Shown piece after piece: positions 1 through 64,000 of a stretch of DNA of 64,000 bases (position 1 is the first letter of the stretch; every line of letters begins with the position of its first letter). A program made the position numbers and the translations under genes. The stretch spans positions 48,422,001-48,486,000 of the forward strand of contig NW_026262679.1 of NCBI RefSeq assembly GCF_021869535.1. The letters run 5' to 3'. Source of the DNA: Mytilus californianus (taxonomy: Eukaryota). The notes beneath the pieces are model-generated. The model was not told the DNA's origin, made no database searches, and worked only from the letters and a program-made list of their open reading frames with translations.

Positions 1-2339
1 CTTATTATGCGATATGAGTTTTGCTAACTGTTTGAGAATGTACTGTGACCTATAGTAGCTATCTTTTACGTCATTTGGTCTTTTGTTCAGAGTTGTCTCA
101 TTTGGAAAAATTTCACATCTTCTTAATTTTATTTTAACTCATCAAAACAGTTCTAAGCACAAAACAACTAACTAACGACAAAACATTCAAAGGACTTACA
201 TGTATTAAAGATTACTTAATTAACTGATACCTAGTTCAAAGCCCTAAAGTATAACATTAACTTATAGACCTTGTTCTCCAATAACTTAAAAAGCTAACCG
301 TATACCAACGGATTTTTTTGTATAAAAGAAACACATGGCATTGTCCACTGCTCGTATAAAAGTATCGTCAAGATACAGGACCGTCAGTTTCATCGCCCCA
401 GCGTTAAATTTTTGTCTGCTGTATAATGAGCGAATATTTTATAATTTCAATTTAGTGACAGAAACGGTGAGTTTCCATCTTTTCAATTACAGAAGGAGCT
501 AAAAGCAGATATATTTCAATCAAATTTTTGAAAAACCATTTAATCAGATAAGAAATGTTCTGTTTAATAAGTTTGTGCGGTAGTGGAGCGTGCAGTCGTC
601 AATCCATACCTGTTAAAAGAAGTAAAATAACACAAAATGCGGAAATGTTTCTTCAGTAATGCTCAAGATCAACATATTTGAAATCCAAAAATAAATGCTA
701 ACGCAAGTCGTATCAAATCAAAAAGGACCTAAAATATAGCCAAATCTGTACACTTCAGTTTATAGCACGCAATGAATTTAAAATATTCAAAACGATTTTT
801 AACTTTAAAAAAAAATGTTATTTTCGTATATGTAGTTAGAAATCAACAAAATGAAGGGATAGAAAGATTTTTCTGAAGGTAACACTTGCTGGAAGGCGAG
901 ATGAAACGAAAGACGTTAGTAGGCAATACATAGTATGGCCCTATACAATTTCTGTGGAGTCCTTGAGCTAATGTAACGGTAAAATTGTTTATTAATTAAC
1001 TATTCATAGAACATACAGACTTGAATATAAAACAATTGTTATTCCATTCATCAGTACGTTTGTGTAGTATTTTCATCATATCGCTACAACACAGTTGGCT
1101 GCTTTGTTGGTCATTTAGAGTGCCTATGAAGTGTATTACTAATCCAAGGAGTGGAAGTATTATCAAGCCTTTAGAAATAAGTCAATTATTTTTAAACGTG
1201 ATGGGGAAATATCTACAATAATCGTACATTTATTGAAATGGGAATAAAAGGATTTCTTTTTTATTTGATTTTTCATGCTCAAACCGTATTTTAAATAGGT
1301 CCAATTTATTTTCGATGCTGGACCATATTTTGATGTTTTTTAAGAACGTTTATAAGCTCACGGTCTTGAACGATGATATGGTATTTTTTAATAGTATGGG
1401 TATAAAGTTTCTTATTCAAACTTCGATGTTTCAAAGTCCCCAATTCATTGTAAATATTTTTATATACTAATACTGATATCTGATGTAATTCATAAAATAG
1501 AAAATAAACAAAACAAAGAGTAATAGATATGCTTTATATATTTGATACGTACCAAGTCAAGAATATGACAGTTGTTATCCATTCGTTTGATGTGTTTGAT
1601 CTTTTGATTTTGCCATTTGATTGGGGACTTTCCTTTTTGAATTTTCCTCGGAGTTCAGTATTTTTGTGATTTTCGAAGCGCTTAGTAAGATTTATCTACA
1701 TTAATAGAAAATTAATACTTTATAAATTAAGTCTATCCAAAGCGCTTGATTTTGGAACTAAAATAATTTTTTCTTGTTTTTAAAAGTATAATGGTTTTTA
1801 GACCCAACAATATAAGTTGGTAATCTTTGCTGTGTTCGAACAAAAACATAACAAGACCGCAGCTGTATCATAATGTAACTCTTCGCAATATTGAATTAAA
1901 TTGAATTTTTAAGTCTGTTGTGTTGTATGTCTTTGATGTATGTTTAAACAGTTTTGGTTGCTGGTTCCCATTTACTGTCATGTAAACTAATTATGTCTGT
2001 TTGGGTTGCTCACGCAATTTTGTCAATACAACGGAACTATGAATAACTGTTATGCAAGTGGGAGTTTAAGCTAGCTATAAAAGTCATTTTCCTGTACCAA
2101 GTCAGGAATACGACAGTGGTTTTCCATTCGTTCTGTTGGTTGATATAGTCGATCGTTTGATTTTGTCCGGTTGTAATTGTTCCCCCTTTATAAATTTACC
2201 TTGAAGATCGGTATTGTTTATAATACCTTTTTATGTATATGGGCATGTTGCGGAGAAATTTTGTGAACTATAAGACACAAAACTTAAAATTTTACAATTA
2301 ACAATTGATGACTAAAATTAGCATAGACCCATCGAAACA

Positions 2340-4341
2340 ACATCTGATACAAAAATTTAATAACATTTTTAGATATTTGGATGATATATTGGCTCTCAAT
2401 AATGACGACTTCAGTTTGTACACTAAAAATATTTATCTTTCTGAATCGACTTTAAATAAAACTAATAGAAGTGGGACATTTAAAGACGTATCGTATCCGT
2501 ATCTGATACGTTGACGTATCTGCATGTATTATATTTACATACTTGCTTCTTGTATGTCAAAATTCTGTCTTAATCACATTTATTGCCCTTAAAGTGATGT
2601 ATCTACGATATATATTTACAGTACCTATAATACAATTATAAAAACATTACATGGACGACACCAGAAGCTAACATTTACACACATTTAACAATCACGTGAT
2701 TTTCGTGTCAATCTGTATACTTGTATAAATTTTAGCACTCGATATTTGAATCATTAGAACTACCCAGGCGTGAAGTTCAATTACAAAATAAATAAAGTTA
2801 AGGATTGTGTACCCTTGGTTGTTTCAATGCTAAACATATGGACATTTTATAGAAATCCACAGCCTTTCACCTTGTCCTCAGGCTCTTATATTTGACAATT
2901 CGGTGCGTGTTATATAGAGGATTATTACATATCGTGCTAGCAATGGTTTTCTTTAAACAAGTTTATCAATAAAGATATTGGTTAAAACAAATAAAAGTAT
3001 GGACCAATTCAAGTACACCTCCTGTAGGGTGCGCTCGACTTTAGTGACTCAGCACGATGAGTTTTGGAATATAAAGGTTGTTTATGATTTTTTGTTAAAA
3101 ACAAACGCTAGCACATCATGGACAAACAAGTAAGTAATCTACGTTTATAATTTTATAACGAAAATCTCTGTATTGAAGTCTGTAGGTTTTCTGCAAAAAT
3201 CTTTGCTTTATTTGCTACAAAATCACTATTTTCTATAAAATACAATAAAACATAGATAATATTTCTTTGAATCAATTTCCTATTGGTATATGTACGAAAT
3301 GACAGATCTCTTTTATTCGTTATCTTCGCTGTTTTGCTATTATTTCATCTTATACATTTCGTACTACACAGGACTACAGAAGCGGTTATAAACCGTACGT
3401 GAACAATATTTATACACATACTTTATTGCTTGTAAATGAGGATTGTGTCGGATTTATTACTTATACCAATAATAATAAATTTGTAAATTGGCAGGCAATA
3501 CTTTTTTTCCCAAATATTTAAACTGAAAGAGACCGAAAAAATCTGCATCACCCTTTCCTTATATTTCCCCGCTTTTCCCTATTCTCGAAATCTCTACCAC
3601 GATTTTGACTCGATCATTAACTACATTTGCATTATTATTAAAATTCACGCCTGAAAATGATGACGGTTTAAATATCTTTTGTTTAGATATATACGATTAT
3701 TCATAAATTAAAAACTATCATGTCATAAAAAGAGTGTATTAATGACCGAAAGATATCTAACATAGAAAAAACACATATACATGTACTATTTAAACACGTA
3801 AATGATCATTTAAACAATAACCCATAGATACGTTCAGATACGTCAACGTATCAGATACGGATACGATACGTCTTTAAATGTCCCACTTCTAATACTAACA
3901 ATGAACACTGCCCTTTCCTGGATCTTGATATCTATATCTTTAACGGGAAGCAACTTGTTCGATAAGCTCGTGTATGTACCAACGTATTTCATTTAAACGA
4001 AAGAAACCTCTGTATTACTGAAAATTTATTACACCAGGGTTTCCGACATCACAAACTAGTCAAAACATTTACAAAATTTTATCATCGGTACAAGGACATC
4101 ATTCGTAAATATAAATCAATATGCAAACATCTTATACGTTCAGGTATTTCACATCCAATCTTTTATGGTTATATTCTATGCAAAGCACAAAAATGTCGAC
4201 ATTCACCTCAAAAGCTAAACAAAAATTTAAACAGACTTATTCAGAAGGTATATAGTTACGATACTGTTGTCAGGTCATTAAAGATGGCATATTTTGGTAT
4301 TAATATTGATTCCCTCATAGGATCCTTGCATCGGAAATAAA
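2340..4341 (+). pseudogene. Penelope-like retroelement RT C-terminal fragment, split by a TIR element at 2466-3891
   Basis: 2340-2465 reads FRYLDDILALNNDDF...LNKTN. After the insertion, 3892 onward continues TNNEHCPFLDLDIYI...QLVR*ARVC...LLHQGFRHHKLVKTFTKFYHRY...SLHRK*. Same motif series as the RT at 6035-6625. Internal deletion and a stop present. Confidence 0.75.
2466..3891. mobile_element. Non-autonomous DNA transposon with perfect 57-bp terminal inverted repeats
   Basis: 2466-2522 TAGAAGTGGGACATTTAAAGACGTATCGTATCCGTATCTGATACGTTGACGTATCTG is the exact reverse complement of 3835-3891. Removing the element restores the host RT text. TSD is AAT or TAATA depending on where the ends are placed. 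No transposase ORF in the track. Confidence 0.85.
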
Positions 4342-6029
4342 CACATTTATTCTAAAACCAGTTGTTGGCATAATACGGGTTATGTTCTTCTCATATGTTT
4401 TATGACGGTATGATACTAAACCCCTAACGGGAGGGATTGTGCTTGATTTTCATATGATGAAGACATTATTTTTCAATCAGTTTAAATTATGTCTGGAGCT
4501 GGCATGTCAGTAACTGCTGGTAGTCCTTTGTTAATTAAGGTATCCTTGTCATTTTTCTTAGTTTCTTTTGTTACCTATTCGGACTTAGACTTCTTTTAAA
4601 CTGAGTTTTACTGTGCGTATTGCTGTTTGTTTGTTTTTTTCTATATTCAGCTGAGGCCCGCCTCCGAATGCGGGATTTTCTCGCTGTGTTGAAGACACAT
4701 TGGTGACCTTCATCTGTTTTCTGGTCTTTGGTCGGGTTGTTGTCTCTTTGACACATTCCCGATTTCCATTCTCAATTTTATCAGTATCAAAATCAGGTAA
4801 AGAGTGATAAACAAACTTCTATCTTTTGTTATATTCTTATTCAACAAATGCATTTCATCGGTATTAAAGTTATGATACGAAACGATAAATATTTAACACT
4901 TTACCTGTAGAAACAACGCATTAATAGTGTTCACGTAATCTATTTTTTTTGTGTGTTTAAAAAAATTGTCGGGTCCAGAGAAATAAAGGATACCTCTTAA
5001 CACAGGGCACATGATAACAGCAATCTTTTTCTAAACGTCCGTCGCTCTATGTTTGAACACGAAATACTTGAGTATTTCAATTGTTTGAACTCAACATTTA
5101 TATCTAACGTTTAAAGCAAAGAGTAATTTGACATTCTGCTGTCTACAGACAAATGCCAGTGACTGGGAACGTCCTCTTAAGGGTTATAAGAAGAACTTTA
5201 TTTTACTGCCAACATCATGACTTGGTTTGTATTTATAGAATAAATGTTCCATATGTCAGCAACAATTCTTTCCACCTCTCTTCGTCTATGAATTATCATC
5301 AACCATTCATTCGCGAAGCACAAGTGGTGCAACAACCTGAAAAAAATTCTGAACGCATTAGACTCACCCCCGTTTTTTGGTGGATTTCTTACTTGTATAT
5401 AAAATCTTAAGATTCTGTAAAGTGGTTGGTTTTAGTGTCATTTTGTTTGTCGTTCATGTTATTTTTTTTTTTGTTGTGTATTCTTCACTATATTTTAAGT
5501 TTGTCTTTTTGTTTCCTTAGTTATTGTCTTTTCTTATTTATATTCCGTGTAGGTATTTTTTTCAAACTTAACCGAAAAGAATGAAAAAGAGACGTCGGTA
5601 ACGAGTCAATGAGACAGCATTCCAACGACGCAAAAATGCAACCTATGATATTCAAAAATAGACAGACCTTTTTACATGTGAAGCTCTAAATCGCCCAGAG
5701 TATCAAAAATCTGCCATCAACACAAAATTAAAAAATGATACAAACAGAAAGATATGTGAAATTGCAAGAACAGAGATGTTTCTTAAAAGGGACAGGAGCA
5801 TGACAAATACCTAAATTAATTTTCCGAGACCTGAACCCGATCCGTTTTCATCTCAGTCTTTAGAACTACAAAAGGAAAAACACAAAAATCAATATCAGAA
5901 AAAAATTGTACACATGTACTTCCAAACTTGTGGTCCAGCCAGGCTTGTATTCAACACGTTATTTTTTTACAGTTTTAACTGTATTTTACCAAGTTTAACT
6001 TTTACATTAAGATCAGACTCGAAGTTTAA

Positions 6030-6625
6030 ACTGTATGGACTTTTTAATCGACAATATATTTGTTGAGTTTCGAGGATTGGTATTTCAACAGACAGTCGGT
6101 ATTCCAATAGGTACTAATTGTGCAGCCCTTCTGGTCGATTTATTTTTGTACTCGTATGAAGCAGAATTCATTCGAATCCTTCTAAAAGACAAAAAGAAAA
6201 AGTACCTTGCGAAATTCTTTAATTTTACTCTCAGATATATTGATGATGTCCTATCACTGAATAACCAATATTTCAGTCAGTACTTGCATCTCATATATCC
6301 CAGTGAAGTTGAAATTAATGATACTACTGATACTAGAAGGACTGCTTCTAAATTTGATCTTTTCCTCAATATTGACATAGATGAGCGTCTTCACACTAAA
6401 ATCCATGACTAACGGGATGATTTCAACATCCTAATTATTAATTTCCCATTTCTCAGCAGTAACATACCCTCTGCTCCGTCGTATGGTTTTTACATATCTC
6501 AATTGATACGTTATGCTCGTGTATGTTCACACTATACGGACATCATATACAGGAGTGTGGTGCTTACGCAGAAACTGCTCCAACAGAGTTATGAGGAGGG
6601 AAGATTAAAAAAGACACTCCGTTAT
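6030..6625 (+). pseudogene. Penelope-like retroelement reverse transcriptase fragment (probably Naiad-type)
   Basis: ORF 6035-6412 has FQQTVGIPIGTNCAALLVDLFLYSYE and RYIDDVLSLNN (RT motifs). Past an in-frame TAA it continues RDDFN..INFPFLSSNIPSAPSYGFYISQLIRYARVCS. Truncated at both ends. Clade assignment is inference. Confidence 0.85.
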
Positions 6626-8667
6626 TTGTTGCCATTTTAGCGATATTTTTTAACATTGCCATATAAGCGGGAGGTTTGGCCAAGCATAAAACCAGGATCA
6701 ACCCACCATTTTTTTCTTAAAATGTCCTGTAACAAGTCAAGAATATGGCAGTTGTTATCAAAAAGTCCGTGTCTGTGTATATTGGCGTTTGTTTTTGTTG
6801 CAGTTCAGTATTTCTGTTGTTCCGTTGTTTTCCTCTTATAGTTTATGTGTTTCCCTCGGTTTTAGTTTGTAACCCGGATTTGTTTTCTCTTAATCGATTT
6901 ATGTCGTTTGAACAGCGGTATACTACTGTTACTTTTATTAGTGATGGTAAAGTACAGATTAAATTGTGTTAACGTATGGTTAAAATCACTTACAATGTGT
7001 CTTGTACAGTTAAATGCTGTTTGAAGTCAGGAATATGACAGTTGTTTTCCATTCGATTGATGTGTTTGAGCTTTTAATTTTGCCATTTCATAAAGGACTT
7101 TCTGTTTTGAATTTTCCTTGAAGTTCCGTTTTTTTTTTTTTTTTTTTTACTTTTTGATACAGTTAATGCAGTTTAGTGAAGTGTGTACACAAGTTAAAAC
7201 AGATTTTTTAGAATTGAAAATTTAGTTTAGCTAAATATATGTTCAATTCTATAGAGATTTCATGGTTAACAGATCAATTTGGATTGTTTACGATTGTGAC
7301 TGTTTTGGTTTCATTTGTCTGTTTGCATTGGACTTAGTGGGTATAGTATACTAGTTTTTCATTTAGATATAAAAATAAGAAAATGTGGTATGATTGCCAA
7401 TGAGACAACTCTCCGCCAGAGACCAAATGACGTTATATCTAACAACTATATGTCACCGTACAGCCTTCAACAATGAGCAAAACTCATACCGCATAGTAAG
7501 TTTAAAAGGCCTCGAGATGACAAATGTAAATCAAATCAAATTAGAAAACTAACGGCCTGGCTTTTGTACAAAGCATATGTCTGTATGAGTTAATGTGTAA
7601 GATATATGTCTAACTATGGTCAACAATCAATCAATGTCGTGTTAAATCAAACAAGACTATTCCTATTGGAACATGCCATGAAAATTATACGCTTGTATTT
7701 TTTTAGCTTTACACTTTTTTGTTTTCCATGGAGTTTTGTTGATGGTTGGCCTTAGTTAAAATCATCTGAACATTTAACTCATTAAAATAATTTATAAAAA
7801 GTAAAATAACAAAAATACCGAACTCCAATCGACATTCAAAGCGGAAAGTCCTTTATCAAATGGCAAAGTCAATTATATTGACAACAAGGTGTGAGCAAAA
7901 CAAACAGACATAAAAGATAAAAATGTCAAAAATTGGAGTACAGCAGTCAACATTGTGTTATAATCTTAATCACTATAAAACAAACAACTATGTGAACAAT
8001 GATAAAACAAAATGGCATTTAGACACTCTATAGACAAAGCACATAAGCAAAAATGAAAGACAAGAACACAAAAAATGATCATAGCACAATAACACAATGG
8101 TGGGATGTATAAATACCGAGCCACGCCAAAAGGATATTACAAAAAATGGACTAAACAGTTAAGGTTAAAAATATACAAAGACAAATAAAAAGAATACTAT
8201 AACACGTAATTAAGATGATTAACAACGTCAGTGGTTCAGAAAAATTGATACCGTTTATGTTATTCCTAGAATCTATACTTCAAGACCATCATGTATTATT
8301 TGTGACGTTGATACGGAATAATTTTACAACAAGGTCTTGGTATCTTCCGATGAACTTTTTAAGAAAAGGTACAAGACGTTCTTTGACACAACCCTGGTTC
8401 ATCAACTTCCTGCTCAGACACTGGTTGCGTAATCAATTGTTATAACATTTAGGAATACAAGAGTCTTGTGATTTTGATGAGAGTATATGTTTTATTTGAA
8501 AATATTACAAACAACCTTTAGAAATTATTGTTCTTAATCTATCACTTAGTAATATGTAAACTATGAAATTCAAAGCATATCCTATTAGTAAACCAATGTC
8601 TTTGAAATTTACTATTATACTGAACCATTCGTTAGAGTTTGCAAAGTCTGGAAACATAGCAAACTGT

Positions 8668-9474
8668 TCATAAAGGATCGTTTGAATGAATTAGAAATAC
8701 GATACAGATTATTAAAATAACTATAGCTGATCTCTTATTCTTTTTACGAATGGCCAATGATTCTGATGTAGCAACAATTTTCTTGAAACAAGTCAGTTTG
8801 CAGCTTATGAAAGTTGTACAGAAAACTACTAATGCCATTAAGGTCAGGTTTACTAGGTACATCAACTGAGAGGTGGCTAGTTGGATGTCACGTGGTAATT
8901 CTTCAGAACAACACATTCCATTGAGTTCATGCAAGATACTGCATTTGTCCACCAAAGTAGGACAGAATATGACAATTGATGAGACGGCTATTACAGCAGA
9001 TGATACAACAGAAAACTTTATATTAATAGAACGTTTTGTCCAAAATGGAAATGAAATTGACACAGCCTTGTGCAAGGAAAGTACTGTCGTGAAAAGTACT
9101 GACATCAAATTAAATGCAAATGAGTTTGTCCTAATAATAGTGTATGTCACACATGACGGATACCACCAATACCACATTAAAACTCCAGCAGGATGTTGCA
9201 CGGGCTTATAAAGTCCTAATACATGCAGTGAAACTGTTGAGATTGAAGTTAAAAGATCGGACAAAGCCAACCCGGACAACCAAACTGTAATTGGTGACAT
9301 ATTTTCTTTTTTCAGGAATATGACAACTACTAAGGTGTTTACCAATAAGATTTCCACAGCTATAGCACATTCAGCATATACTATTTCTTTCTTTGGCATA
9401 TAAGACCATTCATTATAACATTCAAAATCTAACCTTGCTGTACAGTTAATACCATTTAGGTGTAATACCACCAT
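8668..9474 (-). CDS. 7TM half of GPCR copy A (TM1-TM6), using an ATG supplied by the inserted element
   Basis: Part of ORF 8668-9516. The first ATG (9474, MVVLHL) lies inside the transposon end. The ORF stops prematurely at 8668 because of the TM6 frameshift. Expression unknown. Confidence 0.4.
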   Translation of the reverse strand: MVVLHLNGINCTARLDFECYNEWSYMPKKEIVYAECAIAVEILLVNTLVVVIFLKKENMSPITVWLSGLALSDLLTSISTVSLHVLGLYKPVQHPAGVLMWYWWYPSCVTYTIIRTNSFAFNLMSVLFTTVLSLHKAVSISFPFWTKRSINIKFSVVSSAVIAVSSIVIFCPTLVDKCSILHELNGMCCSEELPRDIQLATSQLMYLVNLTLMALVVFCTTFISCKLTCFKKIVATSESLAIRKKNKRSAIVILIICIVFLIHSNDPL

Positions 9475-11291
9475 TGATTTTCCCCTATTAGTCTTTGTTA
9501 AATTTGCACTTTTCAAAAAATTGTGCAGAATTTATCTTTGTTTCAAATAAAGAAATACTTGGCATGAGTAAAGTTTTATCCTGTCCAGTACTATAGAAAA
9601 AATTTCACATAACATTTCATTGCATATAAGAAAATAACCATCACTGGAAGTTAACCAATCAAATTTTCCCCCTTTTTTAACCTGTGTACAAGCTTTAGTA
9701 ACCATGTAACCTCAAGTTTCCAAAATATTCTATAGAAACCCCAAATAAAGAAATAATGGTGCTTTGAAATACCCAAGATATATGTTTATGACTCAGAAAT
9801 GTTTTACTGCAATGAAATGTAGGATCAATTACCTACAACTGTCAAATTCAAGGGAATATTTTTTTTCGACCTATTTTCGTATGCAACCGGATGTGACGTA
9901 CTATGATTTGGTGGTATTACACCTAAAGAAGACTTTTTTGTTGAATAAACTGAATGTGACTTTTTTCCTTTGTAATACTGGTTATTTCAAGCATTCCTGT
10001 CAAGTTTTGTCATAATCAGTTCAATAGTTGGAGAAAAATCTAGTATAATGTAAGACGACATCTACAGCGATTCGAGCAAAATTTCTTCGAAAAATTCAAA
10101 CCAAGCCGCATCATGATAGAATATAGTGTGGACCAATAAATGATCAAATATTTATCTCATCTGCCTACAAACAGTTGAATATGATACAAAAGATGACTTT
10201 AGGATGATAAATACTACTAATGGACCTCTTATTCTTCCTTATAAAGTCTCTTTTGGTCCATTTATACCTCTCATTTCCTCAAAATTTCTACTTTTTAGGC
10301 CAATAAATAAAAATTTTGGGGTAACTTTCACTCATTTATGATAGGAATGTTATTATAAATGATTAATTGAAGTATTCAAGCTGCTTGAACTATCCGTATA
10401 AAAGTTTACTGTCTCCAAGGAGGTTTCAATAAGTCCTTGCCTAAAACTTAAATTTACGCCGCGTTCCAGAGAGGGACATAAAAAACTTCTCTTTTGGTGA
10501 ATAATTTGTTGTTACTGCTTTAAAAATAATTTCATTTACTTAAAACTATATATTTATTAAAGTATTTCTTAGGAAAAAATTTCTAGTATAGCAGAATATA
10601 AGAAATAAGGAGAAAAAGCTCCCCAAGACTCTAAGTATGGCTTGTTCTGTCAACTAATATTCATGGTTAAGTCCTATTTCAAGGAAATTTTCTCATAAAA
10701 TGTATTTTGGAGACTCAATCCACTCAGAATATTTCATTATTTGTAATATTTCACTTAAATAGCAAGAAATTTTAACACATGAGAGTACTCACAAGGTCAA
10801 AGGTGCATTTACAGCTTTCCATATTAGGTGTAATACCACCATTGATTTTCCCCTATTAGTCTTTGTTAAATTTGCACTTTTCAAAAAATTGTGCAGAATT
10901 TATCTTTGTTTCAAATAAAGAAATACTTGGCATGAGTAAAGTTTTATCCTGTCCAGTACTATAGAAAAAATTTCACATAACATTTCATTGCATATAAGAA
11001 AATAACCATCACTGGAAGTTAACCAATCAAATTTTCCCCCTTTTTTAACCTGTGTACAAGCTTTAGTAACCATGTAACCTCAAGTTTCCAAAATATTCTA
11101 TAGAAACCCCAAATAAAGAAATAATGGTGCTTTGAAATACCCAAGATATATGTTTATGACTCAGAAATGTTTTACTGCAATGAAATGTAGGATCAATTAC
11201 CTACAACTGTCAAATTCAAGGGAATATTTTTTTTCGACCTATTTTCGTATGCAACCGGATGTGACGTACTATGATTTGGTGGTATTACACC
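9459..11291. mobile_element. Composite DNA transposon: two 465-bp long terminal direct repeats around a 903-bp internal region (KolobokP-like, non-autonomous)
   Basis: 9459-9923 and 10827-11291 appear identical. Each is bounded by a 15-bp TIR, GGTGTAATACCACCA/TGGTGGTATTACACC. TTTA is duplicated only at the outer ends (9455-9458, 11292-11295). The paralogous site at ~32300-32340 is empty. Confidence 0.85.
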
Positions 11292-12052
11292 TTTAATAGT
11301 TCGCTTATTTTTGAAACGCTTAGTAAGATTGTATGGTTAGTTAGTTTACCTATGTGACTCAAGAACTCATTTGTGCAAACCTGGGCAGAGAACTTGACAT
11401 TTAAGATTTTAGCATCGACTTTATCATAAGCATGTAACATGTACAATGAACCGTTTCCAAACTCACTGACATGACCATGTGATGTAAATTGAAAGTTGTT
11501 TTCATTCGTGAGTCTTAAAAATCGTTGACAGTTAGAATACTCCATAAGAAATGCGTTCAACTGAGATTGTGTCAACAATGGTTCGATGTCATAGAGATTT
11601 GAAAACGACGCCATACATTTTGAATCTATGAAATATATATTTGAATAACTAAGTAGTTCCAATCTTAATTCATGAATAGCCTTATTTTCAAATCTTAAAT
11701 TGTTTGGAATTAAAGGACAAATCAGTGTACTGTTTTCACAAGTTGGTGACTTCAGCATTTTAACCATTTTTGTTTTTGTTATTTCGTGAAATTGCTTGCC
11801 AGTCTTCACATAATTCCACAGTAATTTTACACACTTCGGTTGTACTAATTCAAGAACGAATGACGAATAATCGTCATAATCAATCACTCGAAACATGCTA
11901 GGAAATGGCCCACTAATTGACGTGATTCTAAACCTTTTCCATTCAGATGTATCCAGTTCTTCAATGGTCGTACAGTTTGACTCATCTCTCAAAACAAACG
12001 AATATGTGAATTTCAAAACACATAGAAACAAAATATTCGTTATACGAACCAT
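11285..12052 (-). CDS. N-terminal (signal peptide plus ectodomain) half of GPCR copy A, 255 aa, terminated inside the transposon TIR
   Basis: Open ORF from ATG 12052 with a hydrophobic N-terminus (MVRITNILFLCVLKFTYSFVL), several Cys and N-glycosylation sequons (NCT, NST, NGS, NHT). The stop TAA (11285-11287) is in the TIR. Confidence 0.55.
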   Translation of the reverse strand: MVRITNILFLCVLKFTYSFVLRDESNCTTIEELDTSEWKRFRITSISGPFPSMFRVIDYDDYSSFVLELVQPKCVKLLWNYVKTGKQFHEITKTKMVKMLKSPTCENSTLICPLIPNNLRFENKAIHELRLELLSYSNIYFIDSKCMASFSNLYDIEPLLTQSQLNAFLMEYSNCQRFLRLTNENNFQFTSHGHVSEFGNGSLYMLHAYDKVDAKILNVKFSAQVCTNEFLSHIGKLTNHTILLSVSKISELLKV

Positions 12053-14639
12053 GATTTGTCCTGCTGTTTAGGCAATGTTACGGTGATTTTTTCTATTTTT
12101 CAAAGTAATACACTTATACCGAATTAGATGCATTTGATAATTAATAATCAGCAAAGTATTGTATTTCAATATTGATTGTGTTAAAACATAAATCATTGGA
12201 GACATATAAAAATTCAAATGTCATTTATGACATCACAAAATGGTAATGTCATTAAAAAAAGATTGTATCGTTATTCTAATACCATAACTGATGATAGAAA
12301 TCAAATGATCAGAAAATTGTAATAACATTTAAAATCCAACAACAGCAAAAATTAATTTTTTTAATAATACTAAGCTAATATCTTTGACAATTTTTTTCTG
12401 ACAAAATAAATTATACATGCCGCATAAAACATAATATAATTTTTCATGTAACGTATTTATTGAGAAGTCAAATATTTTAAACTTTGCACATTTTAAAAAG
12501 TAGAAAGAAAAGTTGCATGGACTAAAACTACTGTACAATACCATTAAGCACTCGCTTATCATCCTTTGCTTTACATTCGTGGTTTTCAAATGGTCAAGAT
12601 TTGGGCCTACCTGGTGAAGGAAAATCTAGAAAATCCCTTCGGAACGAACGACATTGATAAAGTGTTATTTTCATTTCCTACATGTGTATGTACATATAAA
12701 ACACTCATCATGCGACTAAATATAAAATGATAGTTTATTTTCAAATAATACAGAATAAGTAACTTCAAATAAAAGACATAACCGTTTTTAAAATCATAAA
12801 ACTTCATGCAACAATCTACCTAACAAAACGTATGTTAAAAAATTCTATTTTGTTTGTAAAAATTTTGAACAGCAACCATTCTTTCTTTCGTCTACATAAT
12901 TTTCAGCATGCAACCGTAGAATAAGTGTAGACAAACATGTTACTGGTAAACGTATGAAAAGGAAAACGAAATAGATAAATAGATGTGTTGTGTTTCTGTA
13001 TATTTGGTTATAACTTTTAAATATGAGTCGTTTTCTTTTGGTAACATATTAGATGAATACAAAGTAGTAGCATTCAATTTATATTATTTAGTTTAGATAA
13101 TATTTTTTTAGATTTTTACTAAGTCATTGATAATTTTTCTAATCCATTTTTTATCAAATTTGGTGAAGTTTTCAGAGTCTTAAATTTTTATATTTGATTT
13201 CATTTTGTATACTTATAAATTTATTTTTTTACTTTGCAGTTTCGTGTATGTACAAATGTGTGTATATTTTGTAACATGTAAAGCGCTTAGAGTAACTGAT
13301 ATGGAACGCCACAGCTGTCTTATGTGGAACTCTGATATTACTTTATGTTGTTTTATTATTACTTGATGATATTTTGTCTTTACTTAATATGGTTTTGACA
13401 TTACGTTATGATGTTTTGATATAACTCAATATGGAATTATCGTTACTTAATGATATTTCGAGATTACACGATATGGTTTCGTATTGACTTGATATAGTTT
13501 TGTCATTACTCAATATGGTTTTGTCATTACTCGATGTGGTTTCGCCATTATTTAATGTGGTTGTGTCATTAGTCAATGTGGTTTTAACATTACTTGATGT
13601 GAATGTGACTTAACGTTATGTAGTTGTTTCATTACATGATGTGGTTTTGTTATTTTGTAATGATGATTTGCCTATTCTTTATATGGTTTTAACATTACGC
13701 AATGATGTTTCAAAATTTGACGATTTTACACTACATGATGTGTTTGTTTCATTATTTGATGTGGTCCTGTCATTCTTTGATGTGGTTATCCCATTACTTG
13801 ATGAGGTAAAATCACGTGACCAATTCGGAAAAACCTGTTCTATTTTTAGATAGATTTCCATGTTGTATGTGCCTTGGATGAGTGTGGCCATCCATCGAAT
13901 TAGAGTTCAAATTAAAGTTCGGGTTACTGTTTGAGTTAAACTTTGAGTTAGTCTTCGATTTCGAATTCAAGTCATTATTGGAATTAAAGTTTTAGTTAGC
14001 ATTGAGTTTCGAGTTGGACTTCGAGTTTGAGTCACATTTAAAGGTAGAGTTCTAGTTACTACATTAAATTTGAGTCACTTTTGAGGTAGAGTTTGAGTAT
14101 GATTCGAATTTAAGTCTTATTTAGATTAATTAAGATTTTGAGTTGAAATTCGAGCTATCTTATATGAGTTCGTATTTAAATTTTCTATCGCGGAACAAGG
14201 ACTTTTGCTCGGGCTTCCGAAAAGAGGGCTCCGGGGTATGCGTACAAAAGATAAACAATGTTACAGAATACAAAACGCAACATAGAAGTTGAAATAAAGT
14301 TAGATGTGGTGTGATTGACAATGAGACAACTGTCCACCAGAGTTTAAATGCAGTGGATGTAAGAAATCATATATAGGCAACCGTACAGCCTTCAACACAC
14401 CGTATAGTCAGCCACAAAAGGCCATCATGCACCATGTGAAAAAATTCAAACGAAAAAACAAACGGTTTTATTTATAAATAAACAATCTACAAAAAAATAA
14501 AACACACATTTATACAACGACAACAATTGAACTTCATGCTCCTGACTTGGGGCAGGTAAATAAAGAAAGTGCACGTGGCGGAGTTTAACATGTATGTGAG
14601 CGCTACATCCTAACCTTACATCGGACTCAACTCATTTAA

Positions 14640-14890
14640 CCGCTTATACCCCAAATTGACAAAACAAAAGTTCGATTATCTCCCAAAAGAGCAAAAGATA
14701 ATAAAAATAAAAACCCTGACCACATGCACACCTTCAATATATGTACAAACAGACAGTAAAGAGAAAACTTCCTAGGATTCAAACTGTAGGAGGAGTTATG
14801 CGGAATACCTATATACCCATAATGGGACGGACAGACGGACGGACAGGGGTAAAACAATATGCCCCAAACTTTCATTTGCGGTAACATACA
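14640..14890 (+). mobile_element. pearl/CvA/MgE-like (Helentron-associated) non-autonomous element fragment
   Basis: GGACGGACAGACGGACGGACAG microsatellite core followed by GGGGTAAAACAATATGCCCC, an arrangement typical of bivalve pearl-like elements (recognised from memory). Confidence 0.5.
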
Positions 14891-15624
14891 AAACAGTTTC
14901 ATTTGGCTGATTCAATAGATCGGTATGACTGGGTAATATAAATCCATCGAGGTGATCTCGGATGCTCCAGAAAGGCACCCGTCGTGTTATTCGAGAAAGT
15001 ACAAACCCAGTGATTTGGTTTTATTTGGTTGTTTACATTCAAGGAAAAGATGATGGTATTATGGTTACGACCACTGGAACATGTCCGTCGTCACATGTGA
15101 AACAGATATTCCAAAAGTTTATTTTTTTTCAATTAGTGCGAGGTAGATCAGGGAATTCAATTGATTACAAATAAAAGATTGATATTCGTATAAGTTCAAA
15201 TGATCATTTATGCTAAAAAAAAAATCGGAGAATTCATATTTTATAGTATTAATGCTTTGTCGCTTAGTCCGAGCCCCCCTCCCCCCGTTTCCTGTAACTT
15301 TAGTGTTAATTCATTTGAAGTGGTTCATTTGTTAACAATAAAGTTCAAGTCTTTTGATTTGTGTCGAGGCTGCGACATCAATGTAGCGGCAGTGAGACAC
15401 AACAAACCTATATTTCGTCGTCGATAGTGGCGTCGGCGTCTCCATCTCCATTTTCTTTATTTCTATTGAGTTTAACCTTTCATTATACATGTTACTAAAC
15501 ATGTATGCCATCATAATTTTGTACTTTTAGAATATCATACTGTATTTGTTTACCTTGACTATTGTATCTGTATTTATATTGTATGTTTCTCTGTAAACTT
15601 GTATTTAGTTTTTAGAGAATAAAG

Positions 15625-15647
15625 TATCTATCTATCTATCTATCTAT
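15625..15647 (+). repeat. (TATC)n microsatellite
   Basis: tatctatctatctatctatctat. Confidence 0.9.
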
Positions 15648-16841
15648 AGATCGTTAGGTTTCTAGTTTTTTACATTTTTCATTTCGGGACCTTTTATAGC
15701 TTACTATAGGGTATGGGTTTTGCTCATTGTTGAAAACCATACAGTTTTGTTTTAGTTAAATAAAACCGAATTAAACTGTTTTGACATGATAAATTTGTAA
15801 ACCTCCATGAAGTGTTTTAAAACTTGTATAGGAGTTATTCCTCAATTTCAAGAAAAAGCATCTACAGAAAAACATTTTTTTAAAGTTTTTTTTTACCGAT
15901 AAATGTATAGATAAATGTACAGCCGATCAACATGACGCTTTTACACTTACAGCAGCAATATCACGCGAGACACAGGTTTACGTGGAATATTTTACAAATT
16001 TATTACAAAAATACTGCTTCCGTTTGAGAACTTAGGATAAAAACAACAGGACCAAGTGGTTTGGGGATATCCCAATTATGTCCGAAATACTGTAAACTTT
16101 TTAATACTTTTTTTCTTATTATTGTCTGCCGTTCCCCTTTTTCATACCAAATAACTCTGAACAACCACTCGAACTTTAATTTGAACTTTAACTCAATGGA
16201 TAGCGATACCCATCCAAAGCACATTAAACAAACGATATATTGAAATCTGTTTAAAAATAGAACATATTTTTTTCCGAATTGGCCACGTGGTTTTACCTCA
16301 TCAAGTAATGGGATAACCACATCAAAGAATGACAGGACCACATCAAATAATGAAACAAAAACATCATGTAGTGTAAAATCGTCAAATTTTGAAACATCAT
16401 TGCGTAATGTTAAAACCATATAAAGAATAGGCAAATCATCATTACGAAATAACAAAACCACATCATGTAATGAAACAACTACATAACGTAAAGTCACATT
16501 CACATCAAGTAATGTTAAAACCACATTGACTAATGACACAACCACATTAAATAATGGTGAAACCACATCGAGTAATGACAAAACCATATTGAGTAATGAC
16601 AAAACTATATCAAGTCAATACGAAACCATATCGTGTAATATCGAAATATCATTAATTAATGACTATTCCATATTGAGTTATATCAAAACATCATTACGTA
16701 ATGTTAAAACCATATTAAGTAAAGACAAAATATCATCAAGTAATAATAAAACAACATAAAATAATATCAGAGTTCCACATAAGACAGCTTCGGCGTTCCA
16801 TAAATTGTATTTCTGTAAAATGTGCTTTAAAAAATGCCTTG

Positions 16842-16898
16842 TAATAATAATAATAATAATAATAATATGAATGATGATAATAATAATAATAATAATAA
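16842..16898 (+). repeat. (AAT)n microsatellite, interrupted
   Basis: taataataa... run with a short ATG-type interruption. Confidence 0.9.
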
Positions 16899-16915
16899 AA
16901 AGAGTCCAACAATAG

Positions 16916-17272
16916 AAACATACTGCCCTTGGATGAAGGTGTTAGGGTAGATTAACACACGAGGGAAAACATTATCATCCAAGACAAATTCGCAGTTGAT
17001 AATTTTTTCAACGAATTTGTTCACTGTTTATCATCACCACCGTATATAGGTCCCTTTGGCCTGGTTCTCTGTTCGTTGTCTAAGTAAAACTACATTACTG
17101 TACATATACCAACAAATAGGTACCCAGGTATCTATACGCTAGTATTTTATACAGTTATGTTGTTTTTCTTATACAATGAACAAAGAACCAGGACAAGGGT
17201 ACCTATATCCGGTGTTATTGATACACAGAGGTGTTAATCACCCTTGCACCTTCATCCAAGGGCAGTATGTTT
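16916..17272. mobile_element. MITE, ~350 bp
   Basis: 26-bp TIR AAACATACTGCCCTTGGATGAAGGTG (16916-16941) and its reverse complement (17247-17272), plus an internal inverted pair at ~17038-17073 and ~17178-17213. Confidence 0.7.
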
Positions 17273-20034
17273 TTTTTATTATACTGAATTACTTATGATT
17301 CAAGTGTTTACTAATAACAACAACAAAACGACGGAAATGATGTACAGATAAGAATCGGTAAACCTCGGCCGGAGCGGGTGTTAATTGTTCCGGATCGGCA
17401 AACTTAGGGCTCAGTGGGTGTTAATTTTAGGCATTAGCACCCGTTTCTAATATTATCACATGTTGCTATGGGTGGGCGGGGCTTATGAAAGGTAAGTGAA
17501 AATTAACAAATGCCGCATGTCCAATAAAATGAAGGGATAATATAAGAAATTTGCTTAAAGTATAATAAAAGGATATGATATTTTATGAAAACTTCTAAAT
17601 GATTGACAGAATGAGTGGAATTCTGTTTTGATTTTTTTTTAACGGTAATTAAAGGAGTAGGTTCACGAAATGTCAATATTGGCCTAGAAAAACAGTGAAA
17701 TTGATCTTCAATAATAAAAGTTAACATTTAAAGGAGTATTAGCTATAATTTGGACAAAAATACTATTCTTTTTGTTTGAGTATTATTAAATGGACATTCA
17801 AACTCACATATCAAAGATTCACGCCGCCTCTAGAATAAGTAGTTTCACAATAACTTTGAAGCCCGGCTTTGATTGCTGATAAACTTGATGTTAACATTTT
17901 AGAAAGACTTTTCGAAGAGCACTATGGAATACCCAGCAATATAACGTTGTTTGTAAGGACACTCGTTGTTTATGTATTTAATGTATTATATACAGTGAAG
18001 GAAGACCCAATTTTTCATCTTTGGTAGAACATAGAACAGGCCTATGATTAACCGGGATAAGTTCACATCGGACATTTCCTGAAAAAATATTTAACCTAAT
18101 ATTTTGTTATTTGTTATATAGGAGATCGAGATGTTTCAATTGTAATTCTTATAACTTTTTTACAGTATCAAGGAGTTGCCGATGAGGGCAAAATGTCAGA
18201 TAAAATGTTCTAATAGTACAATAAGTAATGAAGGCGTTTTAAATATCTAAAAATGATGTAAAACTCACCTTAAAAAATGTCAAAAGACATTTATATAAGA
18301 TACAAGTGTCAAGTGGTTATAATTAAATCAAATAGACTTGACATTTTGAAGGCGTTTTAAATATCTAAAAATGATGTAAATCGTAACAACATAAAAAATT
18401 TCAAAACTTAAGAATCAGTGCTTATTTTGATTCATGTAAATGTTTTAAAAATCTCATTATGTTTGCTACATTATTCATCTATTGATATCTAATATTTTGT
18501 ATAGTTATCTGAATTTATAAATATTTTGCAAGAGTAAAAGTAAAATCTGTCTGAAAGTCCTTGTTACTAGTCCAAAAAAAATAAAGAAACTTGTATCGTA
18601 ATGATACGTGGGTTTTTGGAAGTCTGGTGAATCGAACAGACTTTCCATAACATATTATCCACATTGTTTTTAAAAACCCAAGACAAACCGTCCTTCGATT
18701 GACAGGTCAGTCTATAATGAAATTAATATATCATGTACTTCCCGAAGTAAGGAAACGGATTCACTGCCTGTCTTCTATTTGTGTCTATTATTTTAGTAAG
18801 TTAACCTTTCATGTATGGTGTATCAAAGGAAAACAATGAACTGTTGATGCCAAGTCAAATATTATTGACCTAATCTTATTAGAAGTAATAGGCTAGAAAA
18901 AGGAAACCAAACGAACACAATATTACCGAAATAGACATATATAATATCATTGTGACAAGTTAACATTCAAAATTACAAAGGATGAATGTCTGTGCGCTAT
19001 GTTTCTCTTCGGCGACCACCAAATATACATTATCCACTTCAAATACAATTTTGTTTACAATATCCGTCATATATAGTTAGAAAAATTTTTAATTACGGAA
19101 AAGAATGCAAGGAGCGCAATAGTGATTATTAGTTTAGTGACTAAGGTAAATACAACATAGAATTAATCAAAAGTTATCTTCTAAAAGTCGTTTAAACTTA
19201 AAATAATGAAATATTTTAAAACGGCATTTTAATCGGCACTGATATGAATCAAACCGTCACCCAACACACAATATGTCTATCATTTTAACGCCGAAATCAT
19301 TTGATCTATTTAATTGTCGCTCAAGTAATATGACATTAATTCACATATTTACTATTCTGAATAATCGACAGATTTTATGATATACAGTACAATTACTGAA
19401 GATGAATTACTACGATGACCTACGATCTTCAAAACGTATTTGATAAGAAAGATTAATTAGATAAACGAATTACTGTTGCATTCAATGTGGTCTGCGAAGT
19501 TTTGAATCTTGTTTAATCACAAAAGACAAATGGACATCATCAGTCAAGTGAACAAGTACAAGAGCTAAAGCTATTCATCAATTCGCAATTGCATTACAGC
19601 TATGTAAAACTGTCTTCCATAGAAGGCATCAATTGCTTTTGCTTCGTGTGAATCCAACTTGTTTTAAGTCATATTTTCATATTCTGGTAGTGTGCCTTTA
19701 AAACACATCTCTTAATTTAAGTATAAGTATAACCTAAAAGGTTAGCTTAGCGAATGTTACAAGGCAAAACCAAATGTCGAAAATCCATGAAAACAATACA
19801 AGGCACACCTAATACAATGCTAATCAGTGCGCAATTATTCAAATATATATATTAGAGTTAGTAGATAACTAACGAGTAATAGATGCCGAATAGGTTTTTG
19901 TGTGGGGTGGGGTGAATGCAAATAAATCTAAAGGACGATAGATGAAAGTAACGACACGACAAAGGATGACAAATCAATGAAACTAGAGATTTACCGTCTC
20001 AATACACAAACAAAGCTTAGGACAATGCAAACTC

Positions 20035-20425
20035 CAATCAAGGCTGAGATCGATATACGACTTTGGTATTTCGGAAAGGTAAGTATATCCTGCCTTGCCT
20101 CAGTAAAAATTTGGTGATACAAGGCAAAGCTATTTTTGAAATGTAAGTATTTTCTGCCTTTGCCTCTCAAAAAGCTAGGTGTGATATAAGCCTTGGTTTT
20201 CGGAAAGTAACTATATCCTGCCTTGGTTCAGTAAAACTTGGCAGAATATAAGGCCTAGGTATTTCGGAAGGGTAAGCATCTCCTGCCTTGTCTTAATAAA
20301 TGGTTAAAGTAATATAAATCTTAGGCACTTCGGAAGGTAAATATATCTTGCCTTGCCTCTATAAAAGCTGGAAGAGAAATAAGGACTAGTTTATTTTAGG
20401 AAAAGTAAGTACATCTTGACTTGTC
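20035..20425 (+). repeat. ~64-bp minisatellite, about 6 degenerate units
   Basis: Recurrent AAAAGCTGG..GTGATATAAGGCCTAGGTATTTCGGAAGGGTAAGTATATCCTGCCTTG at about 64-bp spacing. Orthologous array at 40790-41370. Confidence 0.8.
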
Positions 20426-23400
20426 AGGTAAGAAGACGATCGTATACATCTATAAAAAAAAAGATACGTTATGATTGCCAATGAACCTTTTATATGTAGA
20501 AGCACGACAATAAGTTATGTTTTAAAGATTTATATTGACCAAAACATATTTGTAACAGTTTGAAAGAATAAGAAATATCACATTTACATGTTTTCAGCCG
20601 ACAAAATAGCCAAACATCTTCCTTATATAAAGATAAGAATAATGGTACATGTATGATTGCCAATCAGAAACTAAATGTCGTTTATGTAAGTAACTATAGG
20701 TCACGGTACGGCTTTCAATAATAAGCAACCCCATGCCGCAGAGCAAGCTGTAATTGAAAAGACATGATAAAATATAAATCAAATCAAACGAGAAAACTCA
20801 ACGGCCTGATTTATGTAAAACAATAAATAAAAATAAATATGATATACAGCGACAATGAGGAACCACAGAAAATCCTGACATGCATTTAAGGTTTGCTGTC
20901 GTGGAAACTATTTCAGAGGACACACTGCTTAAAATGCATTGATTATGGTGGTAATCTTTCGTTTAGGGTTTAAAACTTACTTTAAACATGAAAAGAAACT
21001 AAAAAAAAATCAAAATTAGATACAAATTGTTTGATCTGCTGTTATCTAAAAACTGATGAACATGGTGCTGAATGATCTTCAACTTTGTAATTGATGTGGC
21101 CTTTTTAACTTTTTCCATTCGAACGTAAAAGTTTGCAGCCATGTCCGGTAATAATGGGACAAATGAGTGCCACGCTCTTTGCACGTCAAGAATCCTTGCA
21201 ACAACTCTTTGAGGGGTCCGTAGGTGGCCTTTTGCAAGGCTAAATTTCTGTCCCAATCCAATTTACCCTCACTTTCCCGTGGCATTCAAAATTTTCCCGA
21301 CCTTCAGCCCGGACGGCCTCTATTATAGGACCTACCTAATGTATTTATTGTTAATTTGGTCTCGTTCTGAACATGTATGAAATATTTGCCACTCGACGTT
21401 AAGCAACAAACAATCAATCAATCAATAACTGCTTATTATATTCATTTGCAAATAGGTTTAATTGAGTTATGTGTCCAAATACAAAACTTAATATTGACGG
21501 CATTTCGGCTACCAATAAATACTATGCAGTAATTGAAAGACAATTGTTACAGAACCTGTCTACCAAATTTATATTACAAAATTACGCATTTGTTTTATAA
21601 AGTACTGTAAGTAATTCGCTACGCCTTCTTTTACATGTATTATTTCGATTTTTTTTTCTTCAAAAACTCCTGTGCCCGACATGTCAGTGCAGAAATATCT
21701 AAACCAATGGAGAGATCCCAATGATAATTAGCCGTCACATTATAGAAAAAAATGTCTGTACATAATTAGATGATAGATATATATCTCTATAAAATTTAAA
21801 GCATGTCACAGTAGATAAGTTTTTTTTAATACAATGAAATCTACTATAACGATGTATACCATATTATTATACTATTATAATCTGTGCGTTCTATTTGTAA
21901 TCTGTTGTTGCCTCTGGAGGGTCTCTCTAATCCTAGCTAAATAAACATGTACTCATTTCTTACATTGTATATATCAATTTGTGTTAAATATTCTTCTATT
22001 CGATACATTAGATATTAATCAAATATTCGATTTCAATCTGTATGAATATAATTTACACATATTTTCGATATGGTAACAATAATCCTGTGTTTACTTACTA
22101 CTGATATTAAAAAATCTGCAAACATTTATGCTAAAAATGTAAGTCAAAGGCTTTATTTAAATACAATATTTACAATTTGATATTTGAAAAAGATCGAATT
22201 AAATATATATATATATAAATAAATAAGAAGATGTGGTATGAGTGTCAATGAAACAACTCTCCATCCAAGTCACAATGCGTAAAAAGTAAACAATTATAGG
22301 TTACAGTACGGCCTTCAATATGTGTTGTATATTCTGGGCACGTTTTCTGTATTAAAGATAGTTTACCACTTGCAAAATTGAGTCGTGGACTTTGAAGTAT
22401 GCTGAATTAATATTTCAAAAATCAATTCCATTTTGACCGTGTCTGCCTGTTCAACATATTGTAAATTAAAATTCGGCTCTATTATATAACTTTTTTTATT
22501 ACAGTTAAGTTTAAAATTTAGGTCAAGCGGAGCCAAGTGAAACATTTAAGGTTTCAATGCACTATAGCTCGTTTGTACATGCATAAAATGCCGTAACTAC
22601 AGTTACTTTGAAAATATTCATTTGCTAAATTTATAAACTGGAATATATTATGAACCTTGTAAAATTGGGTTGCCTTGAAATCAAAAGGACGTTAATTGGT
22701 TAACTTACAGTTAAAAGTAAATAAAATTGTACGCACCTACATTGATAATACATGAAACGTGGAATATTTCAATTGTCATGTATCCATTAATATATTGAGT
22801 ATGTATTGAGTCGTATTTTATAAATTAACGAATTAAAGAAAAATGCATTTTTTTGTATAACTTTATGAACTAACAACTTTTACATCTTCATAAGATATAA
22901 ATCTGTCAGAAATCCGAATTTCATATTTGGACTACTATCTGTGTCTCGAACTTCCTATATTGGATGGAAAAAGCATGCAAAAGACAAAATTTTCAGTTCA
23001 AAATCCTGTCATACAGTCTTTTAAAAGTACACCGGAACTTGCATACAAAATAATCATTACACTGTAAAATAAATAGACTTTTCATTTTCTTATCCGATAA
23101 AATTATACCCAAGCTTTCGATTCTTTTTAATATATATTTGTTTAATTATTTTCATTAAAAAATTAAATATTAGACCTGAGTTTACCCAGCTTTATTGAAA
23201 TAAAATTCAGTTTATTTACAGAGGAGGTGATTAAACAGCTTATTTTCAAATTTGATATTGGTGTTTCAAAATAATTTGTCATCCCTGGTATGGTTATTGA
23301 CGTAAACAAACTAATGCTTTTTCTTGCTATTTCGAAAAAGGGGTTACTTTTCTTTTTCTAGATTCATCAGTTTCGCGTTGTATGCTTTTAACCTGTAATA

Positions 23401-23569
23401 AGGTTTAGCTACTAGTGAAAGACAAAAAATGATAGCAGTGCCACAAATCTAGAATAGATATCTTATTGTAAATAGTTATCGACTTTTATTTTATAAAATT
23501 TATAAAACTACCTGTATTCTTATGTTAACCGTGTTTTCTTTGCCTTTGTAGGTTTAAAGATGATAGCTG

Positions 23570-25165
23570 AATATATATATATATATATATATGTTCGTTA
23601 TTTTCAAGGGAAGTCAGAGAGCCAGATGGTTCAATTTTACAGGCGAATCAATTCCAAGCAAGTTCGTTTTTTGAAATCAATGTTGCCAATCTGGATAGTA
23701 TTCTTTAAAAAAATTCTACTACGAATTAGATGGGCTCATTCGATGTGGTTTGTCCGCATGGTCTGTTATGAAGATCAAAACTGTATGGGATTTAAAACCA
23801 GAGTTGGTAGTAAAATTACATATAGAATATACGTCTAGTTTTGGAACGTCCGACGTACTTCATGGTAGAACAGGGATGTTTTATAAAGTTTGATATCAAG
23901 AGGGATACCTCTCAGTTTTCCCTGACAGTATTTGTGATTGTCCGGATATTGTCGAAATTAATTTCTCTTACAATTATATAGAGTCAATAATAGTATCCAT
24001 TGTTTATTCAAACTTGAAATTTAATATTGAAAGGAAACACAATGAAAATGATAACAAACGATATTTTTACCAATTTAACAATTTTGCGTCATGTTGATTT
24101 GCCAAATGATCAAATAAGCCATATCGATGCAGGATCACTAGGGCTTCCACCAAATAGCAGTCTGTTTGATATTAATCTTAGTTTTAACTATTTAAAAGTT
24201 ATACATGTCTCAACCTTTGGTATCAGATGGTTTTTATAATAGAATTGATCTATCTAACAACAAACTGTCAAAAATTACAAATATAAAGGGCTGGAACGGA
24301 TATAATATCGGTAATCGTACTGGTGGTAGTAACATTGGTTTTTCGAATAACGAATTCACCCACTTCTCAATGTATCAAAAGTTGAATTTTCAGGTGAATA
24401 TACTGTAAAACGATTTGCTTATTCGTATATAGCGTGTTTAGGAAACAATAATTGGACTTGTGATTGTAATCTTTGGAACGAGTATTTAACTCATTTGCGT
24501 AAAGGATTTGACTATCAAACTTCTGCAGTAAGTTTGTACAGTATTCCATGTTCAAATCCTCCTGAATTACGCCAATATGTAGTTATCGACTTTCAGACGA
24601 ATAAAACAAATGAACTTTAGCATCTTTTAATATGCAATATTACTTGTGCACATAATTGCACCTGTTTTCACCAAACTTCAAAAACAGAACGGTCATCGAT
24701 TGTTCGGGTCTAGCATTAAAAGCTATGCCAGATAATAAGCCATATTTCAATAATTTAGAAATAGATCTAAGTATGAATGATCTTTCTAAGTTAGACGGAA
24801 AAGGTTATTTATACCGAGTTACAAAATTGAATGTTTCAAATAACCATATTACATCGATATTGCCGATTATTTATAAAGTACTGAATCTAAATCTGATCGA
24901 TTTTCGCGGGAACAGTTTAGATACACTCAGTAATAACGTTCGCTTAAAATATCCATGCTCACTTTTACTCGGCCATTTGACCATAAGATGTACTTGTGAA
25001 CTGCAATGGCTACCTTCTTGGCTTGAACAACAAAAGCTGCCAAATTGTATGTTCAATAGAATTGTATGCATCAGCAACAACAAAGACGCAAGTAGTATGT
25101 CACATAGTAAATTTTGCATCCAGGACAGAACAAAACATATTTTAAGAAAAAAATTAACAGTTTGA
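23570..25165 (+). pseudogene. Toll-like receptor/LRR ectodomain pseudogene (multiple-cysteine-cluster architecture)
   Basis: Across frames: LRRs (IVEINFSYNYI, LRHVDLPNDQISHI, LFDINLSFNYL, IDLSNNKLSKI), LRRCT GNNNWTCDCNL...CSNPPELR at 24441, LRRNT CAHNCTCFHQ...TVIDCSGLAL, more LRRs (IDLSMNDLSKL, LNVSNNHITSI, IDFRGNSLDTL), second LRRCT CTCELQWLPSWL. Several stops and frameshifts. No TM or TIR domain seen. Start uncertain. Confidence 0.8.
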
Positions 25166-27639
25166 ATGTAAACTAATAAAAATCTAATTCAATCAAATTG
25201 CGTGAGATTCAATAACAATAATATCATAAGTATTAGGGGTAAACTGGGTAGGGAGAAAATGACAGATATATTAAGTTAATTTTTTGCAATAACGAAAAAA
25301 AACTTGTCGACCAAAAGTTTTGATATATTTTTAAAAACATGTCGTTCTGTATTGATATTGCTTCCGGAACTTTCATTTGCGTATTTAAGGAAATAGAAAG
25401 TTTGAGCGTCAAAAGTCTACATAATTATTGACTTTATACAGAAAGTTGCCCTTATAAAACATTTAATGTTTCACAAATAGTACATGGATACCAAGTAAAA
25501 TCATTTCTTAAAACACTGCAAAAAAAATTCTTTCTGATTGGTAATGTGTTATTGTCATAAAATGCGTTGAAGTGAACCGTGGTATAGCAAACATCGAATT
25601 CCCTCACACAATGTTATCACGCACTATAACAGGAAAAACATTGATAATGTTTAGACGATTAACTTCATTATCTTACTTTTTAGCCAAAGCTATCAAAAAG
25701 ATTAAACTTTAAATTCAAACTAAAAAAGTTCAATATGTTGAACAATTGTTTTACGACCATGCAATCCACATGCAAGCAAGTATCTCCAGTTTACGAGTAC
25801 AAAATTAGACACTTAATTGTAAAACACAAATTGATTTCATGCCAAAATTACGCGAGAACAGCAATTATCAGTCAAATTGAATCACATTTGAACCACTAGT
25901 ACAAGAATGAAATTTAATATACATCATAATTATAATATATTTACTGCCACTTAAGAATGTGAAGAAAATCTGCATAGTAAATCCAAATCGTTCATAGTTT
26001 CTAATCATTTAAAGGCATCTGGTTTATTATTGTTTCAGAACCGAAGATGCATTGTCTACTCCTGGGAAATTATTTTGTAAATCATATCAAGTCAAAACTG
26101 TTGCCCTCCACAATTCTTAAATAAACATTTTACAAAAAGGGGACGAAATATCATACTGTCCATGCTCAAAACCGTTTCAGTGGGCTATGACCTCTGATTT
26201 CTCTTTGGCAGTCTGAAAAAAATTAACGTGATTGTTTTACGTCCTCAAAAATTATCGAAATAGTGAACAAAAACTTTGGGTCATTTGTTCACTACTTATT
26301 TAAGGTTGTATAGGAATCATTGCACTCAACAGTTTTAAAGAACCAAGGCAAAAACCCTATAGTCACTGGCGTTGAACAATCTATTGATGTAATAAATCCA
26401 GGAACTCTCTGTGAACACGATTTTGAAGTTAGGAAGACTCCTGATATGTGGTTATACTTGACATTAGAATTGTTACAGATGACAAAGTTATTTTATAAAG
26501 ACAAATGTATATTAAACAACAGTTTCAAAATGTATATGTCTATTCACTATTCCCTACAACAACATTGAGCAATGCAATAATTTTGACCGCATCCCGTGAA
26601 GATTTCTGGCTTAAAGTTTATGCATGGATAAATTTCTCCCAACAATGTTCGATAATACGGGATAAATTCCTTCACGTGCCAATTTTTTTTTTTTAAATTG
26701 GACTCGCCAATTTTCCGAATTTATAAGCAGGTAGTCCTGAGATGAAAAGGGATAAAGTATCATTAAAATCGATTGATATGCAGAAAAGAATCATCGCTCT
26801 TGATAAAAGGTCACTTTTCAAATTTGAACGGATCCTATTCCGATATGAAAATATAAAATCGAATGATTTTAGAAGACCGCGCATATTATATTTGCAAAAA
26901 TCCAACATCTTATTGATAAAATTGTTTTAAAAATTGGTAAAATATTTTTGCTGCTAATCAATCATTTGTGCACAAATGTGTTCTTTTAATTTGTTTACCT
27001 CTCAAAGAAAACTTGATTTACTATATTTCTGACAACATTGTCATTTCGAATGGATTTATATATAAATACAATTCACTTTTGATATACTCTCCAATGTATT
27101 AGTAATATCAAAATCTAAAAATATTGATAGGGTACTGTATGATAGTGCTATATAATTCAATAACAGTGTCCAATCATGAAAGTTCTCAATTCATCAATAA
27201 ATCATTCCGTAAAAACAAAATTGACAAAATTATTTATCATTGAATGATATGAGAACAAGAAGCAAGTGTTTAAATGGACCTGACGATTTCCTTATAACTT
27301 TAAGCGTACTTCAGTCAAATGGGCCATGTGAACAATTATCAACACTTGGCGTCCGTCGTCGCAAAATGTCGTAATCTTTTTTCTTATAAGTTTCCTCTGA
27401 AAACCAACGGGCTATTTTAACTGAACTTAATGTGAATCATTACTTAAGGATTCTGGTATTAATTTTGTATTTTTTTCTGCCAATCAAACAACATGGCTAT
27501 TAAAAGAACTCAATGGTTAAATGCAACAATTGTCTGATATTGCCTTTAGATGGATTTGACTATTCTTTTTTTTTTGTGCCTTCGGTAATATAGCTTCTAG
27601 CGTTTCCATGTATTTATATATTCCTGGATTTCGGTTTTT

Positions 27640-28060
27640 AATGTTCTTCAACTTTGTGTTTGATTTGGCCATCCAACTGTTTTGTTTCCATGTTACTGCC
27701 CAGTAGTCAGCACTTCGGTGATGACATGAATATCAATTATATGGTCATTTTTATTAATTTCCTGTTTACAAAACTATGAATTTTTCGAAAAACTAAGGAA
27801 TTTCTTATCCCAGGCATAGATTACATTAGCCGTATTTGGCACAACTTTTTGGAATTTGGGTCCCCAATGCTCTTCAACTTTGTACTTGTTTGGCTTTATA
27901 ACTATCTTGATCTGAGCGTCACTGATAAGTCTTATGTAGACGAAACGCGCGTCTGGCGTATAAAATTATAATCCTGGTAACTTTGATAACTATTTACTGA
28001 TGAGTATTATGTTGACGAAACACACGTCTGGCGTACAAAATCCGAAGACTGGTATCTTTG
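27640..28060 (+). mobile_element. Mytilus Mg1-type retrozyme repeat (about one unit plus a partial second ribozyme)
   Basis: Contains type I hammerhead motifs at 27916-27959 and 27997-28035. The flanking text (CCCAGTAGTCAGCACTTCGGTG...GCTCTTCAACTTTGTACTTG) matches my recollection of the mussel Mg1 repeat. Confidence 0.7.
27916..27959 (+). ncRNA. Type I hammerhead ribozyme with a core mutation
   Basis: GCGTCA-CTGATAA-GTCT(TATGT)AGAC-GAAA-CGCGCG-TC-TGGCGT. Stems I and II pair and stem III is palindromic, but the core is CUGAUAA rather than CUGANGA. Confidence 0.75.
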
Positions 28061-28122
28061 ATGAGTTTTTTCTCAAATAATCAACTTGTCCAATCCTGAT
28101 GAAGGTTAAATGGCCAAAATAG

Positions 28123-28351
28123 ATCGCCAATGGCAGTCAGCAGGTTTTAAGAACATTTGTTGTTGGACCTGTTAGTCAAATGCGTTTTGTTAAAATATAC
28201 TTTTTCACTTTTTTGGTCTTTTGAAAAATGTTGTTTGTGCTGTATTTAGACCCCTCTAACAAGACATTTGTTTTGCATGCACACGTATAAAAATTGCGGT
28301 TTTTATCCAACGCAATCATAGGTTTGAACGTTGTTTTCAATTTAGATTTGT

Positions 28352-28353
<2 letters not shown>
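28123..28353 (+). repeat. 3' fragment of the 41579-42515 hammerhead element family, followed by (TA)n
   Basis: ATCGCCAATGGCAGTCAGCAGG...CAATTTAGATTTGTTG matches ~41745-41974. (TA)n at 28354-28383. Confidence 0.85.
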
Positions 28354-28386
<33 letters not shown>

Positions 28387-28469
28387 GTCTATAAAAAGGA
28401 CCAACCAGCAAATTTACTATGTACCGGATCGTCTAGAATAGACGATACTGTGCAGATAAGGAAAAAAAT

Positions 28470-28621
28470 TATATAAGTCTAGAGATTTGCACAACGATAC
28501 TAATATAAGATGGTATTATACGAAGATGTTGTTAATAAATCGTGTTGATTATTTATTAACAACATCTTCGTATAATACCATCTTATATTAGTATCGTTGT
28601 GCAAATCTCTAGACTTATATA
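28470..28621. repeat. Perfect 152-bp palindrome (71-bp arms, 10-nt loop)
   Basis: 28470-28540 is the exact reverse complement of 28551-28621, loop CGTGTTGATT. Abuts (TA)n. Confidence 0.95.
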
Positions 28622-28642
28622 TATATATATATATATATATAT

Positions 28643-28954
28643 CCATCTTTTTCGCAAGTTTTCTGTTTAGTATTAAATTTAAAATTAAGACCCATTTATT
28701 ACATCGGTGATCCGTTTATTTGGCAATCGCCAATGGCAGTCAGCAGGTTTTAAGAACATTTGTTGTTGGACCTGTTAGTCAAATGCGTTTTGTTAAAATA
28801 TACTTTTTCACTTTTTTGGTCTTTTGGAAAATGTTGTTTGTGCTGTATTTAGACCCCTCTAACAAGAAATTTGTTTTGCATGCACACGTATAAAAATTGC
28901 GGTTTTTATCCAACGCAATCATAGGTTTGAACGTTGTTTTTCAATTTAGACTTG
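28643..28954 (+). repeat. Second 3' fragment of the 41579-42515 hammerhead element family
   Basis: CCATCTTTTTCGCAAG...CAATTTAGACTTG matches ~41655-41972. (TA)n on both sides. Confidence 0.85.
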
Positions 28955-28972
28955 TATATGTATATATATATA

Positions 28973-30225
28973 GCCATCAGGTTAAAACGGATTTGTTCAT
29001 CGGAATTGAAATTAAACCACCGTTTGGGACAACTCAGACAGCAACTTAAATCAAGAGGTTATAAGAACAAAAATATTCCAGAAGCTTTCGGTAAAGCAAA
29101 AGAAAAAGACCGAACAAACCTACTTGAATACAAAGAAAAGACGGCCCAGACAAATAAAATCCCGTTTGTTGTTAGCTTCCATCCTGACCTGACAAATCTT
29201 TCATCTATTGTCCACAAACACTGGCGTCTTATTGAAAATGATACTTCCTTAAAAGAGATTTTTCCATCACCTCCCGTCATGGATTACCGCAGACCCAAAA
29301 ACCTCAAAGATATTCTAGTAACATCTAAGTATCTAAACAGGAGGTATCGACAATAGAAGGTTAAAAACCATGCGGAAGGGTCAATTGTAAGTGCTGCAAA
29401 GTCGCCAATATCGAAACCCAATTCGTCAGCACAGTCACAAAGAAAAAATACAACATATTCATAACATCAAATTGCAAAATGCAAAATTGTATTTATGTTC
29501 TAACGTGTGGAACATGCAAGTTGCAATATGTTGGTGAAACAGAAACACCATTTAACATCCGGCTAAATAACCATCGGTCATTTTATACAAAAGAAAGAAA
29601 CTGCCCAATCACAAGACATCTTTTAAGAGCAGGACATGATTTTGAAAACGTCACATTTCAAATCATTGAGAAAAACCAAAATTTGGATACAAGGAAGACA
29701 AAAGAGAGAGCGATTTTGGATGCACCAGTTACGAACTCTTGAACCTGATGGACTCAATGAGAGAGACGAAAAAAAATTTAAAAACAAATCAAAACAATGA
29801 TCTTGAAATCCTACAAATTAATTTATAGAAATTCATACAATTTATCGAACATCAATAAATATGTTAAACTTTTACTCCAACTGTATTTAGTTGAAGCTAC
29901 AAACATATATGTTGTATAGAACATCAATAAATTTTGTTAAACTTTTACTCAAATTTTGTGTAGTTCAAGCTACAAAAATATTTTTTTGTCATGCATCCGA
30001 TTTTACCTTGAGAGATGCACACGCCTGATGAAGCTAATTTGTTTAGCGAAATATTGCGTATTTCTATTTAAAATCTAATAGAACTTTTTAATGTATTAAT
30101 TAGCGTGTTTAAGTTATATTCCTAGACATTTATATAATTTTAATTCAGTAACTGTATCAGTTTATTTTCACAAACTGATCCACGCCTAAATAGATTGGAT
30201 GTTGATTGTTGCTATTTTCAGACAT
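28973..30225 (+). mobile_element. 5'-truncated Penelope-like element (Neptune-type): RT C-terminus, Zn finger, GIY-YIG endonuclease, 3' repeat with hammerhead
   Basis: AIRLKRICSS...LKSRGY (RT thumb); linker IPFVVSFHP...YRRPKNLKDILV; KPCGRVNCKCCK; CIYVLTCGTCKLQYVGETETPFNIRLNNHRS...RHL...H (GIY-YIG-like); LEPDGLNER. Frameshifts near 29340 and 29710. (TA)n on both sides. Confidence 0.9.
30021..30059 (+). ncRNA. Minimal type I hammerhead ribozyme in the Penelope 3' region
   Basis: ACGC-CTGATGA-A-GCTAA(TTTGT)TTAGC-GAAA-TAT-T-GCGT. Stems I and II pair; stem III is reduced to the palindrome ATAT. Confidence 0.65.
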
Positions 30226-31184
30226 TATATATATATATATATATATATATATTCATGCATTGTTCCAATAATTTCTTTAACATTTTAATGACCGAAAAAT
30301 CGTTATATACGACTGTAACCTCTGGAAGTTTTAAATAAATTACATGCTTTTGGTGATCCTTTCAAGTCGTTTGACAATTATAACTGTTCGACTCTCTACA
30401 CAAAACAAAAAGAAGAAGTTTTCTTAAAATAAGATGGTAATTGAAAATTAGATTGCAAATAAATGTCCTTTCCCCGGTCATTTAGTAAGCAACGATAAAA
30501 TAAACATTGATCAAACAAAACAGAAGAAAGGTTCTATAAGCTTTGTCTTTTTTCCTGTATCTAAAGCTCTCACACATATATTTTGCGACAGCGCTGCAGA
30601 TACCAAACAGTAAAGTCTTAACACGTTTGGGTTAAACAAGAATAAAATTGGATTATCTCTCGTTTATTAGGAAAGTATTACATGTATTGATAAATAATTC
30701 GAATATCGTCATGTACATGCCCTCTGATATTTAATCTATTTAACTAATGTCTACGCTATGTCGATTGTCCGGACGCTTCTAATAAGGTTAATCGTTCAGA
30801 GTATTAAAAATCTGCCATAAACACAAAATGAAAAAATGAAAACAAAAACAGAAAGATATGTGAAATGGCAAGCACTGGGGTGTTCCTTAAAAGGGACAAG
30901 AGCATGTGAAAGGTCCAAATTTATTTTCTTAGACCTTAACGCAATCTTTTTTCATCTCAGTCTTTAGAATTACAAAAGGTACTAAAAACATACAAATCAA
31001 TATCAGAGAAGTTTGTACAAATGTAAATCGAAACTTTTTTCTCTTGTCAGACCTTACGGTCCAGCCATGTCTGTTATCTGAACATTTAACTCATTAAAAT
31101 AATTAAAAATCAATTGTTATTACATTTAGGAATACAAGAGTTTTGTGATTTCGGTGATATTAAATGTTTTATTTGAAAATATAA

Positions 31185-33035
31185 CAAACATTACAACAGC
31201 CTTAAGAAAGTAGTGTTCATCCTATAAGTAAACTAATGTCTTTAAAATTTATTTATATACTGAACCATTCGTAAGAGTTTGCGAAGTCTGGAAACATAGC
31301 AAACTTTACATAAAAGATCGTTTGAATGAATTTTGACATAGTAGCAACTATAATGATCTCTTATTCTTTTTACGAATGGCCAATGATTCTGTTGTAGCAA
31401 CAATTTTCTTGAAACAAGTCAGTTTGCAGCATATGAAAGTTCTACAGAAAACCACTATTGCCATTAAGATAAGGTTTACTAGGTACATAATCTGAGAGGT
31501 GGCTAGTTGGATGTCACGTGGTAATTCTTCAAAACAAAAAATACCATTGAGTTCATGCAAGATACTGCATTTGTCCATCAAACTAGGACAGAATATGAAA
31601 ATTGATGAGACGGTTATTACGGCAGATGATACAACAGAAACCTTTATAATAATAGAACGTTTTGTCCAAAATAGAAATAAAATTGCCACAGCATTGTGCG
31701 GGGGTCTCATTGGGGGGTTCTGATCCCGGATCCCGCTTACTGTTTTGTCAGATTCCCGTATCCCGCTTACACTATGTACGTCAGCAATTCTCATTTTTTT
31801 GTAATTTCCCGTGTCCCGCTAGACTTCATTTCCCGTTTTCACGGCACAATAATTTGACTTTCACGTGTCACGCTACAAAAAATCGGCAATCCCGGGTCAC
31901 GCTTATACCCCAATGAGACCCACTTGTGCAAGCAAAGTACTGTTGTGAAAAGTACTGACATCAAATGAAATGCAAATGAGTTTGTCATAATAATAGTGTA
32001 TGTCACACATGACGGATACCACTAATACCACATTAACACTCCAGCAGGATGTTGCATGGGCTTGCAACGTTCTAATACATCCAGTGAAACTGTTTAGATT
32101 GAAGTTAAAAGATCGGACAAAGCCAACCCGGACAACCAAACTGTAATTGTTGACATATTTTCTTTTTTCAGGAATATGACAAATACTATGGTGTTTACCC
32201 ATAAGATTTCCACAGCTATAGCAGATTCAAAATATACTATTTCTTCCTTTGGCATATAAGACCATTCATGATAACATTAAATATCTAACCTTGCTGTATC
32301 GTTAATATCATTTAATATTTTACCGATTTTTGAAACGCTTAGAAAGATTGTATGGTTAGTTAGTTTTCTCAAGAATTCATTTGTGCAAACCTGACATTCA
32401 GGATTTTGGTATCAACCATATCAGAAGCATAGAACCATGTATAACGAACGGTTGTTATTACCATTTCCATGTTCACTTACATAACCATGTGATGTGAAAT
32501 GAAAGTCTTAAAAATCGTTGAAAGGTATACTCTATAAGAAATGCGTACAACTCAGATTGTGTCAGCAATGGTTCGATGTCATAGAGATTTGAAAACGACG
32601 CCATACATTTTGAATATATGAAATATATATTTGAATAATTAAATTGTTCCATTTTAAATTCATGAATCGGCTTATCTTCAAATCTTATTTTTTGGGGAAT
32701 TAAGGGACACATCCGTGTACTGGTTTTACAAGTTGGTGTCCTAAGCATTTTTGTGTTTTGCTCTTTCATAAAACCACTCGCCAGTCTCCGCATAATTCCA
32801 CAGTAATTTTACACACTTCGGTTCGATTGATTCAAGAAAGAAAGAAGAATAATTATCATAATCAATTACTCGAAACATGCTAGGGAGTGGCCCACCAATA
32901 GACGTGATTCGTAACCTTTTCCCCTTTAGATGTGTCCAATTCCCCAACGGTCGTACAGTTTGACAATTTTCTCCAAGCATACGAATGACTGAATTTTACA
33001 AAACGTTAAAGTAAGATATTCGTTGTACGAACCAT
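31185..33035 (-). pseudogene. GPCR paralog (copy B), multiply disrupted
   Basis: ATG at 33035 (MVRTTNILL*) stops after 9 codons. Fragments RLRITSIGGPLPSMFRVIDYD, CMASFSNLYDIEPLLTQS and FWTKRSIIIKVSVVSSAVI...RKKNKRS align to copy A. Frameshifts, deletions and a MITE at 31700-31923. Confidence 0.85.
31700..31923. mobile_element. MITE inserted in GPCR copy B
   Basis: TIR GGGGGTCTCATTGGGG...CCCCAATGAGACCCAC, TTGTGC on both sides. Copy A has the empty site (AGCCTTGTGCAAGG, ~9065). Confidence 0.85.
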
Positions 33036-36000
33036 GATTTGCTCTTCTGGTTTGGCAATTCTATGATGAGTTTCTCTATATTTCAGAATGATATACTAGT
33101 ACTAGATTAGATGCATTTGATATTTAATAGTCATCGAAGTAATGTATATCAATAATAATTTGGAAAACAAATTAGATCCTTAGAGATATCGAAATATTCA
33201 GATTCATTTATGACATCACAAACTGTTAATGACATTAAGAAAATAATAAAACAAACAGATCAGATCGTTATTTTAATGTCAAGACTGATGCTAGAATAAA
33301 AATTCAAATGATCAGAAAACCAAATGAGATTTAAAATCCAACAACAACTAAATTTAATGCTAAATTAAATAAATAACCGAAATTGAGCATCTTTAACAAA
33401 TTTTCTCTGACAAAAATAAATTATACATAAGGCATATAACAATTAAATTATTTTACGTATGGTGTCATGATTGAAAAGTCAAATATGTTTAAGTTTATAT
33501 ATTTTAACAAGTAGGGTGAAACATGGCATGGACTGAAACTACAATAACTTTAAACACTCTCTAATTATCTGTTACTTTACCTTCCTGGCTTCCAAATGGT
33601 TAAGTTTGAGTATTCCTGGTAAAGTTAAATTCAGAAAAGAAATTCGGTTACACAAAATTTATAAAGAGTTATTCTGATATCTTACATGTACATATACAAC
33701 ACTCATTATGCGACTAAGTATAACATGATTAATGAAGTAATACATAAGAAGTAACTTCAAGTAAAGAGAGATAACTGCTTTTTGAAATGATAAAATTAGT
33801 ATTCATAAAAATTTTGAACAGCAACCATTCTTTCTTTCGTCTACAGAATTTTCAGTTTGCAAACACGTATTAAGTGTAGACATACATGCTATTGGTATAC
33901 GTATGAATAAGAAAACGAACTTATTAAACTTTTAAAAAAAAGTACTACAAAAGTTGAGTATCCTTCCCCTGTATTTTATGAAAACTTCTGAATTATTGAC
34001 AGAATGAGAGGAATTCTGTTTTGATTTTTTAAAAACGGTTGTTAAAGGAGTAGGTTAATGAAGGGTCAATATTGGCCTTAAAATGCCATGAAAATTAACT
34101 TCAATTATGATAGTTAACATTTAATCAAATATGTAAAAATATCTGACAAATACAAAATCAATTAGCTCTGACGCATGGGAACACTTGTGATATCATTATG
34201 GAGTCATAATAGTGGACTCATATGAAGAATATCATAATTTTGATTAATTGTTTATTCAAGTTTTAATAGTTTCTGCCTCAAACGACCATGCATTGACCAA
34301 ATTTCTTTTGTGAGGATGTATATCTACTCAATATATGCTTCTTTTTATAACAATCTTATTTTTGTCGAAGGGTGTGGCCAACGTTTTTAGAAGAAAATAA
34401 ACCTTACAAAAGTAAGGCGAAAAATACCAAAGGGGTATTCAAACTCAGAAGTCGAAAACTAACTGACAATGCCATGGCCAAAAACGAAAAACGACCAAAA
34501 CACAAACAACAGTACACAAAACACAACATAGAAAACTAAAGACTGAGCAACACGAACCCCACCACAATCCGAGAGGGATCTCAGGTGCACCGAATGCTCT
34601 GAAAGGGTAAGCAGATCCTGCTCAACATATTGCACCCGTCGTGTTCCTCGTGTAAGTACAAAATAAGGCTAATTAAGAAGGTTACATATGAGGTAAAGAG
34701 GATGGGGTTGTGGTAACGACAATTTGGACACATCCGTCGTCATATGTGAAAGATATATTCCATAACAGTCAACCAACTCTTGATGGGGTCCGTAAAATTT
34801 TCGAAGGGATCATTTCAACTTCACGACTTGGAACTCTTGGTTAAATAGCTTCCTTGTAAGCAGCAACCCTCTATCAAGGAAGTCATGATATTAAATGCAA
34901 GCTCTGGAATATCGTATCAACTGGATATATATATATATATATACTCTATATGTAGGCGCTGCTAGAATGTTGCTACATAGAAATGGAAAGTTCACAATTG
35001 GAAAGCTGAAATCATGTCTTTTGTCTTAAAGTTTTGCTCTCAAAGATGAAATCTGACTAAAAACTTTTTAAATATCATATTTTTTAGCCTGTCAATATTG
35101 TATAAACGAACAGCAGACAGAAAAAAGATCTAGTTTATATAAATTTGCGTACTTAAGATCCTAAATATGGGTTTTTACTCATGTATTTTTAAACTTCGAC
35201 TTCCAGAGTCAAATTAAGGCCTACCGCAACCAGAAAAAAGAATGTTGGCAAAGAACAAAAGCACAGTTTGTTATCTACAGACAAATCAATCATATTGCAT
35301 TACCAACCAGAGAGTATGTTTTCAAATATCCTACTTATATTTATGATAAAAATTACATGGAGACAAACCTAGCAAATTCAAGTGGATTCAATATGTAAAG
35401 TCTATTTTTGGATGATAGTTGTCTTAGTTTTATATGGAACGAAGATTTAGTTGTAAATATTGATTATATGAAGAGTATAGTTAAGCAACGATAAACAGAT
35501 CAGTACTATCATGTTTTCTCACAGATACATTGTACATTACTCATCAAAAGGAGGGGGCTATTATGTTTTATTCAGACTAGAGTTTTGTTTGGAATCATAT
35601 TTATTACGATTTTTCCCCAGGGACAGATATTGTATTTTGAAGTTTCTTATTAAGACAGAGATTGGCAGTGGTTCAGCGAGAGAAAAAAATATGTACTTTA
35701 TGTCATGAGGGAATAGGTGATGAGTTTCGTGTATTGTTAACTTGTAAAAATACTGATAATTCTGATCAAAGTTTATACCATATCATTATGTAATTAATCT
35801 AAGAATGAAGACATTTTACTGGTCTGCTTTCTTTATGTAACGTCCAAATTCCAAAGAAACTATATTTTTTTCTTAAAAAACATTATAAAATACTTCAACT
35901 AAATACCAAATGTCTTTTATACCACACTATGTACTTGTTTCCTGTCTCGTTATGTAATTATTTGATGAATATGATGATATTGTCCTCATGTACACCTTTA

Positions 36001-36266
36001 TGTGTCTGAGGTTATGAAAAAATATGGAAAAATATGGAAAATCTTGGCCCTAACCTTTTCTGAATCATACGATTTATTGAACATTCAAATGAAAGTTTAA
36101 TAAGTTGAGGTTCACATCGGATCTTACTAAAGATATTTAGCTGATTAGTTTGTTTCAAAATAAGTTTAATTTGTCTAAAATATATCTTTTGAAAAAAATC
36201 TCAACTCCTTACGAAGTGAACTTGGAGGTAAATATTTATGTCATATCTTGAACAGTGAAAGTTTAA

Positions 36267-36844
36267 AGGGACATTAGGCTACGAATTCGACGAAAAAATA
36301 AAATTTGATTTTGTTTTGTTTTGTTTTAAATATTTATAAAAGCTGAATAAAGAAATAATAGGAGTCAGTTTTTGTTCAATTTTGTCAAAATAAGCCAAAA
36401 AATCACTGATGTATTATTGACCGTCAATAACTCAACTCATTTGAATCCATATTCATGTAACCTTTAATTTGACCTTAAGAAGACATTGTCTGGGGTGGTC
36501 AGCCTGTTAATTCATTAAAAAGAAAGGTATATCAACATTGAAAACTGAAACAAGGAAGACACTAGGAATAACCATTTCGTTGAATGATCCGGCCTACAAA
36601 GATCATTCTTATACATGCAGGTAAAACGACGATATACCAGTATTTTTCAAATATAAATTCAAACAGACGTGGAAAAATCCGATTGCACGCGCTCGCAATA
36701 TATTCATATTTATGCAATCCCATGCATTGTTAATTGTTTCTTTTAGAATTTTTTGTAATTTGGATAAACTTTTTAACCAGTTATAAATAAAAGATGAGAA
36801 TTTAGATCAAATCGGTGAACATGAATTTGACAGCTAATGTCCCT
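36267..36844. mobile_element. Non-autonomous Kolobok-type DNA transposon
   Basis: TTAA|AGGGACATTAG...CTAATGTCCCT|TTAA (TSD 36263-36266, 36845-36848). Confidence 0.8.
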
Positions 36845-37639
36845 TTAATTACAATTACCATATATTTATGATAGATTTTTTTTTCTTCAAAAAAGTGCTT
36901 TATAATAGATATAAGAAGATTATAAGCATTTTTATGGCTCTTGTGTTTGTTGTCATCTTAATATGTAATTAACAATTTATCAATAGAGGTTTTTTTTTAT
37001 AGTATGAACACCGTAAATATGATATAAAGGAGATAACTATCCACAGGATATTAAATGACGTAGAATAAACACCCATAAGTCATCGTTCGGTCTTCAACAA
37101 GGACAAAAAAAAAACAATTCCATATAGAAAGAAGCCATGTTTTCGAAAGGAATGGAGGGGGAGGGGGAGGGGGGGGTTGGCGCCAACAAACTAGTTTAAC
37201 CCCGCCACATTCTATATGTGCCTGTCCAATCCCAAGATAGGGCCTTTTATAGCTGACTATGCGTTATGGGCTTTTTTCATTGTTGAAGGCCGTGCGGTGA
37301 CCAATAGTAGTTAATTTCTGTGTCATTTGGTCTCTTGTGGAGAGTTGTCTCATTGCCAATCATACCACATCTTCTTGTTTTTATATTTGCATTTGATTCA
37401 TGTATTATCCATTTGTTATATGGATTTTTTCTCTAACGACGTATTGACACCTAATATATTTTAGATAAAGCAATTCTCTTTTTTAAATGTAAGTGTTTGT
37501 AAAATGTTGGCAAACTGTATAATTATGAGTACGTTCAAACTCTTATATTTTAGTATACTCTTACATTTGTATCTCATTACTTCTACATGCCGTAAACATA
37601 TGATCCAATGGATCTTCGTGGTGTGATGATTTATCTGTT

Positions 37640-37790
37640 CCTGGATTACAATGCCCTTCAACTTCGTACTGTATTTGGCCTTTATAGCTTTTTTTTTATT
37701 CCAGCGTCACTGATAGATCTTTTATAGACGAAACGCGCAACTGTCGTACACAATTTAATCCTGGTATCTATGATGACTTTATTTACAGCC
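37640..37790 (+). repeat. Degraded Mg1-like hammerhead repeat fragment
   Basis: CAGCGTCACTGATAGATCTTTTATAGACGAAACGCGC...AATCCTGGTATCTATGATGA resembles 27880-28050. Ribozyme core broken. Confidence 0.6.
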
Positions 37791-38265
37791 TTGTCGTGTG
37801 ATTATCTTAAGTTATTTCGGAGGTCATGTGTTCATGTCCGGTACGCCTAAAACCCAAAACTTTGAATCATAGTTTGCTGACTTTCCGTAAAACACTCATT
37901 ATTTGAAAATCCATACGGTATAGATAGCAGTCTTGTTCCTTCAAAACTAAATTGGTAACAAAAATCGCCTTTCAAGGGCAAAAATCCTATTTATTATATT
38001 TATTACTAGATGAAACACTAAAAAAAATCATCAATTAAGGGCAATAACTCATAAAAGAAGTGGATAAACAATTTCTATCAAATTATCATATAACACTTGA
38101 CACTTTTAATTTGCAAAACACTCATTTGCAAATCCGCCGCCGCCTCTCCTTAGACCTACAGTGTCGTGTATATAACCAAAATGTGTGGAATTACATGGGA
38201 TTCAATAATTTCGTTGCTTTTCTGCTGTTATTATTATATATATTTTGTAATTTGATTTAGAAAAA

Positions 38266-38466
38266 CATGGGATTTTCAATATCCCATGGGATATGGCAAA
38301 TCCCATGGCATTGACCATTATCCCATGGGATTTTGGTTAAATCCCATAGGATTTTTTTGGGTCCCATGGGATAATTGTAGTCCCATGGGATATTTGTTGT
38401 CCCATGGGACAAAATAAATCCCATGGGACTATAATTATCCAATGGGATTTTTAATATCCCATGGGA
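38266..38466. repeat. Array of 11 TCCCATGGGA palindromes at 19-21-bp spacing
   Basis: Units at 38266 (partial), 38282, 38301, 38321, 38342, 38362, 38381, 38400, 38419, 38438, 38457, with 9-11-nt variable AT-rich spacers. Confidence 0.9.
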
Positions 38467-40789
38467 CAAAATAAAATCCTATTATCATAATTATCTTAAA
38501 ATACTCTTTTGTTGATCATTTTTGTTGTTGAGGCTGTAAGGAGTTGTATGATAATTTTGGTCAAATGTGTGATAGTTTCTCCGTTTAATTATTTCCGTTG
38601 TCACATTGTCATGCCGGGGTATTTTCAGGCTTACTATACGGTATAGAATTTATTTATTTATTGTTAAAAGTCGTATGGTGACGTGTAATTGTTAATGTAT
38701 AGATGTCACATTGACATCAAGTTATCCTCTCATTTTTCCGATCCACCTTCCATCACATGATATAATCTTTTATTTTTTTTCTTTCTTAAATTTGTGTAAG
38801 ATATTTGCCACTGATCGTTTTAAGAACTCATTTGATAATTGAAATTTTCGAGAGAAAAAATGTAATTTTGTCCGCTACATAAACCTTATATCGATATATT
38901 ATACAATTGTGTATAATTATCTTAATAAAACATATTTTGCAAGAGTACAAGTAAAATCTGTCTGGAAGACCTTGTTAGTCCTAAAAATAAAGTAATGTGT
39001 ATAGTAATGCTACGTTGGTAATTGGAAGTCTGATGAATCAAACAGACTTTGCATTACATATTACCCATATTGTTTTCAAAACAGTGCCAAGACAAAACAT
39101 CCGTCGACTGACTAATCATTTAGGGTATAGTAATGAAATTAATACATAAGATGTTTTCATAGTTGTGCCATTTTCAAAAAATAAGAAAACGGATTTACTG
39201 TCTGTTTTCTGTTTGTGTCTATAATTTTAGTAATATATGAATAAGGAGATATGGTATGATTGACAATGAGACAACTATCCACCAAAGTTCATATGAATTG
39301 AATGTAAGCAATTATAGGCAACCGTACGGCCTTCAACAATGAGAAAAGCCCATACCGTATAGTCGACTATAGAAGGCCGCGACATAAAAATATGAAACAA
39401 TTCAATTTAGAAAACTAGCGGCCTAATTTATAACAAAACAATTTACAAAAAACAAATATGACAGACACGAACAAACGTCAACCACTTAAGTACAGGCAGT
39501 TAACTTTTCATATATTTTGTCTAGAAGGAATACACTCAACACAACTTTTGAACTTTTGATGCCAAGTCAAATATTACTGACCTAATCGTATTAAAAGTAA
39601 TGATATGAAACACGTCATTGAAAAGGCAACCAAACAAACACATTACCGAAATAGACATCTATTATTACAAGTTCATGTACAAAATTGCAAAGAATGAATA
39701 TCTGTGAGATTTTTGTCTCATCGGCGACCACCTAATATACATTTTCCAGTTCAAATACATTTTTGTTTACAATATCCGTCATATATAGTTAGCAAGGTTT
39801 GTAATTAAAGAAAAGAAGTAAACAAGAAGCACAATGGTAAATATCGTTTTCAGTAACTAAAGTAAATACAACATAGAATCAATCAAAAGTCATCATCTAA
39901 AGTCGTCATTTAATAAACTGAAAATAATAAAATATTTTTAAATGGTATTTTAACCGGTAGTGATATCAATCAAACCGTCACCAAACGCACAATAAGTCTA
40001 TCTTTTTAACGCCGAAATCAGTTAATCTATATAAATGTCGATCAAATGTCATCACTGTTCAAGTAATATGAAATTAATTCACAAATTTACTATTCTCAAT
40101 AATTTTCAAGTCGAAAGATTTTATGATATGCAGTAAAATATTTGAATAGATGAATTACTACGATCTTCAGAACGTGTTTGATAAGAAAGATTAACTGGAT
40201 AAGATAATTACTGTTGCATTCAATGTGGTCTTCTACGCTTTGAACCTTGTTTAATCATACAGGAAAAATGGACATCAGAGGTAAAGTGAACAAGTACAAG
40301 ATCTAAAGCTATTCATCAATTCGCAATTGCCTTACAATCATGTTAATACGATCGTTCATATAAGACCTAAACCGCTTTTTCCTCGTGTGAATCTAACTCG
40401 TTTTTTTTTTATCATATTTTCATATTCTGGTATTCTACCATTAAACCACATATCTTAATCTTGGTATGCGCATAACCTACAAGATTAGCTTAGCGATTGT
40501 TACAAGAAAAAATCAAATTTTTTTAAAAAATCCATGAAAGCAATACAAGGCAAACCTTTAAAAGTGCAAAACAGTGAGCAATCGATCAAATAGGTATATC
40601 AGAGTTAGTGGATACCTAACGGGTATTAGTTACCGAACATGTTTTTGTGAGAGGTGGGGTGAAGGAAAACAAATCTATAAAGGACAATTCATGAAAGTAA
40701 CGACAAAGGATGACAAATCAATAAAACTAGAGGTTTACCGTCCGCAAAACACAAACAAAATCTAGCTATGGACAATGCAACCTCCAAGC

Positions 40790-41370
40790 AAGGCTGAGAT
40801 TGATATACGGCCTATAAAAGCTGGAAGTGATATAAGGCCTTGATATTTCGGAAAGTGACTATATCCTGCCATGTTTCACTAAAATCTGTGCACTGTGTAA
40901 GGCCTAGGTATTTTGAAGGGTAAGAATATCCTGCCTTGTCTAAATAAAGGTTAAAATATTTTTGTCTTGCCTTAATAAAAGCTGTGGGTGATATAATGAC
41001 TATTTTTTTGGAAAGGTCAGTGCATCTTGACTTGCCTCAATAAAAGCTGGGAGTGATATAAGGCCTAGGTATTTTGAAAGGGAAAGTACATCCTGCCCTT
41101 CTTGGTTCAATAAAAGGTGAGAGTGATGTAAGGCATTTCGGATTGGTATGTATATCCTGTTTTGCCTCTTAAAAGATGAGAGTAATATAATGCCTAGATA
41201 TTTCGGAAGGGTAAGTATATCCTGCCTTGCCTAAATAAAAGCTGTGAGTGATATGAAGTTAGGTATTTCGGAAGGGTTACCCCCGTAAGTATATCTTGGT
41301 TTGTCTCAATAAAAGCTGGGAGGGATATAAATTCTAGGTATTTCGGAAGGGTAATCCTACCTCACCTCAA
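40790..41370 (+). repeat. ~64-bp minisatellite, about 9-10 units
   Basis: Same unit as 20035-20425. Confidence 0.8.
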
Positions 41371-41579
41371 TATTTGTATAACTTGGTTGTCTAAGGATTT
41401 ATATAAGTAAAATTATATTATGGAAGTATGACCTCCATCAATTGTGACACACTAACATGTTTATTCTTCATCTGTTCTCTTTCTGTATATCAAGGAAATA
41501 TTTGCCACTGTATGTTTATTAAACAACAATCAAACATACTATATGCAGGCATATTGGTTCACAGATATATATATATTTA

Positions 41580-41623
41580 ACATCACTGAAGAGACATTAA
41601 TTGTCGAAATCCGGATATGGTGT
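41580..41623 (+). ncRNA. Type I hammerhead ribozyme, intact core
   Basis: ACATCA-CTGAAGA-GACA(TTAAT)TGTC-GAAA-TCCGGA-TA-TGGTGT. Predicted cleavage 3' of A41617. Confidence 0.8.
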
Positions 41624-42117
41624 GCAAATTTTTGCACCTCATGTTTGCGGTATACCATCTTTTCCGCAAGTTTATTGTTTTCTGTTTGGTAATAAATTAA
41701 TAATAAGATCCATTTTGTTACATCTTGTGATCCGTTTATTTGGCAATCGCCAATGACAGTCAGCAGGGTTTAAGAACATCAGTTGTTCGACCTGCTAGTC
41801 AAATGCGTTTTGTTAAAATATACTTTTTCACTCATTTGGTCTTTTGGAAAATGTTTTTGTGCTGTATTTAGACCCCTCTACCAAGAAATTTGTTTTGCAT
41901 GCACACGTATAAAAATTGCGGTTTTTATCCAACGCAATCATAGGTTTGAACGTTGTTTTCAATTTAGACTTGTTAATATTTTTTCGTTTGGGCTTGTATT
42001 ATATTTGCCTTCGGGTTTATATGATCCGTTCATCCTATTTTGACTCTTTCAAAATTCAAGAGTCTATCCTAAATTGAGGTTAATTATATGGCCTTCTAAT
42101 TACCGTTTCGATTCGTA

Positions 42118-42160
42118 ACATCACTGAAGAGACATTAATTGTCGAAATCCGGATATGGTG
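42118..42160 (+). ncRNA. Type I hammerhead ribozyme, intact core (second copy)
   Basis: ACATCA-CTGAAGA-GACA(TTAAT)TGTC-GAAA-TCCGGA-TA-TGGTG, exactly 538 nt downstream of the first. Confidence 0.8.
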
Positions 42161-42528
42161 GACACATTTTTGCACCTCATGTTTGCGGTATACCATCTTT
42201 TCCGCAAGTTTATTGTTTTCTGTTTGGTAATAAATTAATAATAAGATCCATTTTGTTACATCTTGTGATCCGTTTATTTGGCAATCGCCAATGGCAGTCA
42301 GCAGGGTTTAAGAATATCAGTTGTTCGACCTGCCAGTCAAATGCGTTTTGTTAAAATATACTTTGTCACTCATTTTGGTCATTTGAAAAATGTTGTTTGT
42401 GCTGTATTTAGACCCCTCTACCAAGAAATTTGTTTTGCATGCACATGTATAAAAATTGCGGTTTTTGTCCAACGCAATCATAGGTTTAAACGTTGTTTTC
42501 AATTTAGACTTGTTGTATATATATATAT

Positions 42529-42912
42529 CAAATCTGTCGTAGAGTTGTCACTAGTTCAGACGTACTTATAATATAATTATTTCTGTGACTCATCCTACAT
42601 TAATTTGTAAGTTCCTCTACGACAGATAATTCAGCTGATCTGTAATATTCCATCTTCATGCCATATATATCATGTACTGTGTTACGACGCCAGATAAAAA
42701 CTGACGAGGAAAGGTAATACCCGGCCACCGGAAGCTTGATTTTTGTGGAGCCTAGGTGGTCGAGTGGTCTAGCGCGTCGGTCATAGTACAAGGCGATTTG
42801 GTGCCACGATATCTCAGTAGCATGAGTTCGAATCCCGGTCAGGGAAGAACAAAAACTTTGCTTCTGCAAATTTACAGATGTAACATTGTTGGGCTGTTAT
42901 TTAGACGAATTA
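42529..42912 (+). mobile_element. tRNA-derived SINE-like repeat between (TA)n tracts
   Basis: A-box-like GGTGGTCGAGTGGTCTAG (~42755) and B-box-like GAGTTCGAATCCC (~42825) inside a ~390-bp unit. Homologous copy at 51980-52320. Confidence 0.65.
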
Positions 42913-44829
42913 TATATATATTTGGAACTAAATTCTTTACACTATTTATAAGTTTGAAAAAGAAAAAAAACATTTTAGATAACCCTCCACATTAAACCAA
43001 TTGACGCAGAAGTCAGCAACCATAGGTCGGTCACCGTACGGCCTTTAACAATGAGTAAAACCAATATCGCATAGCAAACTATAAAGTTGACCATTTGTAG
43101 GTGTCTAGATATTATTGATATGAGGTTAATTTCTGTTTGGAATAGTCTCTTAAAAATTATCATTAGTTTTACATCAACTTCAAAGCAGGAGTAACAAATT
43201 AAAAAAAAGGACTTGTGTGTTTTTTTTATTAATCCTTGTAAAAATTCGGTTTCCTATGAGTTAAACAATAAATATGTAAGTTGCTGTGCACAATTGGTAC
43301 TCATTGAAATTCTTACTGCTTAAAAACTCACGTAATTTAGCAATATCGTATTTGGGTTTTTTTTTTTTTTTTTTAATAACGCTCCTACATGTAGTAAAAG
43401 TAATTATACTGTCTGTTTTTCTTCATTCATTTTGAAAAAAAAATTGACAAAGACTTAGTAAAGATTTTATGCGATAAGTTTTAAGACCAATTAAAGAACT
43501 GACGGACTAACACCGATTTACCGATCTATTCTAATTTTTCGATTTCTGATCACTGATTTCTTGTGCAATAACTGTAGCTCCTTTGAATCTCTCATTCGTA
43601 TGAGCTTAGAAATAAATATCGTTTTATAACAATTATAACCTTATTAAGTCACTAAAGAACTATAGTTTGTTTTATTCAAATGTAACGAAAAAATGTATAT
43701 TAATACTTAATCTTATTTTTATGACCAACGATGAAGACATCACAGAAAATCAGTTCGCCTTAGCCAGGGGTAGTGTCATAAATTGCGGACAGTATCTGAT
43801 AAATGGTTTATTATAAAAAATGTGATCCATGTTTAATATGTTTGATATTCAGTTTAAGGCGATTACATGTACACACCTTTCGCTTTTTTGTAGCCACTTC
43901 AATGGATTTTGTATTACTTTGTTAATTTATTAAATAAATAATTGAATACTTAGTCTAGTTGATACAGTACACACTTTATGCTTCCCTCTAAATGTCTTTT
44001 GGTTATTTTTGTTGTAAGGTTGTTATCTCATGGACGTATACCTGACTGACGTCAAAGGCTTCGCACCTTTTTTTCTATACAAGTTATCTTTAGAATATTA
44101 TATAGAATATATAAAGCATGCGCATTTTAAGAATATAATTGTAGTTTCAAATTATTAGTATTTGACCCAAAAAGTTGAAGGATGTATGAAAATATGGTCG
44201 ACTAGGCTCTCTATTCCGGCGGTAAACCTCGTACTAAGTGTGTATATATAAAAAATACAGTCACATTGGTGTGATAATTCTATCCGGAGTTCGTAGATAA
44301 CCTCTCACAAGGTAAAATAACCAACCCTACCCAACATTTCTCCCAGTCTTAATTTCACGCTTTTCATCACAATTGATTAACTATGTAGAACCTACGTCAC
44401 TGATTTATAATTATTTAGTTTTGTCTAGTCCTGAATATGTGAAAGATAGTTGCCGCTGGACGTTCATCAAACAAAATCATCATCAGTCAGCTATAAATTA
44501 GGGAAAATTGACAAAACTAATTATTTATTGGACTGTACACATTCAGTATACTCTTTGATTCAATGCGATGGAATAACTTACAATTTAACTCCACTTAATT
44601 TGAACTTTGGTGGATAGTTGTCTCATTGGCAATCATACGACGTCTTCTTATTTGTATACATGTATAAAGTGTTTGTTATAGTGGCATTGTTTTTGACAAG
44701 TGTATAATACAGTGTATTTAAAAACAATTATTAGAACATTCGACCCTTTGGGACAATAAGTCGCTTTAAACATTAAAGTCTATAGTACGACGAACAAAAT
44801 GAATTTCAAAAATTTGATAACAAAAAGTA

Positions 44830-45690
44830 TTTTCCTGTACAGAATCTTGCAATGGCTATTTAGCAGTTTTTTTTCTTGGATGCTGACATAGTAAATATTT
44901 AAACTGTTCATCTTTTGATAGAATATATAAATTGTCAATTTTTAAGAAATGTTGAGCTCGTAAATTATTGTAATAATTAAAGTTTATGAGGAAATGGAAT
45001 TCGTTTTCTACACAGTTATCATCACGCATTTTACAAATCGGTCTTCTTCTGCTTTATCTACAAAACGAAAAAGTGTCTAACCTAAGTGGAAGAATGCCAC
45101 ACCTTAACTGAGCTAATATGGATCTTTCGCTACGGTTTAGATTAAGTTTGATGTAATATTCACAGCTGTAATCTGATTTAGTGAGTCTCTATGTACGAAG
45201 TTTTGAAAATGTCGCTAAACCAATCTCCCAATCTGCGGAGCTTTTATCTTTTAATATTGTCTTGCACACAAGTAAAACACACGTGTCGTTAGTAAAAAAA
45301 AAAGTTGTTCTCCAATCCAATATACGCCATTTTTTTTTACTCAGATGACCAATTGTTCGTTTCCAAAAAACAAGCGTCGTCCATATATAGATACAAGCTT
45401 GTTCCAGTCTCTAAAAATATGACGACATCGTCGCTCCTTTGCGTAGGCCCCATCCATCCTCACCGTTTATTGCCAATGTCGGTGCTAATTTTTCGACACC
45501 AAGAAAATAACGAATTGCTTTCTTCTGAATTTGATTCAAGCAAGCAAAGTCCTTGTATCCCTAGAACGAAGAGTTATAGTCTAGAATTGGCATTGCACAT
45601 GAAGTTAAAAGTTTTTCGAACGTTTTTATTCCAAAGTCTTTTAAATGGTGAATCTTGAAGATGACCCCTCCTAATGCTCTACCTCCAGCT
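44830..45690 (-). pseudogene. Non-LTR retrotransposon (L2/CR1-group) ORF2 C-terminal fragment
   Basis: Minus strand: FEKLLTSCAMPILDYNSSF*G...QIQKKAIRYFLGVEKLAPTLAINGEDGW, then SKLRT...LNRSERSILAQLRCGILPLR...VENEFHFL, typical post-RT motifs. Stops and frameshifts. Confidence 0.7.
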
Positions 45691-45763
45691 TCCGATTGTC
45701 TATTTGCATTATCTATAAAATTCTTAAGATCGAGAGAATTAATATGTAGAAACCTGTACTTAA

Positions 45764-46375
45764 GGTAGATAGGGTGTCTTCCTCCATCTTGGATTTTGAA
45801 ATACCAGAAAATATTCGGTCTAGACCTTTAATAAAATGTGCAAATTTTGTGAGTAGTGGGTAATTCATGTGTAAGAATTTTCATTTTAATATAGAAAATG
45901 ACATGTTTTATTATATTTATGGTTGTATTTTACAAAAAACAGAATACTTTTGTTTGATTCAATTTTTTCCAATTTTGCCACATAAGGGGAAGCAACTCAA
46001 ATGTAAGGGCAGATAATTCAGATAAAAGTTACTTTTACAATAGAATGTGTTAGGAATTTATCTATTTTATAATGTAGCAAGAAAACGGGCCCGGTGACCC
46101 CATTTTTTCTTTTTCTTATCTGAAAGTATGATATTAGAGCTATCTTCTCATATTTTATCTCAAAATTCTATGGTGTAATTTTCGTTTTATGGCACAAAAT
46201 TGCGTTTTCCATGCATAATCTATACAAAATCTGTCAATTTTGCACAACCTGTAGCGTGAAAATAAGCCCCGTGACCCATTCTTTTTTTTTTTTTTTCAAA
46301 AAAGGATGATATAAACTACATTTTGGCAAATTATTAAAAAATTCTATGGATTATAATTTAGACACCCCATCTACC
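45764..46375. mobile_element. Non-autonomous Kolobok-type DNA transposon
   Basis: TTAA|GGTAGATAGGGTGTCT...AGACACCCCATCTACC|TTAA (TSD 45760-45763, 46376-46379). Confidence 0.85.
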
Positions 46376-47190
46376 TTAATTGCAGTTTATTATTAAGTGT
46401 GTCGTTGACCTGTAAAATCACTGATCGGGAAAAAAAACCTTTGACCTCCTTTCCCTTTTTAATTACGTACAATAACTGATGAAGTTAAAAGGTACTATAT
46501 ACTAATATCTTGAAACCTAAAGGTGTATCCATATTCTCAGTATTCTGGCCCAAAAACTTCAACTGGAACCTAGATAAACAATTGCCACTGCCAACTCTAA
46601 CCCGATTAATTGTTTGTCAAATTATAATGCACGGACTAAACTTAATATGAAAGGCAAGCCTGTTTTATTTTTTTATTTTTTGCGAATACATTTATTAGAA
46701 ATTGACGGCTTCGAAAAACAAAATATTGAAATATAATTCAAATCGTCGTAGCCAAAATCCGTCCTATTTACCACTATTGTGATGTCACCGAATAACCGAT
46801 TTTCGACTTGTCATGGGTAATACGACGGGTGTAACTAGTTGATCAGAATATGCTTTCCCTTCCGGAACAATTGAGATCATATCCTGTATTTGTAGGGTTT
46901 GAATTGCGCAGTCTATAGTTTTCTATGTAATGTTTTGTAGTCTGTTGATAGGCGTTTCGTCGTTTTCTTCGACTCATTTTTAATTGTTCACTTTGTATCG
47001 TCTGCGTCTTTTTTCCCCAATATTATTAAAAACACAGACTTAAATAAGTTACTAAAAATATTATACTATACTGGTATGAATTTATTTGGCTTTCACTGAT
47101 TTGATTTCTATTGTTTATTATAATGAACATAACTACACCTACAATAAGTTCATAATGTTTTCGTTCCGGGTCTATTTCCACACCCTATTT

Positions 47191-47378
47191 AGAGGGGCGT
47201 AAAGGGGGGAGTATCTGCACGGAAGAACGCGAAATAAAATTGCCATTTCACGATGAACGAACACTAAAAAATATCTTGCACGTTGATCTTTTTACCGATT
47301 TCACGAAACACGGTGAATAACGAACCTTTTTCACGGCTGCACGTGAAATAAAAATGGCAAAACCCTTTACCACCCTCT
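47191..47378. mobile_element. MITE, 188 bp
   Basis: AGAGGGGCGTAAAGGG...CCCTTTACCACCCTCT imperfect TIR with ATTT on both sides. Confidence 0.7.
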
Positions 47379-50300
47379 ATTTATATAAACCTACACAATT
47401 TTCAATATAAATGATATATATTACTGATACTATATATATAGGTAGACTGAAAACCTTCATTCTACCGTCAAATTAATTTGTATAATTCGCCGACTTGAAA
47501 GGGCACACCTTTTCTTTAACTACATTGTTCATTCATTAAGTTTACAAATACGCAAAGGTTATGCACAGCCTTTAGATGTAGAAAAAATCTTGTTTGATGA
47601 CCTTTTTGACAAAGAATAACTTCATAACCTTTTTCACATTGTTGAGAAAGTTATAGTATGTTGTTATAAAGGGAAGTCTCTCATCCATCGTGTGTGCTGG
47701 AGCGTTAGTTAAACATTAAGTATTGCAACAGGCGTGTTGACTCTTCAACTTTCTCCCAGGATTAATACGATGTAACTAACTATTGGGGCGAATTTCATAC
47801 TTTGATGTGGTACAATTCGTTGATTATAGGCAAAATAGTGTGTATAATATTTACTTTGACAAACATATTTCATACTTTGTGAAATGACTAAGATAAAAAT
47901 TTTATTACATAGAGAACTAACTTGATTTTATTTTTGTGATTTTAATTTCGATTTTCGGATGTACATCAATAAAGACACAAAATGATATATTTTAGGTAAG
48001 TAATCTGCATATCTTTTAAAATAACACGTTGTTTAGATTTTATCTAATTTATTACCAGATCATACTTTTAATTCATGTTCGGAAAGAAGGTATTGAGGCA
48101 TGTTATGTTAACAGGACATGTGTTATTTACTTAAATTTAGCATGTCTTAATTTGAACTTATAATTATTCTTGTATAATGATTTTCAAACGTGTTTTTGTT
48201 CCGATTATAAATATACAAATAAGTGAAATCTATGAAAAACTACATACATCCTCCTAGATCTTTGATAAATAGATTTTAAATCAGTTAATGTCGTTAAGAT
48301 AACTTAAATTTGCCTTTTTGTTAAATAAAATGTTTAAATGTCGTTAAGATAACTTGATTTTGTCTTTGCATTTGTGTTATGGTCCCTTTTAGATACAAAA
48401 CGCAATAGATATGAAAATTAAGGACACACACGAGACAAAATGAATTAATAGGAATTACAAATAAACACCAAAAGAAAGGCGCATTATTGACGTTCTTCAG
48501 CTAAAAAGTTACTGGGGGTTCTTTTACGATGAATCAAGACATAAAAGCTGACAAGGGGCAAGTGTGTTCCGGGAAAGCATCAACTTTTGCTCAACCCTAT
48601 TTTTAGCTTGATTTCCAAACTTTTGGCCTTTAATTGGTGTTCTTCGTCTAGATTATTGCTGGGGGTTCTCCGGCGATGAAACATGAAATAAAACTCAAGT
48701 TGGCCCAGGGTATATTATTGACATACAGTATATTTCATATATACATTGTATATAATTTACTCTATTTAGATTTATTTCCCATCTCTTGGCTCTTTAATTG
48801 ATGTTCTTCGTCTTGATAGTTGCCGAAGGGTTTTCAGCGATGATTTTAAAATGGTACAATGTTCAAGGTGGCTCATAGCATTGACTTACGCGGTATCATT
48901 TTCGATCTTTACTTCCAACTTTTAATTCTGACGTAATGAAGGTCAATCTATAAATTCATATCAAATACAAAAAAGGAAACGCTTTACTTTGATATACTTG
49001 TTGTGTATACATGGTCGTGTCAACGTTCGCATGTCAGTATGAAATAAATTATGTATCATGGAATCTAGTCATTTATTATGTAATACTTTCAATATATTCT
49101 ACACAAATAGCAAAAGCAATATGTATTTTGGCAAACTTCGTTTTCTGTAACAGACGTTGAAAGCCTCAAATACAAAATGTAAGTATTTAACTGCGTAAAA
49201 AGAAAGCACTTTAAAGTCAGGTAGAGAATTAAAAAATGAAATTTATTCAAATCAATTATGATTAGGCAGTTTGAAAGTTATTATGTGTAAGTATATCAAA
49301 GTCTTTAATATGTCAGATTCATATTTTACTTTTCATGCTATTAATTTTTTAAGAATTTTATTGGTTTAGAATTTTTGTGGATTCGGTATGTCTTTTTAAA
49401 ACTTGCTTAGCTTTAGTAGCGGACTCACTTCAACGACGTAATTACTTATAAATATATTTGTACCAGAGATCATATGTGATTGTCTGTCCCGAACGGCAAT
49501 TTTGTCATCAACATTGAGCCTAGGGACATTTTAAAAAACATAAAGGACACTCCAGTTTGATTTTGCTATACATTAACGTTTTATGATGTTAAATTCTACA
49601 AAATGTCTTGATTTATGGTTTCATATTTTATATTCCTCAAATGGTAAAAAAAGCTATACGTCGCTTTTTTGTTCCTTAAAACTTCACATTTGTATACGCA
49701 GATTCTTCTTTTATTTTTGTTGTTGGTTGCTTCTTATGTAATTTGAACGTAACCAAACTTTACAGCATAAGCGCTGTTAAAATTGAAACTATCACCATAT
49801 ATATTAAAAGATACTAAAAGAGCAACAATAGGGTATAAAATCTCAGATTTTTATTATCTGTACGATTTGAATGTTTCGTTTTGCGTGAAAGTATTGATGA
49901 AGGTCGTACGCTGACCTATAGTTACTAACGATATTTGTTATCTGGTGGTTTTTTATGTAGTTTTTGTGGATCTGTCTATTTTTTCGTCGTCTTTTGGGTT
50001 TTTTTTTTTCTAGTCATGGTGTTGTCAGTTTCTCTTCGACTTATGAGCTTTGGATGTACACTTGGTATCTTCCGCATCTAATTACATGTGCTGTTTCGAT
50101 TGATTTTTCGAAAAGTCTTGTGCCCTACATGTACTACGTAAACGTGTAAATGCACCGAGAGATCCGAATGATATTAAACTGTCACATTAGCAAAAAATGT
50201 TCATAACTATGTACGATGGTAGATATATCGTTATTAAATTTAAAGCATGTCACAAATAGATATGTTTTTATAATACAATGAAATCTACTATAACGATGTA

Positions 50301-51979
50301 TACCATATCATTATACTATTATGATCTGTGCGTTCTATTTGTAATCTTTTGTTGTCTCTCGAGGCTCCCTTTAATCCTAGTTAAATAAACATGTACTCAT
50401 TTTTTACATTGTACATATCAATCTGTGTTAAATATTCTTCTTTTCGATACATTAGATGTAAACGAAAGATAAAAGTGTAACTTATTCTATTTCAATATGT
50501 ATGAATATGACTTACACATATTTTCATGGATGGAAACAATAATCTTGTGTTTATGAAAAAATCTGCAAACATTTATGCTAAAAATGTAATTCAAAGTCAA
50601 AGGCTTTATTTAAATACAATATTTACAATTTGATATTTGTAAAGGATCGAATTGAATATATAGCATATATGTGTTTGTATATTCTGGGCACGTTTTCTGT
50701 ATTTATCATAGATTATCACCTGTGAGATCGAGTCATGGACTGTGAAGTATGCTGAATTAATATTTTAAAAATCAATTCCATTTTGATAAAAACCGTGTCT
50801 GCATGTTTTACATATTATAAATTAACATGTAGACTATTATATAACTTTTTTTATTGAATTACAGTTAAGTTTTAAATTTAAGTCAAGGGAATCCAAATGA
50901 AACATTTAAGTTTTCAATGCACTTAAGCTCGTATGTACATACATAAAATGTCGTAATTACACTTACTTTGACAATAAACATTTGCTAAATTTTATAAACG
51001 AAATATATAATGAACCTTGTAAAAGTGGGTTACCATAAAATCAAAAGGACATTAATTGGTTAACTTTCAGTTAAAAGTAAATAAAATTGTATGCACCTAC
51101 ATTGAAAATTTTAAGACCTGAAACGTGGTATATATTTTAATTGCCATGGATCCATTAATATATCGGGCATGTATTGAGCCGTATTTCTTAATTTAACGAA
51201 TTAAAGAAAAATGAAATTTTAGACCCCTTGAATTCAAAAATTAAAATTTTTGTATAACTCTATGAAATAACATCTTTTATATGTGTTCATAAAATATAAA
51301 TCTGTCAGAAATCCGTATTCATATTTTGAATTTTGAATTTCATATTTCGACTAGTATCTGTGTCTCGAATTTACTATATTGGATGGAAAAAATTCCAAAA
51401 ACCACAAAAAATAGCCTCATCTTCAGATGTTGTCCCTAAAAAAGATATTTGCTACTTTGTCTAGATGTTTTATTCAGAAATGTTTATGTGGGTAAAATAT
51501 GTTTTTGTGTGAGGTCTTGAATCATAGCTAATTAGTCCAAACACTATATGTGAAAATTGCTATTTTAGATCATATACATTGTATGTCAATTTCGACATGT
51601 GTATCACATTACAGTGATATAAGAAACAAAACGTATATATTATATCATCTCATTTACATATCAATAAAATCAATATAATTTTGAACGCTTAAAAAAATTT
51701 ATTTTTGAAATTTTAGGGGTCAAATAATGGCTCTCTAAATTTATACTTCCGCCTTTCACTCGTTGATTTTTGCCTAGTTCTGTTCTCTTATTGTGTCACA
51801 ACACAATGTTTCTGTAAATTTCAATCAATTCAAATGTCAATCTGATTTCAATACACAATACATCAGATACATATTAAACTTGTAAATCTTAAATGTGCTG
51901 TGAAAACACCCACCATCGTCCTTAAGGTTGATAAAAATTCAATTATATTTTGAAATATATTGATTATATATATAATGGA

Positions 51980-52320
51980 TGGATCTGTCGTAGAGTTATC
52001 ACTTGTTTAGACGTATTTATATATATATATATATACATAATTACTCTAAATATCGCACAACAATGTTAAATCTGCAAATTTGCGGAAGCAAACTTTGGTT
52101 CTTCTCTCGCCGGGATTCGAACTCATACTATTGGGAGATCATGACAACACCGCCTGCACTGTGTCCAGCGCTCTAGACCACTCGTCCACCTAGACTGAAC
52201 TAAAAATTCAGCTTTCGGTGGCCTAGTGTTACCTTTCCTCGTCAGTAGAATCTAGACACAGTACATGATATATTAGGCATGAAGATGGAATTGATTGCAG
52301 ATTAGCTATAGATTCATATA
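51980..52320 (-). mobile_element. Second copy of the tRNA-derived repeat, mostly on the minus strand
   Basis: GGGATTCGAACTCAT (~52110) and GACCACTCGTCCACC (~52176) are reverse complements of the B and A boxes at 42.8 kb. (TA)n at both ends. Confidence 0.65.
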
Positions 52321-52439
52321 TATATATATGAATAAAATGAGATATGGGGTGTAATGAATAAGCGAAAAGACATCAACACGATCCATGACAGAGAGATACG
52401 ACAACTCAATGTTCTTTTTACGACTAAGTTTTCAATTTC

Positions 52440-52720
52440 TCATAAGAAATAGAAAATGGAAACGGTGAATGTGTAAAAGAGACAACAACCCGACAATTAG
52501 GCAGAAAACAGCCCAAGGCCACCAACGGGTCTTCAACGTAGCGAGGAAATCCCGCAACCGGAGGTTAGCTTCAGCTGGCCACTAAACAAAGACGCATACT
52601 AGTCTAGCGAAATGGACGCCACACTTAACTCCGAAACATACAAATCAACCAAAAAAAAACACACAAACAAGACTTATAAAGGTTCCTGACTTGGGACAGG
52701 CGCAAAAATGCGACCGTGTG
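52440..52720 (+). repeat. Dispersed repeat family (another copy inverted at ~4640-4780)
   Basis: AAATGGAAACGGTGAATGTGTAAAAGAGACAACAACCCGAC...GGTCTTCAAC matches the reverse complement of 4700-4780. Confidence 0.65.
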
Positions 52721-55700
52721 CGCACAAAGTATAGAAGATATTCGGGCGTTTTCAATGACATATGTCTTTCATTTCTACACAGAGTGCAGTAAACACAATG
52801 ACCGAAAGAAAGAACAAGAAATGATGAAAAATACACAACACCCCAAATCCAAATTTGAGTAGTACGTCAAAAACGATCATTCCAAAACTCAAAACGCAAA
52901 CTGTTTTAAGGTATTAGCAAGTTCTTAACCGATTGTTAACGAAAGAGTCAGTTTCAACAAAACAAACATTCCAACATTATGCACACTGTTTGAATTATAT
53001 CAATAAATAAAACAACACAAAGAACGAATAACTTATTACGTGAAATTAAAAGTTATGAATGCAATTAAGATGATGTAATTAACATATTTTACAGTGATAC
53101 GTAGGAGGACCATATTGAAAAGTCTAATTTTGTTTTCTCTTTTTTGTCATAAATAAATATACACCTACTCTTTTTCAATGAAAGCATTGCATCTGTATTT
53201 AATAATATGGAATTGCAATTAATATTTTAAAATGTTAATATAAAATGGTGTTTGCTTTCTTTTAAAATGAATGTTTAACTTCTATGTAAAAACTACTCTT
53301 TATACACTGTCTATAACGTTACTATAGGTAGAAATACAGCAACTAATATTTGAGTGTAAGAAGCTATGTTCTATCAGTTTTTAGTCATCAACTGCAATCT
53401 CTTTTTCTTTCTTTTTTCTTTCTTTCTTTGTACTTGTTCCATGGGTTTTATTGTTTTGATACCAATATTTATGTATTAGATTCAATGCTTTAAAAAATTT
53501 ATGAATATGCAGTGGTCAGTGTATGGGTGATTCATTGTTTAGTTGAGGTTTTGTAATATCGGCGGCTGGACGTCGCTTATACATTAGTGAAAACCGTTTG
53601 ACCACATCTGGGGAGGGGCGGTAGAGGAGTATCATCCTGAATTCCCGAAAAAATAAAGTTTTTTTTTTTCTCGGATCCCGAAAAATTAATCATTAATTCC
53701 CAAGTCCCAATAGGTGTTAATACCGAATTCCCGCGAAAAAAGGCCAAATTCTGAATTCCCGAATAAAGACCCAATGCCGACGTTCCGAAAAAGGTCCATC
53801 CGCTCCTTACGGGAGTATTTCTTATCTTTTTGTTTAATAAAGTCGTTGTCAGTTTCCCTTTTACTTACGAGTTTTTAATGTCAACGTAGTATTTCCCTTC
53901 TTTTTTTTCTACAACAAGGATTGTAAAGAAAATTATAAATATTCTATGTTATAATTATAATAATGTACATGCAGCTACTGAAAAGCACAACCAATTATAA
54001 TCATGGTTGACGGTGTATGAATGGTAATCATTTATGCTACATGTACCTATGTTTTCCATTCATCTCCCCGAATTACCTCGGTTTCAATACTAACGTTACT
54101 AATGCAAAATGCATAATTCAAAGTATAGTCTGGTTTGAGTACAATAGCTAGAATCACATGACGGAAAAATAGGTAGAGTAAACAAAATATTTACGCCTAC
54201 AATTTGCATTTCTGGTATTTTTGTAATCTTATACATTGAAAATTGCATTACGGTGATAGATTAAATCGGTTATGCCTTGTTATTTTGAAGAGAAATGTTC
54301 TTCAAACAGGTGAATATATGCATAAAGAAAGCATGAAGCTGGTTATCGAAAGAGTCAATAAAATTAAGTCTCTCAAACTGATAAGACACAGTTCTTAGTA
54401 TCTATAAAATACAAGTTTTATAAAACCTAATTACTATGGCATGTTTTGATTGCAGATACAATTGCGTAGTTATTTTTATAATTAGTATATAATCATATTT
54501 AAACGAATTTAAAAATAAGTGTATCAAACGGATTATAATAAACTTTAAGATACATTGTATTGTCACTATTTGTCTGCATTATTCAATTGAAGGTTGTTTA
54601 GTTTTGAGTACAAAAATCACACATGTTAGAAATGTATCAGTTAATAGAGCTGTCATATGGATGAACCTGGATAAATGATTACAGTGTGAACCTTCACTTA
54701 AAAACGAGAGCGTAGAGTAGGTTTGAAACTTCAGCCTTCCAGCAGGTTACCTGCAAAATATTTAAATATTTAGGTTTGAGCGTGAAGAAGGTAAATACAG
54801 AAAAGCGCTTTGAACGCACGAAATTTATAAAGTGTTTAATTCATTAATTGCACTAAATCACTGTCGAGTCTTTTTTTCGGATAAGTAATCAATAACTTAC
54901 CAATTTATGACTAGAATTACTTGGATGCTGTTGAAAACTTAATAATAGGACTTCTTTTAACGTCAGAGTCTCTCCGCACACTTCTGAATCATTATATATT
55001 TAGGCCATACCAATTTGATTAATAGTTCTTTGGATTTTCCCGCTCCTGTTTTGGAGAAATTGACTTTTCAATAAAAAAGATAATTACTGCTTCCTCCAAT
55101 TTTTGGTCCGCATGTCGCTCCAAAATTTTGTTTTCACATAGACGCTTTTCTGTTGCATATAATGCTCTTATCGTTTAAACGCACGTGTGATAAATCGATT
55201 TGTAAATAAAAGGTCAAAAATCGGGATGCCAACATGCAGTGCCGTGGACAAGTAGTTATTGAACACACAGTTATCCGAAATGTTTCTCGTTTTACCTTTA
55301 AAGATCTGTTCTAGGATGCAAAAAATAAAAATCTTTCGATGACCACAAACACATCAATATTTTTTAGAACCATCGTCACCCCCGATCCTTGTTTCAACAG
55401 ACATAGACCTATCTATCTTTTGGAAGAAATGAATTGTAAATTCCTATGAACTTTTTATAAAATCACAGAAGTATTTGAAGTTGATGAAACCCCATATCCC
55501 CTTGTTAGTCTTTGGGCATGCAAGTAGAACTCTTCTGTTCACGGTTGTGGGGAATTTAAAGAGTTCCAACGAGACTAAGGTGATGTCGTATTGTGATTGG
55601 CATGCTCATAATAATTAGGGTTGTATAATTGGTTCAACCACTTCTAGTCAAGCTAAAGAGTTTTAAATGCATTACAGCTTCTAGGAGCAAAAGAAATGAG

Positions 55701-56775
55701 TATGTTGCTCAGTAAGAAAATTGCATGTGAATGGGGTGACAGTTATTTTAAGGGAATATTTTAATACATTTGGATCTACATGTATAGCAATATAACTATC
55801 TTACTCAGGATGTTGTTTTAGCACAAAGCAAGAAATATTCACCTCACTCAATATTTTGATCCTAAATATGCATAAATAGTTCCAACTGGATGTCAAGCAA
55901 CAAATAAATAAAGGCAACAGTAGTATACCGCTGTTCAATAGTCATAATTCGATTAAGCAAAAACAAATCCAGGTAACAAACTAAAACCGAGGGAAACACA
56001 TCAACTATAAGAGGAAAACAACGGAAAAACAGAAACACTGAACTACAACAATAAACAATCCTTACCATACAATGAAAACAACTATCAAATATCTTTCAGG
56101 GGCATTTTTTTGGATACATATACATATTTTAATTTTATTCAACATGTGTCATTTACCTTACTAACATACTTCCCCTTGTAAAACTGCATCTGCTATGCTT
56201 CCTGAATATATATATGGATTTAAATGAAAATTCACACAGACAAAGCTTACTTGAAGAAAATAACCAAAATTAACTAAACCACAGTGAGACAAGAAAGTCT
56301 GATATGGTACAGGCACCAATAAATCAATTTATATGCATTAGAGTATCTGTTGCTCCTCGGTTTTCTATGAAATAACCCAGTTATAACATGTACATAAATT
56401 GTACAACTTCTAAATCACATAATTTTATAAAAAAAATTGTTCCGCTCGCTTCAATTGTAGACCACTCGCCTAAAAAAAAACTCATTTTCAAGAAATATAT
56501 AAAAACAAAAAAATTTCGCTCGCTCGCCCCATATTTTTTGGAGCTTTTGTCCGAAGAATTATTAATCAAATTGATGCCTTAGTGCATTTTTAGGTAGAAA
56601 TATTTTTATTGCATCTAGCTTACGAGTTATGTCTTACATTTAAAATTATCGCCATTAGAAATATTACTGTTCGCAATTGTATACGGATCTTTAAAAATCG
56701 TCCTAAATATGCATGAAATATTTGCCGCTGGATGTTAAAAAAAAGGCAACAATCAATCTGTCAATTCATTGTTAA

Positions 56776-57083
56776 GGATGTAGTCATTTCAGGTTTAGGG
56801 ATTTTTGTCAGACTCCTTGGGTTTTTTCCTTTGATATAGGGTAATATATTTTGCATAATATCACAATTTTTTCTATTCATAGAGGACTTCAATAGCTCAT
56901 AAAAGGTCTTTTCCAAAATTAAAGCAGATTCTAGATTTATTTCTTACGATTTGAGACCCAAATAATGCCAATGCTTAATATAAGGTAAAAGCCCGAGTCA
57001 GCCTTTTCCCGCCATTTTAAAAAAATCAAATCTCTCGAAAAGGAGTTCCATAACTTATCAATATTTTTAGCTTATTTTGTTCC
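56776..57083. mobile_element. Possible Kolobok-type MITE
   Basis: TTAA|GGA...TCC|TTAA, but the TIR match is only a few bases. Confidence 0.35.
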
Positions 57084-57946
57084 TTAACTAATGCTTTGAT
57101 TTATACATGTAGTATCAATTTTAAATTCCAGATATTTTTAATTTCACTTGACTACATTCTTAAGTACACTCACATCAAGTTGATTTGGTGCAAGTATGTG
57201 TTATTTTTAACAAACATTTTCATTTGCATTACGTTTAACATGTATAAGATATATTATGCAATACGAAATGGATATATACATATATATAGACTTATATCAA
57301 ACAACAATACAATGACAGTAAGGTATTTAATTGCCTTTAAATAACTGGAAATCAGAACCGAATTCTGTGTAATGTTGTAGGCCTATATTAAAAACGTAAT
57401 TTTTGTGTTGCTATTATAGAGAGCATATAAATACTACGACAGTCGTGATTTAGCTTTTGATTTGAGGGTAAATTTGTACACGATTTCGCCTCTAAAACTG
57501 TACACCATCGCGATATTTAACAAATAAATTATCCTACATGGATTTAAGGGAACTTGATGTTAGAAATATACCACATCAAAGTGTGGGTATATGTCACGAT
57601 CTACTCGAACTACAAGCAAATTCGTTCATTATTAACAACATTTTGTGAAGATCGTAGACCATCGTATGGTGTTAAGAACTGGATGACCAGTTTGATGTTA
57701 AATTAATGTAAATTTTTAGTAGTTTAAAGGTGGCATTGAATTGACATTCTTCTTCATACCAACGACAGTAAATACCATTTCTACTTCTGTGATCATAAAA
57801 CTACAATACTACTGAACAAAGTTAAAATTTTAATTGACGGTTTGATTGCTTTTTCTGACAAGGGAGCATTCAGGTTATTCTTAAAATTCAGCAAGGTGTC
57901 ATTAATTTGTGTCATCAATAATTTTAGATTCAATGTTAATATGGAC

Positions 57947-58339
57947 GTACTAGTAAATTGGCAGGCTGTGTATTTCAAAAGAAGCATATAATACACTTAA
58001 GATTTCACTAAGCAATTATTCGGGCATTTTAATTATATTATTAACATTGTACTTAAACTGAATTGAAACATCTGAAAACCAACAATTGTCGGATCTCGTT
58101 ATAAAGTACTACAATAATTTTTTTCTATAAATAGTACATGAAATGGAAGTACAAGTAAATTGGCAAGCTATGTATTTCAAAAGAAGCATCTAATACACTT
58201 AAGATTTCACTAAGCAATTATTCGGGCATTTTAATTATATTATTAGCATTGCATCTAAACTGAATTGAAACATCTGAAAACCAACAATTGTCGGGTCTCG
58301 CTATAAAGTACTATTTTTCTATAAATAGTACATGAAACG
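57947..58339 (+). repeat. Local tandem duplication, 202-bp period, 2 copies
   Basis: GTACTAGTAAATTGGCAGGCTG... at 57947 and GTACAAGTAAATTGGCAAGCTA... at 58149. Confidence 0.9.
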
Positions 58340-61300
58340 GCAATTGCCGAAAGTATGTACCAGTTAAAGCGCAGTCATCTGTTATAATTAGTGAATTAAG
58401 GGTACAAATATTTATTTTGACTCTGAGTGTTCTTCAAATTCTCCCATTTACTACTCTTTCGAACAACTGAATTAATTCTGCCAGAATCATTATGTACAGA
58501 AACAACTACATTATATAACTTGTTGCACTACGAGTACTTAAGGGAGAAACAAATCTTCAAATTAGAAGAAATTGATATGGCTCATCTAAAAGGTAGACAT
58601 TATTGGAAATTACGTAATATCAGGTAGAAAAAAATACCTGATTTTTATGCTTTCACTTAGATTTTTGATAAAGCAGTGCAATTCGATCAAAATTTCAGTG
58701 TAGTTAAGTAAAGAGAAATTGATTTTTAATGCTGAAGGAATAGTATACATGTATGCATAGAACCAGAAGCCAAATTAAATATTTTCAACTGTCACTTGGA
58801 TACATCTATTAGTGGGGAATGAAATGCTATTTGTTGAAGCATCGGCTACAGTAACTATCAAAGCATATAGAATTCAATTTGGCTGTCTGTTCTCTAATCT
58901 CTTTTTAACACTAAACCCAGCAAACCAAAAGCGTTTCAAGATTGACTCTTTTGAAAAGAAAAGAACCAATTGTATAGGGTGGTGTGTAAAATACATGCTT
59001 ATAATTATTACATTATTTACCAAAATCAATTTTACTGTATTATACTTGGGGGAGCTGGGGTCGTTTTAATTTGTTTAGCCTCTCATATATATCGTTAACT
59101 GAATATCACTGACTCATGGCCAATGGATTGAGGTAAAACAAATGAAACAATGATTATCATTGAAATATGACCAAATAATTAGTCCAATGTAAATAATTTA
59201 AATGGTTCTGATTTGATACATATATAGTGTCTAATGAGAGAGGTTGAAAACAAGTATATTTACGTTACGTTTACACTTCAACTCCACTCCAACTCTTAAT
59301 ATTTCAGGAGGTATCCAACAAAAGTGCCAGGGAAGGCGGATTGTTAGTTGCAAAAATTGTATTGCCTTAAATCTTTTGTTAGAATCTGTTAGCAAGAGCA
59401 CCTTTGTATATTAAACTTTGATTTATGTGCTACAAAGGGAAGATTTTAAATAAAACCGCATCACATTTTATGCCTGTACACAGCAGACTATCTAGCCGGC
59501 TATATAGCTGGCAGTTGTAGTTGTCTGCGTGCTTTCTTTCCAAGACGCGTTGGTGTGCGATGTAGTCAGTGGGGTTCTAATATGTTTGGGAAATCATTTA
59601 ATATGTTACCATTTTTTCATACAGATCTTGCACTGTTAATACGTCACTTTGCTCAGCTAATGTTGTTACTTTTATAAAGACTTGTATTTTTTTCTATTTT
59701 GTATAGAAAAAGATACTCAGTAAATTTGGAACCTCTATTTGTCAGAGTTACATTTTTAATATTTGACGACATGGCTTTTTGAATAACGAGTCATGATTTT
59801 TTACTTTTTATTCTTAAATATCATTTTCTTATGTTATGTATATTAAACTCTCTACGGGGAATCTCCTGAGTTCCATTTAGTAATACACAACTTACGTTTA
59901 TTATATTTTTCAGGTATAGTTTTATGTTAGTTTATATTGGATGCATATCTCTTCTTTATGTGGATCATACAGAAGCAAGGAGAAAGGTAGGATCTGACGT
60001 ATAAATATCTTAAACTTTACTTGGGTGGATTAATGCTACATGTAGTTATTATTTTGTTGTTGCTCACTCAATTTTGTCATTATAACGGAACTATAAACAA
60101 CTTTCATACAAGTGGGAGGTTTCGCCTAGCTATAAAACCATGTTCACTCCACCATTTTCTTCGGGAAACACCTGTACCAAGTCAGGAATATAACAGTTTT
60201 CTTTCAATCGTTCCGATAGTTAATAACATTTAATCAGTTTTTTATGGACTTCCCCTTTCTTATCTTGAGTCCGGTATATTTGTTATACTTTTTTAATCTT
60301 AAGTTTCATTACATGTTCCTATTTTTTCTGAACGACGTTTTTATCAATGGTCCGATGGTGGCCCATATCACGATATAGTCTCAATTACTATCTAATATGC
60401 CTCCCATGATTAACCCAAAAAATGTTTCTGGTACACAGAACACAAAGTTAAGGACTTACAAATTGGTTAAAGTGTTCTAGTTGTTTTTCCTGCATATCGG
60501 TCAAAGTAAGACTCCTATAATCCATTATGTAATAAAATAATTTTATAATATAAGCCTGATTGGTATCGTTGATGAGTTTATTTTTATACCAATTCTTGCT
60601 GACAGATTTTATTTTTTGTCATTTACATTTTCTTTGGGCTCTGTGTTCATGTATCAAAGTACACATATTAATTTTTCCTTTAGTCTTTACTCGAAAATGG
60701 TCTGAATTTTAATGTTTAACAAGATAGTAAAAACAAAAAGATTTAATTGCAGATTTTCAGTTACGGACTAAAACTTTATCGTTTATTTTTATATTCTTAA
60801 TCATATCTTATCAAAGTGTATGTAATTGTGATATCCATTCGTATTTAGATTTGCTTGTTCGTCTTTATAGCAAGGATTTCAATGACTATTTAAACTATCT
60901 TGAATGACATTGCATATCCCATAGCCCACTTTGTGTGACTGTTTATTACATGTATTTGTTTCCGTTGAACTAAATGTATAACATGTATGTAATATATTTT
61001 AACACATTATGAAAAATCTTTACATGACTGAAAGATATACATCCTTATTACTATTACTAAAGGGGTTGACGTTCAGCAAACATATATTATATTTGATACA
61101 TACCAGTTATTCCATTCTATTCATTAATTCGTCTTGGCAGAGTTCGTACACTTTTAAAATTTATTGGTTCTAAATTTATATGAATGCAAAAAAAAAAAAG
61201 GAAAATTAGCATACAATTATCATATGGACTCCTAAAAGTGTAAAACAATCTAAATATAAGTCTTAAATCCGAATACAACTCCTATAAAGACAATTCAGGC

Positions 61301-61699
61301 GCTTCATTGCAAATACATGTAGGCTGGCTGACGTGTTAAAATGCTTAACACGTATTGCTTTGCACTCAATTTGACAAGTTCATGAACACTTTGTTATGTA
61401 AAGTTTCACGTTATGTATACAAGCAGGGTCGTCAAACCATATAGAATTCACTTATATCATCGTTATTTATACCATTATAAAGGTAATTGAATATGTATTT
61501 TTTGATAATCTGATAGGATTCAAGATTTCGTTTTGTAGTTCGAGGTTGGTGACAAATTTATGGGCACCTTTCTTAAAGATATTCAATAGATACACATCAC
61601 ACTATCATGATATTACATATTAACATAATAATAAAACAATCCGTCAAACCATTTGTATACATAGTTCAGACGATGAGTTTATCTTAAAATGTAAATAAA

Positions 61700-62760
61700 G
61701 TCTTCTGTTTAGAAACATTTTCAATTTAATATTTTTATAAGTTTTTACCGATCGCCTGTTCAAATAGATTATCATGAACTACATTGAGGTTACATATTTC
61801 GGTGGTAAAATATCTGATACGCCGATTGCATCTTTTCATCGAACCATGTAACAGAAAGGACCAAAAGTTTAAGTTATTGAGAAATGATTGAACAATTTAT
61901 CTATTTCAACGTTGCAGAGAGATAATCATCAATTGTTTCTTCAGGAGAGATCGTTATGTTTGATAATTAAGGCTATAACAATGCCAATCTATCTCTTATT
62001 CTTTACATGTGCTCGCCAGTTGTTGATATATCTGTTCTTGATCTTCATAATTCCATGTTAGAAAATCCTAAACATAATAATAAAATGCATATTGTTGAAC
62101 AGATAAGATTCGTATTTCCGGGATAATTTACTTTGTTTAATGTTATTGTAGCTGGAAGTTATAAAATTTATGTCTTTGCTTGTTGATTTGTAAACTATTT
62201 GGATTTGAAATTAACGCCCGTAATTCCTCATGTTCTCTACCTCTATGAAATGATCATAGTTTTATATTATTCAAAACAAGATATCTTTTGGTTTCAGTCG
62301 TTGGTCATGATGTTTTATCCTATATCTCCTTTGATTCAGTTGACCAGGGGCTTACTGTTTCAATACTTGTTACAACAGGCTTTGCTAAATTTTGAAACTT
62401 TACAAAATGTACATACTTCTCACTACTAAATCGATTTTGAATTGAAACGGCCGTTTTGATCAGAACCGATCTTAAAAAGACTTCAAAATAAATTGGGATG
62501 TTCAACCATTCATTCGTTTTTTATTTGAATATATTCACGGGGGTAAATCAAGCTCTGTTCAGACAATTCGCTTGCAGGCAATAAAGATATGGCCAGTCTA
62601 TTTGCTGACCGTTCAGTAGATGGCATTAACCTGTGCAAACTATACTCTTCAGTGATACTAAAGACCACTTGGTATTATATTTTCTCCATGGGCTATTGTG
62701 CCTTGAAAAACGACGTTTGACAGGAATTTTCATCAGTATCATGCCAACAATTTCACGAAA
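61700..62760 (-). pseudogene. Highly decayed class A GPCR remnant
   Basis: Ordered minus-strand fragments: ANRLAISLLPASEL (TM2-like), RSVLIKTAVSIQ (TM3-like), ICSTICILLLCL (TM5-like), VKNKR*IGIVIALII (TM6-like; compare KKNKRSAIVILII in copy A), FMIIYLNRR (TM7-like). Many stops and frameshifts. Confidence 0.4.
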
Positions 62761-62839
62761 TTGTCTTGTTTTTTATTTCAATTTTCAAGATTTCAAAAAT
62801 AATCAATTTCCCCCAAAGTCTCCATTCTTTCAATGTCAA

Positions 62840-63250
62840 TAGATATAAGAAGATGTGGTATGAGTGCCAATGAGACAACTCTCCATCCAAGTCACAATTT
62901 GTAAAAGTAAACTGTTATGGTCAAAGTACGGCCTTCAACACGGATGATTGGCTCACACCGAACAGCAAGCTATAAAGGGCCCCAAAAATGACTAGTGTAA
63001 AACCATTCAAACAGGAAAACCAACGGTCTAATCTATATAAAAAAAACGAGAAACACTTATGAACCACATCAACAAACGACAACCACTGAACATCAGGTTC
63101 CTGACTTAGGACAGGTGCAAACAAATGCAACGGATTTTAACGTTTTAATAGGTGCCAACCTTCACCCTACCTGAAACAATAGTGTAATATCACAACATAG
63201 AAAGACACACTATAAAATATCAATTTTAATGGCTTAACTCAATCAAAAGA
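62840..63250 (+). repeat. Abundant dispersed repeat beginning AAGAAGATGTGGTATGA(G/T)TGCCAATGAGACAACT
   Basis: Related copies at ~1-125 (-), 7365-7560, 14300-14520, 22215-22320, 37240-37385 (-), 39240-39495 and 43005-43090. Confidence 0.75.
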
Positions 63251-64000
63251 CATATTAACAAAAACAAGTAAACATACACTGAACGAATAAATTTGATCTA
63301 TGACACAATGTAAATACAAAATTGATAAAACAAGGGGGTTAGATGTAAAACAATATCAGAAAGACAACCATAACCATCGACAAAATGTTGCCAAATAAAA
63401 TAACGTGCACTGGTAAATAAAAAAAAAAAATTGTTGTAAGGTATACATGGAGTACGGAAATAATTTTTACAAAATAAATAATTTTGTTGTTCCTAGTACG
63501 AGAACAAAAGTGAAAATTTATCGTCATACTAAACACTTATCAAAGGTGGTATATATTAAAAATAGTGAGACGAGATATAACACTAAATAAGTAAACATTA
63601 AATAACAAAAATACATTGACTTCTTTTGATAACCCATGCAGATTCATTAGAAAAATGAAAGAAATTATGATTGGTTCGCTTAAGTAGCAATTTTCTTTTG
63701 TAGAATATCAACACGATTTGTCAGTCGGTTTTAGTAAATGACACGGTCATGATTTAAATTTGCACATTTCATTGCAATTTTATAGCGTTAAGCATTGACA
63801 GTAAAATAATGAGTTCAAATGCAATAACTCTTTGGTGACTGGATCAGTCTAAATTTAGCACGTTTCTATACAAGGTTTCATTTCAGGGGCATAATCATAA
63901 CTTTTGATATCTCTATCACCAACTTCACAATCTTGTTTTACGAGTTAGTATCTGTCGTCAATAATCAGTTACAAACTGTTTCTCAGTGCTATTCTCAAGC

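What the first reader, a model, noticed from the sequence alone, without database searches (positions are those of the whole stretch)
8505..12052. Hidden single-ORF class A GPCR with an unrecognised ~280-aa ectodomain
Seen: the 255-aa ORF and the 282-aa 7TM ORF become one reading frame (…SKISELL|NGINCTARLDFEC…) once the transposon is removed, and copy B shows the same junction uninterrupted (~32290-32340). The reconstructed protein is about 570-590 aa. Established: large ectodomains on class A receptors are mainly known as LRR (LGR type) or LDLa+LRR (GRL101 type). This one shows no obvious LRR or LDLa motif and sits on a peptide-receptor-like 7TM with HKA in place of DRY. Inference: a possibly uncharacterised, lineage-expanded receptor family. 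A gene predictor would split or miss it.
Basis: partly seen in the sequence, partly recalled or inferred. Interest (0 to 1): 0.75.

Follow-up and report, generated by a model that had tools for sequence, protein, structure and literature searches.

The report
Broken mussel receptor with orphan outer domain
This is a recently disabled copy (jumping-gene insertion plus a small deletion) of a mussel cell-surface receptor gene. It belongs to a roughly 50-gene family, found so far only in Mytilus, whose large outer domain matches no known protein family or fold.

Summary
Removing an 1833-bp composite transposon (9459-11291, 4-bp target duplication) joins the 255-aa ORF and the 7TM ORF in frame. Copy B and the Mytilus coruscus orthologue both have this junction uninterrupted. 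That orthologue, CAC5369690.1, is an annotated single-exon protein of 578 aa, 89-92% identical to the window pieces.

An 8-nt deletion in TM6 puts TM7 in another frame. Copy B is broken into at least six frame pieces. No intact copy of this subfamily was found elsewhere in the genome.

- About 50 loci in this 1.65-Gb genome (probably M. californianus) carry the same ~250-aa cysteine-containing outer domain fused to a divergent rhodopsin-type 7TM. The 7TM has H/Q-K-x for DRY and NFxxY for NPxxY.
- At least 28 of these loci have open frames over 500 aa.
- An exhaustive profile search of 1.84 billion proteins found only 24 clusters, and every named one is Mytilus.
- The outer domain has no Pfam, PDB-sequence or fold match, and it is under purifying selection (dN/dS 0.3-0.4).

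The family is not hidden: intact members are already annotated as uncharacterised proteins. This scan flagged probable relatives with Tyr-rich repeats on other DNA (s1-302511, s1-342881). Function remains inferred.

The parts
11296..12052 (-). Copy A, 5' part: start codon, signal-peptide-like N-terminus and ectodomain codons 1 to about 252. No internal stop.
   Evidence: ORF. 89% identical to P0016 residues 1-253. Contains 4 N-glycosylation sequons and 8 Cys.
11292..11295 (.). Target-site duplication, upstream copy relative to the gene (TTTA on +, TAAA on -).
   Evidence: The M. coruscus empty site has a single TAAA.
9459..11291 (.). 1833-bp composite TIR transposon. Two 100%-identical ~465-bp units (9459-9923 and 10827-11291), each ending in GGTGTAATACCACC / GGTGGTATTACACC, flank a 901-bp core. 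It supplies the stop of the 255-aa ORF and the TTG 'start' of the 282-aa ORF.
   Evidence: Absent from the orthologous site in M. coruscus (L070) and in L071. An 83%-identical unit lies elsewhere in L070.
9455..9458 (.). Target-site duplication, downstream copy relative to the gene.
8691..9454 (-). Copy A, middle part: the conserved membrane-proximal NC...C linker and TM1 to TM6, including HKA in place of DRY.
   Evidence: 92% identical to P0016 residues 253-508. Weak Pfam Srx hit only.
8668..8692 (-). Site of the 8-nt deletion in TM6 (removes the codons matching M-S-E of the orthologue), followed by the out-of-frame tail and the stop of the 282-aa ORF.
   Evidence: DNA alignment with M. coruscus and copy B. 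Protein alignment.
8505..8690 (-). Copy A, 3' part in a different frame: end of TM6, ECL3, TM7 (NFIVY in place of NPxxY), short tail and stop.
   Evidence: Translation. 88% identical to P0016 residues 511-570.
31172..33035 (-). Copy B: an older, heavily decayed paralogue. It has the same architecture and an uninterrupted ectodomain/7TM junction at about 32300, but sits in six frame pieces with a ~200-nt insert at 31699-31904.

Best explanation
What the locus is. Copy A (8505-12052, minus strand) is a recently inactivated pseudogene of a single-exon receptor of about 578 aa. The receptor is the positional orthologue of Mytilus coruscus CAC5369690.1.

How it was disabled. Two derived lesions did it. 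One is the insertion of an 1833-bp composite TIR transposon, with a 4-bp target duplication, exactly between the ectodomain and its conserved membrane-proximal linker. The other is an 8-nt deletion in TM6. Copy B, 21 kb away, is an older and more decayed duplicate.

The gene family. The parent gene belongs to a family of about 50 loci, seen so far only in Mytilus. Each member has a signal peptide, or upstream exons carrying a signal peptide plus Tyr/Thr/Ser-rich repeats. This is followed by a ~250-aa glycosylated, cysteine-containing alpha/beta ectodomain with no recognisable relative. Next comes a conserved Cys-bracketed strand (N-C-x-x-V/L-x-F/Y-x-C) about 15 residues before TM1. The last part is a divergent rhodopsin-type 7TM that keeps N1.50, D2.50, the TM3 Cys and Y7.53, but has H/Q-K-x for DRY, NFxxY for NPxxY and no CWxP.

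Inferred mechanism (not shown). In intact members the ectodomain captures an extracellular ligand, most likely an environmental, conspecific or microbial cue as for other lineage-specific class A expansions. The conserved linker then relays binding to the 7TM bundle. The window copy itself makes no functional receptor.
For: Junction and orthology:
- P0016 aligns to both window pieces at 89-92% identity and is continuous across the junction.
- The M. coruscus locus L070 is collinear with window 1-19000 at 88-92% nucleotide identity and shows the empty site.
- The P0016 coding sequence is one 1737-nt exon.
- A third-species intact 581-aa orthologue, L071, also lacks the insert.

Lesions:
- Insert anatomy.
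- 8-nt deletion.
- Copy B frame pieces.

Recency of inactivation:
- The two transposon units are 100% identical.
- There are no stops within the pieces.
- dN/dS against the orthologue is 0.42-0.60 at dS of about 0.08.

Family:
- The ectodomain profile finds 60 matches (about 50 loci) in the genome. At least 28 have open frames over 500 aa with the ectodomain directly upstream of the 7TM.
- Only 24 clusters were found among 1.84 billion representative proteins, and all named ones are Mytilus.
- Older paralogue pairs give dN/dS of 0.31-0.43 for the ectodomain and 0.42-0.57 for the 7TM.

Class A affinity:
- PF00001 scores 35.6 bits against a cutoff of 30.5 for paralogue L005.
- The family profile hits only class A receptors in the PDB (best E 5e-7).
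- Conserved positions are listed.

Orphan ectodomain:
- No Pfam match.
- No PDB sequence match.
Against: - The mechanism is inferred from architecture only. There are no expression, ligand or coupling data.
- K for R3.50 and the lack of CWxP and of the Pro in NPxxY leave G-protein coupling uncertain.
- The window's own 7TM piece and its orthologue P0016 do not reach any Pfam threshold.
- The ectodomain model is only moderately confident (pLDDT 71, pTM 0.71), so a known fold could have been missed.
- One unnamed transcript-size contig (P0026, SRR26215654) is at most 31% identical to every copy in this genome, so restriction to Mytilus is not proven.
- The insertion and deletion come from a single assembly and could be a haplotype-specific allele.
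Confidence: 0.8

Rival explanations
1. The locus is still functional in the species. On this view the transposon insertion and the 8-nt deletion are a haplotype-specific (presence/absence) allele or an assembly artefact, and an intact allele is common in the population.
For: - The pieces carry no stop codons.
- dN/dS against the orthologue is still 0.4-0.6.
- The two transposon units are 100% identical, which implies a very recent insertion.
- Intact orthologues exist in two other species.
Against: Two independent lesions lie on the same haplotype. The neighbouring duplicate is also dead. No other close copy exists in the assembly. The assembly is long-read based according to PMC9710001, so an 1.8-kb artefact with a perfect target duplication is unlikely.
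Confidence: 0.25
2. The insert is removed as an intron, so a full-length receptor mRNA is still made from copy A.
For: The insert starts with AAG|GTGTAA on the coding strand, which resembles a 5' splice site.
Against: Reading by eye, I found no in-frame AG acceptor at or near the insert's 3' end. The nearest AGs give a stop within a few codons. The 8-nt deletion in TM6 still destroys TM7.
Confidence: 0.03
3. The ectodomain is a strongly diverged member of a known fold (for example a PH-like or another small beta-sheet-plus-helix module) rather than a new domain. The searches missed it because the model is mediocre and the two subdomains were not searched separately.
For: - Mean pLDDT is only 71, with a disordered loop at 116-135.
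- The search tool itself warns that weak or missing matches do not show that a fold is new.
Confidence: 0.3
4. Intact family members are not classical G-protein-coupled signal transducers. They would instead be decoy, scavenger or adhesion-type surface proteins, or arrestin-biased receptors that use the 7TM only as an anchor.
For: DRY is replaced by H/Q-K-x, NPxxY by NFxxY, and CWxP is absent, family-wide. From general knowledge, altered DRY motifs accompany loss of G-protein signalling in atypical chemokine receptors.
Against: K at 3.50 is invariant and conservative. N1.50, D2.50, N7.49 and Y7.53 are invariant or nearly so. The 7TM is under purifying selection, and a mere anchor would not need that.
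Confidence: 0.2

Closest known systems
Lineage-specific expansions of class A GPCRs in Lophotrochozoa (candidate chemoreceptors; Mol Biol Evol 2025, PMC11886862)
   Same: Divergent rhodopsin-type 7TM. Single coding exon. Tandem clusters (for example C24 at 16.96-17.2 Mb). Restricted to one genus, with many pseudogenes and fast evolution.
   Different: That paper describes the receptors through their 7TM pockets and loops. A text search of it found no mention of an ectodomain and only one passing mention of the N-terminus. These receptors carry a conserved ~250-aa folded ectodomain and lack DRY.
LGR / GRL101 / relaxin-type class A receptors (LRR or LDLa+LRR ectodomains)
   Same: A class A 7TM preceded by a large ligand-binding ectodomain and a conserved Cys-containing hinge before TM1.
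   Different: No LRR or LDLa match in any of 40 members. Genus-restricted instead of pan-metazoan. Single exon.
Mytilus coruscus CAC5369690.1 (UniRef A0A6J8AKR3), 'G-protein coupled receptors family 1 profile domain-containing protein'
   Same: Positional orthologue: 89-92% identical, with a collinear locus.
   Different: It is intact (578 aa, one exon), whereas the window copy carries the transposon and the 8-nt deletion.
Mussel GPCRs with a Tyr-rich repeat N-terminus (earlier scan findings s1-302511 and s1-342881; public examples VDI37654.1, CAG2227677.1, CAC5373082.1)
   Same: The three public proteins contain the same ectodomain profile and a 7TM.
   Different: They add a signal peptide and 190-255 aa of Tyr/Thr/Ser-rich tandem repeats upstream. 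The window subfamily has its own signal peptide in the same exon and no repeats. That the two earlier scan loci belong to this family is inferred from their descriptions, not tested by alignment.

Membership tests
Class A (rhodopsin-type) GPCR | Significant match of the 7TM region to the rhodopsin-family profile (Pfam PF00001) | tested here: inconclusive
   Paralogue L005 scores 35.6 bits against a cutoff of 30.5. Other members score 12.8-24.8 bits. The window piece and its orthologue P0016 have no hit. The family profile hits only class A receptors in the PDB, best E 5e-7, spanning TM1-TM7.
Class A (rhodopsin-type) GPCR | Conserved N1.50, D2.50 and the TM3 Cys paired with an ECL2 Cys | tested here: met
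   N293 and D319 are invariant. C354 and C434/C435 are nearly invariant (P0016 numbering) across 25 members.
Class A (rhodopsin-type) GPCR | D/E-R-Y at the end of TM3 | tested here: not met
   HKA in the window copy and P0016, and QKT or QKV in paralogues. The K is invariant.
Class A (rhodopsin-type) GPCR | NPxxY in TM7 and CWxP in TM6 | tested here: not met
   TM7 has N-F-x-x-Y, with N, F and Y invariant. TM6 has C-I-I-F with no Trp or Pro.
LGR / GRL101-type class A receptors | LRR and/or LDLa repeats in the ectodomain | tested here: not met
   No LRR or LDLa hit at E up to 1 in the window ORF, in P0016 or in any of 40 ectodomains.
Adhesion / class B GPCRs | GAIN/GPS or hormone-receptor domain before the 7TM, and a class B 7TM profile | tested here: not met
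   No such Pfam hits. The only 7TM similarity is to class A.
Lophotrochozoan lineage-specific class A expansion (candidate chemoreceptors) | Intron-poor genes in tandem clusters, restricted to a narrow lineage | tested here: met
   Single-exon coding sequences. Clusters on C24, C154, C132 and C57. Only Mytilus among named hits.
Lophotrochozoan lineage-specific class A expansion (candidate chemoreceptors) | Expression in chemosensory tissue, or response to external cues | not testable with these tools
TIR (cut-and-paste) DNA transposon, composite or non-autonomous | Terminal inverted repeats, a target-site duplication, and an empty orthologous site | tested here: met
   Perfect 16-nt TIRs. A 4-bp duplication and an empty site with a single TAAA in M. 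coruscus. Superfamily not determined.

The most novel reading that the evidence does not exclude
The ~250-aa ectodomain is a new protein fold that arose within mussels. It would serve as the ligand-binding module of a new kind of class A surface receptor for macromolecular environmental, conspecific or microbial cues. Subfamilies would be gained and lost rapidly, and this locus is a fresh loss.
Probability: 0.3. Interest if true: 0.65.

Novelty: new variant of a known kind. Interest (0 to 1): 0.45.

Why it matters
Class A GPCRs with large folded ectodomains are few and well catalogued (LRR and LDLa types). This is a genus-restricted family of about 50 genes with an outer domain that matches no known family or fold. 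It would be a tractable case of domain birth fused to a fast-evolving receptor scaffold. It is also a candidate for how mussels sense settlement, conspecific or microbial cues. The proteins already sit unannotated in public mussel proteomes, so defining the domain would improve annotation at once. The window locus adds a dated example of receptor loss by transposon insertion.

Tried and rejected
Searches on the ectodomain that found nothing:
- Pfam on the window ORFs, the orthologue and 40 ectodomains: no family.
- PDB sequence search with the ectodomain profile: only chance-level hits, E of 0.14 or weaker.
- PDB search with the single 7TM sequence: none.
- ESM Atlas by features: no usable hit.
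- Test for an internal repeat within the ectodomain: hhalign probability 0.2%.

Searches that added little:
- Word-index search with the full-length family alignment returned only 4 proteins.
- The same search with P0026 returned only P0026 itself.
- A DNA search of the genome with the transposon unit returned nothing, not even itself. That search skips very common words, so the result is uninformative.

Not completed:
The small tree I could build places copy A with P0016 and P0041 at 100% support. It cannot test whether receptors with the ectodomain form one clade.
- I did not build or search a joined or repaired copy A protein. The pieces were searched separately by reference, and the intact natural orthologue P0016 stood in for the joined model.
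- A splicing rescue of the insert was considered and rejected (see rivals).
Full report
**Context.** The window is G000:C99:48422001-48486000 of a 1.65-Gb, 175-contig genome with about 31% GC. The best outside matches are Mytilus proteins. The M. coruscus locus that holds the orthologue is collinear with window 1-19000 at 88-92% nucleotide identity, so this is a different Mytilus species. The size and scaffold number fit the M. californianus reference (1.65 Gb, 176 scaffolds; PMC9710001). That species assignment is an inference.

**Observation.** On the minus strand there is a 255-aa ORF (12052-11285) and a 282-aa ORF (9516-8668). Between them lies an 1833-bp insert (9459-11291). It is made of two 100%-identical units of about 465 bp, each ending in perfect inverted repeats (GGTGTAATACCACC...), around a 901-bp core. 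Only the outermost flanks carry a matching 4-bp duplication (TAAA on the coding strand), so the composite moved as one unit. Taking out the insert and one duplicate reads ...SKISELL|NGINCTARLDFEC... in one frame. The insert supplies the stop codon of the first ORF and the TTG 'start' of the second, which agrees with the scan's other note on this stretch (s1-307235).

**Independent confirmation.** The exhaustive profile search returned P0016. This is M. coruscus CAC5369690.1, 578 aa, annotated as 'G-protein coupled receptors family 1 profile domain-containing protein'.
- It is 89% identical to the first ORF over residues 1-253 and 92% identical to the second over 253-508, and it is continuous across the junction.
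- Its coding sequence is a single 1737-nt exon.
- The DNA alignment shows the empty site with one TAAA.
- A third intact orthologue (P0041, 581 aa, an unnamed Logan run) also lacks the insert.

The 282-aa ORF ends inside TM6, and TM7 (..GYALNFIVY..) lies in another frame at 8690-8505. Compared with both M. coruscus and copy B, copy A has lost 8 nt here, removing the codons that match M-S-E. In the family alignment the S and E are invariant. Copy B is worse: six frame pieces and a ~200-nt insert. Searching the whole genome with either half finds no other close copy. The next best hits are 26% identical in the ectodomain and 37% in the 7TM. This subfamily is therefore represented here only by two pseudogenes. 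Copy A's inactivation looks recent. The transposon units are identical, the pieces contain no stops, and dN/dS against the orthologue is 0.42-0.60 at dS of about 0.08.

The pieces were used separately by reference, and the natural orthologue P0016 stood in for the joined model.

**The family.** Distant paralogues on other contigs are intact single ORFs of about 510-630 aa with the same layout. One example is L005:334-2067:-, 578 aa.
- Iterated searching and an alignment of 20 N-terminal regions show one homologous domain of about 250 aa at about 20% pairwise identity. It has invariant or nearly invariant Cys at P0016 positions 105, 146, 175, 226, 258 and 266, plus a P-x-F-S and a D-x-x-C motif.
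- The most conserved stretch is a Cys-bracketed strand (N-C-x-x-V/L-x-F/Y-x-C) about 15 residues before TM1. The transposon landed just upstream of it.
- The ectodomain profile finds 60 matches (about 50 loci) in this genome. At least 28 lie in uninterrupted frames over 500 aa, always directly upstream of the 7TM. Tandem clusters occur on C24 (16.96-17.2, 19.0-19.5, 24.7 and 32.3-32.4 Mb), C154, C132, C57, C46 and C143.
- Older paralogue pairs (dS 0.4-1.1) give dN/dS of 0.31-0.43 for the ectodomain and 0.42-0.57 for the 7TM, so both parts are constrained.
- Some members (VDI37654.1, CAG2227677.1, CAC5373082.1) add a signal peptide and 190-255 aa of Tyr/Thr/Ser-rich tandem repeats upstream of the same domain. 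That design matches the scan's earlier findings s1-302511 and s1-342881 on other DNA of this genome. I did not align those two loci myself.
- The window subfamily has its own hydrophobic N-terminus in the same exon, and 4-6 N-glycosylation sequons.

**Distribution.** A profile search that read all 1.84 billion representative proteins found 24 clusters at E up to 1e-3. Every one that carries a name is from M. edulis, M. galloprovincialis or M. coruscus. One unnamed 595-aa protein (P0026, SRR26215654) has the full architecture. It is at most 31% identical to anything in this genome and has no close relative in the database. It may come from another taxon or from a subfamily that is absent here.

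**What the domains are.**
- 7TM. PF00001 passes its threshold in one paralogue (35.6 bits against 30.5) and falls short in the others. The window piece and P0016 have no hit. The family profile hits only class A receptors in the PDB (bradykinin B1/B2, rhodopsin, neurotensin; best E 5e-7; TM1-TM7). N1.50, D2.50, the TM3 Cys, N7.49 and Y7.53 are kept. DRY is H/Q-K-x, NPxxY is NFxxY, and CWxP is absent. The 7TM is thus a divergent rhodopsin-type bundle. 'Peptide-receptor-like' is only weakly founded.
- Ectodomain, sequence level. No Pfam family was found in 40 members, and there was no PDB sequence match.
- There is no internal repeat.
- The model is moderate and the subdomains were not folded separately, so 'no known fold found' is the correct wording, not 'new fold'.

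**Mechanism.** Shown: the architecture, its conservation and its constraint. Inferred: intact members are surface receptors whose glycosylated, disulfide-bonded ectodomain binds a ligand and passes the signal through the conserved linker to the 7TM. This would resemble ectodomain-bearing class A receptors functionally, without being related to them. The family's genomic behaviour (single exon, tandem arrays, many pseudogenes, genus restriction) matches the lineage-specific class A expansions proposed as chemoreceptors in Lophotrochozoa (PMC11886862). A text search of that paper found no mention of an ectodomain. G-protein coupling is uncertain given the altered DRY, CWxP and NPxxY motifs.

**Phylogeny.** A quick 7TM tree of 40 rows puts copy A with P0016 and P0041 in a fully supported, long-branched clade, among about ten deeply separated subfamilies. 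Rows left out were near-identical Logan variants and truncated models. Two 'ectodomain-less' database entries are simply truncated models of ectodomain-bearing subfamilies.

**Verdict.** It is wrong about the gene being a live 'hidden' receptor, because both window copies are pseudogenes. It also overstates how hidden the family is, since intact members are already annotated, though uncharacterised. I rate it a new variant of a known kind, of moderate interest.

Noticed in passing
window 9459-11291; L070:19786-20217: The composite transposon has two 100%-identical ~465-bp TIR units around a 901-bp core and a 4-bp TTTA duplication. An 83%-identical single unit lies about 8 kb from the orthologous gene in M. 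coruscus, so the unit is a mobile family shared across Mytilus species. Superfamily not determined.
   Followed up: partly
window 8692-9457 vs 31905-32315: Between copies A and B, the first ~390 nt after the junction (linker to about TM3) are 93% identical with no gaps, whereas the rest of the gene is 76-83% identical. This may be a gene-conversion tract between the two paralogues.
   Followed up: no
window 24656-25165 (+): A 169-aa ORF with weak leucine-rich-repeat matches (LRR_9 at 23.5 bits, below threshold) and an LRR C-terminal-cap-like Cys pattern lies between copies A and B. It is probably a fragment of an LRR receptor gene.
   Followed up: partly
P0007, P0029, P0012 (public Mytilus proteins): Some family members carry about 17 tandem copies of a 13-residue Tyr/Thr/Ser-rich unit (GVSSEQTTTYIDD-like) between the signal peptide and the orphan ectodomain. 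This suggests a mucin-like or sulfotyrosine stalk, and links this family to earlier scan findings s1-302511 and s1-342881.
   Followed up: partly
L039 (Logan SRR26215654 contig, 2376 nt): A 595-aa protein with the full ectodomain+7TM architecture is at most 31% identical to every copy in this genome and is a singleton in the protein database. Its source organism is unknown, and it could extend the family beyond Mytilus.
   Followed up: partly
G000 C132:112843976, C13:2125349, C132:119330255, C99:13211190 and others: Several more distant 7TM paralogues sit in open frames of 600-750 aa but were not hit by the ectodomain profile. They may carry other, unrelated N-terminal or C-terminal extensions.
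   Followed up: no
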